Source: an uncultured virus (IMG/VR IMGVR_UViG_3300000956_000008)
Lineage: Duplodnaviria > Heunggongvirae > Uroviricota > Caudoviricetes
Strand: one strand, 5' to 3'
Length of the DNA: 64,000 bases
Virus record (IMG/VR): IMGVR_UViG_3300000956_000008
The notes beneath the pieces are model-generated. The model ran no database searches and had not been told where the DNA came from. It saw only the letters and a program-made list of their open reading frames with translations. Positions 1-64,000 of this stretch are shown piece after piece. Positions within the stretch are counted from its first letter, which is position 1. Each line of letters begins with the position of its first letter. A program made the position numbers and the translations under genes.

Positions 1-44
1 CCGGGCGAGCGCGTGATACAGGATAATTTATTTTTGTCAAGGGC

Positions 45-72
45 TTGCATTCGTTGTTGGGTTGTCTATAAT
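45..72 (+). promoter_or_regulatory. sigma70-like promoter TTGCAT-N16-TATAAT, back-to-back with a minus-strand TTGACA at 35-40
   Basis: Hexamers read directly from sequence. Confidence 0.6.
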
Positions 73-148
73 TACACATAGCAGGAACGAAAGCCGAAAG
101 GCCAGACACTGGAGTACAAGACGGGGAGGGTGCCTGTCATTCTGGTAA

Positions 149-238
149 TGCGAATGAATCCCAACTGCGGAAGTTAATGACTCTCGGAATCATTCTCAAA
201 TGAGAACCTGTCTCGATACCCGATGAGAATGATTCTCC
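149..238. promoter_or_regulatory. cluster of Fur-box-like 7-1-7 palindromes
   Basis: TGAGAATGATTCTCC (224-238), TCGGAATCATTCTCA (184-198), TGCGAATGAATCCCA (149-163). Confidence 0.4.
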
Positions 239-407
239 CTCTCAGCCAGTGGGCTACAGACGTGCTACACCATTTTCGAGTAGCACGTCACTCCCCCGGA
301 ATCCCCACCCTCGCGGAAAAATGTACCGATCTGTAAAAAACGCTTTGGGTATCTGGTTTCCCGTGAAAATCTGTTTGGTTCCCTGAAAATCCCGTTGGGT
401 ATTTTTC

Positions 408-626
408 TCAGTCGAACATGGAGCCGATCATACTACCCACACCACCAATCACATCAGCGGCCACGTCCACCATGAAGTAGGCTGTAGCCACGTCCACTGC
501 TGTCTCAAGCACGTCTTCGATAAAGGTGGTGGACTGGTAGCGACCGTGATTCTTGGGGCACTGAGCACTGCGAGAGTGGGCAGTGAAGGTGCATTTGCAG
601 TAGTCGCAGCGTAGTTTATAAGCCAT
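408..626 (-). CDS. small hypothetical protein with CxxC...C-x2-H putative Zn site
   Basis: GGAG RBS, own promoter upstream, CDYC and CPKNH motifs. Confidence 0.7.
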   Translation of the reverse strand: MAYKLRCDYCKCTFTAHSRSAQCPKNHGRYQSTTFIEDVLETAVDVATAYFMVDVAADVIGGVGSMIGSMFD

Positions 627-828
627 GATGGTTCTCCATGTTGGTTGATGTGGTCATGATACAGGGTTGTTTGGGTTCTGTCTACAGCTCTATGAAAATC
701 TATTTGGGAAATTCCCTATGCGAAACCTTTTGGCGAAAATCTGTGGTGCGAAAAAGTAAGCTGAATACCCTGCCGCCCCAAAAAGTAAGACAAACAAGTA
801 AGCCCCTACAAAAGTAAGGGCTTTGATA

Positions 829-1041
829 TTACAACCAGACCGCCATGAGGATGCTGGCAATCGCACTGGCTGCCGCCACAAGGCAGGCAGCACCACCAAC
901 GTAAGGCACAAACGTTGGAACTTTACGTTTGTAATGGCCCTTGGCCCTGTCCTCGTAATTATAGAAGCTATCTACCATCAGCATGACCAGAAACACAACC
1001 AGTGCAGTCGCAGCAATCTTGAAAAGCAACAGTGTTATCAT
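829..1041 (-). CDS. small membrane protein (2 TM)
   Basis: Two hydrophobic segments; start overlaps upstream stop. Confidence 0.7.
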   Translation of the reverse strand: MITLLLFKIAATALVVFLVMLMVDSFYNYEDRAKGHYKRKVPTFVPYVGGAACLVAAASAIASILMAVWL

Positions 1042-1223
1042 TATTTATCTCCTTCAATGTGTTGTTTAAGTGCAGACAGCGTGGAGAACTCTTCACTCCG
1101 AATCTTCCCACCACACCCTCGGGGGCGATAATGCCAAGCATTGCTTTCGTTGTAAATACGGCCAAGCTCTTTCTTGTGCCACTTCACCCGGATGTATTCT
1201 TCTTTCTGTTCGTAGTTGATCAC
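1041..1223 (-). CDS. hypothetical protein
   Basis: Coupled ORF in minus-strand run, GGAG RBS. Confidence 0.7.
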   Translation of the reverse strand: MINYEQKEEYIRVKWHKKELGRIYNESNAWHYRPRGCGGKIRSEEFSTLSALKQHIEGDK

Positions 1224-1408
1224 TTCAACTCTCCTTTGAGTTCCATCAAGGCTGCAATCAGGTTGTCAATTTCATCATCGTACACCATGATTTGCTGCTC
1301 ATCAGATTGGTCTGTTATCACCAGTGTGACCATCGCCCCGCTGTGAATAGTCAAGGTTTCCACTGTGATATTTGTATCGTGCCCTTGGTTGGTTCTGACC
1401 TTAATCAT
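1220..1408 (-). CDS. hypothetical protein
   Basis: 4-nt overlaps with both neighbours. Confidence 0.7.
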   Translation of the reverse strand: MIKVRTNQGHDTNITVETLTIHSGAMVTLVITDQSDEQQIMVYDDEIDNLIAALMELKGELK

Positions 1409-1647
1409 TCTTCGTCCTCATCATCGAAGTCATCTTCCAGTGGGGAGCAGATACCAAGATCAGCGTATGTCATAGCTTCAGGCACCATGAGCACGTCAGG
1501 CCCAGAGTCCATGCCGCCATAGCTCTCAAGGTCTTCATCAATCACACGCTCAGCCAGCTCCTTGTCGAAGGTATACTGGATGGAAGTGTAGCCGTCAGTG
1601 CCTCCAGCGATCAAGTAGAGGGGTTTCAGTTTAACTACGATGCTCAT
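1405..1647 (-). CDS. acidic hypothetical protein
   Basis: Start reassigned to MSIVVK (GGAG RBS; promoter TTGACA-N16-TAAAAT at 1706-1679). Confidence 0.7.
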   Translation of the reverse strand: MSIVVKLKPLYLIAGGTDGYTSIQYTFDKELAERVIDEDLESYGGMDSGPDVLMVPEAMTYADLGICSPLEDDFDDEDEE

Positions 1648-1732
1648 TTGTCTCTCCGTTGTTTGTCTTGATGTGCCCATTTTACAGGAATGGGGAGCCG
1701 TGTCAACTCTTTTCTGCATTTATTATAGGCAA

Positions 1733-1755
1733 AGAAAAGCCCGCCGAAGCGGGCT
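1733..1755 (-). terminator. intrinsic terminator
   Basis: AGCCCGC-TTCG-GCGGGCT followed by TTTCTTT on minus strand. Confidence 0.85.
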
Positions 1756-1757
1756 AA

Positions 1758-1949
1758 TTAGTAGCGAATACCAGTGCGATCAAACAGAGCAGTTGTTAGT
1801 TCTTCGATTCTTGCCTCAAGCCACATTCTACGCTTTGGGATTGTTGTTGTCTTCAAGCATTCACGGAATGCAGTGAGCTTGACTCTAAGAATTCTGACCT
1901 GTTCTTTCGCATAGTAAGCCACCAGTAGTGCGGGTGTTGTGTCAGCCAT
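1758..1949 (-). CDS. hypothetical protein
   Basis: Start MADTT after AAGGAG. Confidence 0.65.
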   Translation of the reverse strand: MADTTPALLVAYYAKEQVRILRVKLTAFRECLKTTTIPKRRMWLEARIEELTTALFDRTGIRY

Positions 1950-2039
1950 GCTAGGCTCCTTATAATGTGAGGCTGTGTATCGAAGATACGCTCCTTGCCT
2001 CAAGGTAATTATAACACCTTTACGCACTCATGTAAAGCC

Positions 2040-2174
2040 CTATTCGTCGGCTGGTTTGGCTTCCCACTGGCCCTTACGACCTTTGCGTTGGTCACGTGAG
2101 TTACGATCAGTCTTGCGTTGTTCACGCTTAGCTTTCTCGTATTCCCAGTTCTTGCCAAACTCTTCTGCACTCAT
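2040..2174 (-). CDS. 44-aa basic peptide (not in ORF track)
   Basis: MSAEEFGKNWEYEKAKREQRKTDRNSRDQRKGRKGQWEAKPADE fills the gap between ORFs. Confidence 0.55.
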   Translation of the reverse strand: MSAEEFGKNWEYEKAKREQRKTDRNSRDQRKGRKGQWEAKPADE

Positions 2175-2179
2175 CTTTC

Positions 2180-2395
2180 TCAAAATAGTTTCCTTTTGTT
2201 AGTCATAATAGTATCCAAATCTTCCCACACTTGCTGGTAGAAACTTGTTGGGATTGTGCCATCAAGGTGCCATGCACCCACCATACCCTTCGTGTATGTG
2301 CAGTGGCTAAGGGCAGACTCATAAGTCTTGGCCTCACTCACCATCGCCACGAAGTCTTCAACGTGCTTCACCTTTTGCTCAGCGTTCAGCATCAT
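2180..2395 (-). CDS. hypothetical protein
   Basis: ORF in co-oriented run. Confidence 0.65.
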   Translation of the reverse strand: MMLNAEQKVKHVEDFVAMVSEAKTYESALSHCTYTKGMVGAWHLDGTIPTSFYQQVWEDLDTIMTNKRKLF

Positions 2396-2615
2396 TTGCT
2401 CTACGCCCTTTGATCAACACTGTCGAGGACTTGTCTACAGCTATTTCTTTCAAGAGCCGGATGGCGAAGATTGGACCAGTGAGAGTGATGATAAACACCA
2501 TGCCCAGATCACCCAGAGTAAAATCATCACCGTCCTTATAACCATCGTATACACAGATAGCCACTGCCACAAACCCTACCAACAGCCAACCTACAACGTA
2601 GTATGCCCACATCAT
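2379..2615 (-). CDS. small membrane protein (2 TM)
   Basis: Two hydrophobic segments, GGAG RBS. Confidence 0.7.
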   Translation of the reverse strand: MMWAYYVVGWLLVGFVAVAICVYDGYKDGDDFTLGDLGMVFIITLTGPIFAIRLLKEIAVDKSSTVLIKGRRANDAER

Positions 2616-3001
2616 TTCTTTGCTCCTTCAATACGTTTAATTGCCTTGTCGAAAATATTACGACCAGCTTTCAAACCCACAACACCCATCGATTCAAACT
2701 GATTCTTCATCTGGTTTGCAGCATGGCAGCAGGCTACAACATTGCCTTTGACATAACCCTTGGTGCCGTCGATACGGTCAATGGTGGCATCCGACAGACG
2801 CAGCTCGCCGTTAGCTTCTTTGCCAGTACTCTTGGTGAGGATGATGCCAGTGTAGTAGCAACGCTCAGCACTCATCAAATTCTTCATCGACTGGAATGAC
2901 AGGTCGAATTCAATACCACGCTTCTTGGCGTTCTCTGCTTTCCAAGTCAGGTGCTTGGCACAGTACAGGTCGAATTCAGTTTTGGTCATGTTGAAACGCA
3001 T
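2612..3001 (-). CDS. HNH-superfamily endonuclease-like protein
   Basis: CYYTG...TIDRIDGTKGYVKGNVVACCHAANQMK, a His-Me-finger-type pattern common in phages. Confidence 0.7.
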   Translation of the reverse strand: MRFNMTKTEFDLYCAKHLTWKAENAKKRGIEFDLSFQSMKNLMSAERCYYTGIILTKSTGKEANGELRLSDATIDRIDGTKGYVKGNVVACCHAANQMKNQFESMGVVGLKAGRNIFDKAIKRIEGAKK

Positions 3002-3036
3002 CGTTGTTGCTCCGTTGTTGGTTGATGTGGTGAATC

Positions 3037-3543
3037 TTACAGTACTTGTTTCAAGTCGTCAAGCGTCAAACCTTTAGATTTCAACAAAGCTTCAATATCA
3101 ACTAAAGTATTGTTGGCCCGCTCGGTTTTCCAAGCGTGAGCTACTTCAAACGCACGATCAACGATCGTCTGAATAGACTTACCTTCACGCAACTCGTACT
3201 CGATTATTAACTTGAAACTATCCAACATTTCAGTTGGTTTTACTACGGTCTTAGGACGTTGAATAGCAACTGCCCGCTGTACATCGAGTTGACCGGCATT
3301 ATAAGCCCTACCCCAAGTCATGAAACGCCCTAGCCACTTCTTTTTGTCGTCCCAAGATAGGGCTAGCTCTGAAGCAATCGCAGCTTGAGTGGACAGGCAG
3401 TTTCTTACCATCTCTATGATGGTCTTTTTATCTTCAATCAGGAAGATTCTCTGTCCATACTTGTACATATCACCAGCGCCGGTTGCTCTTTTTACTGCTT
3501 CACGTACAAACAAGACGATTTCGCTGATAGTTGTGTATTTCAA
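3037..3543 (-). CDS. hypothetical protein
   Basis: 168 aa, TTG start after AGGAG, own promoter TTGACA-N16-TAGAAT. Confidence 0.7.
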   Translation of the reverse strand: MKYTTISEIVLFVREAVKRATGAGDMYKYGQRIFLIEDKKTIIEMVRNCLSTQAAIASELALSWDDKKKWLGRFMTWGRAYNAGQLDVQRAVAIQRPKTVVKPTEMLDSFKLIIEYELREGKSIQTIVDRAFEVAHAWKTERANNTLVDIEALLKSKGLTLDDLKQVL

Positions 3544-3604
3544 AGTTGACTCCTAATTGGTTTGTGTGGGCTATTCTACAGTGTTTATGTTTCGTGTCAA
3601 GCGT

Positions 3605-3748
3605 TTATTTGCCTACCTTATAGAGGAAGTAGTTGCCTACGGCTGCAACGCCACAGACGATAGCCAAGAGTGCGTTGAGGGTGTATATGTTGTACACACA
3701 GCATACAGCAGTTACAACAGCTAACTCCAAACGGTATTCTTTAAACAT
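3605..3748 (-). CDS. 47-aa membrane peptide (not in ORF track)
   Basis: MFKEYRLELAVVTAVCC...; ATG overlaps upstream TAA. Confidence 0.5.
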   Translation of the reverse strand: MFKEYRLELAVVTAVCCVYNIYTLNALLAIVCGVAAVGNYFLYKVGK

Positions 3749-4773
3749 TAGTATGTTTCTCCAGTGTAAGGCTTCAGAAGATGTTGGTTCTTGTTGAACC
3801 GTTCGATGTAGTCATTCTCACCTAGTTCGTTGTACAGGTCAAGCACTTTTTGATAATTTTCCCAAGCATACTCACGGAACCATCCGCTTGTGATGCTGGT
3901 ACACACTTTCATCAGAGCCATTTCAAAGCTCCAGCGAGCGCTTGGCCCACCTTCCTTACCCAAGCCATGAGGAATCTGCGAGCGCTCAAGGGCGAGCACA
4001 CAGGACTCTTCGTAGACACCATATAGCCGCACCTTCTCATCAACACTCATAAACTTCTCCTTGGAAGTCATAACCTCAGAGCCGTCCTTCATGTACTTGG
4101 TGTAAGCTGGCGAGAAGATACGCTTGCCATGAGCCACCAGACAGCCAACCCGGCCATCAGGGCAAGGCTGACCCCATTCCACGTAACTGTCCAGAGCAAC
4201 AGCCAAGTGAATGCTATCATGATCATACACGTAGTTCACACCGTCACCATTGAAGAAGTCCTTTGAACTGACGTTCAGTTTCGGGTGTGCGTAGTCGTAG
4301 GACTCTTTCTCACGAAGCTTTAGAAGCTCAACGTTGGCCGCATTCTGCTCAAACCACACCCGAAGCCAATACTCTCCAAGTTTTTCACGCAGGAACTTTA
4401 TGTCCGACATGGTTTTCAAGAAGTGTGGTGAGTTACGCTTATAGCGGTGGCTCAGTTTAATCAACAGCAGATCATCATTGATTGCTGGGCGAGTCTCATG
4501 GTCTTTTGCGGTCGCCTCGTAAACTTCCAGCAACTTCAGAGCAGATGTACCTTCCCACGCCAACTCAAACTCGTAGTTCATGCCGTCTTTATCACGTGCA
4601 TGGTAATACTTACCACCTTGCGTTGGTACAGCGAATTGCAGTTTATCCTTATTGGCTTTATGCCAAGCTGTGAACTGCTCAATGGTGCAGATGAAGTCCC
4701 AATCGACGGTACGTCGAACACCTTCCAGTTCAGGGTTGTTTGCTACCAGAGCGCGTGAGCCAATCAGAAGCAT
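3748..4773 (-). CDS. nucleotidyltransferase-fold protein
   Basis: N-terminal LIGSRA...DWDF resembles the pol-beta NTase hGS...DxD motif; LIKLSH...KTMSD helix; conserved-looking YDHDSIH, EE..VLALER, TSGWFR. Confidence 0.6.
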   Translation of the reverse strand: MLLIGSRALVANNPELEGVRRTVDWDFICTIEQFTAWHKANKDKLQFAVPTQGGKYYHARDKDGMNYEFELAWEGTSALKLLEVYEATAKDHETRPAINDDLLLIKLSHRYKRNSPHFLKTMSDIKFLREKLGEYWLRVWFEQNAANVELLKLREKESYDYAHPKLNVSSKDFFNGDGVNYVYDHDSIHLAVALDSYVEWGQPCPDGRVGCLVAHGKRIFSPAYTKYMKDGSEVMTSKEKFMSVDEKVRLYGVYEESCVLALERSQIPHGLGKEGGPSARWSFEMALMKVCTSITSGWFREYAWENYQKVLDLYNELGENDYIERFNKNQHLLKPYTGETY

Positions 4774-4805
4774 TTCGAATTCCTCGTTTGTGTTTGTATG
4801 GGCAC

Positions 4806-4846
4806 ATCATAAAGAAAGCCCCGACACCTGTCAAGGGGCCGGGGCT
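4806..4846 (-). promoter_or_regulatory. promoter TTGACA-N17-TATGAT embedded in a terminator-like hairpin
   Basis: AGCCCC...GGGGCT stem encloses the -35 hexamer. Confidence 0.6.
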
Positions 4847-4853
4847 AATTCTT

Positions 4854-5081
4854 TTAGCAGCTTTGGCTGGAAGCGTTCCAACCCGGCTCAGACCAACGCA
4901 TCCCCTGCTCTTCGTGGTACTTCTCAGAGTAGTAGGTGCCGCCCATACCGTAACCGCCGAGGTCCATAGTGAACTCAAGGCCGTATTCGTCAGCGATGCT
5001 CTCAGCTTCGTAGACAAGCTTCTGGGCTTGTTCAATCAAGGCTTCAATCTCGGCAGTCTTCTCACGTTTGATATCAGCCAT
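4854..5081 (-). CDS. small protein ending WNASSQSC (W-x-[AS]-S-x3-C family)
   Basis: Start MADIK overlaps upstream TAA; paralogous motif. Confidence 0.8.
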   Translation of the reverse strand: MADIKREKTAEIEALIEQAQKLVYEAESIADEYGLEFTMDLGGYGMGGTYYSEKYHEEQGMRWSEPGWNASSQSC

Positions 5082-5395
5082 TAGATGTTCCACCCGTAAT
5101 CACCTTCCTGAGCAGACTCTTCCCACTCACAACCACCCGAGGCTTCCCACATCGAAGCTGGGGTGTAGGTTTGAGAGCGACCATCAACGTCAGTGTAGGT
5201 GAACGGCACTTCCAAATCTTCGGCAAGATCAGCAGCCCACTCACGAACCAATTCGTAATGCTCTGCGTCTTCGTCGTTGGCTTTCAGCCAAGCTGCCAGT
5301 TCAGCAAGCTCTGCCAAACCTTCAACACCCTCATCGAATACGATGGTAGTGTAAGTGGATTCAGACCAGCTATATTTCTCTTCAACAAATTTCAT
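5081..5395 (-). CDS. acidic protein with internal WEASGGC/WEES (same family, divergent)
   Basis: AGGAG RBS; LAEDLEVPF matches family motif. Confidence 0.8.
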   Translation of the reverse strand: MKFVEEKYSWSESTYTTIVFDEGVEGLAELAELAAWLKANDEDAEHYELVREWAADLAEDLEVPFTYTDVDGRSQTYTPASMWEASGGCEWEESAQEGDYGWNI

Positions 5396-5419
5396 TATGA
5401 TTCTCCTTTGTTAGTTAAA

Positions 5420-5863
5420 TTAGCAGTACATGGAGCTGGAATCCCAGTCCACTGCGTCAATCAGACGGAAGTCATTGGTGTAACGTCCCACTTGAATGTT
5501 TGCCGGAATATTGAATTCGTTTGCCAGAGTCAGCAGCTCATTCATCTGTGGTGTCACTTGAGCAATCAGTTCAGCTACACGTGCTACAGCTTCCCGCCGT
5601 GCCTTTTGGTAGTCCAGATGGTCAGCAGCGAAGTTACCACTGTCGATGTAGGCTTGAATGTCCTCAACAGTGAAGACTTCACCAGACAGTTCGAAGTCGT
5701 AGGCATCTGGCCCAAGACGTTCGCTATCCAGATAATGTTCGTCAACGTAGGTGCGGCCATTCTTGGCGTACACATGCTGGCTACCTGTTTCGATGGTGAT
5801 TGCACCTTCGATGTTCAGTGTACCTTGTGCAACCAGATTTGCAACGTAGAGTTTGGTCTTCAT
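5420..5863 (-). CDS. protein ending WDSSSMYC (same family, extra N-terminal domain)
   Basis: ATGA overlap; LANEFNIPA motif. Confidence 0.8.
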   Translation of the reverse strand: MKTKLYVANLVAQGTLNIEGAITIETGSQHVYAKNGRTYVDEHYLDSERLGPDAYDFELSGEVFTVEDIQAYIDSGNFAADHLDYQKARREAVARVAELIAQVTPQMNELLTLANEFNIPANIQVGRYTNDFRLIDAVDWDSSSMYC

Positions 5864-6270
5864 GCTTTCTTTCCTCCATCAGCCAGTCGGTTTTCAATTT
5901 TGTGGTCAGCACGGGAAGCGTTATATTCCAGCTTCTCCAAGATCGCACCAGCCAAGTCCCAACCTTCATGACCAGCAAGGTCGAACGCACGGATGATGGC
6001 GTCAGCCAGTTCAACTTCTGGCATTGGGCGATGTGGCAGTTTATCGTCCATCAAGCCCTTACGAACACCCTCAACAGCTTCGCTTACCTCACTATGTACC
6101 AGAGCCAACTTGGCGAGTTGCAGGGTTACGTCACCCTTAGGGAAGGGCTCGTTGGTTGCGATGTTCTTCCACCAACCTGCTTCAACGTTGCCATTGTAGA
6201 TGACCCATTGCAGGTGTGTCAAGCCTTGATGAATACGTGCCACTTCGAATACTTCTAGATTCTGGATCAT
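5860..6270 (-). CDS. MazG-like NTP pyrophosphohydrolase
   Basis: KLALVHSEVSEAVEG...EVELADAIIR (ExxE...ExxD). Confidence 0.85.
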   Translation of the reverse strand: MIQNLEVFEVARIHQGLTHLQWVIYNGNVEAGWWKNIATNEPFPKGDVTLQLAKLALVHSEVSEAVEGVRKGLMDDKLPHRPMPEVELADAIIRAFDLAGHEGWDLAGAILEKLEYNASRADHKIENRLADGGKKA

Positions 6271-6279
6271 GTTCTCTCC

Positions 6280-6639
6280 TTATTGTGTGAAATACGAGTC
6301 AAAGAATTCATTCACTCGTCGGAAGTATTGGTCACTCTCGACAAGGAATTCAGCCCAGACACGGACGTTCTTGAGGTAGACTTCCTCAGACCAGCCACTC
6401 TCGCCTTCGTCGCAGTAGCAATCAAACCATTGGAACTGCTCTTGCTGACAGACGTAGCCTTTCGACTCATAGTCGTTGATAAGCTTGTTAGCCCATTCAG
6501 TATAGCCTTTGCCTAGCAAGAAGTAGAACCAACTGCCAGCGGGCCATGAAGCCATGAAGTAGTCGTCAAACCCTTCACCAGCTTCCAGTTCCCAGTCACG
6601 AATGGCTTTCACCATCGCGTCAACGTTACGCTCGACCAT
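6280..6639 (-). CDS. aromatic/acidic hypothetical protein
   Basis: TAATG coupling with upstream ORF. Confidence 0.7.
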   Translation of the reverse strand: MVERNVDAMVKAIRDWELEAGEGFDDYFMASWPAGSWFYFLLGKGYTEWANKLINDYESKGYVCQQEQFQWFDCYCDEGESGWSEEVYLKNVRVWAEFLVESDQYFRRVNEFFDSYFTQ

Positions 6640-6830
6640 TAGCAAGTACCGTAGCTAGACGACCAATGGTCAGGCTGATAGTCAGCCGTGGTGTTGTAAG
6701 CTCGACCACCTTCAAGGGTGATATCGAACGCAATGCCGTGTTCATCAGCGACAGCCCGAGCTTGTGCGTGCAGCACTTGAATGGCTTCGATCATGCCAGC
6801 GAGGTATTGGGTTGCTTCGTGAGAATTCAT
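6639..6830 (-). CDS. small protein ending WSSSYGTC (same family)
   Basis: AAGGAG RBS; VADEHGIAF motif. Confidence 0.8.
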   Translation of the reverse strand: MNSHEATQYLAGMIEAIQVLHAQARAVADEHGIAFDITLEGGRAYNTTADYQPDHWSSSYGTC

Positions 6831-6832
6831 GA

Positions 6833-7048
6833 TTACTCCTTGTTAAGTGGTTTGAGGTCGCTGAGGTATTCGTAGGCACCGGGTTCGCCACCCGCATGGT
6901 CCCAACCGCTACCCTCGCCTTTGAACAGCGGGCAGGTTGTACCATCATCCTTAAACAATTGTACGATAGTGCCCACTGGAAACAGGCTGCCCTCTAAGGC
7001 AACAAACTTGTCACCAATTTTGTAACCCTTTTCTTCGCACGGTGTCAT
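6833..7048 (-). CDS. hypothetical protein
   Basis: Co-oriented ORF with RBS. Confidence 0.7.
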   Translation of the reverse strand: MTPCEEKGYKIGDKFVALEGSLFPVGTIVQLFKDDGTTCPLFKGEGSGWDHAGGEPGAYEYLSDLKPLNKE

Positions 7049-7287
7049 CTTATTCCCCCTTTGATATCGTTGATTGTATTGAAGGTGTAGCCCAGCCCGC
7101 CCTGAATCATAAGAGGGAAAGTGCGGAAGCCCATCATACCGATTTCTTCCAGCTTGTCCATCAGCTCTTCCATGTCGTAATCAGTGCCAAGCACCTTTAC
7201 ATCGAATGGAATACCGCGAGACTTTAACACGTTTTTGGCCTGCTCACAAGAGGGGCAAGGCACTTTGCTGTAAATTGTTACGTTCAT
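7045..7287 (-). CDS. glutaredoxin (NrdH/Grx-like)
   Basis: TIYSKVPCPSC...TFP thioredoxin-fold motifs. Confidence 0.9.
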   Translation of the reverse strand: MNVTIYSKVPCPSCEQAKNVLKSRGIPFDVKVLGTDYDMEELMDKLEEIGMMGFRTFPLMIQGGLGYTFNTINDIKGGIR

Positions 7288-7463
7288 TCAACCACCTCAA
7301 AGTCTTCTGCGAAGTCCATAGAGACGGGAATACCATCAAGGTTGATACCAACGTCCCAAAGGTTAGTCACTTCGTATACCACGCCAACACGCAACCGACC
7401 CCAGCCGTCTTGATTGATCAGACGCACCTTGGTGCCCATTTCCAACTCTTCGTATTTAATCAT
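7284..7463 (-). CDS. 59-aa hypothetical protein (not in ORF track)
   Basis: MIKYEELEMG...DFEVVE; ATGA overlaps on both sides. Confidence 0.65.
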   Translation of the reverse strand: MIKYEELEMGTKVRLINQDGWGRLRVGVVYEVTNLWDVGINLDGIPVSMDFAEDFEVVE

Positions 7464-7801
7464 TTCGTTTTCTCCTTTTCAAACTCTTTCTTTTTGAATT
7501 CAATATCACGCAGGTGACTGTACCACATTTCGTGGTATTGTACACGCATACGTTGTAGTTGTGCAATCATTTCATCCAGCTTTGTGAGCCGTTTGAAGAA
7601 ATGCTTCTCGCCCCAAGCATCGAAGTCCAGATTGACAGGACGACCACCACAATCACGAATTTGAATCCCGCCGCTGATATGAGGGTCAGACTTGATTGAG
7701 TATTCAGTCAAATCCTTCACCCGTGCCGTCTCAACAGTGCAAACCATCGAGCCTGTCTCACCAGCATCGTCAGACAGGAAACGTTTTTCAGTGTGACGCA
7801 T
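7460..7801 (-). CDS. hypothetical protein
   Basis: 113 aa, AAGGAG RBS. Confidence 0.75.
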   Translation of the reverse strand: MRHTEKRFLSDDAGETGSMVCTVETARVKDLTEYSIKSDPHISGGIQIRDCGGRPVNLDFDAWGEKHFFKRLTKLDEMIAQLQRMRVQYHEMWYSHLRDIEFKKKEFEKEKTK

Positions 7802-7936
7802 CTTATGCTCCTTGAAGTAAAAGGACTCCAGTGATAACTCCCATCAGGTTGATTGGGACGTAGTGTTTAGGGAGAGCGATGATACCGATGAGGCAGCCCA
7901 CTGTCAACCCCCAACCTGCAATTATTCCGATGCCCA

Positions 7937-8152
7937 TCAAACTTTCTCCAGATAAAAGCCAGTCCAAATGACAAACTTCATGATTTCGTTACCGAAGCCC
8001 GAATCCTCAGTAAATTCGTAGACTGTCTTCTTCTCTCCTGTCGTGAACTCCTTTTCCTTCCATTGCCCCGGTAATTGATTCATCATCATACCCGATGCAC
8101 GGTTGTCAAGCTTCCCAACTAGAATACCTTTATCAGTGCGAAGGTAGTACAT
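7937..8152 (-). CDS. hypothetical protein
   Basis: Co-oriented ORF with RBS. Confidence 0.65.
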   Translation of the reverse strand: MYYLRTDKGILVGKLDNRASGMMMNQLPGQWKEKEFTTGEKKTVYEFTEDSGFGNEIMKFVIWTGFYLEKV

Positions 8153-8398
8153 TCATATCTCCAAATCAGCTTTGTGTTGGTATCTCACTTGGAAAGCCCA
8201 AGCGTTCTTACGGATTTCAACAGAGCGATTCTCACTCCCCGAAATAGTTGCCCAGTAGAACACATCAACATCCCACTTGTCAACCCCATAACGTTCAGTT
8301 CGAATGATTTCTACAGGGTAGTTGCTAGACCCAACCCAAATCTCACCAGCATTGAAAGCTGGCCCGTCTGGGTTGTGAAACTTCTTTGCTCCGTTCAT
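8153..8398 (-). CDS. hypothetical protein
   Basis: GGAGG RBS; promoter TTGACA-N16-TAGACT upstream. Confidence 0.7.
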   Translation of the reverse strand: MNGAKKFHNPDGPAFNAGEIWVGSSNYPVEIIRTERYGVDKWDVDVFYWATISGSENRSVEIRKNAWAFQVRYQHKADLEI

Positions 8399-8463
8399 AA
8401 AAATGCCTCCAAGGCGTTAGCGATGGAGGCAAGTCTACAGGGTTTCAGAAGGCTGTCAACCCC

Positions 8464-10194
8464 TTACTGACACATTTCACACGATTCAATACGAGTAATT
8501 TCACCAGCACCACGCATGGAGTAAATGTAATACAGAGACAGAATCTCAGGGTCTTCAAAAGCAATCCTGTGGATTCTCCCGATGTACTCTGGACTGTCAT
8601 TCGACGTGAAGTAGAGGTTGATGCTCTGCCCTTGGTCGATGTACTTCTGACGCTGAGAGCACTGCATCAGGTGATCTTCCATTGGAATCTCAAACCCTGT
8701 GCGGAATACAGCCTTCTCTTCGTCTGTCAGCCATGCTACGTGCTGGACACTGCCTTTGCGTTCGTTCATATCCTTAACGCATTGGTTGATATCCAAACCT
8801 TTTTTCTTGATCAGTTGCAACAGCACCTTATTGATGCGGAAGAACTCACCACCAGCCGATTGCTTGGTGAAGCACATGGCAACGTCCAAGCCTACACCCT
8901 CAGAAGCTCCTGCCATCAACTCAGCGGTTGATTTGGTTGGAGGCATCATCAGCATTGTGGCGTTACGCTGTCCAAGCCCTACGCAGCCTACAGGCTCTCC
9001 CAGAGTGACAGCTAGCCAACCGTTTGCTGCATCAGCATCAGCACGGATACCTTTAAACACTTTGATGTTCAGCATCATTGCTTCCATGCTCGAAACACTC
9101 AGCATTTCAGTTTGCAGCAGGGTGTGCCAGCCCAGAACACCAGAGCCCAAGGCACGGAAGTGTTCAGTGAACAGTTGAATCTTAGCCATCGCCTTCTTAT
9201 CGAAGTCAGACATTTCTGCCATGCACTCCAGATATTCACTGATGTTGCAGTCAGACATTACTTGTCCAACAAACACCAACTTCTCAGGCCAGCTACGGTA
9301 CATTTCCAAATTGTAGTTCAGGATCACACAACTAAATGTGTAAATCTCGTTGCTTGGCAAGTTGGTTTCTTGGCAGAGATTGCTCGCTCTGGCTCGTAGT
9401 CCTGCACGTTTGAAAGCCTTAGCCAGCTTGCGGTTCATCTTGTCAATGAATGTGAAGTAGCCCTTACCACGTGGCATCTTAACGCCCAACATCTTGGCAA
9501 ACTTACGAAGAGCCTCTGGATCACGTTCACGCATTTGGAAGACAAACTCATCGTCGATCAACCAGCCTACGTTATTCGATTCAGTACGTTCGTACAGGTA
9601 GTCAGCCACCTTGTCAAAGTCACCGTGTTGTGGGCGAAGGCTGTAAGCACAAGAGCCACGACGTGGACCCTGAGCCACTTCTTCCATCACGTTGATAATG
9701 TCACGAATCAAAGGCATCAGCCCTTGCGAACGTCCACCGCGAATTGGATCACCCTCAGCAGGCCAGTCATCCAAGCAGTAACTTGTACCGTGGCTGTGCT
9801 TCGTCAGGATTGCCGCTTCTGTTAGGAAGTCGTAACGATCAAACAGGTTGTTGCCTACGTTGCCACCAGCACAGCTTACAGTTGTTCCGCGTTTACGGAT
9901 ACCGCCGTTGGCTAGAAGAGGCGTAGACGGGCTTACAAAGCCATCCCACATCACTTGGAAGAAAGCCTCTTCCCAAGTTTTCCCCGCCCAATACGGAATC
10001 ACGTTCCACCAAGTTGGATACTCTTTAGGGGCGTGAACTGCCAGAGCAGCAGCCACAGTTTTGAATCGGCTCTTCACTGTTTCGTTGTTGTACGAATACT
10101 TGTCGTAGAACAACTGGATGCCGCCTGTAGTGTACCAAGGTGGGCAGTCACCATCAATAATTTGTTGCTTTCGTAGTGTAGAGTAGTTAATCAC
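8464..10194 (-). CDS. nrdA: ribonucleoside-diphosphate reductase large subunit (class I, short form)
   Basis: SPSTP, VSC, SNLCQE catalytic loop, PPTKS, DQGQSIN, SLYY, C-terminal CEMC. Confidence 0.95.
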   Translation of the reverse strand: MINYSTLRKQQIIDGDCPPWYTTGGIQLFYDKYSYNNETVKSRFKTVAAALAVHAPKEYPTWWNVIPYWAGKTWEEAFFQVMWDGFVSPSTPLLANGGIRKRGTTVSCAGGNVGNNLFDRYDFLTEAAILTKHSHGTSYCLDDWPAEGDPIRGGRSQGLMPLIRDIINVMEEVAQGPRRGSCAYSLRPQHGDFDKVADYLYERTESNNVGWLIDDEFVFQMRERDPEALRKFAKMLGVKMPRGKGYFTFIDKMNRKLAKAFKRAGLRARASNLCQETNLPSNEIYTFSCVILNYNLEMYRSWPEKLVFVGQVMSDCNISEYLECMAEMSDFDKKAMAKIQLFTEHFRALGSGVLGWHTLLQTEMLSVSSMEAMMLNIKVFKGIRADADAANGWLAVTLGEPVGCVGLGQRNATMLMMPPTKSTAELMAGASEGVGLDVAMCFTKQSAGGEFFRINKVLLQLIKKKGLDINQCVKDMNERKGSVQHVAWLTDEEKAVFRTGFEIPMEDHLMQCSQRQKYIDQGQSINLYFTSNDSPEYIGRIHRIAFEDPEILSLYYIYSMRGAGEITRIESCEMCQ

Positions 10195-11240
10195 TCTGTG
10201 TCCTCCGTTGTGTAGCCTACGATAAATCCGTGTTCATCCCAGCTAGATTCATATTCCATACCCATACCCGGTGTGAAGAAGTCCACCATCTTGTATGAGT
10301 CAGTTCCAAGTACAAACCAAGCCTCAATCGGGCTGCTCGCTCCGGGGAACGGTTCATCCAATCCAAGTCGTGTTGCAAACACGTTAAGTCTTACTTTGAT
10401 ATAGTTTTTGAAGTCGTCTTTGGTCATGCCATTCAACTTATCTTCAATGAATGCCAGATCAATAATCAAACACTCATGTTCGTAAGCGTATTGAATCGCC
10501 TTGTAAATCTGCTCAACACGTACAGTGTCTTCCCGCAGCGGGCGTCCCAGCTCTTTGTAGTGTTGGTTAATTGCCCAAGCTGCACCAAATCCATGCAAGT
10601 CTTCATCAATAGCAGATTGGTTAGTACCACGCACCACAACTGGAAGCTTGTTGTATCCGTTGGATTGGAAGCTTTTCAAGATTGCAAAGCTGGCAAACAA
10701 TAGGGCAGTTTCTGTCATAGAGAAGACGATAACAGACAGTAACTTATCCTCACCGTTCAGCACACTCTCAAGCCATTCAACACGTGCGGCCAGTTCAGGG
10801 TTAGCAGCGTAGGCACGGTAGTGTTCGTCTTTGTCCAGTCCAAGTTGTGTGTTCAGTTGGTTGTAGAAGCGGGCATGAACTTGAAGTTCGAAGGCAGCGA
10901 ATGCCGCAGCCATTGCTTTAGCTTCTGGAGTTGGGAACACCTTGATAAACAAGTTACCCCAGAACTCTTCACCAACGATCAACTCATACTTGAGGAACAG
11001 TTGAAGAACAAACTTAACGGCGTGAAGTTGGGCAGGTGTAAGATCGAACAAAAGTTGCATTCTGTCAAGCTCAACTTTCATTTCTGTGTTTGTCCAGAAC
11101 TGTTTGTCGAACTGTTTGTCTGCGAATTCGTAGAACTGAGGGTAGATAGTAGCGTAGCTATCCGTCTCTGTCATGATACGAGTTTTGGCATTGAAATCGA
11201 ACGGCAGCCCCATTGCTACCGTTTCTAGTTGGTCGGTCAT
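10191..11240 (-). CDS. nrdB: ribonucleotide reductase small subunit
   Basis: Di-metal ligands ELQVHARFY, ETALLFASF, DEDLH. Confidence 0.95.
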   Translation of the reverse strand: MTDQLETVAMGLPFDFNAKTRIMTETDSYATIYPQFYEFADKQFDKQFWTNTEMKVELDRMQLLFDLTPAQLHAVKFVLQLFLKYELIVGEEFWGNLFIKVFPTPEAKAMAAAFAAFELQVHARFYNQLNTQLGLDKDEHYRAYAANPELAARVEWLESVLNGEDKLLSVIVFSMTETALLFASFAILKSFQSNGYNKLPVVVRGTNQSAIDEDLHGFGAAWAINQHYKELGRPLREDTVRVEQIYKAIQYAYEHECLIIDLAFIEDKLNGMTKDDFKNYIKVRLNVFATRLGLDEPFPGASSPIEAWFVLGTDSYKMVDFFTPGMGMEYESSWDEHGFIVGYTTEDTE

Positions 11241-11249
11241 TAATATTCC

Positions 11250-11588
11250 TTAATCGTCTGTAGGAGTTAGTGTGCCCTGATAACTCATCGTGCGAAGAGT
11301 ATGTCTCAGGCTCTTGTCTTTTGTGGCTTCGATTTGGGCTTCCATACTGGCACAGCCTGTGGCGAGCCAAGCAGCGTCAGTACGCTCAAAGCCTTCAACA
11401 CGAATGCCGTAGTATTCAATGTTGTTGATTGTTCTGTGGTTGCAGGCTACCAGCTCATAACCCAAACTCACATCAAAGCCGTTCGTCTGTAGAATTGCTT
11501 CGAATACTTTCTTGTTTTGTGTATCGTGTGCTTCTTTAAAACCATCAACCAGATTCAGGTCGTGGAAGCTCAGGGCGTAATCAGCCAT
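11250..11588 (-). CDS. hypothetical protein
   Basis: Start MADYAL after GGAGG. Confidence 0.75.
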   Translation of the reverse strand: MADYALSFHDLNLVDGFKEAHDTQNKKVFEAILQTNGFDVSLGYELVACNHRTINNIEYYGIRVEGFERTDAAWLATGCASMEAQIEATKDKSLRHTLRTMSYQGTLTPTDD

Positions 11589-11817
11589 TGGACACCTCCA
11601 ACTCAATAAGCTTAACAGCTTCCATCATATCAAGTAGGTCAACAGTCGCTGCACCCAATCGTCTAAATGCTTCATACTCTTGTAGTGGAATACCGTACTT
11701 CTCTACGATGGACTGGAACTCACACATAGCGTTAAAGAAATCGTTAACGTACTCAGGGTTAGCTTCTGAGAACGGGCCGACAACCTTCAAAATCTCGATA
11801 GCAGTTGCTTCTTTCAT
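11581..11817 (-). CDS. hypothetical protein
   Basis: Overlap-coupled ORF. Confidence 0.7.
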   Translation of the reverse strand: MKEATAIEILKVVGPFSEANPEYVNDFFNAMCEFQSIVEKYGIPLQEYEAFRRLGAATVDLLDMMEAVKLIELEVSNG

Positions 11818-12803
11818 TGTTGAACCTCATATTTCATGCATACGTTATTCGGGATCAATTGGCGGTGTTGAATCCAATTGACAAAATTACCACTCCAAAG
11901 ATTACCTTTGCGGTCAGCATGGGTAACACCTTCTTCCCAAGTTTCTGGCAGTGCTGGCGAGTTGACTTCAAAGTCATACGCGAATCCATGTTGGTATTTA
12001 TATGGAGCCATAGGTGACGCCTGATGCTCAAACGGACTGGCATGTACAGGTTCACTATCCACAAGGCGCTTGTACACCATCTGAGCCTTCTCAAGCGTAT
12101 CATCCAGCTTACGGTAGCTCACTTGAGCACAGCAGCTAGAAGAGATTGCTAGAGCCTCTTCCAGAGTGACTGTTGGCAGCACTTGAGTTTTGTGGCTATA
12201 AGTTGGAAGCTCGCCACTGTAGTACATCAGGTTACCAACGCAATCACGAATACGACCTACGTAAGGTACATGCCACTCCCCCGGCTTCAACTCAAATGGT
12301 TCACTCGCCTGCAAAGCTTCCCACATCAAACGAGCAAGCTCTCTGATTTCAGGCTGTGCATCTGGATGGTTACGCAGCCAGAAGAAGTTGTCCATGCAAG
12401 TTGCTGTCATGACAGTTTTCATTGTCTGAAACGGCTCAAGGATACGGTTAGTTGCTTGTTTATGCAAGCCTACTTTAACCAGTGCCTCAGCAATACCAGC
12501 AGCAAACTTAGCAGCACTCTTCCATAGAAACTGTGCAGAGTGAGCCAGTGCGTCAGATAGAACATTTGAAGCTTGCATACCCGGCTCATTAACACCCCAA
12601 TGAATCGGCATGGCTGGGTTGTCACGTACTTGTTTGATAATTGTAGCGACGGGAATAGCCCGCGAGGAAGCAGCATTACGTGAGAACAGACGGTGCGTCA
12701 TGAACTCTCCGTGAATGAAGCGTTGATACTCCAGCTCCCACGTAACGATCATTTGACCATTAGGTGCGATAGAGTGTGCGATGATTTTTGCAGTAATTGT
12801 CAT
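11814..12803 (-). CDS. thyX: flavin-dependent thymidylate synthase
   Basis: EFMTHRLFSRNAASSR, HKQATNRILEP, AQPEI, HASPFEH. Confidence 0.93.
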   Translation of the reverse strand: MTITAKIIAHSIAPNGQMIVTWELEYQRFIHGEFMTHRLFSRNAASSRAIPVATIIKQVRDNPAMPIHWGVNEPGMQASNVLSDALAHSAQFLWKSAAKFAAGIAEALVKVGLHKQATNRILEPFQTMKTVMTATCMDNFFWLRNHPDAQPEIRELARLMWEALQASEPFELKPGEWHVPYVGRIRDCVGNLMYYSGELPTYSHKTQVLPTVTLEEALAISSSCCAQVSYRKLDDTLEKAQMVYKRLVDSEPVHASPFEHQASPMAPYKYQHGFAYDFEVNSPALPETWEEGVTHADRKGNLWSGNFVNWIQHRQLIPNNVCMKYEVQQ

Positions 12804-12816
12804 TATTTCTCCTTAT

Positions 12817-12853
12817 AAAAGCAAAGGGAAACCTTTTTATGGGTTTCCCTTTT
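12817..12853. terminator. intrinsic terminator
   Basis: AAAGGGAAACC...GGTTTCCCTTT hairpin with T-tracts. Confidence 0.7.
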
Positions 12854-12880
12854 ATAGGTTATTGCCTGTGTAGGAGGATA

Positions 12881-13567
12881 TTATACCCCGACTTGCATAC
12901 GCGAGTCAACAAATTTTCCTCTCAACATCAACTCTAGTTGAGCCAACACGCCGAATGCTTCATGAGCCTTGTGGAGCAGGCCAGACTCATGATCTACGCA
13001 CTGATTGATATCAAAGCCGTCAACAACACGTTGCTTGATATGGTCTGTGCGGTGACGGCTTGCAGCCGCAGCCAGAGCTTCCTCAGCGTTTGGGAGGTTC
13101 TGCCAGTCATGGTCTTTGTAACCTTTGGCAGTTTGTGCCCAAGTCATGACGTTTGCCACTTCACGCAGTGCGAGTGGGAAGCCATCGTCAACCAACTCTA
13201 CACGAATCTTACCAACCTTTCGAGTTTCAAGCTCAGGGCGGAACACGCCGAGAGTGTCAGAGCAGCCAGTCTCAACCTCAGAGCCCGGTTCAACAAGCGG
13301 AGTTGTGAACAGCTCCATGTGTTTACTAAAGTCAGTGGCGATACGACCAGAGCCAACTCCGCTTTCAACCACACCCACTTCACCCTCTTCGAAGAAGTTC
13401 CAGTCGGCACCATATTCGTAGGCTACGCTGCCAGTGTCATCAAACACATCACGCTTGCGGGTTAGGACTGTCCCTACTGGGATGCTTTCCCAGTGACCCA
13501 ACAGGACGGCGGTATCGCCTGTCTCTTGACTCATCATTTCTTCAATTGTAAGTGTTCTTACTGTCAT
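12881..13567 (-). CDS. dATP/dGTP diphosphohydrolase-like protein (DUF5664-type) with extra N-terminal region
   Basis: GKIRVELV...EVANVMTW..KGY...W...RH...DHESGLLHKAH. Confidence 0.75.
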   Translation of the reverse strand: MTVRTLTIEEMMSQETGDTAVLLGHWESIPVGTVLTRKRDVFDDTGSVAYEYGADWNFFEEGEVGVVESGVGSGRIATDFSKHMELFTTPLVEPGSEVETGCSDTLGVFRPELETRKVGKIRVELVDDGFPLALREVANVMTWAQTAKGYKDHDWQNLPNAEEALAAAASRHRTDHIKQRVVDGFDINQCVDHESGLLHKAHEAFGVLAQLELMLRGKFVDSRMQVGV

Positions 13568-13764
13568 TCCTCGTCCTCCATTTCAACTACGATTGGGTCA
13601 CAGCCCAATGCCTTTTCGAGGATAGCTTTAGTGCTTGCCACTTTGATCAGCAAAATCATGAGGGCTTCTTCACTTCCGCCGTGTTTTTGCAGCAGTTCGT
13701 CAAGGAACTCAACAGACTCTGCCAAACTTACCAAATCACGAAGGTTTACCTTATTCTCACTCAT
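13564..13764 (-). CDS. hypothetical protein
   Basis: Likely start MSENK; start uncertain. Confidence 0.6.
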   Translation of the reverse strand: MSENKVNLRDLVSLAESVEFLDELLQKHGGSEEALMILLIKVASTKAILEKALGCDPIVVEMEDEE

Positions 13765-13927
13765 CAGTGTAAGTTCCTTCATCGATGCAAGACTCTTTAG
13801 TTGCTTGCAGGACAACTTGTAGAGCAGGGATGGTCAGCTCAGGATTGTCAGGGAAGCGCTCTTGCATAACAGCCAGAATGTGAAATGCCAGATCACCTTG
13901 CTCAGCAGTTAGTTTAATATTATACAT
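13757..13927 (-). CDS. hypothetical protein
   Basis: Start MYNIK after GGAG. Confidence 0.6.
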   Translation of the reverse strand: MYNIKLTAEQGDLAFHILAVMQERFPDNPELTIPALQVVLQATKESCIDEGTYTDE

Positions 13928-14147
13928 CGGTGTCAACTCCCAGTTGGTTAGCCAGATCAAGTGCATTACCTGCTACTTGCATAAGAGCGCGAGTGATGCC
14001 AGCGATAAGGACTAGTTGATCCATAGCGCCCTCGGCAATGAGCCGTGTTGCGATATCACCAGCCAAGCCGGAGAACTCTTGGTACATAGCCTCTTCTTGT
14101 TCAGTCAGTTCGCCCGGTTCAAATTGTTTGATAGTAATCAGTTTCAT
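13920..14147 (-). CDS. hypothetical protein
   Basis: AAGGAG RBS, ATGA overlap. Confidence 0.7.
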   Translation of the reverse strand: MKLITIKQFEPGELTEQEEAMYQEFSGLAGDIATRLIAEGAMDQLVLIAGITRALMQVAGNALDLANQLGVDTDV

Positions 14148-14368
14148 ACAGATTCTCCTTTGCTAGTTTGTAGTTTGTTGAAATATCGGCGGACGCAGTA
14201 TCCACGACCAATACTCCAGACTGTGCAGCCGATTGTAGCGACAGTAGAAGCCACTGTCAAGTCTTTAATGAAACTGAATGTCACCATTGTGATGATCCAG
14301 CTTCCTACCATACCAATGCCAGTATTGGACACGGTTTCTTTCAACGATTGTGCTTTACTCTGTGCCAT
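14144..14368 (-). CDS. small 2-TM protein
   Basis: MAQSKAQSLKET..N..IG...GYCVRRYFN; GGAGG RBS. Confidence 0.7.
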   Translation of the reverse strand: MAQSKAQSLKETVSNTGIGMVGSWIITMVTFSFIKDLTVASTVATIGCTVWSIGRGYCVRRYFNKLQTSKGESV

Positions 14369-14420
14369 TTCCGCCTCCATAACGAATGAGGGGCCATCAT
14401 ACGATAGCCCCTCTCTTGTG

Positions 14421-15194
14421 TCAAGCGTATTTTTTGGTCAGGTAATCAAGTGACACAGGACATGGCAAGCCAAAACCATCATCCACTTCGTTCAGCATCA
14501 TAATGCCACGGAAGTGTTGGTTGCCTTGGTGGCCCTTGTAAGCTTCGTCGTGAGGATAGCACGCACCGTTGATGATGCCAATGCGGTATTTGCCATCAAG
14601 CTGGTTGTCAGCGATTGCAATGTCCAACACTTGCTTGTGCCCAACCACGAAAGAAGAGCCTACAGCCTTCAACTGTGCAGCAGCATTACCAGCACGTGGA
14701 CGACCATTCATTGGGTTGACCAAGTAGTGGACGTAGTAGATACCGTCAATGCAAACTGGTTTCAGATAAGGGGCAACTTCCCAACCATATTGCTGAATAT
14801 TGAGTGAGTCCACACCGACAAGGCCGTACAACTCTGGATTATCGTTGGCGTAGCGGTCAAACCGATCTTCGTGATTGCCCGGACAGAATACCATCTTAGG
14901 GTTATAAACCTTCTTTTTATTTGCACGTTGTTGCTCCTGTAGTGTGATGACTGGAGCCATCAACTTCTTCATGCCTTCGTGACCAGCACGAACATCGTCA
15001 ATGACACGACGACCTTCCATCACTTTCTTGCCCTTGTCGTAGCTGGAGAGGCTTGGGAAATCCCAGTGGTCGCCAATGTGGACAACAACATCAGGCTTCT
15101 TGTCAGCAATGTACTGACCGATATAGCCCATGTATTCAAGGTCTTCTTCTGGCTTGGCCTGTGTGTCTGCGATGATCAAATGCTTCATACTCAT
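14421..15194 (-). CDS. calcineurin-like metallophosphoesterase
   Basis: IADTQ, IGDHWD, GNHE, VGH motifs. Confidence 0.9.
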   Translation of the reverse strand: MSMKHLIIADTQAKPEEDLEYMGYIGQYIADKKPDVVVHIGDHWDFPSLSSYDKGKKVMEGRRVIDDVRAGHEGMKKLMAPVITLQEQQRANKKKVYNPKMVFCPGNHEDRFDRYANDNPELYGLVGVDSLNIQQYGWEVAPYLKPVCIDGIYYVHYLVNPMNGRPRAGNAAAQLKAVGSSFVVGHKQVLDIAIADNQLDGKYRIGIINGACYPHDEAYKGHQGNQHFRGIMMLNEVDDGFGLPCPVSLDYLTKKYA

Positions 15195-15745
15195 TTACCC
15201 TCCTTCAAAATTCTAGTAATTTGTTCTCTACGCTCTTTTACTGTGCGTGCAGGAACCTCACCCTTCTTGATGATCCACGCTTTCACCACATCTGCTTTCT
15301 CTTTGCAAATGGTAATCGCTTGTTTCTCGATTGCAGCATCCTCGTGTGACATACCTTGACGTTCAGCAAGGGTCTTGATCTTGTGACATGGTTTGCACAG
15401 GAATGCCAAGTCCTCTTTACGGACAAAGACAATCCCTTCGACAAACTGTTGAATGTCACTGATCTTTCTCAGAGAATGTTCACCAGTCCTGTGATCCACT
15501 TCCATATTCTTTAGGATGTGTTCCTTCTTGCAAATCTCACAAACCCCGCCCCAAACTTTAGGACGGCCTTTGCGTAGTTTCACATTAGGATTGGTAATCA
15601 TCTTGCGAGCTTCTTTAACAAACTCAAGCTTGACAGGGTTCTTCGACCAGAGGTATCGCCGGATTCCGCCACGAATCCAGCTTAGATACATTGCCTCGGT
15701 CTTCCAGATTTCTGGATACAACTCCCAAGGACGGGTATCACTCAT
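15191..15745 (-). CDS. HNH endonuclease-like protein
   Basis: CEIC...VDH...LCKPCHKIKT. Confidence 0.8.
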   Translation of the reverse strand: MSDTRPWELYPEIWKTEAMYLSWIRGGIRRYLWSKNPVKLEFVKEARKMITNPNVKLRKGRPKVWGGVCEICKKEHILKNMEVDHRTGEHSLRKISDIQQFVEGIVFVRKEDLAFLCKPCHKIKTLAERQGMSHEDAAIEKQAITICKEKADVVKAWIIKKGEVPARTVKERREQITRILKEGK

Positions 15746-16776
15746 ACAATGCCCAACTTCTCAAGCATCACAGCAACATCGATACGGTCATCTTCCCAAC
15801 GACGCATGTGAGCACAATCAAAATACATCTGCATGATTTCAAGGGCGTCTTTGGTGTGGAGAACACCGTCATGAGCCATGTACGTCACCGTCTCAGGATA
15901 CCAGCTTTTGTATTGGTTGTACATAGCTGTCAGAGCTTCTTTGTCGTTGGTTGCGTCTTTCAGCACGTTATATGCTGCTACTTCACCAAACGTTACACTC
16001 TTGCCTGCTTTGTCCTGTGCAATCTTCCACAGGTCACACCCATGATAGTTGTCCACAGAATCACCGTAGAGCGCTTGGTAGTACAGCCACAGTCTGCCAG
16101 TACCCTTGATGCCTTTCCCTTCCTTGTGCAGCTCACCAAAGCCTTTAATCAGGATAGGTTTGATCATCTTCGCAGGGTTCCACAGCCAGCCAGAACAACC
16201 CAGTGCATCTTTGTCTTCTGTTACAGTGATGATACGAGTATCAGTCTTAAAGCCTTCATACGAACGCATAGACTGTTTGTCGTCCACTTCCATACCATTG
16301 ACAATGCCAGCTTTCAGCTCACCAATCAGATACGCACGTAGTTCTTTCAACTGTAAGGGACGGATAGTGTCTTCACGGTTCTCTTTATATTTCCCGCCGA
16401 GTTTACTCTTGCCCGCCCATTTACCAACTGTTGCAACGTGAGTCATTGGCAAAGGAATCAAGTCACGGAAATTGTTCTCACCGCCGATGTAAATCTCACC
16501 TTTGGTAACACCAGTGCGAGTGTGGTAGCCCTTGATCATATCGCGAATCAAGCTCTTCCCATAACTAGAATGTCGCGGGTCTTGTACGTCAGTGATGGTG
16601 TACATATCCTCAGTGTGGTCAGTGCCAGCCAGATAGGCTCTGAACTCTGTGCGGTTGCTCCACTGTTCGATCACACCCTTTTCGATATGCTGTGTTTTGA
16701 TACTCTTCTCTTCGTTTGCCGCTGCTGCCTTGTATGCAATGCTGTCTGCGTCAAATACTAGAATGTCCTCGCTCAT
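15742..16776 (-). CDS. 5'-3' exonuclease (T7 gp6/T5 FEN-like)
   Basis: FDADSIAY, YKENR, EVDD, EDKD, GDSVDNYHG. Confidence 0.9.
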   Translation of the reverse strand: MSEDILVFDADSIAYKAAAANEEKSIKTQHIEKGVIEQWSNRTEFRAYLAGTDHTEDMYTITDVQDPRHSSYGKSLIRDMIKGYHTRTGVTKGEIYIGGENNFRDLIPLPMTHVATVGKWAGKSKLGGKYKENREDTIRPLQLKELRAYLIGELKAGIVNGMEVDDKQSMRSYEGFKTDTRIITVTEDKDALGCSGWLWNPAKMIKPILIKGFGELHKEGKGIKGTGRLWLYYQALYGDSVDNYHGCDLWKIAQDKAGKSVTFGEVAAYNVLKDATNDKEALTAMYNQYKSWYPETVTYMAHDGVLHTKDALEIMQMYFDCAHMRRWEDDRIDVAVMLEKLGIV

Positions 16777-16792
16777 TGTTTTCCTCCCAATA

Positions 16793-16822
16793 GCAAAAGG
16801 CTACCGAAATGGGTAGCCCTTT
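16793..16822. terminator. intrinsic terminator
   Basis: AAAAGGCTACC-GAAATG-GGTAGCCCTTT. Confidence 0.7.
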
Positions 16823-16837
16823 GTTTAAATCATCCTC

Positions 16838-17401
16838 TTACTGACTGCGGTAAGACTTAGTAGATGCCGAGGCGCTCAACATTGCCCATTCCATACCAAC
16901 AGCGTCTGCTACGAAGCCACGTGTTGCACCAGCGGAGATACCGTAGGCTGCACCAGTAACAACTTCGTCAATGTTTGCAGCGAGGAAAACGATTTGGTAT
17001 CCTTTCTCTTCTGCTTGTTTGACCAGCTCTTTGATCTTCGCACCGCTGTACTCTACAGAAGCGTTCTCATGACCATCGGTGAAGATGTTGATGATTGCTT
17101 TGTCTGGAGCATCTTTCAGCACTTTAGAGAGTGCTGTGCCGATTGCGTCGTTCATCGCGGTCATACCACCCGGCTGATACGAGGCTTCGGTCAGGTCTTG
17201 TACGTCAGCCAGTGCGACGGCATCCAGTGTAAGGTGTACACGGTTGCTGAAGGTGTACAGGGTAACGTCAGCAGCGCCTTCGATCTTACGTTGCTCTGCA
17301 ATCAAGGTGTTGAAGCCACCGATCACATCACCACGTAGGTGGCCCATGCTGCCCGATTCGTCAATTACGAACACGATTTGTACTGCATTTGGATTTGTCA
17401 T
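16838..17401 (-). CDS. von Willebrand factor A domain protein
   Basis: MIDAS motif DESGS...T...TDG; start MTNPN after AAGGAG. Confidence 0.9.
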   Translation of the reverse strand: MTNPNAVQIVFVIDESGSMGHLRGDVIGGFNTLIAEQRKIEGAADVTLYTFSNRVHLTLDAVALADVQDLTEASYQPGGMTAMNDAIGTALSKVLKDAPDKAIINIFTDGHENASVEYSGAKIKELVKQAEEKGYQIVFLAANIDEVVTGAAYGISAGATRGFVADAVGMEWAMLSASASTKSYRSQ

Positions 17402-17414
17402 TGTCTCTCCTTTA

Positions 17415-17540
17415 TTAATCATTACTGAGCAGGCCGAGGACACCCCAGAGGATATACCAGCCAAGTGCGATGTTAACTCCCGGCACTACAACGTCAATCA
17501 CAACGCAAGCCCAGAAAATAAACCAGAACAGATTCATCAT
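17415..17540 (-). CDS. small hydrophobic membrane peptide
   Basis: MMNLFWFIFW...; AAGGA RBS and promoter TTGACA-N17-TAAGAT. Confidence 0.55.
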   Translation of the reverse strand: MMNLFWFIFWACVVIDVVVPGVNIALGWYILWGVLGLLSND

Positions 17541-17600
17541 TATTCCTTTTGGTAAGTGGTGAAGGCACATCTTACAGACTGTACCTTTCCATGTCAACAA

Positions 17601-18218
17601 TTAAATCACATCAAACTTCTCGTACACCACCCAACCACCTTCAGTCTCTGGCCCTACATTGTCGATCACGTAGGCACCAGCTTTGAAGTAGAATGGATAT
17701 TCCTTCCATGCTTCGCTCACCTTCAAATGATAGCCGAAGCCTTCAAGGTTTATGTGAAGCTCACCAGAGGAATCAACCTCTAAGCGGTATTCGAACGTCT
17801 CACCTAACGGACAAGGAACAGATAGCACCTTGACTGCTGAGTCTGTAGGATTAGCTCTTAAATCAACCCGTGCAACACCGTTCCACCATGTAACCATCAA
17901 GAATGGATTAGGCGCTTTGTGTGCGTGGATTTGACCTACGATCACCTTACCAGAGCTTGGTGCCAGTTCAACTCTTACAGTGCCATACATTGCGTGTGTC
18001 ACGCCATCGGCTAGCCAGTTGTACGGCTCACCAGACTCAGGAAGTGTTTGACGACTCTCTGTGCGTGGACTGGAGCTGCTACCGGATGTATCACCTAACA
18101 CAGAACACCAGTAGTTTGTATGACCTTTTGGGTCTGTCCATACCAAATCTTGTGGAGGTTTTTCAGGGTACAAGTAAACTTGCCCGTGTGCTGTGATATT
18201 GCCAAAACTAAACATCAT
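17601..18218 (-). CDS. polysaccharide lyase family 7 (alginate lyase)
   Basis: PL7 motifs PRTESRQ (R-x-E-x-R), VGQIHA, FYFKAGAY. Confidence 0.85.
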   Translation of the reverse strand: MMFSFGNITAHGQVYLYPEKPPQDLVWTDPKGHTNYWCSVLGDTSGSSSSPRTESRQTLPESGEPYNWLADGVTHAMYGTVRVELAPSSGKVIVGQIHAHKAPNPFLMVTWWNGVARVDLRANPTDSAVKVLSVPCPLGETFEYRLEVDSSGELHINLEGFGYHLKVSEAWKEYPFYFKAGAYVIDNVGPETEGGWVVYEKFDVI

Positions 18219-18235
18219 TTACCTCGCAAAGAATA

Positions 18236-18254
18236 GCGGGGCATAAAGCCCCGC
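18236..18254. terminator. terminator-like hairpin
   Basis: GCGGGGC-ATAAA-GCCCCGC. Confidence 0.65.
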
Positions 18255-18264
18255 CTCTTGTGGA

Positions 18265-19287
18265 TCAGAACGGCACGTCGTCGTCAAAGTCGTCGCTGTC
18301 AGGCGCTGGAGCGCTTGGAGCAATGCCCGTTGGCTTCGCAGCCTCAGCAGCTTTTGGCTTGTCGCCATCAGCCTTCCAACCTTCACCGATGATGGCTTTC
18401 AGCGGGCTGTCTTTAACAGTGCCGTCAGCTTCAGTGCTGGTGAAGTTTACAGCTTTACGCTGATGGTTCTTGATGCAAGCACGTGCTTCCAGAGCAGCGG
18501 TCTTGTCAATGTTGTCATCCCACATTTGAACCAGAGCCAGTGTTACACCTTCTGGCAGAGTTGGATGTGGCAGACCTTCTGGAACCATCCCAGCGATTTT
18601 GATATCTTCCTTGAAGAAACCTTTATCGTTGATGTACAGACGAATCTGGAACTGTACAACTTTGCCAAGCAGTTCGTCGAGACGTTCTGCCTTGAACAAA
18701 CCATCAGTGTCCAGAAGCCCCGAAGCATCAGCCAGTTTGTGCAGTTGGCTGTTTTTAGCCAGTGCCCACTTTGCAGCACCCGGCTTGCCTTGGTTGTGGT
18801 TCATCGAACGCAGGTTGAACGGCTTCTGCACCAGACGATTGAACTCACCGTTCAGGATCAGACGCAGAGGCATTGGCTTGGATTCACCAGTGAAGAAAGC
18901 ACCTTTGTCTGCCATGATCTGAGGGAAGTCCACAGAGATTGCCACTTGCTGCACATCCTTCTGCTTGTAGCGGAAGCACATGTTGCCTTCGAACAGTTCA
19001 AAACGAGCGTTCTCACGGTTGGCCTTGGCGATTACAGCCTCTTCGCCTGCTTTAGTACCGTCGTACTCAGGGAAGCGTTTTACCCATTCAGCGTCAGTAA
19101 CGAGAATCGCTGCGTCATCCAGCTTTTGAAGGCCGAGGTCGTAGATACCAGTGATGATACCCGGCAGCGAACGCTGCTTACCGCCACCAGCCACTTCAAC
19201 CAGATGTGCGTTGAGGGCTTTGTAGTCCACAACCTTACGGTTTTCAGAGCCAGCAGTAGTGTTGTTACCAGTTGTTTGAAAAGCCAT
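18265..19287 (-). CDS. putative single-stranded DNA-binding protein
   Basis: Acidic C-tail DDFDDDVPF; position among replication genes. Confidence 0.7.
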   Translation of the reverse strand: MAFQTTGNNTTAGSENRKVVDYKALNAHLVEVAGGGKQRSLPGIITGIYDLGLQKLDDAAILVTDAEWVKRFPEYDGTKAGEEAVIAKANRENARFELFEGNMCFRYKQKDVQQVAISVDFPQIMADKGAFFTGESKPMPLRLILNGEFNRLVQKPFNLRSMNHNQGKPGAAKWALAKNSQLHKLADASGLLDTDGLFKAERLDELLGKVVQFQIRLYINDKGFFKEDIKIAGMVPEGLPHPTLPEGVTLALVQMWDDNIDKTAALEARACIKNHQRKAVNFTSTEADGTVKDSPLKAIIGEGWKADGDKPKAAEAAKPTGIAPSAPAPDSDDFDDDVPF

Positions 19288-19368
19288 TATGTTTCTCCTA
19301 TCTAAATACCCAATCACGTGGGCGAGTGAGGGGCCAAAACGACCCCCATTGTTTGTTGATTGATCAGA

Positions 19369-19752
19369 TCAACGAATTTCTTTCTCGGCGGTGTACGAGA
19401 AGATACGAATACCTTTACGCTTACCACCCAGAGCCGCCTTCAACTCACGTGCATACTCACGATCCGAAGATGTGGCTACGATTTCGTCGTTGGCGTTGAA
19501 TACTGCGTATGCCGCTTTGGTTGGCAGGGTTTCTACCGCTTCCACTTTCTTAGGCCAAACGTAAGCCTTGTAGTGGTCTTCCAACAGATACTGGGTAAGC
19601 CCTTCAGCATCTTTGAATTGGCGCCATTGTCCACGATGATGCTTTGGAAAGTCAAGACCAGTATAGGTCACTGTCTCACCATCTTTGAACCCGTGATCAC
19701 CGTTGGTGCGTTCACCTACGACAACAACCTTATCACCTTTTTCAAGTGCCAT
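19369..19752 (-). CDS. hypothetical protein
   Basis: GGAGG RBS; promoter TTGACA-N17-TAATAT. Confidence 0.75.
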   Translation of the reverse strand: MALEKGDKVVVVGERTNGDHGFKDGETVTYTGLDFPKHHRGQWRQFKDAEGLTQYLLEDHYKAYVWPKKVEAVETLPTKAAYAVFNANDEIVATSSDREYARELKAALGGKRKGIRIFSYTAEKEIR

Positions 19753-19784
19753 GTAAATCCTCCTTCGTGTGTGGAAAGCGTATA

Positions 19785-19973
19785 TTACGACAGTTTTTCT
19801 TGGCTGTCAACAAGTTTCACTTCACGATCAGCAAGATATTGCTTGATCCCTTTGGCGTTCACGTACTCGTAACCGTCAAGGATGAAGTTGTAGGCGTTAC
19901 CAATGCGAGTGATGGTTTCACCAAGAGCGTACATATGGTAACGCTCCTTGCTTGTTACGGTATACTGGCTCAT
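19785..19973 (-). CDS. hypothetical protein
   Basis: ATGA overlap. Confidence 0.65.
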   Translation of the reverse strand: MSQYTVTSKERYHMYALGETITRIGNAYNFILDGYEYVNAKGIKQYLADREVKLVDSQEKLS

Positions 19974-20248
19974 GCCAGCAACTCTTTGAAGCGCTCAGCT
20001 ACTCGGCCCAGACGGGAACTCGATTCAGTGGCAGCTTCCAGAAGCTTGGTGCGTTTCTGGATTTCAGCTTCGTGTTCAGACTTCTGAACTTCGATAGCTG
20101 CTTGAGCCACTTCCAGTTGAGCCTGTGCGTCAGTGAAACCTTTCAAGGCTTCAGCCACCAGTTGGTCTGGAGTTTTGCTGGCCTTCTTGCCGAATAGGTC
20201 AGAAATGGCAAACTGGGTTCCTACGGTTGGTTCGTTGCGAGTAGTCAT
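19970..20248 (-). CDS. coiled-coil hypothetical protein
   Basis: Start MTTRN after GGAGG; own promoter TTGACA-N17-TACAAT. Confidence 0.75.
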   Translation of the reverse strand: MTTRNEPTVGTQFAISDLFGKKASKTPDQLVAEALKGFTDAQAQLEVAQAAIEVQKSEHEAEIQKRTKLLEAATESSSRLGRVAERFKELLA

Positions 20249-20314
20249 TTTGTTTCCTCCGATGTGTTTGATGTGGTGAATTGTAGAGACTTCCCTGTCC
20301 CTTGTCAACACCTT

Positions 20315-22603
20315 TTAGTGAATATCTGAGTAACGGTCCCCAAATTGTGTTTCACAGTCCAGCTTACGACGTAGGCCGTAGTCACTGTTCACCTTGTATA
20401 CAGCGTCCTTGATGATCTTAGCGATCTTAGCACGGTTCTCTTCAGTGTCACGCATACAGATGATGCATTCGTCGTGGAACGAACCTGTCAGGCGCTTAGC
20501 AGCAATGCCCCATTCTTCCACCAACGCTGTGAGGATGTTATCCACCCACATGTCAAAGAAATAGCTACCAGTACCTTGAGCCAGTGTAGAGAATCGGTCA
20601 GACTCTTTACGCAAGCTGTAGCAGAACCCGTTGATAGGGTTGATCAGCCACTTGTTACCACGTGCATCCTTGAATACCACCTGTTCATCAGCAATAGCCT
20701 TAACAGACCAGTTCAGCTTCCAGTAAGCTTCGTGGAGGATTTTACCCTCTTCCAGAGCAACACCAGCAGCTTGAGCAATCTTCGCAGCACCAGCATTATA
20801 CACGGATGCATAGTTGGTTGTCTTGCCTTTCTTACGAGCAGCCTTAGCGTTCGCACTCTTCTTGCCTTGCTTGAAGTCATCAAACTCCTGTTGCGTAATC
20901 ATCTTGGCAATCAACGCCATGAGGATGTGCGGGTCGAAGTCATCAGCCTGCATGGTTGCCACGTACTCAGGGTCATGAGGCAGCATGAAGTGGTGCTTAA
21001 CACGGTCTTCAAGAGACGACATGTCAGAGCCCACCAGAATCTTTTTCAAGCCTGCAATCAACGATCCACGAATGTCGTAGCCATAAGGCTTATCAGTACC
21101 CGGCAAGTTTACCAGCTCACGGTGCTGTACACGCAGGGTGTTTGTGAAGCCACCAATACGAGCCTTCAGGTATTTGCCATCCGTCATGTCACGGAAGAAG
21201 CCCTTGAGGACGTTACGGCGGTTCTCAGCAACCTTGTAGTCAGCGTACACCTTAATCGCTGGCACTTCCTCAGCGAGGTCTATGAGGCTGTGGCACAACT
21301 CTTTACCGTCATCACCACCAACAGAGATTTGAGGAATCGCACGCTCTTCTGGTCGTGCATTCTTCCAGCGATCCCACTGGTATTTGTTGGCCTTACCTTG
21401 TGGCTTGGAGGCTACCCAAGCATTGAACGCCACTTCATCCTTTTCATACTTGAAGGTTTGAGGAACCCATCCCTTGCTAAACAGGAAGTCCTTAACCTGT
21501 GCCGGACTACCCGGATTCGGCTCTTCATTCTTGTTCCATACACGGTAAAATGGATTACCGTATTCGTCATTGCCGTCTTCTGGATCAACATACACCATGA
21601 CAGCACCAGTCTCAGGGTCTTTATCACCCTCAGCCAGTAGACGCATTGTTTCATCCCACTTCACCCAATGGGCGTTGCGATCACCATTCTTCTTGAATGG
21701 ATCAGCCTTTGGCTGGCTCTTCTTGACATATTTAGGAACCATCGGCATAACAGCAGCCAAACCTTCCCGAGCGCTGGCTACGATCACTTCCAGCTTCTCA
21801 AGTGCCTCACGGCAGTGTTCTACGTCAACTTCCCAGCGTGTACTCTCTTGCAGTGCCGCACAATCCATCTTGAACATCAGAAACGTGAGGATGGAATCAA
21901 TCGCGTGTTCTACGCTACGACCAATCATGTCGTCAATTGGAATCCATTCATCTTTGGAGATACGAGTGCCACCAACATTGATAATGTTGCCAGTCTTTTC
22001 GTCTTCTTGTCCGTTGTCGATCAGGTCTTGGGCACGCGTGTACATGTCCACCAGACGCTCACGCAGGTCATCCCACAAAGCAACGTTAATCTTAACGTCC
22101 TCTTGGCAACGATGTTGCATACGGTCAAGGAACTCTTCAAGGCTTTCGTCTTCACCCTGTTCCCAGCTATCAATCGTAGGCTTGGCAATGCCGTAGTCTT
22201 CGAAGAAGCTATCCAAACCGTGCATACGACGATCAGGGCTCAAGTACCAGCTCAGTGCAAGCGTATCGATCACCATCAGATCGTCAAGGTTTACCTCAGC
22301 CGCTTTCAACTCTTCGGCCAGCAACAGCTTCACCAGCTTGGCGTCATAGCCAATACCGTTGTGCATTACAACTGGAATGTTGTTGACAATATGGTATTTG
22401 AAGAATGCCACCACTTGTTCTTTGTAATCTCGGCCAGCACGATCTTTCTTGTCACGGCGAACAGTCGCTTCAATGAAAGCACCTTGAAGCTTTGGACTCT
22501 GCATCTTGTACGACATAACGTGCATGGTTGTTACGGTATCCAGCAGACCATCAGCTTCGAAGTCGCAGACAGATGCCAGATGCCAGTTGGTAATTGCTTT
22601 CAT
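20315..22603 (-). CDS. polA: DNA polymerase, family A, with 3'-5' exonuclease
   Basis: Exo DFE, HNGIGYD; polymerase motifs DMSSLEDR, RKKGKTTNYASVY, FHDE. Confidence 0.95.
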   Translation of the reverse strand: MKAITNWHLASVCDFEADGLLDTVTTMHVMSYKMQSPKLQGAFIEATVRRDKKDRAGRDYKEQVVAFFKYHIVNNIPVVMHNGIGYDAKLVKLLLAEELKAAEVNLDDLMVIDTLALSWYLSPDRRMHGLDSFFEDYGIAKPTIDSWEQGEDESLEEFLDRMQHRCQEDVKINVALWDDLRERLVDMYTRAQDLIDNGQEDEKTGNIINVGGTRISKDEWIPIDDMIGRSVEHAIDSILTFLMFKMDCAALQESTRWEVDVEHCREALEKLEVIVASAREGLAAVMPMVPKYVKKSQPKADPFKKNGDRNAHWVKWDETMRLLAEGDKDPETGAVMVYVDPEDGNDEYGNPFYRVWNKNEEPNPGSPAQVKDFLFSKGWVPQTFKYEKDEVAFNAWVASKPQGKANKYQWDRWKNARPEERAIPQISVGGDDGKELCHSLIDLAEEVPAIKVYADYKVAENRRNVLKGFFRDMTDGKYLKARIGGFTNTLRVQHRELVNLPGTDKPYGYDIRGSLIAGLKKILVGSDMSSLEDRVKHHFMLPHDPEYVATMQADDFDPHILMALIAKMITQQEFDDFKQGKKSANAKAARKKGKTTNYASVYNAGAAKIAQAAGVALEEGKILHEAYWKLNWSVKAIADEQVVFKDARGNKWLINPINGFCYSLRKESDRFSTLAQGTGSYFFDMWVDNILTALVEEWGIAAKRLTGSFHDECIICMRDTEENRAKIAKIIKDAVYKVNSDYGLRRKLDCETQFGDRYSDIH

Positions 22604-22660
22604 GTAACCCTCCTTAAACGATGAGGGCCACTATACCGAAGCATAATGGCCCTGTCAAGC

Positions 22661-24553
22661 TTAGTCGTCTTGTGCTGCTAACGCTGCCAGATACTCTTCC
22701 TTCACCTTTGGATTCCGATCAAGGTAATCGTCAAGGTCGTACAGAGTGTGTACCTGATTGTCGTAGAAGTATTTGCCAGCTTGTGGCGACGTGTTACCCG
22801 TCCAACGACACTTGGTCATCTTCATGGTTGTCACGTTTCGTTCTACCTCGTTTTCAGCCTCTTTGTTACGTGTGAACAGCAGGTTGCAAGCAGCCGATTT
22901 GAAGATTGCAGACGATCCTTGGAAGTCCTCTTCGAACAGGTCAGCACCAGCAGAGTTAGCCTTGCTGCCACCAGCGCTCTTACGAACGTGGTTGATCAGG
23001 ATAAAGCTTACATCATGGCTCTTCACCATGCCTTTGAGCCACTTCATGAAGACAGCTTGCTCTTCGTTGCTCATACCGTCCATGATATCTTGAAGCGGGT
23101 CAATGATGATCACCTTGCACTCACATGCAACGATAAGCTCCATGATCTTCTCTTTGATATCATCAATCGAGCCATCACGCTCTTCAACCAAGTGCCAACG
23201 GTGCGATCCGTCAGGCAGGAAGAACAGCTCTTGAGCTTTGGCTTCAACGTCTGGACTATTCAACAGCTCCAGCTTCTCAGCATCATCCTCAATCAGGTCA
23301 AGCTTCTTACCGATGTGTCGAGACAGCATCTTGTTGCCGTACTGGGCACAATCCGATTCAAGCGACAGAACACCCGGCTTGTGTGGACTATGGAAAATCC
23401 AGTGGTAGACACATTCATCTACGATTGTTGATTTACCTGTACCAGACGCAGAGCCCAAGTTGGTGATGGTTTTAAGTGGAATACCACCAGCCATCATCTT
23501 CTGCACTTTCTTCATGAATGGCGGCAATGGAATCTTTGGTGTAACAGCCGCTTTCTTCATCAAGTTCATCAGAGAGCCAGAACCAACAATACCCGATGGG
23601 GTATAAGGCACAGCCTTGTAGAACTCTTGAACAAAGTTAAACTCTTTGCCTACAGCAATGTTACGGTCCTTGTCCCACATATAGCTGTTAGGGTCTTTCA
23701 TGGACATTTCCATGATGTACGCCTTGCCTTTCGGCAGAGCTTTACAAACCTTCTCAGCAGCCTCACGGCCAGCCGCATCGTTGTCCATGCAGACGATGAT
23801 ACGTTCGAAGCGGTTGAACCACTCGTATTGCTTTACAATCTGCTTCTCGCAGCCTGTCTCACCGATGGTGGGAGATACAACTGGGATTGGATCATACTGT
23901 GTTCCATTTTTCGAGTTGTTACGGTTGTTGGTGTCAGCCAGCATCTGGAATGCAGACAGTTGGTCAACCTCACCACCAACGATCAGGCAGTATTTACCAC
24001 GTGCCCGAATAAACTTGAACTGTCCAAACAAGTGACACTCTCTACCAGTCTCGCCTAGCGGACCCGGTGTTTTGAAGTCTTTTGGATGCGCACGTCGCTT
24101 ATAACCAGATAGGACAAAGCCATGATCGTTCTCAGCCTCTGCCGTGGTTGGATAGCACTGTACGGCCACTTCACCAGTTTTGGTGTCAATCTCATGACGA
24201 ACGCCAAATGCCGCAGTTGTATCTTTACGAATCCCACGATACCCTTTCGAGTCGGTCGTGGTGATTTCTTTCATTCTTGCGTGAATTTCATCATTGAACT
24301 CAGCACCCACAATATTGTACTCCTGCTCTTCTACCACACCATTTTCTTCCAACCATTCCTCAGACGGAATAGTGAAACCTCCGCAACCACCAAAGCAGTG
24401 AGCACCCTTGTGTCGGCCATCTGTATCTTTGCCGTATACCATCAGGTTATCACCGCTACGGTCGTGGCCCTTCTCGACACACTTTGGGCAAGCTACCTTG
24501 CCATATTGGTATAGATCGATGCCGTATTTCTCTGCAATTTCAAGACTCGTCAA
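22661..24553 (-). CDS. primase-helicase (T7 gp4-like)
   Basis: Zn CPKC/CFGGC, TOPRIM GEVD and MDND, Walker A SGTGKST, IIIDPL, INHVRK. Confidence 0.93.
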   Translation of the reverse strand: MTSLEIAEKYGIDLYQYGKVACPKCVEKGHDRSGDNLMVYGKDTDGRHKGAHCFGGCGGFTIPSEEWLEENGVVEEQEYNIVGAEFNDEIHARMKEITTTDSKGYRGIRKDTTAAFGVRHEIDTKTGEVAVQCYPTTAEAENDHGFVLSGYKRRAHPKDFKTPGPLGETGRECHLFGQFKFIRARGKYCLIVGGEVDQLSAFQMLADTNNRNNSKNGTQYDPIPVVSPTIGETGCEKQIVKQYEWFNRFERIIVCMDNDAAGREAAEKVCKALPKGKAYIMEMSMKDPNSYMWDKDRNIAVGKEFNFVQEFYKAVPYTPSGIVGSGSLMNLMKKAAVTPKIPLPPFMKKVQKMMAGGIPLKTITNLGSASGTGKSTIVDECVYHWIFHSPHKPGVLSLESDCAQYGNKMLSRHIGKKLDLIEDDAEKLELLNSPDVEAKAQELFFLPDGSHRWHLVEERDGSIDDIKEKIMELIVACECKVIIIDPLQDIMDGMSNEEQAVFMKWLKGMVKSHDVSFILINHVRKSAGGSKANSAGADLFEEDFQGSSAIFKSAACNLLFTRNKEAENEVERNVTTMKMTKCRWTGNTSPQAGKYFYDNQVHTLYDLDDYLDRNPKVKEEYLAALAAQDD

Positions 24554-24732
24554 GCAGTGCCCTCCAGAATTGTTATAGTTACTGATAAACTAGAGCCATA
24601 CTCTGACAAGCTTCGTTCAATCCTCGTCTTTGCTACATCAGCAGCAGACCGCCCTGAGAAGGTGATTGTAGAGCTTGAGACTGAGTACGGGAATGTCGTA
24701 GTTCGTGTTACAACCAATAGCGTCACGCTCAT
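24550..24732 (-). CDS. hypothetical protein
   Basis: Coupled ORF. Confidence 0.6.
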   Translation of the reverse strand: MSVTLLVVTRTTTFPYSVSSSTITFSGRSAADVAKTRIERSLSEYGSSLSVTITILEGTA

Positions 24733-24935
24733 ACTACCTCCACTTCCATTGGATCAAAGTGCAGTGCGTCCAGAGCGTCTTCTGGGTCTTGCTCTGGATC
24801 GAGGTCAACACACAATCCGCCATCAGGCCACACCTTGGTGATAACACCAGTCCAGCCAATCAGATTGCCTTCTGCTGCCACGTTGGTTTTGTCGTAAGAG
24901 TCATATACAACTTTGATGCGATCACCAGCTTTCAT
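24729..24935 (-). CDS. hypothetical protein
   Basis: AAGGAG RBS, coupled ORF. Confidence 0.7.
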   Translation of the reverse strand: MKAGDRIKVVYDSYDKTNVAAEGNLIGWTGVITKVWPDGGLCVDLDPEQDPEDALDALHFDPMEVEVV

Positions 24936-25054
24936 TCATGTTCTCCTTTCTTGTGTTTACGTTTACGACGGTATTTTGTACGGTCGCGTTCAACCTTGGG
25001 GATGTTAACACGTCGATTCGGTCCTGCCAAGGGATTTCTTATCTTATTGTCCAA
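24932..25054 (-). CDS. 40-aa basic peptide (not in ORF track)
   Basis: TTG start; ...NPLAGPNRRVNIPKVERDRTKYRRKRKHKKGEHE; ATGA overlap with next gene. Confidence 0.55.
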   Translation of the reverse strand: MDNKIRNPLAGPNRRVNIPKVERDRTKYRRKRKHKKGEHE

Positions 25055-25256
25055 CGTCGTATTCTCTCAGGAATGTATGAAGAGCAGAGTCTACCACAAA
25101 CCTCTGGCTGTCGATAGCATTTTCTATATGAATCAAGAACATAGGACCGTGTATCCCTTGTGCGGACTGGACACGCACAGTGTAGCTACTGTCCCGCTGC
25201 TGTACACGCTTCTCAAGAGCGTCACAGAAATTAAGGATTTGACCTTCGGTAATCAT
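25044..25256 (-). CDS. hypothetical protein
   Basis: AGGAG RBS. Confidence 0.65.
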   Translation of the reverse strand: MITEGQILNFCDALEKRVQQRDSSYTVRVQSAQGIHGPMFLIHIENAIDSQRFVVDSALHTFLREYDVGQ

Positions 25257-25279
25257 AATATCTCCTATCTATAGGCGTG

Positions 25280-25316
25280 AAAAAGCCCCACCATCGGTAG
25301 GCCGAAAGGCAGGGCT
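25280..25316 (-). terminator. intrinsic terminator closing the protein+RNA unit
   Basis: AGCCC...GGGCT stem followed by TTTTT on minus strand. Confidence 0.6.
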
Positions 25317-25329
25317 CAGTCATTGGTTT

Positions 25330-25650
25330 CATGCTAACGACAGCTCGGTGCATTGCCAGCGTCCGTCACACAGATACGTCTCAACGTGTATCCAAGATTT
25401 GGAGAAGCTTTGTAGCGATACTGGTTAAAGCTTTAAAAGGTTGAGGGTTCCCGCCCGAAGCGGAGAGCATCTTAATCTTTTAGCTTTGCAGCTTTCCTAT
25501 TTGAACTTTGATCTTAGTCAATGCTTGGATAGGGCGTAGCAGCCCCATCAATCTATGCTTAGATTTGGTTAGAATACCATTCTTAATAGGCTCCCCGGAT
25601 ATACCCCCGAGGAATGGGTTGCGTGAATTTAGGCAATTCGTCGCAGCATG
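25330..25650 (-). ncRNA. putative structured non-coding RNA with AAAG repeats
   Basis: No ORF; 5' CATGCTGCGAC pairs with 3' GTCGTTAGCATG; second long-range helix ATTGCC/GGCAAT; several local hairpins. Confidence 0.65.
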
Positions 25651-25671
25651 GTAAACTTGTTTACAACTCTG

Positions 25672-26289
25672 TTAGGCTTCGATCAGAGTCTTGGCGTTTG
25701 CCTCAGACAGAGCGAAGTCCACTTCAAACAGGAAGCCATTGATATCTGCTTCCATCTTGCTGATCACAGCTTCCAGACCGCTTGGATCAAGTGGTGCGGT
25801 GATGTTCGAAGCGGTGTAAGGCTTGCTGATGGCCTCCAACTCTTCTTCGGTAGCCTTGCGATCCTTACCGACAGCAGCTTGAATCATGGTGTCGATACGG
25901 CCTTGCATTTGAGTGTTGTTACGTTCGATAACAGAGCGAACCTGACCCAGTTGTTGCTGGAGAACAGCCTGAAGGGCACGCTCTTTATCGATAGAGCCTT
26001 TACGCTCAATGGCCTCAGCCACAGTCAGCTCTTTACCGTTGATGGTGACGGTGGTCACAGCATTCGAACGGATGATTGCAGCCTTAACTGCTTGGCGACG
26101 GGCGATCAGGTCTTGAACCGATTGCAGGTTTGCCTTCAACAGATTGGTGGCTGTCTGAAGGTCTTGACCATTGGTAGTCTTGCCACCAACAGTAACAGTT
26201 GCGAAGACGCTCTGTCGAGTGGCTTTCTCGATGCGATCATTCAGGGATTTTACTTCAGCCAAAGCGCGTGTAATGGAAATCTGTGCCAT
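25672..26289 (-). CDS. coiled-coil protein (resembles DIP1984/DUF6847-type proteins, unverified)
   Basis: ISITRALAEVKSLNDRI, LTVAEAIERK, EVDFALSEANAKTLI; heptad pattern. Confidence 0.85.
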   Translation of the reverse strand: MAQISITRALAEVKSLNDRIEKATRQSVFATVTVGGKTTNGQDLQTATNLLKANLQSVQDLIARRQAVKAAIIRSNAVTTVTINGKELTVAEAIERKGSIDKERALQAVLQQQLGQVRSVIERNNTQMQGRIDTMIQAAVGKDRKATEEELEAISKPYTASNITAPLDPSGLEAVISKMEADINGFLFEVDFALSEANAKTLIEA

Positions 26290-26321
26290 CTTTATATTCT
26301 CCTTTGATATTTGATTTGGTC

Positions 26322-26349
26322 ATTGTAGCAGGTTTTTGTCTGCTGTCAA
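26322..26349 (-). promoter_or_regulatory. promoter TTGACA-N16-TACAAT with extended -10 (TGn)
   Basis: Read directly; -35 overlaps upstream TGA stop. Confidence 0.75.
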
Positions 26350-26675
26350 GCGTTATTTAAGATTGCAAATGGATTATCGTCAATCCAGATAGCAACCTTC
26401 ACTTTCTGTGCAGCCATGTAAACCTGCTTTGCTTGACCAGAAGTGTAATACACCTTGAAACCTTTGTCAACCAGAAATTGTAAATCTTCTGGATATGTCT
26501 GAGGCGTTCGCCACGTACACACAACCACGTGGTATCCGCCCTTCTCCAGAGCCAGCATCACCTGTAGCCATAGAGGTTCGTTATCACTGATCGTTTCGTC
26601 ATAGTCAATAGCTATGACGGGAGCGTCCCGCCCTAAGAAGTCTGTCCGTGCCCAAGGATCAAAACCCGGCATCAT
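26346..26675 (-). CDS. HAD-superfamily phosphatase-like protein
   Basis: IAIDYDETI (DxDxT), CTWR, IWIDDNP. Confidence 0.75.
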   Translation of the reverse strand: MMPGFDPWARTDFLGRDAPVIAIDYDETISDNEPLWLQVMLALEKGGYHVVVCTWRTPQTYPEDLQFLVDKGFKVYYTSGQAKQVYMAAQKVKVAIWIDDNPFAILNNA

Positions 26676-26863
26676 AACACCTGCTTGAAGTAGACCAGAT
26701 TACCGCAGAGTGTGCAAGCTGCTTTGTAGTAGGATTCATGATAATCACTCTCGTAAGTGAGATCACCTTGCTTAGCTTCGAACTCACTTTTACACGTGCC
26801 GCACCGTCCTGTGTACTTTCTCTCAGCAGGCAGCTCGCCTCTCTTTGTCATCACGATAGCCAT
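26672..26863 (-). CDS. small Zn-ribbon protein
   Basis: CGTC...CTLC. Confidence 0.7.
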   Translation of the reverse strand: MAIVMTKRGELPAERKYTGRCGTCKSEFEAKQGDLTYESDYHESYYKAACTLCGNLVYFKQVL

Positions 26864-27057
26864 TATTGAAACCTCAGCATGGACGTTTCCAGTTCACGCA
26901 CAATACCATCAGAACTCACCTGACGCAACACACGCAGGGCGAACTCACTGCCAGTCTCATGTATAGCAGGGTGCATATTATAGCCCAAGTCTTGCAGCAC
27001 AGCGGTACGCTCAGAAATCCGCAGTGCTTTGAATGCTGCCATCAGTTCGTTATTCAT
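26863..27057 (-). CDS. hypothetical protein
   Basis: Start MNNEL, coupled. Confidence 0.6.
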   Translation of the reverse strand: MNNELMAAFKALRISERTAVLQDLGYNMHPAIHETGSEFALRVLRQVSSDGIVRELETSMLRFQ

Positions 27058-27266
27058 TTGTATACCCCTTGTCTGTATTTGAGAACCAAGTGCTGCCTCA
27101 TGCACTCGTATCCAATTGGAATTCCTAAGCTGCTGTGTAGCAACTCACCACGCCCACCCGCTTTGACACAAGCCATCTTCATGTCATCGTAATGACTGGC
27201 CTGCACTACAAAGATGCTACCGAACATTGCCACAGCGAATAGCCCCAAGCCTACAACGAATTTCAT
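27054..27266 (-). CDS. small membrane-anchored protein
   Basis: N-terminal TM, C..AGG...C. Confidence 0.65.
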   Translation of the reverse strand: MKFVVGLGLFAVAMFGSIFVVQASHYDDMKMACVKAGGRGELLHSSLGIPIGYECMRQHLVLKYRQGVYK

Positions 27267-27472
27267 TTCCTGTTCCACCAAAGGGTTTTGCCTGTCAAGG
27301 CTTCATAAGCCTGCCTGTCCGCAAGGCGACATTTCTGTGTGAGATAAATAGGGTTGATACCCTTCTCCATGCAGTATGCCTTAGAATTGCAGGCCATGTC
27401 AAAGAATTCTACAAGATTTCCTTCACAATCTTCAAGAATGTAGCCATGCTCAGTCTTGATTAGCCACCACAT
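27263..27472 (-). CDS. hypothetical protein
   Basis: TAATG coupling. Confidence 0.6.
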   Translation of the reverse strand: MWWLIKTEHGYILEDCEGNLVEFFDMACNSKAYCMEKGINPIYLTQKCRLADRQAYEALTGKTLWWNRK

Positions 27473-28101
27473 TACAAGCCCCAAGCCTGCATGTTGGTGT
27501 AGATTACAGTGTTAGTCATGATCTGGTCAAGCAGAAACTCACGACTTCCCGTTTGGATTGTTAGGTCTTTGGTAATCAGAATGTTGCTTCGCGTCTCTAC
27601 ATCATTTGCCAGCACCATGTCAAGGTTGCTGTTGTGCATTGAGTTGAAGGCTTTAGCCACCTGTTCAACCTTGCTCGCATTGTGTGTGGTCTTGAAGCCA
27701 GCCACAATGATATCAGGACGACGTTGCTTGATGAGCGTCATCATCTTACCTTGCACACCCTTAAGGGTCACAGGGTAATCCTTAGAGCTTGATAGACGTG
27801 TCTCGTATGTGTATAGGTTGTCCACATAGAAATCACAGACAGCCGCATTCATGACGATGGCTTTAACGTCTTCATTTGGTAACAGCACATCAAGTATAAA
27901 GGTTTCAACGTCCTCATTGGTGAGCAGGGTGCTGTTCGAATCAGCCATCTTTGTCAAGATCAACTGGGGCTTAAGCGTGCCATTGTCTGCAAACATTGCG
28001 TGAAGCTTCTTAGCCGTACCACCAAAAGCTGGTGCAGCTAGCGCCAGATGGCAGGAAATAGGGTTGAACGTACCACCACCAATGATTACAACCTTGCTCA
28101 T
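27472..28101 (-). CDS. CoaB-like (phosphopantothenate-cysteine ligase, DFP C-terminal) protein
   Basis: IIGGGT, VMNAAVCDF, IVAGFKT, DMVLANDV match CoaB blocks. Confidence 0.75.
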   Translation of the reverse strand: MSKVVIIGGGTFNPISCHLALAAPAFGGTAKKLHAMFADNGTLKPQLILTKMADSNSTLLTNEDVETFILDVLLPNEDVKAIVMNAAVCDFYVDNLYTYETRLSSSKDYPVTLKGVQGKMMTLIKQRRPDIIVAGFKTTHNASKVEQVAKAFNSMHNSNLDMVLANDVETRSNILITKDLTIQTGSREFLLDQIMTNTVIYTNMQAWGL

Positions 28102-28409
28102 TTCTGCTCCTTTGCCCATTGGACAGCTCGTTTAATGACGTTCCCATGACAGGGATTTGGAGAACAATAACAGGCCAATCGTTTTCCGTCAAGGTCTTTC
28201 AGCATTTCGATTGTGATTATTCCTAATCGTATCTGCTTCCAAAGATAAATTCTGTACCTGATTATTGCATCCGCTACGCTCTCAACAATAATATCTGCCT
28301 TTGTCCCTTTCTTGTGGCTGAACGGGTTGCCCCATACACTGCCCCTTCCTATATAGACAACATCTGCATCTGTTTTGTCGATATTCCTTACGTTAACCAC
28401 TTGGCACAT
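28098..28409 (-). CDS. DUF4326-type protein
   Basis: VYIGRGSVWGNPF...LDGKRLACYCSPNPCHG. Confidence 0.85.
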   Translation of the reverse strand: MCQVVNVRNIDKTDADVVYIGRGSVWGNPFSHKKGTKADIIVESVADAIIRYRIYLWKQIRLGIITIEMLKDLDGKRLACYCSPNPCHGNVIKRAVQWAKEQK

Positions 28410-28411
28410 AC

Positions 28412-28706
28412 TTTGCTCCTATCCAAAATCAGTTTTGTGTTGTCGAGATAAACCAATCCCAAGGCTTGCCATACTGATTAACATCAGCCTCGACATGCCT
28501 ACAGGTTTATCTCATACGCTATCCAAAATTCAGATTGCGAGTCGGCAGCATGGGCTGCTATAGATTGTGGTCCTTCCTCTGTGTTAGAGTCCGCCGTTCT
28601 GTTCCCACATTCAACCTCAGTTGCCCCTAACGGCTTACCTCTTCATAGGGCGTACACTCGCAGGACGGTGAGTGAAGCCTTTCGGCTGACATGTCTCTCT
28701 GCGACG
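28412..28706 (-). ncRNA. putative structured leader or ncRNA
   Basis: About 300 nt with no credible ORF between a promoter and the DUF4326 start; several perfect inverted repeats. Confidence 0.4.
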
Positions 28707-28711
28707 GATGA

Positions 28712-28771
28712 ATAGTAACACGGAAATTCTTTGTGTCAAGGGCTTGACAGCTTTCCTTTTTCGTATAAGAT
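28712..28771. promoter_or_regulatory. divergent sigma70 promoters sharing palindrome TGTCAAGGGCTTGACA
   Basis: Minus: TTGACA-N16-TACTAT; plus: TTGACA-N16-TAAGAT. Confidence 0.8.
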
Positions 28772-28800
28772 GGCGGCACATTAACGACGGAGGACACAAC

Positions 28801-28944
28801 ATGAAGCACACAACCCTACCACCAGTACAAACCAAGCCTCTGTCTGCTGCACAGATGCGAATCAGTGAATCGAAGCGTAACCAAGCAGTGCGTAAGAAGG
28901 CAACACAGATTGGTTATGTAGTAGGTGCAAACATCGGAAATTAA
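28801..28944 (+). CDS. 47-aa basic peptide
   Basis: GGAGG RBS directly after promoter. Confidence 0.6.
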   Translation: MKHTTLPPVQTKPLSAAQMRISESKRNQAVRKKATQIGYVVGANIGN

Positions 28945-28958
28945 TTTTCCAAAAGGTG

Positions 28959-28986
28959 TTGACAAGAATCAAAATTGCTATAGAAT
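28959..28986 (+). promoter_or_regulatory. promoter TTGACA-N16-TAGAAT
   Basis: Read directly. Confidence 0.75.
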
Positions 28987-29021
28987 GGCCCACACTTAAA
29001 CACACAAAGGAGAAACAAAAT

Positions 29022-29378
29022 ATGTCTAAAGTTACTATTGCTGCTGCTGTCCTCGCTGGTCTGACTCTCTCGGATCGTCTGGTTGAACTGGGTGTTCAAG
29101 ACGAAGCCGTCTTCAAAGCTATTGGCGACCTTGCCGGTGCTCTGGGTGAAGTGATGGCTGTCACTGAAAAGGTTGACCTCGCTGTTGGTCTTGTCTCTGC
29201 CGCTCAACTGGCAGACGACGAAGACACTGTAATGCGTGGTCTGGCTGCTATCAAGGCTGTGACTTCTGATCTGGTGTCTGACCAAGACAAGATCATGGCA
29301 GCAATGCTGGGCGACATGTCGGAAGAAGAAGCCATCATGATGCGTCTGCTGGCTGAACTCGGCGCTGCTCTGCGTTAA
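29022..29378 (+). CDS. Ala-rich helical hypothetical protein
   Basis: AAGGAG RBS; followed by terminator. Confidence 0.8.
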   Translation: MSKVTIAAAVLAGLTLSDRLVELGVQDEAVFKAIGDLAGALGEVMAVTEKVDLAVGLVSAAQLADDEDTVMRGLAAIKAVTSDLVSDQDKIMAAMLGDMSEEEAIMMRLLAELGAALR

Positions 29379-29388
29379 GAAACACTCT

Positions 29389-29413
29389 TGCCCCCTGCAA
29401 CGGGGGCATTTTT
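29389..29413 (+). terminator. intrinsic terminator
   Basis: TGCCCC-TGCAAC-GGGGCA-TTTTT. Confidence 0.8.
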
Positions 29414-29436
29414 ACGCCCTAATTTAAGGAGATTTT

Positions 29437-30579
29437 ATGTCTGAACGTGCTCTTGCCCGTGTTGTTACCATTGACGAACTGGTTGCCATTGAAGGCGCTG
29501 ATCGTATCGAGCTGGCTATCGTTGGTGGTTGGCAGGTTGTTGTACAGAAGGGTTTGTACGAGCCAAATAAAACATTGGCCGTATATTTCGAAGTGGATTC
29601 CCTGCTGGATAGTGAGCGCCCATACTTCAACGATACTGCAAACTGGAGTTCTAAACTACTCCATAGTGTGGATGGCCGTACTCATGCACGGGTCAAAACC
29701 ATGAAGCTGCGTAAGCAACTCTCTCAGGGTTATATGATCCCTCTGTCTGAAACTGGTCTAACTGCAAAGGTTGGTGATAACCTTACCAAAGACCTCGGCG
29801 TCATCAAGTACGAAAAAGCCGAAGAAGCCAGCATGAACAACTCCGGTGGCACTGGTGTCAAGTCGGGTACATCGGCTCTGGGCTTCCCTAAGATGATCCC
29901 TAAGACTGACCAAACCCGAGTGCAGAACATCACTCACATGTACAACAAAGCTGTTGAAGAAGGGGAAGAATTTGAAGAGTCGTTCAAGTTGGACGGAAGC
30001 TCTCTTACTGCGTTTGTTCATGACGGCGTGGCTGGTGTCGCTTCTCGTAACGTCGGTTTTCGGGTTGAAGCCGAAACACGCACTTTGGTTGCTACTATCA
30101 AGCGTTTCATTTCTCATGTGCGGACTCGCGGTCTACGTGCTGCAAAGTGGGAGCGTGTAATCCCTAAAGACGACAATCAGTTCACTCAGATTGTTGCTGA
30201 GCAAGGCATCATCGAAGCGATTCGTCGCGATGGCCGTAACATCGCTGTACAAGGTGAGCTGGTTGGTCCTTCGATTCAGAAGAACTTTGAAGGCATGGAC
30301 AAGAACACCTTCTTCTGCTACGATGTGTACTTGATTGATGAGCAGCGTTACATGCTGCCTGCTGAGCGACTTGAGTTCTGCACTGATCAAGGCGTGAAGC
30401 ATGTGCCGATCAACTTCACTGGTAAGCTGCAAGCTCCAGATGTTGCAGGTGCTATCACCCGTGCAGACGGTCCCTCTGGACTGAAAGGTAAGTACCGTGA
30501 AGGCTTCGTGTACAAATCGACCACTCGCGACTTCTCGTTCAAAGTGATCAGCAACGCCTACTTGCTCAAGGAGGAATGA
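29437..30579 (+). CDS. RNA ligase (Rnl2/DRB0094-type with N-terminal OB domain)
   Basis: KLDGSS adenylation motif, QGELVG, FCYD, REGFV, FKVIS. Confidence 0.92.
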   Translation: MSERALARVVTIDELVAIEGADRIELAIVGGWQVVVQKGLYEPNKTLAVYFEVDSLLDSERPYFNDTANWSSKLLHSVDGRTHARVKTMKLRKQLSQGYMIPLSETGLTAKVGDNLTKDLGVIKYEKAEEASMNNSGGTGVKSGTSALGFPKMIPKTDQTRVQNITHMYNKAVEEGEEFEESFKLDGSSLTAFVHDGVAGVASRNVGFRVEAETRTLVATIKRFISHVRTRGLRAAKWERVIPKDDNQFTQIVAEQGIIEAIRRDGRNIAVQGELVGPSIQKNFEGMDKNTFFCYDVYLIDEQRYMLPAERLEFCTDQGVKHVPINFTGKLQAPDVAGAITRADGPSGLKGKYREGFVYKSTTRDFSFKVISNAYLLKEE

Positions 30580-30773
30580 TGGAGTACGCTACTACAATTG
30601 GGGTAGACGGCCTTAAGTTCACAGACCGTTGGAACGATGAGTTACTTGTCGAGTTTAACAGCCAAGGTCGTATCGAAGTTTCAGTGCAAGGAACTTATGT
30701 CCTTCTTGAGAAGCCTCAAGTTTTAGACTTGATCCAAAACCTCGTAAAACACATAACAGATATGGGAGAGTGA
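30576..30773 (+). CDS. hypothetical protein
   Basis: ATGA overlap. Confidence 0.65.
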   Translation: MMEYATTIGVDGLKFTDRWNDELLVEFNSQGRIEVSVQGTYVLLEKPQVLDLIQNLVKHITDMGE

Positions 30774-30774
30774 A

Positions 30775-30963
30775 ATGGTTAAGGTTGTGGAAGTGGCACC
30801 TGCTAAGCGTACTACTTGTTATAATTGTCGTGCTATTCTTGAGTACAATTTCTCTGACATTGCTGAAGAGTGCGTGCGTGATTATACTGGTTGTAGTGAT
30901 ACGTACTATCGTATTGTGTGCCCAGTTTGTAACCTGAAAAACAATGTAAGTCGCTGGCGTTAA
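30775..30963 (+). CDS. small Zn-ribbon protein
   Basis: CYNC...CPVC. Confidence 0.7.
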   Translation: MVKVVEVAPAKRTTCYNCRAILEYNFSDIAEECVRDYTGCSDTYYRIVCPVCNLKNNVSRWR

Positions 30964-30974
30964 TTCGTAGGCAA

Positions 30975-31010
30975 ACAAAAGGCCCGAAGCATCACTGCTT
31001 ACGGGCCTTC
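30975..31010. terminator. hairpin between convergent transcription units
   Basis: AAGGCCCG...CGGGCCTT flanked by A/T tracts. Confidence 0.6.
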
Positions 31011-31315
31011 ATTCTTTCTCTAAGGTCATCAATCTCACGTCTATTCCTTTTAACGTCATCATCCAGCAACTCGTATCTCTTATTCGCTAGAAACTGCAAA
31101 GAAGTTACTTGTTCCTGAAGGTTGTTGATTTTTGATTCATACTTCCTGTCGATGGCCGAGAGCTGTCTCTGGTAATCCTGCTTCGCTACTTCCAACTCTA
31201 GTTGGCTCGTTTTGTTATTATATGTGGGGAAAGCCAGAAGATACATGCAAAATAGGAGTGCTGCAAGAAGACTACCAACTGCGGCCATCCAAGGCCATTC
31301 TGTTCTTCTTGTCAT
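30992..31315 (-). CDS. TM + coiled-coil protein, lysis cassette
   Basis: Start MTRRT after AGGAG; one TM. Confidence 0.65.
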   Translation of the reverse strand: MTRRTEWPWMAAVGSLLAALLFCMYLLAFPTYNNKTSQLELEVAKQDYQRQLSAIDRKYESKINNLQEQVTSLQFLANKRYELLDDDVKRNRREIDDLRERMKARKQ

Positions 31316-31328
31316 AATGAGACTCCTG

Positions 31329-31625
31329 TTAGTTCTTGTTGTGACTGCCCTCAAGTTTGTCCATTACACGTTCCAACCACTTGTTCGTAATTTGTTGCTC
31401 GTTACGAATGCTTGTGATCTTGGTGTCCATTTCGGAAGACAGCCTGTTGATTGCTGTATTAAGTTTATCTTCAGTTACAGTAGTTGCCTGCAATGTGTAG
31501 AGCCTGTCGTCCAGCTTATTGATTTGAGATTGCTGGTATCCCACAACACCTACACAAATCATTAGTAGAGCGCCTGCTACATAGTTGAGTACGGCCTTAA
31601 CCATGTCATTTGTTGCCGCTGCCAT
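31329..31625 (-). CDS. TM + coiled-coil protein, lysis cassette (holin/antiholin candidate)
   Basis: One N-terminal TM; AGGAG RBS. Confidence 0.6.
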   Translation of the reverse strand: MAAATNDMVKAVLNYVAGALLMICVGVVGYQQSQINKLDDRLYTLQATTVTEDKLNTAINRLSSEMDTKITSIRNEQQITNKWLERVMDKLEGSHNKN

Positions 31626-31899
31626 AAAGTTTCTCCTGCTGTTCTAGCCAATCTTTGTACGATTGAATTTTGTTATTACACTTCCATACTTCGAATATAT
31701 TGACCACGTAACCGTGGGCCAATGCACGAACAGTGTCTTCCGTAACACGTTCTGGGACACATGCTGTAAGCATGTCACTTGGTGGGTGTAGCACAACCGT
31801 CTTTGTCACCGTGACAGTATGCTGCGTCGAGCAACTGCATAAGGTCAGGACTAAGGCGGTCATCATCAGAAAAGCCCTGAGGCTTCGTAGGAGCTGCAT
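31606..31899 (-). CDS. o-spanin (Rz1-like lipoprotein)
   Basis: Lipobox LCSC, PPSDMLTAC, CNNK; overlaps i-spanin 3' end; exact start uncertain. Confidence 0.75.
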   Translation of the reverse strand: MQLLRSLRAFLMMTALVLTLCSCSTQHTVTVTKTVVLHPPSDMLTACVPERVTEDTVRALAHGYVVNIFEVWKCNNKIQSYKDWLEQQEKLYGSGNK

Positions 31900-32197
31900 T
31901 AGCTTTCTCCTTGATAGTCAGTGTAGGTAGAGCGAGGATCGCGTCTCCTGTGGCCTGCTGGTTAGTGTTGAGGACATTCTCTTTGCGGTAGTGCTCAGAC
32001 AAAGCGTCAATCGATATCAGACAGGAGGCTTTCGCCTGTTCTGTTGCTTTCTCGTTAGCTTCAACGGCAGCCATGTATACCGACACTTCCTGTTCAAGCC
32101 TTTGAACGTCTCCGTGTAGTTTGTACGAATACCCTACGATGGAGAGTGTCAATACGACAAACCCCACCATCAAGTATGTTTTAAGAGTTGCTAGCAT
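31775..32197 (-). CDS. i-spanin (Rz-like)
   Basis: N-terminal TM plus coiled coil with Cys residues. Confidence 0.75.
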   Translation of the reverse strand: MLATLKTYLMVGFVVLTLSIVGYSYKLHGDVQRLEQEVSVYMAAVEANEKATEQAKASCLISIDALSEHYRKENVLNTNQQATGDAILALPTLTIKEKANAAPTKPQGFSDDDRLSPDLMQLLDAAYCHGDKDGCATPTK

Positions 32198-32378
32198 CTT
32201 CTTCTCCTTTCTCAGTTGTAGTGTAGTAGACCAAACCAGCTCGCACTATAGCTACGAATGTTGCAATCCCTGCATATGATCCTTGTGGGAGAAGAGGTTG
32301 CCACAACATCATCAATGGCTCAGCGGCTAAAAATATAGCCGCTGTAATACCAAGTGCCATCTTCATTTTCTTTGACAT
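32181..32378 (-). CDS. putative holin (2 TM)
   Basis: MSKKMKM basic start, 2 TM, charged tail, upstream of spanins. Confidence 0.6.
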   Translation of the reverse strand: MSKKMKMALGITAAIFLAAEPLMMLWQPLLPQGSYAGIATFVAIVRAGLVYYTTTEKGEEDASNS

Positions 32379-32400
32379 GTGGAAACCTCCGTTATTAGTT

Positions 32401-34491
32401 TTATGTTGCTAGGTTTGGCATTGCCCTGAAGCTGGCGGTAGTTCCAGCCAGTCCAGACGAAGTACACATCCAACCCATAGGGTTGTTAGGTGTTGGACCT
32501 GTTTGCCAAATCTTAGTACCTGCTGTGTAGTAGAATCCGTTAACCGGTTGTACTGTCGAGAAGTGTTCGGTGCAACTGACCAGTACCCACTCAACTGCGG
32601 AAGCACCTACTTGCCAAATTCTCAAAAGGGTTAGAATCCCAAACTGCGGTACAGTTATAGAACCAAGTCCATTCAGGGAAATATTACCAGTGTTGGTAAG
32701 TGTGATTGTACCATTGAGTGGTCGAATTACGACAACTTCACCCGGAGCAGCAGTTCCCTTCAAACTTGTTAGCTTTATTGTAGCATCTGCTGCTGGGTTT
32801 ACCACTACAAACTTGTGAGCCTGTAGGTCAAGTGTGGACCCTGTAATTGTTAAAGTTTTAAATGAAGCTGGTTTGTATTTACCAGTTGCATCCCCAGAAG
32901 GCATGCCTTTGACATTAAGTCCAAGGATGTTGTTAAAGTCTACAGATGGGTTGATGTAGTTATCTACAATACCGTATGGCTCATTGTTATGTTCGAATGA
33001 TAGATAGGCGTTACCACTTAGACTGTACAGGTATCCGCTGCCCGCTGCCCCAAATGTCCCACCATCTGCTGCGTTAGCTAGGTGGTTCTTAGATGCGTAC
33101 ACTTTAGCATTCGCAGCAAGAGTAAATAGTTTTCCAATACGTTCAAACCAACATTCATCAAAGAAGACTGCCCTGCAATTACGAGCGAAAGCACCTTCTT
33201 GTGATTTCTGCATGGAGAATTCAGCACCAAAGGTTACGTTGATTGGAGCTTGAACAGCATTACCTTGTCCCGGTAAATCGTTAATGTTCTCGCCAAACCA
33301 ACCATCATCAGCCATTGTAGATGGGTCTGGGTCCCAATCCAAAGACACACAGCGAAGTGCTACTACACCATCACGACCTTCTGCTGCACCACCAATGAAT
33401 TCAATTTGACCATGTTGACCAGTCATGCGTAGGGCTTCACCATCAGTCGGAACTTGAATGAACACTTGGTAGAACTTCAGGAATTGAATAGGGCGCTGAT
33501 AGTTTGCATTTGTGTATCCACCACGCGTCCACACCCCAAAGTTGAAGTTCGAGAATCTGATATCCGTGTGGTTTGAATACCACAACCCACCGTGAATATG
33601 TCCAGCATCCCACTTAGCCTTGATGTACATACCCCATTGTGTAGGGTTTACATTTGGTTGTGCAAAGCCTTGAACTGTACTTCCCATGACATGGATACCA
33701 GTCATATGGGATGCAGATACTGCCCCATCTTCAATTTCCAAATACCCGTAAGTTCCACCGGGGTTAAACGAAAGTGCGGTGAAATAAGTAGAACTCGATC
33801 CATCCCCAAGCAGAGACACAGAGTGGCGTCTAATGATTCTAGTATGCGGGTAACTACCTGCGGGGAATCTCACAGTCCCACCACCGAACGACTTAACATC
33901 CGAGATAGCTTGAGCTGTGGCTGCTGTCCAATCCCATTGAGAGGGTGGCACTACTCCAGTTGGATCGTACCCGGTTGCTAAACTAGCATACTCCCAGATA
34001 TTAACTACTAGCCCAGAGAGTGCCAGATTAACAGTTTCAATTTCTTTAGAGAGTGGAGCCCTCTTAAACCCGACAAGACTAGCACCCTTGGTTGTATCCA
34101 AGTTGTCAGATAGATCATCTGCACTAACTCTTGAGTTTAATTCCTCATTTGTTGTGTACTGCGGGTGTGGGTCCGGTGCAGCAACGTGTGCAGCTATAGC
34201 AGACGTTGCACGTCCTGCCGGATCAGCGCCAACCTCAGAGTAAGTTGGCATTCTGTGGGAGTGGTCGGCCCTAGACGCTGAAGTTGAAACTCCTGCACTG
34301 GGTACTGTGTTCAAGTTAACTGGTGGAGTGCTAGATAGTGGAGTGGAACTAGCCTTCAAGTAATCCATGAAGTCTTGCATCGTACCTACGTTACCAAGAC
34401 TCAACCAGTTCTGATATGCATCATCACCAGTATCACCTTTAACGCCTTGTGGTCCTTTTACATAAACTGTGATATCTGTAATTTCTGCCAT
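32401..34491 (-). CDS. tailspike / beta-helix polysaccharide depolymerase
   Basis: Start MAEIT; GPQGVKGDTG, DPHPQY anchors; DWTAATAQAI...GGGTVRFPAGSY beta-helix cap. Confidence 0.8.
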   Translation of the reverse strand: MAEITDITVYVKGPQGVKGDTGDDAYQNWLSLGNVGTMQDFMDYLKASSTPLSSTPPVNLNTVPSAGVSTSASRADHSHRMPTYSEVGADPAGRATSAIAAHVAAPDPHPQYTTNEELNSRVSADDLSDNLDTTKGASLVGFKRAPLSKEIETVNLALSGLVVNIWEYASLATGYDPTGVVPPSQWDWTAATAQAISDVKSFGGGTVRFPAGSYPHTRIIRRHSVSLLGDGSSSTYFTALSFNPGGTYGYLEIEDGAVSASHMTGIHVMGSTVQGFAQPNVNPTQWGMYIKAKWDAGHIHGGLWYSNHTDIRFSNFNFGVWTRGGYTNANYQRPIQFLKFYQVFIQVPTDGEALRMTGQHGQIEFIGGAAEGRDGVVALRCVSLDWDPDPSTMADDGWFGENINDLPGQGNAVQAPINVTFGAEFSMQKSQEGAFARNCRAVFFDECWFERIGKLFTLAANAKVYASKNHLANAADGGTFGAAGSGYLYSLSGNAYLSFEHNNEPYGIVDNYINPSVDFNNILGLNVKGMPSGDATGKYKPASFKTLTITGSTLDLQAHKFVVVNPAADATIKLTSLKGTAAPGEVVVIRPLNGTITLTNTGNISLNGLGSITVPQFGILTLLRIWQVGASAVEWVLVSCTEHFSTVQPVNGFYYTAGTKIWQTGPTPNNPMGWMCTSSGLAGTTASFRAMPNLAT

Positions 34492-34492
34492 T

Positions 34493-34819
34493 TTAAATCT
34501 CCGTGACACTTGGGAGTGTCTTGAAAGTTCCATAGATAATCTTGTAGGACTCTCCATCAGCTTCAGTCACGAACAAATCGTACACAGAGAAACTGATAGC
34601 ATCCTCTAAAGATTCATCTGGAATATTTAGTACAATGACATCCTCACCTTCAAAAGAAAGACCAGATGTCAAATCTAGAGTCAAGAGTGCAACAGTATCA
34701 CCGTACTTACTCTTGACTTGCATCTTTGCAGTAGCACCTACGAGGTTCAAACCGACAGCTTGAATACGACGCTCGTATGTGTCGCGTTGTTGTGTAACAA
34801 TGTCGTACTTGACAGCCAT
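34493..34819 (-). CDS. putative tailspike adaptor (BppU-like beta sandwich)
   Basis: NLVGATAKMQVK...YDLFV...IIYGTF pattern; directly upstream of tailspike. Confidence 0.6.
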   Translation of the reverse strand: MAVKYDIVTQQRDTYERRIQAVGLNLVGATAKMQVKSKYGDTVALLTLDLTSGLSFEGEDVIVLNIPDESLEDAISFSVYDLFVTEADGESYKIIYGTFKTLPSVTEI

Positions 34820-34830
34820 CTGGTGTCTCC

Positions 34831-35388
34831 TTATGTAAAGCTGGCGTATGCCTCTGCCAGCTTCGTATCGTAGTTATTTTTCTTGTAGTCTGGCCCGTTA
34901 TACAGCTTGGCAAACTTGGCCCATTCTTTCGCTTTGAGGGCTGCCAGCATACCCGGATTGATTTTGATGAATCTCACAAACATATCCAGTTGACTGCCTT
35001 CGCTTTTATACGCAGCATTGACGAATGCTTGTACACTTGGATATCCCAGAGCCTTCCAATGGAAGCCCATGATTTGGAACAATCCCCAAGAGCAGGATTG
35101 CAATGCACATTCGCGATCAATCGCTACAGCCTTCTCAAGCCTTGCGTGTTCAGCCGCACCACCTTTGTAACCTCCTGCCTTGGGGTCTACAACGTCGCTC
35201 AGGGCTGGCTCTTTACCAAGCTTAGCCTTGAGTAGTTTGTACATCCAATGACGCTCAAAGAGGATCACAGGAGCCCCAGAAGGGAGGAAGCCGCTTCCAC
35301 GGCTCTCCACTTTGGTGACTGCTTTAACACAGGCAACTTCAACCCCAAGGGTTTCAGCAGCTTGTTTGTAGTCGTTGTCTGTTAGCAT
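34831..35388 (-). CDS. endolysin, N-acetylmuramidase (DUF3380-type)
   Basis: VESRGSGF, ILFERH, SWGLFQIMGFH, YNG, Y..N.YD.KL; start MLTDND. Confidence 0.92.
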   Translation of the reverse strand: MLTDNDYKQAAETLGVEVACVKAVTKVESRGSGFLPSGAPVILFERHWMYKLLKAKLGKEPALSDVVDPKAGGYKGGAAEHARLEKAVAIDRECALQSCSWGLFQIMGFHWKALGYPSVQAFVNAAYKSEGSQLDMFVRFIKINPGMLAALKAKEWAKFAKLYNGPDYKKNNYDTKLAEAYASFT

Positions 35389-35389
35389 A

Positions 35390-36853
35390 TTATGCTCCAA
35401 TAGCTCGCCAGAATACCGTGTTTGCACGTCCATACTGGCCGATGGTGAAGCTGGATGTTGTGAAGGAGTGGGCATAGCAACTGTCTCCATCCGCATCAGT
35501 GAAGGAGCCATAGGTGAGTTGAACGTTGAAGATTGTCATAGCTATATGGAGTCCTACAGCAGTCTGCCCACCGTTCCCACCAACAACCGACACATAACCC
35601 CACTGCTCGATAAGACCACTTGGCAGTCTTTGCCATCCGTTTACACCAAGGGCGCTGGAGAAGTCCAAACTACCTGTAGTACCAATCGCGTTCATCGTAG
35701 CAGCGGAGCCAAGGCCAAGACTGTTACGAGCTGCCTGTACGTTTGTTAGGTCATTGAGGTTGTTTGTACGATTCAACCAAGTATTGCTGGCCAGTGTTGC
35801 AGCGGAGCCAAGGCCCAAGTTACTACGTGCCGTTGCCAAGTTAGTCAAACCTGCCAAGTTGTCAGCCTTCAGAAGAATGCTAGAGAGTGCTGTAGTGGCT
35901 GTGGAGGTTAGTCCAAGGTTTGTTCTGGCTAGAGACACGTTAGCCACGTCTGCAAGGTTCTGAGCAGCACGAAGGAAGTACGTCTCTGGTTGTGTAGCTG
36001 TAGATGTTAGTCCAAGGTTGGAACGTGCCAACGCAATATCCGACAAGTCTCCAAGGTTATTCGCAGCTTGGGCAAAGAACCCAATATTCTGAACAGCAGC
36101 AGAGCCAAGGCCAAGGTTTGTGCGAGCTGTTGCGTAGTTTGCGAGTCCAGACAGGTTCCCAGACTTCTTGAGATATACCGAACTAGCTTTCAACGGTGTG
36201 ATAGCTGTAAGGTCATCTGTCCCAGTTTCTGTAATACCTGCTGTTGCAAGCTTTACTACACCAAGTGTGGATTCAGTTGCTTGTGTAAGCAAGCTGCTAA
36301 CTTGGCCAAGACGCACGGCATGTTCTGGTTGTGTAGCAACATCAACAGCAAACACTTGAGACGAACTACCGTTCAACCCAGCAAAGCGAGTATCGCTCTC
36401 AACTTTGGAATAGACAGACAGGTTTGTACGAGCGCCTGCAACGTTTCCAATTCCAGCGAGAGACTGGTAGTTTGTGATGTGTGTGTTCAACGCTGCTTGT
36501 ACAGCAGCAACAGAGCCGAAGTCTTCAAACGCACGTGCCCAGTAGGCGTCGTTCAATACGTTGGAAGGGTCTTTGTTGGTGTTAGTTTGAATACACTTGT
36601 AGATGATACCGTCAGAGCCTTGTGTGTAGCTTAGAAGCCCTTGGTACTCTGTTGTACCATCCCACTCTGGAACACCGTGCTGGCTGAAGTGAGCGATGGC
36701 ACGGTCTTGACGGTTGTCGATCCAGTTTTGATATTCGTATGGTGGAAGTTGAACAACCCAGCCGATGTTGACCTTGGATGCACCCGGATCAATCTTTGTA
36801 CCACCATCAGCCCAGACGTTGCTTAGGCCAAGTGGTTTTGTAATGTTAGCCAT
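35390..36853 (-). CDS. tail fibre protein 2
   Basis: Baseplate-anchoring N-terminus (NWIDNRQD, PEWD), NL..L...ARxNLGL repeats, C-terminal GWQRLPSGLIEQWG. Confidence 0.88.
   Translation of the reverse strand: MANITKPLGLSNVWADGGTKIDPGASKVNIGWVVQLPPYEYQNWIDNRQDRAIAHFSQHGVPEWDGTTEYQGLLSYTQGSDGIIYKCIQTNTNKDPSNVLNDAYWARAFEDFGSVAAVQAALNTHITNYQSLAGIGNVAGARTNLSVYSKVESDTRFAGLNGSSSQVFAVDVATQPEHAVRLGQVSSLLTQATESTLGVVKLATAGITETGTDDLTAITPLKASSVYLKKSGNLSGLANYATARTNLGLGSAAVQNIGFFAQAANNLGDLSDIALARSNLGLTSTATQPETYFLRAAQNLADVANVSLARTNLGLTSTATTALSSILLKADNLAGLTNLATARSNLGLGSAATLASNTWLNRTNNLNDLTNVQAARNSLGLGSAATMNAIGTTGSLDFSSALGVNGWQRLPSGLIEQWGYVSVVGGNGGQTAVGLHIAMTIFNVQLTYGSFTDADGDSCYAHSFTTSSFTIGQYGRANTVFWRAIGA
35681..36175 (-). 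repeat. five tandem 33-codon repeats in tail fibre 2
   Basis: YLKKSGNL.., FAQAANNL.., FLRAAQNL.., ILLKADNL.., WLNRTNNL.., each containing AR[TSN]xLGL. Confidence 0.85.
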
Positions 36854-36893
36854 TTAGTTTCTCCAATAGAAGAAGGGGCCGTAGCCCCTATAA

Positions 36894-37241
36894 TTATTTA
36901 GCGTCTGGAGCTACTGGAGCATCCAATGGGAAACTCTCTGTAGAAGGCCAGTCGCGAAGGCTTACACGATATGCTCGCCAAGCCTTCTGTGTTCCGATTC
37001 CAGTCTCTCCGTCTTGAACTCTGTTGAGCATAACATCTGCACGTGCTAGTTCAGCATTACGAAGGTCACGGGCTTCCTTTTCAAGAGCGGCATTCAACTC
37101 TGCTTCACCAATCTCTGGCTCAGGTGTATTACCTTCTGCCAGCCATTCAAGGTATTGAACATAGTGTCTATTGCCTTGTGCGAATGGAATCCACATTTCA
37201 CTTGGAAGGTGCATAACACCTTCCCCTTTTAGTTTATACAT
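36894..37241 (-). CDS. tail fibre assembly chaperone
   Basis: YLEWLAEGNTP, LRNAELARAD, WRAYRVSLRDWP. Confidence 0.85.
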   Translation of the reverse strand: MYKLKGEGVMHLPSEMWIPFAQGNRHYVQYLEWLAEGNTPEPEIGEAELNAALEKEARDLRNAELARADVMLNRVQDGETGIGTQKAWRAYRVSLRDWPSTESFPLDAPVAPDAK

Positions 37242-37254
37242 AAATTATCTCCTG

Positions 37255-39975
37255 TTAGAGTTCAGCGTCTAGGTTATACAATCTTCCTACGATGGCCACA
37301 GTACCTACAGCAGAGTTCACCATTTCTAGTGTGTACGCAATGTTGTTAATAACGGACACGTTGCCTGTAGAAACGTTAGTGATAGAACCACCAGAGTTTA
37401 GGCTTACTGTTGGGGCTACACGCATTGCGACAGGCAACATACAAGAATTAATCCAAGGCATCGAAGACAGTTGAGCGTAGTATTGTTGAGATTGGGATAC
37501 AAGAGTAAAGTAACGTCTACATTGATTAATCTGGTCTGTAATATCCAGACGCTCAAACTCAGTAGCTTGTGTTCCCAATTCAATCTGCAAATCTGTAACT
37601 TCAATAAAGTTACCAGCAGTCGATCCCCAGTTTGTGGCCCCAGTTGCAGAAATGAAGTTACCAGATTGCCATCCGTTGATAGATGATGTTTGGTATGTGC
37701 CAGTGTTAATTGCACCAATTCGAATCTGTAGTGAAGCGATTGTTGTATTTGGAAGAACAGCATCAGTTGGCACTATAGTTGTCAGTTCAACTCTACGAGG
37801 GGTGTTAGCAACCGCAACAAATGTGGAGACAGAACTCTTAGCACCACCAGAGTCTGCCAACGACACAGAATATGTACCACTCACGTTTGTATTGAAGATG
37901 AAGGAAGCAACCATTGGCTTACCTACAAAATCGTAACAGTTAAGCCCTTCAATCAACTGGTTAATACCTCCCCAGTAGTTAGAGCCTGTAGAGTTAGCAA
38001 TAGCCGTTACAACTTGGTGACGAACAGCAAGTTTAGCAACACCGTCAACTGTCATGGTTGTACGCGACTGTGTGAAAGAGCCTCCAGCAGATGTACTGTT
38101 TGTAGCTCTGAATCGATCGACACCCCCATAAACAACAGCACCTGCGTTAGCTGTCACGGTTACTCTCTGAGATACACGGCAATCACCATTGATGATACGG
38201 TTACGGCCAGATACAAACTGGAGCTTATCTTCAAGTGCAGCAACTGCTACAGAAGCATCGTCTTGCGATAGTTCAGAAGCACCACCAATCAACTTGATTA
38301 CGAACACACCAGTTACGTTAACTGGACGGGATTCTACACCACCAGAGTTGGCAATAATAGGGGAGCTACTAACATCTGCATACCCTGTACCAGCAGAGCC
38401 GACACTACCTGCTGCTGTAGACGGGTAGATGTTTCTAACTGGAGGGCTATTAGACCATCCGTGTGTGTGGCTAAGGTTATCAGAAGCTTGGAAGTTACCA
38501 GCAACACCTGTAGAGTTTGTACCATCACCACGAAGGAATGGAGCAGCAGTTGTGCCAGCAGTCTTACCGTTCAAGTCTGGAATACGGAAGGTTGTAGAAC
38601 CGTCTCCAGTAGTGTAGCAACCACGGCTTGTAGATGTTGCCAACCATGTTGCATCAGAAACTACAGGAAGGATTCCAGAGTTAACACCAGCAAATGCAGC
38701 TTGATAAGTTGTACGTGTCAACAGTTGTCCATCAGCAGGAATGTATCCAGCAGGAATGGAAGCACGGTTAGGCCACCAAAGTACAGTGTACAGTGGAGTA
38801 CCACCACCAATACCAGCCCATGCACCGTTCTGGTATCCTTCAAATTCGTTCGTTTCGTTGTTGTAACGAAGCATACCGTTTGCAGGAGACGCAGTACGTT
38901 GAGCAGATGTACCAGCAGGAAGTGCAGCAGAACCAGTGGCACTATCTTTATCAACTACAGATAGTGTGATGTTCGCTGTACCGTTAAAAGAAACACCTTG
39001 AATTGTACGAGCTGTTTCCAAAGCTGTTGCTGTAGAAGCGTTCTTACCTGTCAGTGTCGCTGGAAGACGGGCCAAGGCCAGAAGTCCAGTTGTCAAGTTG
39101 GCAGCGTCGTCAGCACCAATTGTACCACGAACAGTTACGGCATCAGCGTCGTCCAAGATGGAACGTGCGAATACTGTCAAAGGTGTTTGAGCAAAGGTGT
39201 CAGTACCTGTGGAGTACGCAAGTTGGTTTGCACCAGTTGCCAACCCAGCGAGTGCTGTCAGTGTTGCGTCCAATGGCTGACGAGTGTTAAGCCCATTAGT
39301 CAGTGCTGTATCAGACTCTGTTGTACTGTAAACACCAAGAGTTGCACGCATAGCAGCAGCGTCAGCATCATCCAATAGAGAGCGAGCAAAGCCAGTGAAG
39401 GTTGTAACAGCCATGTTACCAGAGCCAGTGAAGTATGGCAGGTTGTTGGCAGAGCCAGACACGCTAGACAAACCAGTAAGGTTGGCATGAGACACTTGAG
39501 CAGCAATCAAAGTACGAGCAGCAGCAGCGTCAGCTACGTTAAGAACACTACGTCCGTAGGCTGTTGTAGCTGTGTTTTGTGCAACTCCAGTTCCATCAAT
39601 ATATGGCATTGTGTTGTTGGACACAGAAAGGGCTTTAAGCAGCTCTAGGTATGGAGCAGACTCTACAAAAGCTTTTACCCAGCTTGTCAGTGCAATTGGG
39701 TCAGAGTTTGTGCTTGTGGCAGTGGCACGATAGACAATGCCGTTACGTTGTACATAAGACTTGTTGATGATGTATTCGGTTGTGGCATCCCATTCAGGGA
39801 AACCCTTTTGAAGCATGTAGGCAATGTTGTTGTCTTGACGGTTTTCGAACCAGTTCCACCATTGACGAGGAACAACTTCAACACCCCAACCTGCTCTTAC
39901 TTTAACAGAGTCTGGGGCAACTACGTCGCCAGCGACGGCCCAAATGTCCGTCATGTCATATTTAATCAGGTCCAT
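37255..39975 (-). CDS. tail fibre protein 1 with collar domain
   Basis: N-terminus paralogous to fibre 2; collar GYIPADGQ...GDGSTTFRIPDL; RNRIINGD C-terminal domain. Confidence 0.9.
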   Translation of the reverse strand: MDLIKYDMTDIWAVAGDVVAPDSVKVRAGWGVEVVPRQWWNWFENRQDNNIAYMLQKGFPEWDATTEYIINKSYVQRNGIVYRATATSTNSDPIALTSWVKAFVESAPYLELLKALSVSNNTMPYIDGTGVAQNTATTAYGRSVLNVADAAAARTLIAAQVSHANLTGLSSVSGSANNLPYFTGSGNMAVTTFTGFARSLLDDADAAAMRATLGVYSTTESDTALTNGLNTRQPLDATLTALAGLATGANQLAYSTGTDTFAQTPLTVFARSILDDADAVTVRGTIGADDAANLTTGLLALARLPATLTGKNASTATALETARTIQGVSFNGTANITLSVVDKDSATGSAALPAGTSAQRTASPANGMLRYNNETNEFEGYQNGAWAGIGGGTPLYTVLWWPNRASIPAGYIPADGQLLTRTTYQAAFAGVNSGILPVVSDATWLATSTSRGCYTTGDGSTTFRIPDLNGKTAGTTAAPFLRGDGTNSTGVAGNFQASDNLSHTHGWSNSPPVRNIYPSTAAGSVGSAGTGYADVSSSPIIANSGGVESRPVNVTGVFVIKLIGGASELSQDDASVAVAALEDKLQFVSGRNRIINGDCRVSQRVTVTANAGAVVYGGVDRFRATNSTSAGGSFTQSRTTMTVDGVAKLAVRHQVVTAIANSTGSNYWGGINQLIEGLNCYDFVGKPMVASFIFNTNVSGTYSVSLADSGGAKSSVSTFVAVANTPRRVELTTIVPTDAVLPNTTIASLQIRIGAINTGTYQTSSINGWQSGNFISATGATNWGSTAGNFIEVTDLQIELGTQATEFERLDITDQINQCRRYFTLVSQSQQYYAQLSSMPWINSCMLPVAMRVAPTVSLNSGGSITNVSTGNVSVINNIAYTLEMVNSAVGTVAIVGRLYNLDAEL

Positions 39976-39985
39976 ATTAATTCCT

Positions 39986-40720
39986 TTATGTAATTAGGTT
40001 AGAGAGGAATCCACCTTGAGATGGATCATTCAAATCACCAGTACCAACGGCACCGGGAAATCCATCAGTGGCGAATACCCTTCCTGCTTGGAACTCAGAG
40101 TACACATAAGATACGCCGGCAGGCTTTGGGAGTAACTGACCAGCACCACCAAGGTCGAACAGTAGCCCGCGTTCTACGTTGGTTAGGATTTTACCAATAC
40201 CAATACGCACTTCGGCTGGAGCCAACTCTTCAATCGTAACTTGGGAAGCACCGAACAAAAACTTGTAAGCGGCGATAACGTCCTCTGGTCTTGCGAGTGT
40301 TCGGTTCTTGATGATCTTCGCTTTGAGGATCAATCTGTATTCTTCGTCGCTTGGTGGTCGGCTAATACCAACTGGAGCGTCGAGAGAGTACCACTGCCCA
40401 CCAACGGTAGGGTCAGTTGTGGAAGAGAAGGATTCACCTTGTGGGGAGCCTTCAAATCCGAAGTAGTAGAAGATATCAGATGTTACAAGACCGCGAGGGC
40501 GTCCTACAATATCTCCGATAACGTCAAGTTGAGCACCCACAGCAGTGTCCAAAGAACGGAGCTGCATAGTGTCTCTAATGATTTCTTGCAACTCAACTTT
40601 ACCCGAGAGCAGGAGTTGCAGATACTTGTCATAAATTCGTTTGTTCTTGAACTGTTCTGTGACACGCGAACGTGCCACATTCAGGAACTCTTCTTCAACA
40701 AAGGGATTGAGTTCAGACAC
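39986..40720 (-). CDS. baseplate wedge protein (DUF2612-type)
   Basis: LDTAVGAQLDVIGDIVG, DEEYRLILKAKI, LPKPAGV. Confidence 0.85.
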   Translation of the reverse strand: MSELNPFVEEEFLNVARSRVTEQFKNKRIYDKYLQLLLSGKVELQEIIRDTMQLRSLDTAVGAQLDVIGDIVGRPRGLVTSDIFYYFGFEGSPQGESFSSTTDPTVGGQWYSLDAPVGISRPPSDEEYRLILKAKIIKNRTLARPEDVIAAYKFLFGASQVTIEELAPAEVRIGIGKILTNVERGLLFDLGGAGQLLPKPAGVSYVYSEFQAGRVFATDGFPGAVGTGDLNDPSQGGFLSNLIT

Positions 40721-40731
40721 AAATCCTCCGA

Positions 40732-42189
40732 TTATACAGGTGTGACGATAATGTTTTCAGCAGAGATTGTAGCAACCTGATCGAAGTCGATTGTGATGTT
40801 GGTTGTCCCTGTTGGGCTTGGTGCTGTTCCAATGAACAAAGAATTTACAGCGAAACCACCAACACTGTTGATTGGCGTGTAGAGACGAGAGTAAACTACG
40901 TCAGTTCCAATGAACAAAGTTGCATCCGAGTAGTTGACCAGATTCTGTTTAATCTGAGCCCCTGCATCACCCGGCATCCCACCAAGGTCTTCAATCTCCA
41001 TTGTAATGTAGATTGGAACCTCATCTGGCTGTCTGTAAGAAATATTGTGAAGGAATCCTTGGCTGTCAGCAATCTGAACGGTTGTGTTTCCTACAGATGG
41101 AATACCTGTTGGCTTGTTCTCCCAGATAGATTGTCCAATGTCAGATGGAAGGCCACCCAGAACAATTGGCAAGAAGCTATGAGCCGGAACACCCAGAGCA
41201 TCCACAGTGTCAGTATCGTTCTCATAAACAACAACGTCAGTAACGCCTGCGACGTTTCTTAGAGCGTCGAGGATACCTTCTACGATGTTTTGAGATTGGA
41301 AGAATTTGCTGTTGCGGAAACGTTCACGAAGCTCTTCATCTGTCTCAGTCAAACGTCCTGTAGTCGCAGCCACAGGGTTAATAACAGTATCCCATCCAGC
41401 GATGGGTACAGAGATTGTGTCGATTGCCAGAGCTTCTTGCGGGAAGGGTCCAACCACATCGTCAATAACGATGCCAAGCTTTCTAACCTTCTGTACCTGC
41501 AAGCTCACACTCACATCGAAGTCAGCTACTTGGAAAGGATCAGTTCTAGTAATGTATAGTCTACCATCACTTTGGTAAGTTGTAAAGGTGGCAGAGAACA
41601 AATCTTCAACTTTTTGTTGCACTCCGTCAAGAATCACTTGGGTAGTTGTTCCAGACGCTGGCGATGTGTACTCAGCATCAAGGAAGTTTACACCATCCGT
41701 GCTGTAGCTGAATCTGTACACTGTGCTATCCGCAACGATAGTTGGATAAACACCAACACCAGAGGCAGACAGCAGATTAAGTGTCACAGGGTTCAGAATG
41801 GAGAATACACGCTGGGTACTGGAACTATAAGCTTTACCTTGTGGGGAGCTTACGATAGTGTTCAAACTACCTTCAAGGATTACTTGAGCGCGTGTTGCTT
41901 GTGCTGGAAGGCGTGTAATACCGCTCAGGGCGATGATGTTATCCAGTGCCACACCGATAGCAGTTGTTGGGTTAAAGCTGTCAAAGACCTGTTGTAGCGC
42001 CTCCCAGAGGGATGCCTCGGCAGGAGCGATAACACCGATCATACGACCAAGGGCACCGTTGTCAGTTACGTCAACAACGTCACCAGCAGGAACCAAGTCA
42101 GAGAAGATGGATGCAGCAGTTGTCTTGTAATCTGTCAGAACGTCATCCAGCGTTTTGATTTCAAGACCTTGGCGAGAAAGACCGGCCAT
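40732..42189 (-). CDS. baseplate J-like protein
   Basis: A.GVALD, ETDEELRER, VYENDT, KPTGI. Confidence 0.9.
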   Translation of the reverse strand: MAGLSRQGLEIKTLDDVLTDYKTTAASIFSDLVPAGDVVDVTDNGALGRMIGVIAPAEASLWEALQQVFDSFNPTTAIGVALDNIIALSGITRLPAQATRAQVILEGSLNTIVSSPQGKAYSSSTQRVFSILNPVTLNLLSASGVGVYPTIVADSTVYRFSYSTDGVNFLDAEYTSPASGTTTQVILDGVQQKVEDLFSATFTTYQSDGRLYITRTDPFQVADFDVSVSLQVQKVRKLGIVIDDVVGPFPQEALAIDTISVPIAGWDTVINPVAATTGRLTETDEELRERFRNSKFFQSQNIVEGILDALRNVAGVTDVVVYENDTDTVDALGVPAHSFLPIVLGGLPSDIGQSIWENKPTGIPSVGNTTVQIADSQGFLHNISYRQPDEVPIYITMEIEDLGGMPGDAGAQIKQNLVNYSDATLFIGTDVVYSRLYTPINSVGGFAVNSLFIGTAPSPTGTTNITIDFDQVATISAENIIVTPV

Positions 42190-42557
42190 TAAGAACCTCC
42201 GATAGAAAGTGTGATTGGCAGGGATTCTGTGTTGTCAGCAACCCTTACCGAGAATGTCATTGTGTAACCACGCTGTGGACTGATGCTAGAAGTGAAACTC
42301 AAGATTTCGATAACACCCGGATCAGCAGAAATGATTCCTTGGAAAATCAAATCAACCGTACTCTTCTTACTCACCTTGGTGAAGATTTGTTGGATGTATG
42401 GAACACCAATCGTATCGTCCAAGAACCACTCACCGTAGAATGTGTAAAGCGTGATACGCAGACGCTGGGCAACAACGTCTGCTTGTAGTTGTGTAACTGG
42501 ACATTGACCATTGATGAATACAAGGTCGCCAGTGTCTGTGTTAAGTAGCAAGTCCAT
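42189..42557 (-). CDS. baseplate wedge / sheath initiator (gp25-like)
   Basis: AQRLRITL.TFYGEWFLD...GVPY. Confidence 0.8.
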   Translation of the reverse strand: MDLLLNTDTGDLVFINGQCPVTQLQADVVAQRLRITLYTFYGEWFLDDTIGVPYIQQIFTKVSKKSTVDLIFQGIISADPGVIEILSFTSSISPQRGYTMTFSVRVADNTESLPITLSIGGS

Positions 42558-42566
42558 TGTGTCTCC

Positions 42567-43346
42567 TTACGCTGTAGCGATGCCAGAAGTACCAGACCCC
42601 GGAGTAACGCCCAAGTGTTTGTGGGTAGCGAAGTCGATACCGTTGAAGGTTGCAACGCCAGTCATTGTGTAGTTGCCTGTCTGGTTGTAGTTTCCGCTTT
42701 GGATAATATCTCCAACCCAGTTTGTGGTATCAGCGTTGATGTTCATTGTTGGGGTATTGATTGTATAAGACTCAGTGGCGTTCATCACACCAGTCTTGCA
42801 GTTGATTGTCACAGCCATTTCAGTGTTGATGATCATGTCACCAGACTGTTTAAGCATGATGTTTACTTCTGTGCCAGAGCCAATGTTATGGGCGATACAC
42901 AGATCACGGTTGGAGTCGTGTGCAAACTTACGTGTCTGTGGGTTGTTCAAACTCTTACCGAAGGGGAACAAGCCGGGAATGGCGACAGCATCTTGGTCAC
43001 TGAACTTACGATAGTCGTTTGCTGTTGTGGGCTCTCCGTTACCGATCTTGAAGTTGTCCATAGATCGTTGGGAGAAGATACACATTACAGTGTCACCCGG
43101 ATTAATTGGGAAGCTGATCAGTGTTGCAGAACTACCCGGAAAGATAATTGGGACACCAAGGATTTGCATACCCGGTTCACCAGAGCCATCTTTCATCAGG
43201 TTGTCAATCGAAGGAAGAACATCCACCTTCTGTTGTTGGTTGTTGCTATAGACATTAACCACTTTACAAGGAATGGCTGTATGGATATCTGCCATGTCAA
43301 TCTTGTGTTGTGTTCGGATAATGTCCATCAAATCTTCAAAAATCAT
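42567..43346 (-). CDS. baseplate central spike (Gp138-like)
   Basis: HTAIPCKVV, GD..MCIFSQRSMD, C-terminal HKH iron-binding tip. Confidence 0.85.
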   Translation of the reverse strand: MIFEDLMDIIRTQHKIDMADIHTAIPCKVVNVYSNNQQQKVDVLPSIDNLMKDGSGEPGMQILGVPIIFPGSSATLISFPINPGDTVMCIFSQRSMDNFKIGNGEPTTANDYRKFSDQDAVAIPGLFPFGKSLNNPQTRKFAHDSNRDLCIAHNIGSGTEVNIMLKQSGDMIINTEMAVTINCKTGVMNATESYTINTPTMNINADTTNWVGDIIQSGNYNQTGNYTMTGVATFNGIDFATHKHLGVTPGSGTSGIATA

Positions 43347-44266
43347 ACCAAGTCCTCCGCTTGAATTTCAGAACAGAAGCACTCGACATACCAGTCATTC
43401 CCACGGAAGTCTCCAGAGAATCGGGCAGTATTCACACGATAAAATCCAGTGATCCATTTAGACTCAAGCTTCACGATTTTACCGGGAACAATGTCAGTGT
43501 TCAGCAATGCTCTAAACTGTACGCCACGACGACGCTTCTTATCCTTCTTAGGCTTACGCCCTGTTTCAGACGTATAGAATGGAAGGTCAATCAATCCTGT
43601 GTGTTCATTCAGAACAGGGGCTAGTTGTGTATCCTTGGTCAGAAGTCCGTTCTCTTCCGAGACGTTCAGTACACCAGCATTGATGTTGTATTCTAAGTTG
43701 TTTGCCTCGCAAAGCTTCATCAGCATTTCACGTGGGCTTCCTTTCAAACGCCAGCCGAATACGATTGGGTTATTCAGGTTTGTTCCAGTGTAAGCACCAC
43801 GACTAACACCCGGCATCTGTTCACGAATCTCTTCAAGCACATCACCCACTGTCTTACCGGGGCTCACCATTTTAGAAAGTTGTTCATGGTTGAGTGCTGT
43901 ATATCCTTCTCCGATTCTCAGTTGTGTGATGTAGTCGTTACCACTCTTCACTGTAGAAGTTTCAGTCACGTTGCCCACAACGATTGTGTGAGCACCGGAA
44001 TCTCTGTAACCAACAGAGAACTCTACCTCAAGGTAGTCGCTCTCAAGGAGTTGAATCTGGGAGTCGGATAGATTGTAAATCTCGATTGCAGCCGAGTTGC
44101 CGTTGTTACGTTTGTTGTCAGCACTCTTGGAAACATCGAAAGTGATTTGCCAAACGTTGTCATAAAGATTGCCGTCACCATCCCTAAGAGGGTGTTCAAT
44201 CAACAGGCCATTACCTGTTTGGTAATCTCCAATTTTCAAGGAGAATACTCTATCCTTCTGTGCCAT
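43343..44266 (-). CDS. baseplate hub protein
   Basis: IEIYNLS, VGY, GDFRGNDWY; synteny. Confidence 0.75.
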   Translation of the reverse strand: MAQKDRVFSLKIGDYQTGNGLLIEHPLRDGDGNLYDNVWQITFDVSKSADNKRNNGNSAAIEIYNLSDSQIQLLESDYLEVEFSVGYRDSGAHTIVVGNVTETSTVKSGNDYITQLRIGEGYTALNHEQLSKMVSPGKTVGDVLEEIREQMPGVSRGAYTGTNLNNPIVFGWRLKGSPREMLMKLCEANNLEYNINAGVLNVSEENGLLTKDTQLAPVLNEHTGLIDLPFYTSETGRKPKKDKKRRRGVQFRALLNTDIVPGKIVKLESKWITGFYRVNTARFSGDFRGNDWYVECFCSEIQAEDLV

Positions 44267-44269
44267 ATA

Positions 44270-44611
44270 TCACTCCGTATTGTAGACGTAAAAGAGATTG
44301 AAGAACTCAGGCATGATGCTGGATTCTTCAGTAATTTTGCTGGAGATAGTGGCGTTAACTGGAAGCAACAGGAAGTAACCAGTTAGGCCAACGTCTTCCA
44401 AGTTGTAGTCAACTGCCATTGGGTATTGAGGAACCAGTGCGTAGCCCAGCAATACTGGCGTCTGGTCTTCTTTCCTCATATCCATGTGCCACTGAGAGCA
44501 TCTTGTATTCCAGTAGAATGTGAACTGCAAAGACTGGCCCTCAAGAGCCAGTCCGTAGCGGTACTTCAAATCAGAATACAGAGGCATTTCAATAGATACT
44601 GTAGTAGTCAT
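44270..44611 (-). CDS. baseplate protein
   Basis: L.G......F.WN.R...W; synteny. Confidence 0.65.
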   Translation of the reverse strand: MTTTVSIEMPLYSDLKYRYGLALEGQSLQFTFYWNTRCSQWHMDMRKEDQTPVLLGYALVPQYPMAVDYNLEDVGLTGYFLLLPVNATISSKITEESSIMPEFFNLFYVYNTE

Positions 44612-44626
44612 TGTTTATCCTCTTAG

Positions 44627-45379
44627 TTAGGCGCCTGTAGGAGCCTTCCACGAACTGCTCGATTCTTTAGTGTATGTTTTAGGTGTATGGTCAGGTGCAG
44701 CCTGAGCTTGAGCACCAGTCTTCTTGGTGATGCTGCCAGTCTTGCGACCTTTGTTGGAGGTCTTCACCTTAACACTGATTTCTTGCAAGTCTGTGAAAGT
44801 CACTTGCTCAATTGTCATCTGCGGGAACACACCTTCACCAGTTGATTCATCTTCTCTAAATGTGATGTTAGTGAAGACACAGGGACTGAATTCCTCAACA
44901 ACAGAGTTGTCGATAATGTCCAGCACTTGGAACTCTTCACGTGTACGCCACATATCAATCAGGTTGAACTTTACAGCAAGTGCTGTCTTCGCTTTCTCTT
45001 GTGGAGTTACGAAAGCAGTGGGAATCGAGTCTTTAGTAAACTGTGCAATCACCTCTGGCAGAATTCTGTTAATGCTAGAAGTTTCATTAATAGATACTGG
45101 GTATACAGTTTGAGTGTTGTTCGTGTATTGTTTGTTCTTGGAGATTGCCTTACCGTCAGCACCCTTAACCTCAATCAATTGTCGAGAGATATTAAAGTCT
45201 GCATCAGAGAAAATCCCCGAGATATTCAGGATGACGTTATCAATGGTTGTGTGGTCAGAAACATACCCGCCAGAAGAGACGGGATGTTTCGTTACAGACG
45301 CAGAGTATGTTGTATCATACTGTGTGATTGCGTCAAACCAGATAATGTCTCCGTTAGCTCTACGGAGTACGATAGCCAT
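44627..45379 (-). CDS. baseplate/tail-tube initiator protein
   Basis: FDA...VTKHPV.SG..VSDH; follows tape measure. Confidence 0.7.
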   Translation of the reverse strand: MAIVLRRANGDIIWFDAITQYDTTYSASVTKHPVSSGGYVSDHTTIDNVILNISGIFSDADFNISRQLIEVKGADGKAISKNKQYTNNTQTVYPVSINETSSINRILPEVIAQFTKDSIPTAFVTPQEKAKTALAVKFNLIDMWRTREEFQVLDIIDNSVVEEFSPCVFTNITFREDESTGEGVFPQMTIEQVTFTDLQEISVKVKTSNKGRKTGSITKKTGAQAQAAPDHTPKTYTKESSSSWKAPTGA

Positions 45380-47796
45380 TATTGCCTCTCTGCTTGTTGT
45401 GCTCTTGCTGCTCCAAGAGCATTTCTCAGAGACGCTTCGAACATAGGTTGTAGTTCAGGTTGTAGTTTCTCAGCAAACTCTTTAGGGTTACTGATACCTT
45501 CCATGTTGAGTTGCAAGGTGAATCCACCCATGTCAATCTTAGCAGGCTCGCTTGTTGTATTACCGCGATCCACAGTACCAGAGTATGTTGTTGGCATATC
45601 GTTGCTGCCCATCAACTTCTGAGCAATGGATTGTCTTTGACTAGCAGGGCCAGTCAGCCAATCACCAAGACCACTCATACTATCGCCAAGCCCACTAAAC
45701 CAACTACCACCACTACTACCGCCTTCACTGCTACCACCGCCTTGATCCCATCCAAAGTATTCCTTAGCTCTTTGGTATGTAGTCTTACCACCCAACAGGT
45801 TGATGCCACTTGCAGCGTCATCGGCTGCACCAAGATCACCATTGAAGATGGCTTGGATCATTTGCATCGTCTTGAGGATGTTTTGCAGTTGGTTATCAAC
45901 TTGTTGGAGTGCTGCGAGGAACACATCGTTAAGTGTCAACCCTTTAAAGGCTTCACCAACTGGCCCCAGCTTATCCAGCAACTGTCCAAGCATACCAACA
46001 ATACCTTCGAAGGACTTCTTAATATTGTCAATGGCTTCTTGAGCACCCGGAGTTTCTTTTACGAAGTCTCCGAATACACTGTCACCACCTGCCATATAAG
46101 TCAGGAAGTCATCCAGTGCAAGAGCAGCAGCACCAAGAGCAACAATGAATCCACCGAATGGAAGCATGAAGATACCAATAGCAGCAGTAAGAGTTGCTAG
46201 TTGGTTCTTTGTCATACCAAGTTTGTCAGCAATCTTACCCCAGTTCTCACCAAGGTGGCCGATCAAACGAATCAAAGCGTTAACTGGCTTAATCAAGATT
46301 TCAAACGCAGCACCCAGAGCTTCAGTTAGAGGCTTAGCTCTTTCCATGCTGTCTGTTAGTGCGTTGAAGAAGCTTGCCATACCACGGTCAAATCCACCTT
46401 CGGAGAACAACACTACAGTGTCTTCAAAGGCTTTGTTCATTCGACCTTGAGCAACACGTGTTGTCAACAAAGACTTGGCGTAAGCATCATTCTTGTCAGC
46501 GAGGTTTTCCATCAGCTTAGCAAGTTCAGGCAGAATCTTTGTAGGATCGCCCTTACCTTTCTTCATGATATCTTCAAACTCTGCCACACTACCAGTCTTA
46601 GAAATACCAGCGTTCTTAGCAGCTTCTGCAAGAAGTCTCATACCACCCGGCATACGTTCAGAGAATTGTTGTCTTGCTTCTTCGGATTGGATTTTGTCCT
46701 TACCGAACATTTGAGACAAGGCTCTCATGCTACCCTTCATAGACTCTTTATCAAGTCCGTGAACAGTACCGTACTTCATGATGCCACGGAACATATCCTG
46801 TGTACCACCAGCACCAATAGAAGGTGCAGAGGCTTGGAAGATGGAAGAGAACTGCGGAGCAATGTCACGGAAGTTCAGACCCATTTCCTTGGACATGTTT
46901 TCAAGGAATGTTTTGTTGGAGTTGAATGTCTTCTCATCACCAGAAACCGCGTGTAGGCTGTTTGTAGCAGCTTGCACTTGTTGGTTGATCTGGTTCATCT
47001 GGCTGAAGGCGAACGCAGCTCCTAGACCCGGTAGAGCGCCTCTGGCGAAGCCCATTGCAGAGCTTAGGCCACGGTCAACCTGAGAACGTCCATGTCCACT
47101 ACTGCCCCCACGTCCACCACCAAAATCTTGGTCGCGGGCATTGATACGGATACGGAATTCATGGGAAGCAATTGCAGCTTTGATTTCGTCGATCAGGTGT
47201 TGCTTGTCAACTTTCAATCTCACTTGAGGATCAGCAATGCGAATCTTCAATGCACCAATACTATTCTGAGCATGTTTCAATGCACGACGTAGCTTGATGA
47301 TAAACTGGGTTGTGTTGATGTTTGCTTCGACTGTGATCTTCTGACGCTTACCAACAGCGTTAAGCTCTGTACGTAGTTCACGTTCCAGATGTGTCAAGTC
47401 AAGACGAACTGGTAGCTTGAGGTCCATCTGGCCCAACAGGGTTTTGATGAAGCGCTTCTGTTCTACTAACTTGCCGATATCAACTCTGATGTTGTTCAGG
47501 TTGATGGTTGTTTTGTTCAGGTAATCCTGAATTCGTTTACCTTGAGTGTGAAGTGCTTCTTGGGAGATATCAACATTGTTCAGAGTGATTTTGGTTTTAG
47601 TGGCCTTATCAATCTGAGCACGAAGCGACCTGCTGTCAAGAGCAACCTTCACTGTGAATTTCTTATTGGCTAGAGTCGACAACTCTCGCAACATGCCAAG
47701 CACGCCACCGAGTTTCTTTTCGAATGTAGCCAGTGGACGGTTGTCAACTTGAAAGACAAGTTTACCCGTCAGGCGAGCAATTTCCTCTTGAAACAT
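45379..47796 (-). CDS. tape measure protein
   Basis: 805 aa helical; ALSQMFGKDKIQSEEARQQFSERMPG tape-measure motif. Confidence 0.9.
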   Translation of the reverse strand: MFQEEIARLTGKLVFQVDNRPLATFEKKLGGVLGMLRELSTLANKKFTVKVALDSRSLRAQIDKATKTKITLNNVDISQEALHTQGKRIQDYLNKTTINLNNIRVDIGKLVEQKRFIKTLLGQMDLKLPVRLDLTHLERELRTELNAVGKRQKITVEANINTTQFIIKLRRALKHAQNSIGALKIRIADPQVRLKVDKQHLIDEIKAAIASHEFRIRINARDQDFGGGRGGSSGHGRSQVDRGLSSAMGFARGALPGLGAAFAFSQMNQINQQVQAATNSLHAVSGDEKTFNSNKTFLENMSKEMGLNFRDIAPQFSSIFQASAPSIGAGGTQDMFRGIMKYGTVHGLDKESMKGSMRALSQMFGKDKIQSEEARQQFSERMPGGMRLLAEAAKNAGISKTGSVAEFEDIMKKGKGDPTKILPELAKLMENLADKNDAYAKSLLTTRVAQGRMNKAFEDTVVLFSEGGFDRGMASFFNALTDSMERAKPLTEALGAAFEILIKPVNALIRLIGHLGENWGKIADKLGMTKNQLATLTAAIGIFMLPFGGFIVALGAAALALDDFLTYMAGGDSVFGDFVKETPGAQEAIDNIKKSFEGIVGMLGQLLDKLGPVGEAFKGLTLNDVFLAALQQVDNQLQNILKTMQMIQAIFNGDLGAADDAASGINLLGGKTTYQRAKEYFGWDQGGGSSEGGSSGGSWFSGLGDSMSGLGDWLTGPASQRQSIAQKLMGSNDMPTTYSGTVDRGNTTSEPAKIDMGGFTLQLNMEGISNPKEFAEKLQPELQPMFEASLRNALGAARAQQAERQ

Positions 47797-47808
47797 ATAG
47801 CCTCACTG

Positions 47809-48018
47809 TTATTTATTCTGGGCAGCTTGTTGTGCTTGTTGGATACGAGCTACCTCGTCCATTTCAAACTTCGCATCAAGTATCTCGATGATGTTATAAA
47901 TGTCCTCTACGTTGCAGACGGTTTGCAACTCAACATAACTCGGAAGCCCTTTGATATCACTTGTGATGATACGGAAGATTTCCCAGTCTTGAGTGTACCC
48001 ATCCTCCACTCTCTTCAA
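47809..48018 (-). CDS. tail assembly chaperone C-terminal extension (gpGT-like, via -1 frameshift)
   Basis: The -1 frame is open from G-GTT-TTT (48087-48081) to 47809. Confidence 0.65.
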   Translation of the reverse strand: MKRVEDGYTQDWEIFRIITSDIKGLPSYVELQTVCNVEDIYNIIEILDAKFEMDEVARIQQAQQAAQNK

Positions 48019-48053
48019 GCGAGGATGAGTTGTCTGTGGCTCCGCGTTAGAGT

Positions 48054-48416
48054 TTACAGGACGCCGGAACCTAGCATCTGAAAAACCGATCCGTAGTTGA
48101 ACTCCACAATCTCTTTCACCAACAGGAACAGCTTGTCGTATTCACCGGCAAACTCTGTGTTGAAGTTGATCGCTACGCTTCCTTTGGAAGCAGATGTAAC
48201 AAGGGCGATAACCAGTGCCTCAGCATTGTCATCTAGGTTTTCGAACAAGATGTTCAGAGCCTTAGCAACGCTAGCCTCTTCACCTTGCAGAACAGCGAAA
48301 GCAGGACCAAGAGTTTTGATCAGTTGCTTACCAAGTTTCAAACCAGTCATACCCGGCAGTTGAGTCAGCAGGTAAGTTTCGCCGTTGATGAATACTTCTT
48401 TTTGTTGAATAGCCAT
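48054..48416 (-). CDS. tail assembly chaperone
   Basis: Position before tape measure; FAGEY..LF.LV..IVEFNY. Confidence 0.8.
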   Translation of the reverse strand: MAIQQKEVFINGETYLLTQLPGMTGLKLGKQLIKTLGPAFAVLQGEEASVAKALNILFENLDDNAEALVIALVTSASKGSVAINFNTEFAGEYDKLFLLVKEIVEFNYGSVFQMLGSGVL

Positions 48417-48426
48417 TTATTTCTCC

Positions 48427-48963
48427 TTAACTAAAGTAACCAGAGATTGCACCAAGTCCGTCAGACACAAGTCCTTCAGCACTGGACATTGCTCCAGAGA
48501 TAATATCCGTAATGTCGATACCGTTAGAGGCGTTACCACCTACGTTACCAGAACCAACTACGAACGATAGAATTTCGATTTCCCATCTACGAGTGATGAT
48601 GCCTTCAGCGTTGAAGGTCAGCTCAGGGAAAGTTTTAATGAAAGCTTGGGATGTTGTGAAGCGGGATGTACCAGAAGAGTCTTTCAAGCTAACTGGGTCG
48701 AGCAGACCGGCGTGGGCCTGAGCGTCTTGCAGAACGATATCTGTGAAAACATCGTTTGCAATGGACGTAGGTAGAAGCTCTAATACCAGCGTAGCTTGTC
48801 TGTCTTGGTTGTAGACGCGAGTGTGAACACCGCGAATACCCTTGCGGACGTGGAAGACCGCAGAGTTCCACTGCAAAGAAATACTCACAATACCCGGAAC
48901 AATCCAGCCACAGACGTTAATAGTAACACTGCTTGGGTCATACGTCAATACATTACCAGACAT
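48427..48963 (-). CDS. tail-tube-like structural protein (paralogue 3)
   Basis: TYDPSSVTI...L.PTS.AND. Confidence 0.7.
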   Translation of the reverse strand: MSGNVLTYDPSSVTINVCGWIVPGIVSISLQWNSAVFHVRKGIRGVHTRVYNQDRQATLVLELLPTSIANDVFTDIVLQDAQAHAGLLDPVSLKDSSGTSRFTTSQAFIKTFPELTFNAEGIITRRWEIEILSFVVGSGNVGGNASNGIDITDIISGAMSSAEGLVSDGLGAISGYFS

Positions 48964-48972
48964 ATATACTCC

Positions 48973-49479
48973 TTAAATGATTTGGAAGTTTTGTAGGGCT
49001 GGCAGAACAGAAGCTCCAAGGCCAAGGATAGACGACAGGTTGCCATCATCACCGTTACCACCAACGTTTACGATTACGTCTGTAGCTGCGAAACGCCATG
49101 TACGCGCTTCCATTTGATTGGAGAAGACGATTTCAGGAATCTCTTCAATCCAAGCTGTTGCAGCCATAAACATTGTGCTTCCACTTCCGTCTTTGATGAA
49201 CAGTGGAAACTTGCCCATTCCGGTAACTTTATCAACGTTCCAGAGGGTAGAGAAAATGTCGTTACCGCTAGAAGATTGTGCGAGAGTAATCTCAACTTTC
49301 CAGCCGGTGTCTGGGCTCTTGATACGGGACATTGTGCCGTCCATAGCCCTTACTGTTGTACATTGTTGCGTGTCCTTGATGATGCGAATGAACGTACCTT
49401 CGGCATAACCTGTAACGGAGTACAACCCTGCTACGGTAATGGTCACATCAGTTGGGGAGTAGTTTAGTAGGCTTGCCAT
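48973..49479 (-). CDS. tail-tube-like structural protein (paralogue 2)
   Basis: NYSPTDVTI...LAQSSSGND...KDGSG. Confidence 0.7.
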   Translation of the reverse strand: MASLLNYSPTDVTITVAGLYSVTGYAEGTFIRIIKDTQQCTTVRAMDGTMSRIKSPDTGWKVEITLAQSSSGNDIFSTLWNVDKVTGMGKFPLFIKDGSGSTMFMAATAWIEEIPEIVFSNQMEARTWRFAATDVIVNVGGNGDDGNLSSILGLGASVLPALQNFQII

Positions 49480-49557
49480 TTGATAAGTACCTCCATTAGG
49501 TAACATCCAAGAAAAAGAAAAGGGGCCACCACGAATGGAAGCCCCTTAACGAATGTA

Positions 49558-50082
49558 TTACGATTGAATCCATTTTGCAGCGATAGTACCGCCGAGAGTT
49601 TGAACAGTGTTCTGATCTTCTGGAGTCAAGATTGCGTTACCACCTGCATAACCGTCAAGGTTGAATGCTTGGATAACCCAGTCACGTGTCATCATGCTGT
49701 TAGAGAAACCAGCGTTAGGACGTACACCGATGTAAGCATCGTCAGAGAAGTATGTAGAACGTCCAGAGCAGTCTTTCACTTGGATAGAGAATAGACCATC
49801 GGAGTTACGACCGTCGTTGTTGAACAACAGAGACAATACGTCGTTAGATGCAGAAGTTTGTTGGAGGCTTAGTGTCAATGTCGCAGAGTTACTTGCGTTG
49901 TAGACACGTGTACCTGTGTTGTCCGCACCAGTGTACAGAGCGTAACGAGGGCTTGTCCATTCGATGTTAACGATGGAGTCCTCAGAATACCCGCTGATGA
50001 TGTGGGCAATGCCAGTGCTCGATTGCGTGATGATAATAGTCACGTCATTTGGAGCGAATGTAGCAAGACGTTGTGTAGCCAT
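49558..50082 (-). CDS. tail tube protein
   Basis: TFAPNDVTI...GAD...LQQTSASND...KDCSG; follows sheath. Confidence 0.85.
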   Translation of the reverse strand: MATQRLATFAPNDVTIIITQSSTGIAHIISGYSEDSIVNIEWTSPRYALYTGADNTGTRVYNASNSATLTLSLQQTSASNDVLSLLFNNDGRNSDGLFSIQVKDCSGRSTYFSDDAYIGVRPNAGFSNSMMTRDWVIQAFNLDGYAGGNAILTPEDQNTVQTLGGTIAAKWIQS

Positions 50083-50113
50083 GTTAGTCTCCTATTAGAG
50101 GGTGTAACCGTAA

Positions 50114-51397
50114 TTAAACGGTTACAGTCCCTGCGATTTTAACGAAGTGGATAGCACCAGCCAGACGTGCTTCGAATGTAATGCCTTCGAAGATACGTTG
50201 AGCACGGGCGTTGACAGACACGCTAAGAACATCTGGTACTTCAACAGTTGGGGCTGGGCTTGGGGCCAAACCACCAACACGGATACCATCGTTCAACTGA
50301 GCACGAATCTCAGCTTCGATAATAGCGGCACCGGCTGCTGTGTAAGGGATTTTCTTACTGTTAGCCATACGGCTCCACAGGCGTTCTTTCATGCGTTGTT
50401 CTAGCCAGTCAACAAAGATCATTACATCGATCCACTCTCCACCGAACATCTTCGCTCCGATAGTGCTGCTCAAGCCACCAACTCGTTCGTATGTCGATCC
50501 AGATTTGTTATGGACGTTTGTAGATTCAGTATCAGACAGGGTAGACACTGTAACACCGCTCAGAGTCTTGTAAGCCCAAGTGTTAGAACCCGGTTGCTCT
50601 TGCAGTTGGTAGCCAACCCAAGCAGCTTCTGGGAACTCTGTATCGGCTGTTGCACTGTAAAGACCGAAGGTACGTTGGTAGCCAAGGGCTTTCAGTTTCG
50701 AGAATGTATCAGTTGTAGAAGTTGTCTTAATGTCAGCAGACGAAGAAGAAGTGGCGAACACTTTCTTCATGCCCTCTACTTGAGCAGCAACTGTCAGAAC
50801 ATCAGCCTCAAGGTGGGATTCAATCATAACGGCATACCAAGTGTTATCCACTACAGTAATTTCGTTGATTGTTGTTACCCAAGATTCAACAGATGGGCTG
50901 TTAGCCTGAGACATGTTGTCGCTGACTGCCAGAGCATACCCAGTTGCAGAAGCAATGGTTAGAGAACCGTCAAGGTTGTCAGTAACAGTAACATCTGTGA
51001 TTGGAGTCACGTCGTAAGCAGTTTTCAGTCCAGCAGCAATAGTGATTGCAGTGTCTAGTCCACCAGCAACAAACACGAAAGGAACTCCGCTGATTGTCAT
51101 TGTGTACGAACCAACTGCAACAGAGTTGATGTTAACTGTAGAGCTTGGAACCAAACGACGGCCCATTACGATCTGCGATGGTTTCAATACTTGGCTGAAG
51201 AGTTTCTGAGCAACGATGTACGCTGTATCAGTTGGTTCAAAGTCTTCTGCGACAGCAGTCAGGCTAGAGTATGTACGTGCTCTTTCAGCAAACTTGGTGT
51301 GAGCAGAAATGAACAGAGGTACGTTGAAGTTTGTTTGAGCAACAGCAGCAGTTTCTCGGCTGATGTTGATTTCAATGATATCCGTAAGAACGGTCAT
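50114..51397 (-). CDS. tail sheath protein (DUF3383-type)
   Basis: PGSNTWAYKTLSGV, GEWID, KIPYT, LAGAIH. Confidence 0.92.
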   Translation of the reverse strand: MTVLTDIIEINISRETAAVAQTNFNVPLFISAHTKFAERARTYSSLTAVAEDFEPTDTAYIVAQKLFSQVLKPSQIVMGRRLVPSSTVNINSVAVGSYTMTISGVPFVFVAGGLDTAITIAAGLKTAYDVTPITDVTVTDNLDGSLTIASATGYALAVSDNMSQANSPSVESWVTTINEITVVDNTWYAVMIESHLEADVLTVAAQVEGMKKVFATSSSSADIKTTSTTDTFSKLKALGYQRTFGLYSATADTEFPEAAWVGYQLQEQPGSNTWAYKTLSGVTVSTLSDTESTNVHNKSGSTYERVGGLSSTIGAKMFGGEWIDVMIFVDWLEQRMKERLWSRMANSKKIPYTAAGAAIIEAEIRAQLNDGIRVGGLAPSPAPTVEVPDVLSVSVNARAQRIFEGITFEARLAGAIHFVKIAGTVTV

Positions 51398-51408
51398 ACG
51401 TTATTCTC

Positions 51409-51978
51409 CTAAGTAGGTAGAGTGATTTCAAAGTCGGTTTCCAGTACATAGTCTGGTGGCCTGTTTGCATCGTGGTATACGCCGCCACCTTGAAGGGCAG
51501 TTGCATAATCCTGTTCTGTTGTGAGTACAGCCGCATACGCGAATACACAATCCAGTTGATAGATCATGTACATGTCTGTATCTCTTGGGAGTGGAAGTCT
51601 GCGAAGGCTGGACAGCTTGAACAGCGAGAGTCTATTCTCGGCCTGTAGCAAGTATCCATTCTGAGTCCTCAACTCAATTTGAAGCATTTGGGCCATATCA
51701 GCCACAGAAGTTTGATCGTCATACTTACCAACAAACTCAAATCTCACAGTTGCTTCGTGGTCTTGAATGGTTGTTTGGATAAGCTTCACGTCATCTTCAC
51801 CAAGGGTTGGTGTCGAGTTATACTCACGGCCAATTGGGTTAAGTTTCTTTACGTCAATAACGAGGTAAGGATTAACCGGCTCAGCAGCGTTTGTAAAAGC
51901 AAACAAGATGTTCCAGTCAGGGTGCAATGCGTTGACAATATTGTAGAGAGAATCTTCTAGGTCTTGATAAATATTCAT
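51409..51978 (-). CDS. tail terminator / neck protein
   Basis: Synteny before sheath. Confidence 0.65.
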   Translation of the reverse strand: MNIYQDLEDSLYNIVNALHPDWNILFAFTNAAEPVNPYLVIDVKKLNPIGREYNSTPTLGEDDVKLIQTTIQDHEATVRFEFVGKYDDQTSVADMAQMLQIELRTQNGYLLQAENRLSLFKLSSLRRLPLPRDTDMYMIYQLDCVFAYAAVLTTEQDYATALQGGGVYHDANRPPDYVLETDFEITLPT

Positions 51979-52343
51979 GTTAGCTCAACCCTCATGCACA
52001 AGGCTTTGTAATGGTTAAGTACACCCATGTCGTAATCAATAACCTTCATCACTTCATACAACTCACCCTTCCAGTAGAAGCGGTCAGCAGCATATCCGTT
52101 TGGTCCTTCTTTACGTTGTCTTAGCGAAGCGCCTTTCGTGTACACTTTGAGTGTTGCACGTGTTCGATCTGCTTCTGGCAAGAGGTAGGTGTCTGTGGAT
52201 TTCAGCACCGGTTGTACGTTGCATACAACTTGGACTGTACTCTCAGCTCCGGGGCTAGGACGCCCTCGAATGATTGTCTCAGCCTCACGGCGGATAATAT
52301 CGAGCGTTGTGTGTCCAGTTAGGAGCAGTGGTGGATTTCTCAT
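51975..52343 (-). CDS. head closure / stopper protein
   Basis: NVQP...LPE.DR...KVYT...YEV; synteny. Confidence 0.7.
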   Translation of the reverse strand: MRNPPLLLTGHTTLDIIRREAETIIRGRPSPGAESTVQVVCNVQPVLKSTDTYLLPEADRTRATLKVYTKGASLRQRKEGPNGYAADRFYWKGELYEVMKVIDYDMGVLNHYKALCMRVELT

Positions 52344-52354
52344 TTATGTACTCC

Positions 52355-52822
52355 TTAACGGTGGATGTGGAATCTGACAGACTCAAGCATCTTACCTGTG
52401 TCAATCAGTGGCGTATCTCTACCGCCTTTTTTCTCAATCGTCCTCTTGGAGTTACCGCCCATAGCGGCATATTGTGCGATGCTGATTTGCATCAACTCTC
52501 CAGTAATACGACCAAGGATGTTCAACAACCTTTGTGTGGCTGTTCCGCCTTTAATGACGTTACCGAACACTTGTTTCATCTGAGCAGCCATGATGGCTTG
52601 GTTAGTGCCTTCAGAGAAAGTGTCTGTCATGAAAGGTCTTTGTGGGTTATGCACAGTACCGAATTCGTTGTATGCAGCTACAGTAGCTACAGGCAAGTTA
52701 TGATTCTCAGGACCGTAACGATCCTCTTCAAAGAAACCAACTTCGACTTCCATACCGTTTAATTTGTCCAACCTCTTCATCAAGGCTGGGATTTTGTTTT
52801 CAAACTTAATACTGAAGCCCAT
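52355..52822 (-). CDS. neck / tail completion protein
   Basis: VEVGFF, VAAYNEFGT..P.RPF, PLIDTGKM. Confidence 0.8.
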   Translation of the reverse strand: MGFSIKFENKIPALMKRLDKLNGMEVEVGFFEEDRYGPENHNLPVATVAAYNEFGTVHNPQRPFMTDTFSEGTNQAIMAAQMKQVFGNVIKGGTATQRLLNILGRITGELMQISIAQYAAMGGNSKRTIEKKGGRDTPLIDTGKMLESVRFHIHR

Positions 52823-53282
52823 GACCACCACCTACACCGTCACACATCAAGTCATAGTTGTACTGCCAATTACCACATCCAAGGCGGAAGGGGCGTTCAG
52901 TAGGAACCATCACTGAGTTGTTATCACAGTTGACTCGGTTGTCATGCATATCTTGACGCGAGATACCACCAGCGTATGGCATAGCCACACTGATAGCAGC
53001 GTTAGGGTCTTTCAATATTAGCTCAAGGGCACGGTAGTAGTTACTAAAGATATCACCACCATATACCTCAATGTCACCAGTTCGTTCACGTGTGAATCGA
53101 GATAGTGTAAACAACAAAGTACGAGCAGCATCTAGTGTCGCTCTATTCTCATTGCCATTATATTTGTCGATGAAATACTGATAGTCTTCGTCGTGCAGCC
53201 ATTCCATATCAGGCCAAATGTCACCTACGTTCAAACGAACACGGTCAGTAGCACTTGTGGATGGCGAACCAGTGTACGGCAT
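52806..53282 (-). CDS. head-tail adaptor
   Basis: DRVRLNVGD....L.DE, PYAGGIS. Confidence 0.75.
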   Translation of the reverse strand: MPYTGSPSTSATDRVRLNVGDIWPDMEWLHDEDYQYFIDKYNGNENRATLDAARTLLFTLSRFTRERTGDIEVYGGDIFSNYYRALELILKDPNAAISVAMPYAGGISRQDMHDNRVNCDNNSVMVPTERPFRLGCGNWQYNYDLMCDGVGGGHGLQY

Positions 53283-53304
53283 ATCTTGGCCTCCTGTAAC
53301 AAGA

Positions 53305-53329
53305 AAGGGGCAGGCAAAGCCCGCCCCAT
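53305..53329 (-). terminator. terminator after major capsid gene
   Basis: GGGGC...GCCCC then TTTCTT on minus strand. Confidence 0.65.
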
Positions 53330-53334
53330 TTCAA

Positions 53335-54393
53335 TTAGGCACCAACGATGCCTTTAACGATCAACTGTGGACGGCGAAGCACGTTCAGGAAGTTGGACTC
53401 GGTTTGGATTTCGATCATCTGACCACGGTTGTCACCGAATTCGAAAGCGTATAGCTCTTGACCTTGGGTGTTAACGAAGTCGAAGTGATCTGCTGGTCCG
53501 AAGTACTGGACGAAGTTGTCACCATCGCCTACATCGCTTGGGAAGAAGTAGCAGTCGCCAACTGGAATCTGGCGAGAGCCATCTGGGTTAACCCCACGGT
53601 TTTCGATGTAAGTGATGTTACCGATTGTGAATTCACGGTAACGAGCGTCGTAGCCTTTCGCCTTCAGACGGTCACGAAGGATTTGTGGAGACTGAGCGTA
53701 AGCTAGCCACAGTGCCTTCATTGTTGGGTGGCCGATCAGCTTCGCGAAGAACTCTGGCGATGCAACAGCGAATACTTCACCACGTACAGTTCCGTCCAGA
53801 GCGTTGTCTTGGATAGAAGCGAAAACTTCTTCAGTTTTTGCGATGATATCGGTTGTAGCAGTGTTCAGTTCGAAGTCAACAGTTGTACGTGTTGCACCGA
53901 ACTCTGTGTACCAGTTGTATGTTACGTTGCCGTTAGGAGCGTAAGCAGTACCAGTTACGATTGTGTGCCAGATAGCAGCTTCGTGAGTTGCAGCCCAAGA
54001 CTTACGGATTACTTCAAGCTTACGCGCACGCACAGCAGCCAGAGTTTCCAGTTCGTCTACACCGAAAGCACGCTTACCTTGGATATCACGTGGAGTGATG
54101 GAGGCGTCTAGGGTGAAGTGTGGGATTGCAAATGCTTGCATTTTGCGAGTTGGATCGCTGACCACGGTGTGACGAGCACCACGGTGAACGTCTTTGATCA
54201 GACCGTATCCAACGGTGATTTCTTCAAGAGTAATAGTCTCTTGAGAAGTTGTGTCTTTTCCGAAGATGCCCAACTGTGTTCCAAGGAACCAGTCATTCGG
54301 GATAATCATCAGCGGCTGGGACAGGTCAGTGTATTCGTAGTTGTTGCCTGCGTAGCTACGAGTGGCCTGTTTAGCAAGTTGTACTGTAGACAT
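53335..54393 (-). CDS. major capsid protein (lambda E-like HK97 fold)
   Basis: DIQGKRAFG, FGPAD....NT.G, EIQTESN, RPQL; synteny. Confidence 0.92.
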   Translation of the reverse strand: MSTVQLAKQATRSYAGNNYEYTDLSQPLMIIPNDWFLGTQLGIFGKDTTSQETITLEEITVGYGLIKDVHRGARHTVVSDPTRKMQAFAIPHFTLDASITPRDIQGKRAFGVDELETLAAVRARKLEVIRKSWAATHEAAIWHTIVTGTAYAPNGNVTYNWYTEFGATRTTVDFELNTATTDIIAKTEEVFASIQDNALDGTVRGEVFAVASPEFFAKLIGHPTMKALWLAYAQSPQILRDRLKAKGYDARYREFTIGNITYIENRGVNPDGSRQIPVGDCYFFPSDVGDGDNFVQYFGPADHFDFVNTQGQELYAFEFGDNRGQMIEIQTESNFLNVLRRPQLIVKGIVGA

Positions 54394-54405
54394 TATGTCC
54401 TCCTA

Positions 54406-54792
54406 TTAAACGTTGTTGTAGGTAAGTTGATCAACTGCGAAGATGTTCTTCAGAGCCAGTTTGTCAGTTGCAGTCTTACGTTGGTTATCAGTCGTAACGT
54501 CAGAACCAAAGATAAGTGCAGCCTTACCAACTTTCGCGTGACCGCGAGCCAGTACCAATACATTGGTGTATTCGGCAGCAGAAGGACGAGTCAGGTCGTC
54601 AATCAAAATGTATGTAGCGTCAGCCAGAGTTGCAGCAACAACTAGAGCACCAGTGCTGTCAAGAACAGAACCTGTGATCGTAGCGTTTACAGCAGACTTG
54701 AGCAACACTTCACGTGTTACGCCAGAACCAGCTTCTTCTTCGTATACCAGCCAGTTGCTTAGACGTTGTACATCAGCAGCGTAATTTGCCAT
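54406..54792 (-). CDS. head decoration protein
   Basis: Gene before MCP; TRE, LARG motifs. Confidence 0.75.
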   Translation of the reverse strand: MANYAADVQRLSNWLVYEEEAGSGVTREVLLKSAVNATITGSVLDSTGALVVAATLADATYILIDDLTRPSAAEYTNVLVLARGHAKVGKAALIFGSDVTTDNQRKTATDKLALKNIFAVDQLTYNNV

Positions 54793-54818
54793 TGTGTGTA
54801 TCTCCTATAGATAATAAA

Positions 54819-55472
54819 TTACTTAACGCCGTAACGGGCTTTAAGGATTTGAGTTGTGCGATCAACTTCTTCTTGAGACTCTGCACCAGCACCGGCTACG
54901 CCTGCTTCTTGCATCATTTCAGAATTGTCAACTACAGATGCCATAGACTTCATTGTGGCAACGGTAGAAGCGAACGATTCATCGTCTAGACCAGCCAGCG
55001 ACTTCAATACAGCTTCTGCTTTATCAGCAGGAACTTTGGCATCAACCAGAGCAGCTTTACGCATTTCTACTTTAGCAGCTTCAGCAGCAGTTTCGAACGC
55101 AGCTAGTTTGTCTTGAGCGGCTTTCAGAACAACAGCTTGTTCGTCTAGAGCTTTTTGTACTTCGGCAACAAGCAATGCACCAGCGGCTTTTTCCAATGCT
55201 ACAGCATCTTCAACAGCTTTAAGTACAAGAGACTCATGCACAGATTTTTCGATTTGTTCCACGATAGGTTCCTCGATAATAGTAGTTGGTTGTTCAACAG
55301 ATTGTCCGGCTACAGCCAGAGCAATAGTTGCGGGGTCAATGTGATCAGTAGCTTTGAATACAAGCGTGGTGATACCATTAGCTGGCCCGCCTTGGTGCTT
55401 GCCAACAAGAGCAACGTGAGCGCCTTCATGTTCAAACTTAATGTCTGTCAGGCGGCGTTTTGCATCAGTCAT
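54819..55472 (-). CDS. capsid scaffold protein
   Basis: Helical Ala/Glu/Lys-rich; HVALV N-terminus; synteny. Confidence 0.7.
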   Translation of the reverse strand: MTDAKRRLTDIKFEHEGAHVALVGKHQGGPANGITTLVFKATDHIDPATIALAVAGQSVEQPTTIIEEPIVEQIEKSVHESLVLKAVEDAVALEKAAGALLVAEVQKALDEQAVVLKAAQDKLAAFETAAEAAKVEMRKAALVDAKVPADKAEAVLKSLAGLDDESFASTVATMKSMASVVDNSEMMQEAGVAGAGAESQEEVDRTTQILKARYGVK

Positions 55473-55923
55473 GTTTCAATTCCTCGACAGTAGCCATAGC
55501 GCCAATAGAGACGCCGTTAATATCACCAGACTTCACACCATCCCAAAGAGCTTGCGATGTTTCGTCGCCTTCTGGGAAGTGCCACCATTGCAACCAAGTA
55601 CCCTTTTTAACTTCCACTCCGTTGTCAAGCTTGAAGCTTGCGGGTGCAATGAAGGACTGGACAATTTCGGCTTTCTGTGTTTCGACTTGGTGAAAGAGAT
55701 TAGCAACTTGGCAGTGTGTATTGAAGTTGTTACAGGCTTTCTCTACTTCCTCTTCGGTGTAGATATCACCGTGTAGGTCAACAGAGTCAGGCTCAAGAAC
55801 AACAAACATCGCCATACGCTTCTCATCATTGAGAGCTTTAGTTACTTCAACTTGTACTGGAGACTCTTGCGAGCCTCCAAAATGTTTTTCAATCAGTTCA
55901 GCGAGTGCATCAACGAATTTCAT
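55465..55923 (-). CDS. prohead serine protease (XkdF-like)
   Basis: VLEPD..DLHGD, NLFH, GTW, GVSIG. Confidence 0.85.
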   Translation of the reverse strand: MKFVDALAELIEKHFGGSQESPVQVEVTKALNDEKRMAMFVVLEPDSVDLHGDIYTEEEVEKACNNFNTHCQVANLFHQVETQKAEIVQSFIAPASFKLDNGVEVKKGTWLQWWHFPEGDETSQALWDGVKSGDINGVSIGAMATVEELKHD

Positions 55924-55932
55924 TGTGGCTCC

Positions 55933-57390
55933 TTATGCGTTGTTTGCAGCAGCGTTGTCTCTGCCAGAAGCTTTCTTAGAAGCACCATTACCACCGCCAG
56001 CTTTCATTCCGTCACCAGCTTGGCTTTCGCCTCCCATGATTTCGTCTTTGTCTACTGGTTCATCTGGCTTCTTAGGTACAACTTTGATAGATTCACGAAT
56101 CTTGTTCGCCATATCGCGGTCAAGTTCAAGAGCACCAACACTACCCATACGTTGAATAGCTTTGGAGAATTCATCCAAGTCAACTTCGTCAAGATCACCG
56201 TAGCACAGTTTAGGCAGTTCTCTTGCTGTCAGGATTTCTCCGTTAAGAGCAAAGAGTTGTGGGATCAGATCGTTGTTAAGCGTGTCTTGAATCTCTTTCA
56301 GACGGGCTTCAATAGCCATCGCCATGATGTTTGTTTTTGCACCAGCAAGCGAGTACGATCCAACTTGATCCTGACCCATCTTCAACATATCAGCAAACAA
56401 CACCATTAGGATTTTGTTATCCCAACGCTTGATGATTACGTCTGTGTCGTACATCTTTCCACCTTGAGTGGAAGTCAGTTCAAACTTGAAGAGAGGTTGA
56501 CGGCTCTCTGGGTCAAATGCCTGTGGCAAGATGAGTCCAGATTGTTCGTTCATTTGGATGTTACGGATAACGTTCTTGTAGTATTCGAAGATTGCCTTCT
56601 CACTATCAGATGCGTCTTCACTCATATAGCGTGGTGGAAGATACAGAGTTGGCATACCGTTCATGTCACGTGTGACACCGATAGCTTCCTGTTCTTCAAT
56701 CTGTCTACGGAAGAGCCAAGCGTTGTAGCAACCACGTAGAGGGCTGTTGCCTTCTGGGTTGTCACGCTTTGCGTCTACACGAAACAGCATGAATTTCTTA
56801 CGAGGGATTTGAATGATGCCGTTCTGACTCAGGTTGAAGTAGCGATCACCGTTCTGAACGCCCGCTAGGGACTGTTCAAGACCGACTAGATCACGACCGT
56901 CGTCACTGTATACCCAACGAGAGATTGTGTCCTGAGAGCGAACTGGGAGCTTCCTGATGCCAATCTTGTTGTCATTGTAAGAAGAGCCAGACTCAAATGT
57001 ACGACGACGATATACTTTCTCATGAACAGAGAAGCCATACGTGTACATACTTGTTACCTCACGAATGAAGTCAGCAAAGCTGTGTTCCATATCGTTGATA
57101 ACGGACTCAAGGAATTCTCCGCGAGCTTTCATTGCAGCATCTGGTTCAATCCCCAGATCAACACTCCAATCAACACGACTGATCATCATCTCAACAAGAG
57201 AGATGGCAGACTTGATTGTAGCGTCTTGGGACATTGTACGGAATGTTTTGCACGCCTCTGGGAACCTAAGTTCACGACGATTCTCTTCCGCTACATGCCC
57301 ACCATATTGTTTAAGTCCAATAGCACCAATCTCACCAAGGCGAAGTCTGGGCATCGGAGCAGCTACTTTCTCAACTTTTCTCTTAGCCAT
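55933..57390 (-). CDS. portal protein (DUF935-like)
   Basis: YGFSVHEKV, NPEG.SPLR, GSYSL, LIPQL..LN. Confidence 0.9.
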   Translation of the reverse strand: MAKRKVEKVAAPMPRLRLGEIGAIGLKQYGGHVAEENRRELRFPEACKTFRTMSQDATIKSAISLVEMMISRVDWSVDLGIEPDAAMKARGEFLESVINDMEHSFADFIREVTSMYTYGFSVHEKVYRRRTFESGSSYNDNKIGIRKLPVRSQDTISRWVYSDDGRDLVGLEQSLAGVQNGDRYFNLSQNGIIQIPRKKFMLFRVDAKRDNPEGNSPLRGCYNAWLFRRQIEEQEAIGVTRDMNGMPTLYLPPRYMSEDASDSEKAIFEYYKNVIRNIQMNEQSGLILPQAFDPESRQPLFKFELTSTQGGKMYDTDVIIKRWDNKILMVLFADMLKMGQDQVGSYSLAGAKTNIMAMAIEARLKEIQDTLNNDLIPQLFALNGEILTARELPKLCYGDLDEVDLDEFSKAIQRMGSVGALELDRDMANKIRESIKVVPKKPDEPVDKDEIMGGESQAGDGMKAGGGNGASKKASGRDNAAANNA

Positions 57391-57401
57391 TAATCCTCAC
57401 C

Positions 57402-58871
57402 TTATCTGTAGAATGCGAATGGGTTAGTCTGTGTCATTGTTGGGACCGAGAAGTCAGGAAGATATTGTTCAGAAGACAATGCGTGGAAGGCATCAGATGT
57501 GGCGTCCACTTGGTCATCCTTAATATTCTTGCTACCGTCAAACCTTTCAAGTTCAAGTAGGTAGTCCTTCGTCCAGTCAGCCTCTACAATCTCAACGCTA
57601 CCAGCTTCTGCTGTTGCAGCAAAAGGAGCGAATCGAGTGACCTTAGATTTGTTAGTTGTTTTCATACGAGCCATAAAACCATGATCTGCCAAGTCACGAA
57701 TGAGCTGAGCAGCATAAGCTTTACCGGCAGCACCGGGGTCGCATGGAACGATAATTTGTACATCATCACCATCGTGTCTTGCAGTTTCCAGAATCATGTC
57801 GAATACACCACCATGACGGCGACGATCACGAACAACATCTTCAACTGTATAGATGCCCATCTTGTTTCTGCTCATAAGAACACCAGCAGTCCAGTCAGGG
57901 TTTCGATTGGTTTCAGATTCAACAGTACCACTGATATCCCACGCTCTTACTCTCTTAATAGATTTCAGGTCACGTTGAGTCACCATGTTGCACCATTGCG
58001 ATTTGAAGTATCCTGTACCTTCAGCACGTGCAAGCCAACTACCATAAAGTAGGCGAGCCTTCTCAACACGACCTAATCCTTCAAGCCAACCAACATACTC
58101 TGGCTGTGCTTTACATAGAACTGGGTTGTCGTAGACGTTAGCTGCAATGAATTTGAAGCTGAGAGGTTTAACTTGGTCTTCATGATCATGGGCTAGATGC
58201 GGCTTGCCATACTTCTCAATCAACTCAGCCTTCGTATCGCCCCACATCATCTTTCCGTCCATCTTGAGGAAGTAACGGACAATGCCGTCTCTTTCAGGAA
58301 GAGGAATTCCAGTTTCTGGATCAAGCCACCAATCCAACCAATGACGCAAGAAGCTGCCATAGTCAGGGTTGCAAGTGATCTTCATGTGAGGTTTAACTTC
58401 TGGACACTTAGGGTTACGCATACGAGAAGTGAGGTATTCAACCATCATTTCTTCAAACTGCTGGCCTTCGTCCACAAGGAAGTGGTTTACTTCCCAGCCT
58501 TGGAAGTTCTCAGTGTCTTTTGGGTTTTCGAAGTGACGGAGATAAATTCTAGCTCCGTTAGAGAAGAGGAAGTGGTGTTCTTTATCACGCCATCTTACCT
58601 TTGGATCAATCAGCTTAAAGAGTTCTTCGGCTTTCTCTTGGAGTCCGCCCGGACCTTTAAGTTGTGGAGTTGTACGTCTTACCATACAACCACGGAATTT
58701 TGGATACTGGACGTGTTTAAGGAAATCCATAACACCCAGATAACTTTTGCCTGCTCCAGCAGCTCCACCGAATACGGTAATATCTGCTTCGCTATGCATG
58801 AAGTCGTATTGCTTTTTCGACTTTGGCCCGATGACGTTAGGGTCCAAGTCAAAGACCATATCGTCAGCCAT
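57402..58871 (-). CDS. terL: terminase large subunit
   Basis: GGAAGAGKS, VDEGQQF, TCNP, RAWD, DDQVDA. Confidence 0.95.
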   Translation of the reverse strand: MADDMVFDLDPNVIGPKSKKQYDFMHSEADITVFGGAAGAGKSYLGVMDFLKHVQYPKFRGCMVRRTTPQLKGPGGLQEKAEELFKLIDPKVRWRDKEHHFLFSNGARIYLRHFENPKDTENFQGWEVNHFLVDEGQQFEEMMVEYLTSRMRNPKCPEVKPHMKITCNPDYGSFLRHWLDWWLDPETGIPLPERDGIVRYFLKMDGKMMWGDTKAELIEKYGKPHLAHDHEDQVKPLSFKFIAANVYDNPVLCKAQPEYVGWLEGLGRVEKARLLYGSWLARAEGTGYFKSQWCNMVTQRDLKSIKRVRAWDISGTVESETNRNPDWTAGVLMSRNKMGIYTVEDVVRDRRRHGGVFDMILETARHDGDDVQIIVPCDPGAAGKAYAAQLIRDLADHGFMARMKTTNKSKVTRFAPFAATAEAGSVEIVEADWTKDYLLELERFDGSKNIKDDQVDATSDAFHALSSEQYLPDFSVPTMTQTNPFAFYR

Positions 58872-58959
58872 TGCCTGTCCTCATTTTAGAAAGTAATAAA
58901 GGGCGACCCCGAAGGGTCATCCCTGTTTTCCTGTTAGAGAGTTGCTCTCTATGTATATT

Positions 58960-58987
58960 ATTGTACATCGGAATCGCCAGTTGTCAA
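58960..58987 (-). promoter_or_regulatory. promoter TTGACA-N16-TACAAT upstream of terL
   Basis: Read directly. Confidence 0.6.
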
Positions 58988-59019
58988 CCCCTAAGCATAA
59001 CATTTATTGAAAATAGATG

Positions 59020-59241
59020 TCAAGCCTTCAATGCAGCAATAATTGCATTGACTTTAACCTTCAATGCGTTGACCAAAGTGATGGCCGTTGCTTCGTCAGT
59101 TGCGTCTGCTGTAGTCACTGTCGTAAGGGCAGTAATAGCAGCAGCTTGACCAGCGTCAATGAAAGCTCCAGCTTTGATGCCTTCCAGCAATCCAAGTTGT
59201 GCGATCAGTTCGTATTGTTCTGTTGGTGTTGTTAGAGCCAT
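59020..59241 (-). CDS. small head-fibre-like protein
   Basis: ADATDEATAITLVNALKVKVNAIIAALKA trimeric coiled-coil motif. Confidence 0.55.
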   Translation of the reverse strand: MALTTPTEQYELIAQLGLLEGIKAGAFIDAGQAAAITALTTVTTADATDEATAITLVNALKVKVNAIIAALKA

Positions 59242-59257
59242 AGTATTTTCCTTGTAA

Positions 59258-60535
59258 TTACGCAGCAATCGCTGCTAGTTGTTTGACTTTGATTGTCCCA
59301 GTCATTGGGATGTTTTGACTCGCATAAACAGCTACACGAATCTTAACCTCTGTGCATCCAGATGTAATTGTTGTGGTTGGGGTTTCTTGAACACCAGACA
59401 CTTTAACACTACTCATCGGGAATCCATCTTGGTAACGGTCACAGCATTTAGAGTTGTATGTTCCAGAGTCGAGGAAACGGAAGTCGAGACTCACGCCAAG
59501 GCATCCAGTTAGTTCAAACTCAATATCAGCAACAGCTTTGATGTTTGCAGCAAGCTTGGCGTTGGCAAGGGTAATGATCTGCTCAAAGGTGAACAGGGCT
59601 CCAGATGTTGTTGGAGTGCCGCTGAACTTGAAGACTTGAGCTTCCCCAACAGTAGCAGCTTCTTTCGAGGCTACAACCGACATACCTGTCCAAGAGCTTC
59701 CAGCAATCGTGTAACCCGTTGCTACTTCACCTGTGGCGTTGGCAGACGCGCTCTTAGTCCCTGTGGTGCCTGTCAGCAAGGCGTTAGAGTTGATCTGACC
59801 AAACGGGTTGGTTGCAGAGTCATAAGCGCTTGTAACGCGAGGTAGGGGCACTGGAGAGGTGAATAGGTCTTGAATCTCTTTGGCGACAGCTTCACCAACG
59901 ATGCGGGCACCAACTGGGTTCCAGTGTAGGCCGTCAACTGTAACAGCAGCGGTATCAGTCATCTTGTCCCAAACGTCTACAACACGCACACCAAGCTTTG
60001 GAAGGTAGCTGTTGATCCAAGCTCTCACCTGTTCGTGAATAAGCTGACGTGGGGCAGATAGGGCGTTAGCACCACCGCGTGGAGTCTCGTTAATGAATAC
60101 AACGATCTTACCTGCTTGTTTCAACTTCATCACAACACCTTCGATGTTCTGTTGAGTTTGTGCAAGAGTGAAATCGGAAGTACGGTCGTTAGTAGAGATT
60201 AGGCAAATAACAATATCAGCAGCAGAGGCAATTACATCACCTACGCGAGCAGCCCACTGGGCAGAAGTGTTACCACCGACACCAAAGTTGAACGCTGGTT
60301 CAAAGAAGATACGACCACCAGAGTATTGACCAAGCCAAGAGGCGTAGCCATAGTTTTCTGTGATCTTGTTTGGAAGAGTGCCGCTAGAACAGTTTGCTGT
60401 ACGACTATCACCATAAATGGCTACGTTACGTCGTAGGGGCTTGACTCCAGCACTAGAGATAAGGCCAGCAGAGATAATACCGTCAAGTCCAATAGAGGCT
60501 AGAGCTTTCAGCATATCGTTTGGTGTTAGGTTCAT
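59258..60535 (-). CDS. SGNH/GDSL hydrolase with C-terminal beta-sandwich
   Basis: Blocks YGDSRT, GVGG, STND, DGLH. Confidence 0.88.
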   Translation of the reverse strand: MNLTPNDMLKALASIGLDGIISAGLISSAGVKPLRRNVAIYGDSRTANCSSGTLPNKITENYGYASWLGQYSGGRIFFEPAFNFGVGGNTSAQWAARVGDVIASAADIVICLISTNDRTSDFTLAQTQQNIEGVVMKLKQAGKIVVFINETPRGGANALSAPRQLIHEQVRAWINSYLPKLGVRVVDVWDKMTDTAAVTVDGLHWNPVGARIVGEAVAKEIQDLFTSPVPLPRVTSAYDSATNPFGQINSNALLTGTTGTKSASANATGEVATGYTIAGSSWTGMSVVASKEAATVGEAQVFKFSGTPTTSGALFTFEQIITLANAKLAANIKAVADIEFELTGCLGVSLDFRFLDSGTYNSKCCDRYQDGFPMSSVKVSGVQETPTTTITSGCTEVKIRVAVYASQNIPMTGTIKVKQLAAIAA

Positions 60536-60565
60536 GGTTGTTCCTTTTTGGAATTATAGAAACAA

Positions 60566-60588
60566 GAAAACCCTCAAGAAGAGGGTTG
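60566..60588 (-). terminator. terminator after tRNA array
   Basis: AACCCTC-TTCTT-GAGGGTT-TTCTT. Confidence 0.7.
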
Positions 60589-60652
60589 TCGAGACAAGAC
60601 AGACTGCGTTGATAGCACGAAGCTATGTAGAGGTGGGTCAGTCGTCTGTGTT

Positions 60653-60728
60653 TGGTGCATTCTTGAGGTATCGAGCCTCATCCTCTGGGGTTTCAATCCA
60701 GTGCTTCTACCTAGTTAGCTTAGAATGC
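60653..60728 (-). tRNA. tRNA-Phe(GAA)
   Basis: Cloverleaf, encoded CCA. Confidence 0.8.
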
Positions 60729-60732
60729 GAAT

Positions 60733-60808
60733 TGGTGCGGGATTAGGGAGTCGAACCCTAGTTCCTCGGGTGGAAGCCGAGAGTATTAGACCTCTATACG
60801 AATCACGC
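60733..60808 (-). tRNA. tRNA-Gly(TCC)
   Basis: CTCGG-CTTCCAC-CCGAG, TTCGA, CCA. Confidence 0.9.
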
Positions 60809-60813
60809 ATGTT

Positions 60814-60888
60814 TGGAGCCATCTATGGGAGTTGAACCCATCTATTACTGGTTTGCAATCAGCACCCTAGCCGCTCAGGCAAGATGGA
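60814..60888 (-). tRNA. tRNA-Cys(GCA)
   Basis: Cloverleaf, U73, CCA. Confidence 0.85.
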
Positions 60889-60895
60889 CATAATT

Positions 60896-60980
60896 TGGTG
60901 GGCCAAGAGGGTCACGATCCCTCAATCCTTTCGGCGGCAGTTTCTAAGACTGCTGTGTATACCAGTTCCACCACTGGCCC
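60896..60980 (-). tRNA. tRNA-Leu(TAG)
   Basis: Long variable arm, CCA. Confidence 0.9.
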
Positions 60981-60986
60981 ATAATT

Positions 60987-61060
60987 TGGGGTGACGCAGA
61001 GATTCGAACTCTTTCAACCGGGTCACAACCGGAAGTCTCAGCCAGAGAGAACGACGTCAC
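60987..61060 (-). tRNA. tRNA-His(GTG)
   Basis: Cloverleaf, C73, CCA. Confidence 0.8.
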
Positions 61061-61205
61061 AGTCAAGCGTGTTGCTTTGTAATTCTTGCTCAGCCTCTTT
61101 CAAGGTCTGTTTGTCTAGTTGACGTTCTTTGAGCATTACACGGTCACAGCATCTGCATGATAATGTTTCATATCGTTTTGCACGTTGCTTGAGTCTAACT
61201 TTCAT
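61038..61205 (-). CDS. 55-aa protein within tRNA array, running into tRNA-His
   Basis: AGGAG RBS; MKVRLKQRAKRYETLSCRCCDR... Confidence 0.5.
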   Translation of the reverse strand: MKVRLKQRAKRYETLSCRCCDRVMLKERQLDKQTLKEAEQELQSNTLDCDVVLSG

Positions 61206-61221
61206 ATCGTCTCCTATAATT

Positions 61222-61295
61222 TGGTGGACCGTCGGGGAGTCAAACCCCGCCTTCTACGGTGCAAGCGTAGCGAACTATCGAAATTCTTACAGCCC
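61222..61295 (-). tRNA. tRNA-Ala(TGC)
   Basis: G3:U70 pair, CCA. Confidence 0.85.
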
Positions 61296-61376
61296 ATTGT
61301 CGCGTTTTGCTGCCCTTGTCAGGTACGATGTAATCCAAGCAATTAGGGCGAGGCACATACACCTTTTCAACAAAAT

Positions 61377-61450
61377 TGGTCACTCGGGGTGGAGTCGAAC
61401 CACCGCCACTTCGTTCCAAACAAAGTACGCTACCGTAACGCTTCCGAGAG
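61377..61450 (-). tRNA. tRNA-Pro(TGG)
   Basis: Cloverleaf, CCA. Confidence 0.85.
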
Positions 61451-61471
61451 ATAAATCATTTACATCTTAAT

Positions 61472-61556
61472 TGGTGCCGCCTAATGGAATCGAACCACAT
61501 ATCCAGAGGCCAGTGGTTTACAGCCACCTAGTTGTCCCAGCAACTCTTTAGTCGGC
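61472..61556 (-). tRNA. tRNA-Tyr(GTA)
   Basis: Long variable arm, CCA. Confidence 0.8.
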
Positions 61557-61564
61557 ATTTAAAT

Positions 61565-61650
61565 TGGCTGGCGCGGTAGGACTCGAACCTACAAGACCTT
61601 TCGGAAGCTCCGTTAACAGCGGAGTGCAGTACCATTATGCTTACACGCCA
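61565..61650 (-). tRNA. tRNA-Asn(GTT) with atypical long variable arm
   Basis: CTCCG-CTGTTAA-CGGAG then CTTCCGAAAGGTCTT, G73, CCA. Confidence 0.85.
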
Positions 61651-61719
61651 ATTTATTCTGATAGAGACTATATTTATACAGCACACTCTATCTGGCTGTA
61701 CCCGTGGGGAGCACGTGTT

Positions 61720-61796
61720 TGGTTGCGGGTGTAGGATTTGAACCTACGCGATACAGGATATGAGCCTGCTGTTCTACCAGACTGAACTAACCCGCA
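61720..61796 (-). tRNA. tRNA-Met(CAT) (fMet/Met/Ile2 identity unresolved)
   Basis: Cloverleaf, CCA. Confidence 0.85.
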
Positions 61797-61816
61797 TTTG
61801 TTTGGTGTTTCTAATT

Positions 61817-61890
61817 TGGTCGCCAGAGAAGGTAACGCTCCTTCGTTTTAGAGTTATCAGCTCTGCGTTCTACTTTTGAACTATCCGGCA
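61817..61890 (-). tRNA. tRNA-Ile(GAT)
   Basis: Cloverleaf, atypical T-loop, CCA. Confidence 0.8.
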
Positions 61891-61896
61891 TTTGTT

Positions 61897-61973
61897 TGGT
61901 AGAGGACAAGGGATTCGAACCCATATCTCCTTCGTTCGTAGCGAAAGGCTCTGTCCAGTTAAGCTAATCCTCT
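61897..61973 (-). tRNA. tRNA-Arg(ACG)
   Basis: Cloverleaf, CCA. Confidence 0.9.
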
Positions 61974-61979
61974 ATTGTT

Positions 61980-62054
61980 TGGTGCCCCATCACAGAATCG
62001 AACTGCGATATCCTGATTACAAAACAGGCGTAATGACCATTATACGAAAAGGGC
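61980..62054 (-). tRNA. tRNA-Thr(TGT)
   Basis: Cloverleaf, CCA. Confidence 0.88.
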
Positions 62055-62059
62055 GAATT

Positions 62060-62135
62060 TGGCGGCTCATAGGGAATTCGAATCCCTCCTTCCTGATAGA
62101 CAGTCAAGCGTGCTAACCGCTAACACTAATGAGCC
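62060..62135 (-). tRNA. tRNA-Asp(GTC)
   Basis: Cloverleaf, G73, CCA. Confidence 0.9.
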
Positions 62136-62139
62136 AAAT

Positions 62140-62216
62140 TGGTACTCTTGGTGGGACTCGAACCCAACATCAACTGATTGAAAGTCAGCCATCCTATACC
62201 TTTAGACGACAAGAGC
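62140..62216 (-). tRNA. tRNA-Glu(TTC)
   Basis: Cloverleaf, CCA. Confidence 0.9.
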
Positions 62217-62224
62217 ATTAATTC

Positions 62225-62350
62225 TTATTTGCCGCTGACAGGGTGTTTGTCTTTGCGGGCTTTGTTCGGATGACGACCTTTGCTGTCTTTCAAGCGAGTC
62301 TTGTCAACCGGAGCATGTTCTTTTGTTGCATCGTATGGACGTTGTGCCAT
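62225..62350 (-). CDS. 41-aa basic peptide within tRNA array
   Basis: AAGGAG RBS; MAQRPYDATKEHAPVDKTRLKDSKGRHPNKARKDKHPVSGK; TTGACA upstream at 62407-62412. Confidence 0.6.
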   Translation of the reverse strand: MAQRPYDATKEHAPVDKTRLKDSKGRHPNKARKDKHPVSGK

Positions 62351-62441
62351 TTCTTTCTCTCCTTTTATTTAACTTGTTAGAGTATTAGAACATGGGAAAT
62401 CCATATTGTCAATACCTTACTTCAAATTATTTTACTTTATT

Positions 62442-62516
62442 TGGTGCTGGATGTAGGGTTCGAACCTACCTAAAGCGGCTTAGAAGACCGCTGCACATCC
62501 AATATACCAATCCAGC
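62442..62516 (-). tRNA. tRNA-Arg(TCT)
   Basis: Cloverleaf, CCA. Confidence 0.88.
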
Positions 62517-62521
62517 TTATT

Positions 62522-62596
62522 TGGCGGGCCATCGAGGTTACGATCCCCGTCCACATGGCTTTGGAGGCCAGTATGCTGCCATCACAATCAAGACCC
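62522..62596 (-). tRNA. tRNA-Trp(CCA)
   Basis: Cloverleaf with mismatches, G73, CCA. Confidence 0.75.
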
Positions 62597-62687
62597 TTAA
62601 TTCGTGGGAGACACTTATAACACGCTGTCTCCTGAGCGTCACATCACCAGTTGGTTTGGTGATCATACCAAGGCGCGGTATGTTCTT

Positions 62688-63248
62688 TTATTCGTCACCG
62701 TATCCATCAAATGGGTTGCACGTACCAACGAACTGGGCAAAGCCCTTGTTTTTAAACTTCTCTGTGGTCATCTTCCAGCCGAGCCGCACACGCAAATCGC
62801 GTGTAGCACTCCAAGGCTTGACACAGTAGTATTCGAATCCAATCAGCTTGTTGCCTTCATACAGCTTGGCAAACATGCCGCCGGGAATCTTAGACTTGTC
62901 AGAGATATCAGGATTACCTGTGATGGTCATTGTAGCTGTATCAGACCACTTGATGGCAGAGCGCTTGGCAAGGCCGTACAGAGGGTTTCTGAGCATCCAC
63001 ATGACACGGTTCACGTATCCTTTGAAGCCTGTTGTAACACCGAGGAACAAACAACGTTTGGCTACGAATCCTTGATCACCCTGTGGAGGGTTATCGTATG
63101 TACCCCAAAGCCATCCCCAAGTATATTCAGTCTTACCGTATTCCTGTGCCCGCGTGAACAGAGGAACGATCAATGCTGCGGGAAGTGCAGTGAAGATTGT
63201 CATCAAGATATCAACAACGAGTAGCATTGTGAATCGTAGGTAAATCAT
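62688..63248 (-). CDS. membrane-anchored hypothetical protein
   Basis: Start MIYLRF after GGAGG; TM then W.T.DN...GD, W..RNP.YG, RLGWK. Confidence 0.8.
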   Translation of the reverse strand: MIYLRFTMLLVVDILMTIFTALPAALIVPLFTRAQEYGKTEYTWGWLWGTYDNPPQGDQGFVAKRCLFLGVTTGFKGYVNRVMWMLRNPLYGLAKRSAIKWSDTATMTITGNPDISDKSKIPGGMFAKLYEGNKLIGFEYYCVKPWSATRDLRVRLGWKMTTEKFKNKGFAQFVGTCNPFDGYGDE

Positions 63249-63265
63249 TGTGCCTCCAGTTTGTT

Positions 63266-63342
63266 TGGAAGAGGGAGTGGGGGTCGAACCCACAATTGCT
63301 GGATTCAAAGTCCAGTGCGTCTACCAGTTCCGCCATCCCTCA
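63266..63342 (-). tRNA. tRNA-Gln(TTG)
   Basis: Cloverleaf, CCA. Confidence 0.88.
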
Positions 63343-63490
63343 ATTAAATTAGTACCGAGAGCATTCTAAGGATGGCCATCCGTCGTCAACTCTCTAGTCA
63401 CGTTTCATCCGCTTTGTGAACCACACCCTTTCAGGTGTCCGCCGAGGCTTGGGAGGGAATCGAACCCTAACGCGATTACTTTGTGATGTT

Positions 63491-63564
63491 TGGTGCTTCG
63501 TGAGAGAATTGAACTCCCGTCTGTTGCGTGTAAAGCAACGGCCCTACCATTAGACGAACGAAGC
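63491..63564 (-). tRNA. tRNA-Val(TAC)
   Basis: Cloverleaf, CCA. Confidence 0.9.
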
Positions 63565-63569
63565 TTGTT

Positions 63570-63646
63570 TGGTGGGCCTTCCCAGACTCGAACTGGGAAC
63601 ATCTTCATTTTGAGTGAAGCATGACTGCCAATTGCATCAAAGGCCC
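63570..63646 (-). tRNA. tRNA-Leu(CAA) with short variable loop
   Basis: CTTCA-CTCAAAA-TGAAG, 5-nt variable loop, A73, CCA. Confidence 0.85.
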
Positions 63647-63655
63647 ATTTTTGTT

Positions 63656-63745
63656 TGGAGGCGAGTGAGGGATTCAAACCCTCGGACCCCTTTCGGAGTC
63701 GCTAGTTTTCTAAACTAGAGCAATCGTTCACTCTACCAACTCGCC
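63656..63745 (-). tRNA. tRNA-Ser(AGA)
   Basis: CTAGT-TTAGAAA-ACTAG, long variable arm, CCA. Confidence 0.85.
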
Positions 63746-63867
63746 AAAATTTAGAGGTTCAACTTGGGACTCATACCCCTACCGGACTATCGCAACATTC
63801 CGAGTGCAACCCAGCCGCGAACCCTCACGCTGATGCAGTTTTCTTTTCAGGAGCGACCTGAACATCT

Positions 63868-63956
63868 TGGCAGAGAGCTGAGGTCTTGATCCCCAACCGT
63901 GTTAACGATCCCTTTGTTTAGCAAACAAGGCCAGCCACCTGACTGGGTAACTCTCT
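63868..63956 (-). tRNA. tRNA-Ser(GCT)
   Basis: Long variable arm, G73, CCA. Confidence 0.8.
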
Positions 63957-64000
63957 ATGTTAGTGGCAGCAAGCGTAACTGCCTGACATACTGTATTTCA

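Follow-up and report, generated by a model that had tools for sequence, protein, structure and literature searches.

The window, by which we mean the whole 64,000-nt stretch of DNA analysed here, belongs to a Pseudomonas syringae-type myophage that is Otagovirus/Flaumdravirus-like. On its minus strand, between the polymerase and primase-helicase genes and the early genes, lies a compact cassette in the order promoter, 205-amino-acid (aa) gene, gene-free stretch with an RNA, and terminator:

26322..26349, minus strand: sigma-70-type cassette promoter (TTGACA-16-TACAAT, TG-extended -10, 11 of 12 consensus matches)
25672..26289, minus strand: open reading frame (ORF) of the 205-aa protein, predicted to be helical
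25330..25650, minus strand: structured RNA core of 321 nt, reaching from one strand of its closing helix P1 through to the other, both included (304-bit match to RNA model R1)
25280..25316, minus strand: terminator-like sequence, with the G+C-rich hairpin and U-tract of an intrinsic terminator

A first-pass annotation had already claimed the promoter (26349-26322), a terminator, and some 400 ORF-free nucleotides between gene and terminator, and all three were recovered here, the terminator-like hairpin and U-tract at about 25316-25280. The stretch 25671..25257 is 415 nt long and, at a threshold of at least 40 aa, holds a single sense-strand ORF of 40 aa (25353..25231), which overlaps the 3' end of the RNA and the terminator. 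The RNA starts 21 nt downstream of the stop codon of the 205-aa gene, and equivalent terminators follow it in relatives. In phage KIL3, a promoter is annotated at the position equivalent to the cassette promoter. A further KIL3 promoter, annotated inside the gap, was rejected: its TTGAC is ATGAC in UAVern, XD2 and Bitten, the three most distant phages of our MAFFT alignment, and we therefore read this site as conserved RNA sequence.

The stretch 25650..25330 encodes a genuine structured RNA. The minimum free energy (MFE) fold of the region has -122.9 kcal/mol (z -3.25), which none of 100 shuffles equals, and it contains the closing pairings P1 and P2. Among 43 homologous RNAs, standard pairs fill 92.3% of pair cells against 36-42% in slid-partner controls, compensatory (double) changes occur in 38 of 45 pairs, and none of 500 shuffles matches the observed pairing and covariation values; in the MAFFT alignment of 16 RNAs, 21 of the 45 predicted pairs show compensatory changes. 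Covariation of a downstream RNA among homologues was one of the checks that the first-pass annotation had named for its proposal, and the 43 RNAs supply it. The parts of the RNA are as follows, from 5' to 3':

25639..25650, minus strand: P1 5' strand (CAUGCUGCGACG), pairs with 25342-25330
25632..25637, minus strand: P2 5' strand (AUUGCC), pairs with 25357-25352 (GGCAAU)
25620..25627, minus strand: P3 5' strand (UUCACGCA), pairs with 25372-25362 (alignment pairs 25-32/347-357)
25591..25614, minus strand: conserved hairpin (UUCCUCGG / CCGGGGAG), helix 6, then conserved AGCC-A
25471..25513, minus strand: heptad-repeat block 1, made up of six roughly 7-nt units that end in AAAG, AAAU or UAAG (spacing analysis)
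25447..25467, minus strand: lineage-specific insert hairpin (CCGC-UUCG-GGCGG), in the window and PE09
25396..25443, minus strand: heptad-repeat block 2, ending in a conserved AAAUC motif and a small hairpin (alignment)
25362..25372, minus strand: P3 3' strand (UGUGU..GGA, 3-nt bulge), supported by covariation
25352..25357, minus strand: P2 3' strand (GGCAAU), then a 2-bp mini-hairpin GC..GC at 25351-25343 (helix 9)
25330..25342, minus strand: P1 3' strand (UGUCGUUAGCAUG, one bulged U), starting within the conserved RGCUG motif

P1 (helix 1) is paired in 99.2% of cells, with double changes in 10 of its 12 pairs, and P2 (helix 2) in 98.4%, with double changes in 6 of 6. Both had been proposed as closing pairs (CATGCTGCGAC, 25650-25640, with GTCGTTAGCATG, 25341-25330; and ATTGCC, 25637-25632, with GGCAAT, 25357-25352), and both stand, being present in the MFE fold and covarying strongly. 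All 8 pairs of P3 (helices 3-5) show double changes, with helix 3 paired in merely 72% of cells, and the helix 6 hairpin is 97.1% paired with double changes in 8 of 8 pairs. Covariation (8 of 8 pairs with double changes) supports the previously suggested hairpin CCTCGG/CCGGGG. The remaining suggestions fared less well. The hairpins GATGGGGC/GCCCTATC and CCGC-TTCGG-GCGG do exist but are lineage-specific inserts, replaced by other hairpins or absent in relatives (the insert CCGC-UUCG-GGCGG is different or absent in relatives other than PE09), whereas CCATTC/GAATGG is not conserved and competes with a covarying hairpin, and GATAC-ACGT/ACGT-ATC is missing from the consensus fold.

The position of the locus between polymerase/primase-helicase and early genes, together with short repeats and an A-rich core, might suggest that the element works as DNA, for example as an origin of replication or a site of recombination. 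We consider this extremely unlikely. At its inner end, P1 has a G.U pair in 42 of 42 sequences, which would read C.A on the opposite strand, so that the folding strand is the transcribed strand; such invariant pairs fit one strand only, the compensatory changes keep RNA-type helices, RNA contigs exist, and the cassettes of other phages lie in tRNA operons rather than among replication genes. The stretch does not behave as protein-coding sequence either, for the indels of relatives are not multiples of three and are located in hairpins. An endless reading frame on a closed ring was also rejected, the longest stop-free runs being 34-97 codons.

It had been noted earlier that the element resembles no tRNA, tmRNA or intron, and an Rfam scan had been suggested as a gauge of novelty; Rfam 15 and ARAGORN are silent on the RNA, and no family matched it in the window or in ten homologous loci. 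Over the whole window at the gathering threshold, Rfam 15 returned only 16 tRNAs, at 60.6-63.6 kb; on 25200-25720 at E up to 10 it gave two noise matches (13.1 and 11.6 bits), and on the ten homologous loci at E up to 1 no match over the RNA. ARAGORN found neither a tRNA nor a tmRNA in 24000-27500. By class, the tmRNA models were silent on the window (gathering threshold) and on 25200-25720 (E up to 10), RNase P RNA gave no match on 25200-25720 at E up to 10, and neither group I/II introns nor GOLLD (RF01998) and ROOL (RF03087) matched in the window, in 25200-25720 or in the ten homologous loci. An intron is further contradicted by the position of the element, which sits between a stop codon and a terminator or tRNA and interrupts no gene. 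The model of YrlA had no match on the RNA of the ten homologous loci, its sole weak match lying over the tRNA genes of locus L100. In Pyxpy02, a 74-aa upstream gene is labelled 'SmpB', which lends no support to a link with tmRNA. Phage K lnc001 and gp233 were rejected as homologues (hhalign probability 0.3; R1 at most 6.4 bits). We found no description of the cassette in the published literature; the part of the supplements of a catalogue of 10,006 csRNAs (PMC10690425) that was available gave no match, and the catalogue may list part of the RNA.

About 12 YAAAG repeats (NNYAAAG), single-stranded and spaced 7 nt apart, occupy the centre of the RNA. The AAAG-repeat core that had been described from inspection thus proves genuine and periodic: AAG-to-AAG distances peak at 7 nt, where 62 were counted and shuffles gave 4.2, and a second time at 14 nt, the peaks covering 7-8 and 14-15 nt. 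Block 1 is mostly unpaired in the consensus fold and is conserved out to the RNAs of a T5-like phage and of loci L050, L087 and L088. At the end of block 2, the hairpin UCCAA-AUC-UUGGA (25403-25391, helix 8) is 81% paired, and the AAUC motif is kept in at least 90% of sequences.

The tie between gene and RNA extends far beyond the window. Immediately 3' of the gene, 38 of 80 IMG/VR loci have a full-length RNA by model R1, among them some in which the protein is only 33-39% identical. At distant loci, a helix-plus-motif script detected a P1 of at least 13 bp starting from the conserved GCUG in 41 of 53 cases against 10 of 265 shuffled controls, and the helix always starts directly after the GC of GCUG. 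By R1 or P1, 71 of the 80 loci have the RNA behind the gene; in the other 9 neither finds an RNA, and some of these have an ORF directly after the gene. The cassette also occurs in a T5-like phage, DaisyDussoix (33-57% identity of the protein), in which R1 matches over its full length (28 bits, E 1.2e-5), with a 20-bp P1 and a fold z of -4.74. In Bacillus phage Bcp1 the gap after the gene is present, and neither R1 nor P1 gives a convincing RNA match in it. The earlier proposal that gene and RNA form one unit is thus upheld in most IMG/VR loci and in a T5-like phage and, judged from these comparisons, the cassette is of old origin and wide distribution. In 33 of 60 loci, tRNA genes on the same strand are found within 1.5 kb, and in several a tRNA gene begins within about 15 nt of the end of the RNA; in the window itself, the tRNA array is 35 kb from the cassette. 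The spread to a T5-like phage and other tRNA-rich phages, the link to tRNA arrays and the probable circularity discussed below were all absent from the first-pass annotation.

With its start 21 nt past a stop codon and, in most phages, a position between gene and terminator with no promoter of its own, the RNA could be read as a 3'-UTR acting purely in cis, on the stability or regulation of the mRNA of the 205-aa gene. This seems to us improbable. In phage XD2, the stretch from the stop codon of the protein to P1 contains an 11/12 promoter, and the RNA is directly followed by a terminator; on these predicted signals, the XD2 RNA is an independent transcription unit with its own promoter and terminator. 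In addition, the RNA-library contigs contain the RNA alone, many phages have tRNA genes instead of a terminator downstream of it, and an architecture of 300 nt, with its periodic repeats and over 40 covarying pairs, goes far beyond the needs of a stabilizer.

That the RNA occurs as a discrete species, as had been claimed, is borne out by RNA libraries: metatranscriptome contigs X16, X17 and X20, from three studies, lie wholly inside 25325-25650 and are bounded by P1. The protein gene has no RNA-contig cover in X17 and X20, and missing cover does not amount to absence. Two contigs run from the 3' end back to the 5' end, with back-joints 25650->25328 in X16 and 25650->25325 in X20; the 7 and 6 extra letters at the joints match the conserved DNA flanks of relatives. 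These junction contigs are two assembled contigs of relatives, 85-99% alike, as distinct from raw reads of the window phage. The X16 contig is 381 nt long at depth 40.9, and its first 26 aligned bases recur after 351 nt; a length of 351 + 30 fits a circular unitig at an assembly k that we take to be 31. Because 3'-to-5' joints occur in contigs of two studies, one of them a perfect circular unitig, the RNA is probably circular in living cells. We infer its exact ends in the window phage from the contigs of relatives:

25325..25656, minus strand: putative mature RNA of about 332 nt, the core plus about 6 nt at the 5' side and 5 nt at the 3' side (back-joints of relatives)

It is also possible, if less so, that the RNA is a stable processed linear species and that the joints stem from tandem DNA copies in those particular relatives, or arose while the libraries were prepared, by ligation or template switching across ends held together by P1. 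The junction contigs are just two, both assembled, and contigs cannot show RNA ends. However, two studies with different library types give one joint site, the inserted letters fit both natural flanks, and the X16 contig closes into an unbranched loop. Tandem copies were found neither in IMG/VR nor in 52 related phage genomes, which have one RNA copy each with the exception of phiPsa267 (an inverted one), and no head-to-tail junction pattern occurs in the viral contigs of IMG/VR; metagenome contigs also gave 0 matches to this pattern, a search of low power in which only 2 contigs had the linear 3' motif. A candidate circularizing enzyme is encoded 3.1 kb away:

29437..30579, plus strand: phage RNA ligase of the DraRnl/DRB0094 type (PF09414, 69.7 bits; PHA02142 OB fold, 69.2 bits)

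This gene also scores 160.8 bits with TIGR02306, above the cut-off of 151.15 for that model, and RNA ligase genes were found in the window, M5.1, KIL3, PVP-SE1 and Bcp1. In the T5-like phage no RNA ligase was recognizable, the sole match being an NAD DNA ligase A subunit, so that a ring in this phage would have to be closed by an enzyme of the host. This is in keeping with a linear RNA, and the idea of an RNA ligase as a universal partner of the cassette was dropped.

The 205-aa protein matches phrog_1491 at E 1.5e-72, with its residues 1-204 covering positions 2-208 of the 211 in the profile, and, by tblastn, is encoded in 745 phage records, among which that of PVP-SE1 notes a similarity to T5.085. 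The unverified PHROG name of this family is 'tail fiber protein'; the neighbours of the gene are early, replication and tRNA genes, and the name looks like an inherited annotation. Pfam, NCBIfam and PADLOC gave no significant match for the protein. A single-sequence AlphaFold2 model was poor (pLDDT 46) and was replaced by one based on a 61-sequence alignment (pLDDT 95), a bundle of long helices with beta-hairpin tips; the earlier description as a coiled-coil protein was therefore roughly right. The protein is modelled as a symmetric homodimer, with a score of 0.67 in three runs against 0.00 for the best control, 100% concordant contacts and a partner pLDDT of at least 89; the mark set for this score is reached by 20 of 30 one-chain-pair proteins and by 1 of 23 single-chain proteins. 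Foldseek found no match in the PDB at E up to 0.001, and matches in BFVD and the ESM Atlas were only uncharacterized phage proteins and unnamed viral clusters, respectively. In a wide VIA-align search, 3kdq alone stood out, slightly. This uncharacterized Corynebacterium diphtheriae protein is the closest structure (Z 9.9, rmsd 7.3 A over 150 residues), a weak likeness for a helical protein (Foldseek E 0.015, profile E 0.37) and, as the function of 3kdq is itself unknown, uninformative on the 205-aa protein.

The protein may bind the RNA, and we put this at a little below even odds. With a median pI of 6.06 and a net charge of -1, the family is close to neutral, unlike the usual extensive RNA binder. 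A neutral protein and an XD2 RNA that carries its own promoter and terminator would also suit an RNA that acts without its neighbour, either as an RNA-only assembly or as a sponge or decoy for a host factor that binds AAG or AAAG; the heptad spacing resembles that of RNAs bound by host oligomeric proteins. According to one report, GOLLD and ROOL, which lie near tRNA genes, form RNA-only complexes (10.1101/2024.12.08.627333). The association of gene and RNA would then reflect only a shared transcription unit in tRNA operons. We regard an RNA of this kind, with no part for the protein, as rather unlikely: adjacency outlasts divergence of the protein to 33% identity and full turnover of the P1 sequence, which is hard to explain without a functional tie, and the analysis identified no host factor of such specificity.

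The RNA might also counter defence as a decoy, or act like the antitoxin RNA of type III toxin-antitoxin systems, soaking up a host ribonuclease or defence sensor; this would agree with a cassette that looks accessory and lies in the early region, with short A-rich repeats that could serve as decoy sites for cleavage or binding, and with a ring that would withstand exonucleases. Nevertheless, PADLOC is blank for the protein and its neighbours, the protein is a predicted helical bundle with no nuclease fold, and the broad host range of the carriers suggests a universal target rather than one defence system; we judge such a role quite improbable. ToxIN-like systems combine a ToxN-type endoribonuclease with tandem repeats of about 34-36 nt, whereas here 7-nt units lie in a single fold. 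The antitoxin-like pairing raised in the first-pass annotation, in which long tandem ToxI-type repeats would be expected, accordingly finds no support.

Several known systems share features with the cassette. GOLLD and ROOL are described, in two reports, as large, ornate phage and prophage RNAs that are often beside tRNA genes and abundantly transcribed (PMC7567579, PMC9241854). The RNA reported here resembles them as a large, intricately folded, phage-borne non-coding RNA of unknown function near tRNA genes, but it matches neither Rfam model, is tied to a specific gene, has heptad repeats and is probably circular. It is also smaller, at about 320-350 nt against about 580-800 nt. The species 1 and 2 RNAs of phage T4 (rnaC and rnaD) are stable, have no known function and are transcribed together with phage tRNA genes; they differ in being much smaller and having tRNA-like ends and, to our knowledge, have neither a partner gene nor a circular form.

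Archaeal circular non-coding RNAs (rRNA intermediates and C/D-box sRNAs) are made by the splicing endonuclease and RtcB. As proposed here, the ends are brought together by a helix, cleaved outside it by an endonuclease and sealed into a ring by a ligase; however, that route needs a bulge-helix-bulge and archaeal EndA, and here a bacterial virus is concerned in which no bulge-helix-bulge is evident. Y RNA-Ro (Rsr) particles of bacteria and phages, encoded beside RtcB (YrlA, RF02553), are similar in having ends paired in a long stem, a dedicated protein and links to tRNA-like modules and RNA ligase operons, but the RNA has no YrlA match and, instead of a Ro/TROVE protein, a predicted 205-aa helical dimer. 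Spaced NAG triplets, 4 nt apart in the case of HutP, are bound by ring oligomers of HutP and TRAP, a parallel to the short purine motifs set at fixed spacing, here 7 nt, in single-stranded RNA; those targets are mRNA leaders of alpha/beta ring proteins, in contrast to a closed non-coding RNA with an unrelated helical dimer. Circular RNA replicons also appear as circular metatranscriptome contigs of a few hundred nucleotides, whereas the RNA here is encoded in tailed-phage DNA, without a ribozyme or an Oblin-like ORF.

We therefore propose, with a probability of roughly one in two, a conserved two-part phage module in which a dimeric helical protein is paired with a structured RNA that is ligated into a ring and displays repeats. 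A strongly expressed gene would yield the dimeric, all-helical protein of no known family, and the 320-350-nt non-coding RNA would be made directly downstream on the same strand, usually from a shared transcript. Excision a few nucleotides outside P1 would allow the RNA to build up as a discrete stable species, with P1 holding both ends for ligation into a covalently closed ring, likely by a phage or host RNA ligase such as the DraRnl-type candidate 3 kb off in the window phage. The ring would show its roughly 12 heptad repeats, single-stranded within a rigid frame of covarying helices, as a multivalent binding platform, and their likeliest occupant would be the co-encoded protein in oligomeric form, so that a ribonucleoprotein resistant to nucleases would result. 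The usual location of the cassette within phage tRNA operons suggests that such a particle is directed, in infected cells, at tRNA or at host processes linked to translation, a role that we put forward only tentatively. The same caution applies to the full picture, in which T5 relatives and other tRNA-carrying lytic phages would make an undescribed ribonucleoprotein from a ligase-closed, non-intronic circular RNA with about a dozen heptads and a protein oligomer, directed at tRNA or translation.

If true, this would be the first class of ligase-made circular non-coding RNA in bacteria or their viruses. A real ring would represent a new natural route to bacterial circular RNA, by endonuclease and ligase and free of introns, and it may partly explain why tRNA-rich phages carry RNA ligases. 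The 745 sequenced phages with the protein include T5-type, PVP-SE1-type and Pseudomonas biocontrol phages, in which the protein is apparently mislabelled as 'tail fiber protein' and the 300-480-nt stretch downstream has been left unannotated. A conserved structured RNA gives this blind spot in model phage genomes a testable function, and it adds a protein-linked member to the large phage RNAs that accompany tRNA genes.

The cassette, a protein gene with a structured RNA (25650..25330, minus strand) directly 3' of it, lies among DNA polymerase and primase-helicase genes. The promoter, 205-aa gene, ORF-poor stretch and terminator claimed for it by the first-pass annotation are all present on the minus strand of the window and are listed here with two further features:

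26349-26322, minus strand: near-consensus promoter (11/12 consensus matches)
26289..25672, minus strand: 205-aa protein gene (ORF)
415 nt following the protein gene, minus strand: stretch without a convincing ORF
~25316-25280, minus strand: predicted terminator
29437-30579, plus strand: DraRnl/DRB0094-type ATP-dependent RNA ligase with N-terminal OB domain (TIGR02306, 160.8 bits; cut-off 151.15)
60656-63646, minus strand: 16-gene tRNA array (Rfam), ~35 kb away from the cassette

A weakly supported small HAD-type phosphatase-like gene lies just upstream of the cassette (26346-26675), and the interval from the cassette to the RNA ligase gene contains two minus-strand genes (27472-28409), one DFP-like (PF04127, 215 aa) and one for a DUF4326 protein (103 aa). 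In phage KIL3 (L003), the primase/helicase CDS from 3793 is annotated as a join of two pieces and is therefore interrupted by an intron or intein. In Pyxpy02 (L001), the label 'smpB: SsrA-binding protein' is given to a 74-aa gene (1570-1794) immediately upstream of the cassette; this is probably a mis-annotation, as 74 aa is far below the length of SmpB.

The minus-strand fold of the RNA is distinct (z -3.25; none of 100 shuffles as good) and that of the plus strand less so (z -2.53), and the claimed closing pairs (25650-25640 with 25341-25330, and 25637-25632 with 25357-25352) appear exactly so in the predicted fold. Homologues with a covarying downstream RNA, the check proposed by the first-pass annotation, were found. 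All 17 related phage loci examined have an unannotated gap of ~380-440 nt after the homologous gene, and in a MAFFT alignment of 16 loci the 5' and 3' ends are almost invariant, with indels varying the middle hairpins. In the most distant members of this set (UAVern, XD2 and Bitten; protein 55-60% identical), the strands of the closing helix P1 and of the next inner helix P2 co-vary. RNAalifold on the MAFFT alignment, a result independent of our covariance model R1, predicted 45 pairs and showed compensatory double changes in 21. When 43 homologues were aligned to R1, 92.3% of 1874 pair cells held standard pairs, against 36-42% in controls with partners slid by 1-3 columns, which carry the same bias from fitting to R1; in this alignment 38 of the 45 pairs showed double changes and none of 500 shuffles reached any observed measure. 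The innermost pair of P1 is G.U in 42/42 sequences, and further U.G pairs are common. These pairs show that the folding strand is the transcribed minus strand and make a cruciform at the DNA level unlikely.

The cassette is widespread. A DNA search with its 1.2-kb region returned 52 phage records at 73-84% identity, and 51 of these are from Pseudomonas phages of Otagovirus/Flaumdravirus type (such as phiPsa374, KIL1-4, M5.1 and VCM). The protein is a member of phrog_1491, matched at E 1.5e-72, and has no family in Pfam, NCBIfam or PADLOC. With tblastn it was placed in 745 phage records; sorted on the leading word of their organism names, these fall under Salmonella (285), Escherichia (140), Pseudomonas (58), Vibrio (55), Bacillus (33), Klebsiella (32), Erwinia (26), Lactococcus (22) and further names. 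Among the matches listed, the Salmonella and Escherichia records mostly look T5-like, and a note in the PVP-SE1 record equates its homologue with T5.085. Among 80 IMG/VR loci encoding a relative of the protein, R1 found the RNA at full length, immediately 3' of the gene and on its strand, in 38, comprising all 30 with protein identity of at least 48% and 8 at 33-39%. The 53 most distant loci were scanned for a helix that starts directly behind the GC within RGCUG, the conserved 3' motif, with its partner segment at most 110 nt after the gene; helices of at least 13 bp occurred in 41/53, against 10/265 shuffled controls, and one further locus (L087) qualified under a wider search window. R1 and the helix criterion together place the RNA in 71 of the 80 loci, and the other 9 have weaker helices or an ORF immediately after the gene. 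In DaisyDussoix, a T5-like phage, the gene is followed by 442 nt without annotation that give a full-length R1 match (28 bits, E 1.2e-5, filters off), a 20-bp P1 and a fold z of -4.74. The R1 match in PVP-SE1 is partial (21 bits), and the 478-nt gap of Bacillus phage Bcp1 gave no convincing match with R1 or the helix script. Judged by these sequence comparisons, the cassette is ancient, and the deep conservation of the pair shows that gene and RNA belong together.

Such a conserved element could be a purely cis-acting 3' UTR of the protein gene. In XD2 (L016), however, an 11/12 promoter separates P1 from the end of the protein gene and a terminator comes immediately after the RNA (protein gene 1242-1856, RNA unit 1860-2219), so the RNA there is its own transcription unit, which argues against the 3' UTR. 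The XD2 record leaves the protein gene unannotated (tblastn, 55% identity). Of 60 loci scanned, 33 have tRNA genes on the same strand no more than 1.5 kb away, and at several of these a tRNA starts ~15 nt or less from the RNA end. The cassette sits within tRNA arrays in many other phages; in the window, the array is ~35 kb distant.

The RNA is built on three coaxial long-range helices, P1, P2 and P3, which form one junction with a 2-bp mini-hairpin. Conservation is highest at this junction (GA after P1; GC.C..RGCUG before the P1 3' strand). Next are a conserved hairpin and the motif AGCC-A, then variable insert hairpins, and 3' of these two blocks of ~6 heptads each, of the form NNYAAAG, ending in a conserved AAAUC. 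Across the 43 RNAs, AAG-to-AAG distances peak at 7 nt (62, against 4.2 expected), 8 (38), 14 (44) and 15 (33), counts that are inflated by kinship among the RNAs; on inspection by eye, the T5-like, L050, L087 and L088 RNAs show the same periodicity. In the uncultured phage L050, a complete tRNA-Thr gene (2238-2314) lies within the P1-closed RNA, in the variable-hairpin region upstream of the heptads. The nucleotides just outside P1 (25651-25656 and 25325-25329, and those of relatives) covary, U/A versus C/G, and both flanks are conserved, as G(C/U)UUUCU and (G/A)AAACC; this suggests that they mark a defined processing site.

Four sequencing runs were compared at 25150-26400, all as Logan contigs of relatives with at least 85% likeness. 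In three metatranscriptomes from three studies (X16, soil; X17, peat; X20, phyllosphere), the matching contigs are the RNA alone, without flanks: 25344-25637 and 25346-25639 in X17, 25328-25495 and 25569-25650 in X16, and 25325-25411, 25475-25524 and 25585-25650 in X20. Position 25650 is joined back to 25328 in X16 (7 extra letters; GCAUGAA-CCCUUCU-CAUGC in RNA sense) and to 25325 in X20 (6 extra; GCAUGAAACC-CUUUCU-CAUGC). The joints fuse the conserved 3' flank (A/G)AACC to the conserved 5' flank (C/U)UUUCU, and both fused flanks are present in relatives' DNA. The X16 contig is 381 nt long (depth 40.9) and its first 26 aligned RNA bases recur 351 nt later; a length of 351 + 30 is as expected for a circular unitig if the k of the Logan assembly is 31, which we take it to be. 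The RNA is therefore probably circular, on the basis of assembled contigs of relatives rather than raw reads of the phage in the window. A head-to-tail joint could possibly also come from tandem DNA copies or from ligation during library preparation. No match to the junction pattern occurs in viral_contigs or in metagenome_contigs, the latter a weak negative as the linear motif occurs there only twice, and 52 related phage genomes carry one RNA copy each, except phiPsa267 (L013) with an extra inverted copy. That inverted duplicate (~1830-2300) comprises the whole RNA, the terminator and the last 26 protein codons, sits inside the RNA after its first ~85 nt, and could be a true rearrangement or an assembly artefact. 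In X15, whose status as an RNA library is a guess, a 1774-nt contig spans gene and RNA in linear order. The same run shows a depth spike (960-3576) at the 3' end of the protein gene (25688-25725), with a 41-nt contig of depth 5000 that is probably unrelated short or low-complexity sequence.

For the probably circular RNA, we propose a cut ~5-6 nt outside P1 and ligation of the ends, after which P1 would be capped by a ~11-nt loop. The RNA ligase gene is on the strand opposite the cassette, at a distance of 3.1 kb. Ligases were also identified in M5.1 (PF09414 and PF09511), KIL3 (PF09414), PVP-SE1 (both) and Bcp1 (RtcB); the relatives M5.1 and KIL3 have the same DraRnl/DRB0094-type gene as the window. 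No RNA ligase was found in the T5-like phage, its sole weak match being an NAD DNA ligase A subunit; therefore, the ligase-cassette link is plausible but neither universal nor specific.

AlphaFold2, with a 61-sequence alignment, modelled the protein as three long helices, two beta-hairpin tips and two shorter helices (pLDDT 95, pTM 0.74). No PDB entry matched in Foldseek at E up to 0.001, and BFVD matches were only to uncharacterised phage proteins; the best wide structural match, 3kdq (function unknown; Z 9.9, rmsd 7.3 A over 150 residues), is within the chance range for helical proteins. Two-copy prediction gave a homodimer score of 0.67 in three runs, a mark attained by 20/30 same-chain-pair structures versus 1/23 single-chain structures, and the best control scored 0.00; contacts agreed 100% between runs and partner pLDDT was at least 89. 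These models support a symmetric homodimer. The family has seven conserved basic positions (K14, R19, K22, R65, K69, R96 and K97) and is near-neutral (median pI 6.06).

The RNA lies outside catalogued families. Rfam 15 gave no match on it at gathering thresholds, just two noise matches (13.1 and 11.6 bits) in the cassette region at E up to 10, and none on the RNA at ten homologous loci at E up to 1; ARAGORN found no tRNA or tmRNA at the cassette. Full-text literature searching returned no description of T5.085, the cassette RNA or any circular phage ncRNA made by a ligase. PMC10690425 catalogues 10,006 candidate viral RNAs, with no match to the cassette RNA in the part of its supplements searched. 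Other abundant phage lncRNAs are treated in PMC9241854 and PMC7567579 and compared there with GOLLD and ROOL, which, according to the abstract of 10.1101/2024.12.08.627333, form RNA-only complexes. Phage K lnc001, considered as a relative, is unrelated.

Periodic and single-stranded, the repeats suggest a platform for multivalent binding; the ring form suggests a need for exonuclease resistance, and the setting in tRNA operons a role close to tRNA or translation. A stable circular RNP of the RNA and oligomers of its neighbour protein would be the simplest mechanism, the binding being putative. An RNA-only assembly, or a sponge for a host factor, is a serious rival because of the protein's charge, which is mildly against protein-RNA binding. 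The core idea of the first-pass annotation, a discrete new RNA tied to its neighbour protein, is supported; the protein-RNA binding and the antitoxin role it also offered are without support. The scope is wider than first claimed: this is a new, widespread phage RNA with a dedicated partner gene, found also in a relative of T5, and it is probably circular.
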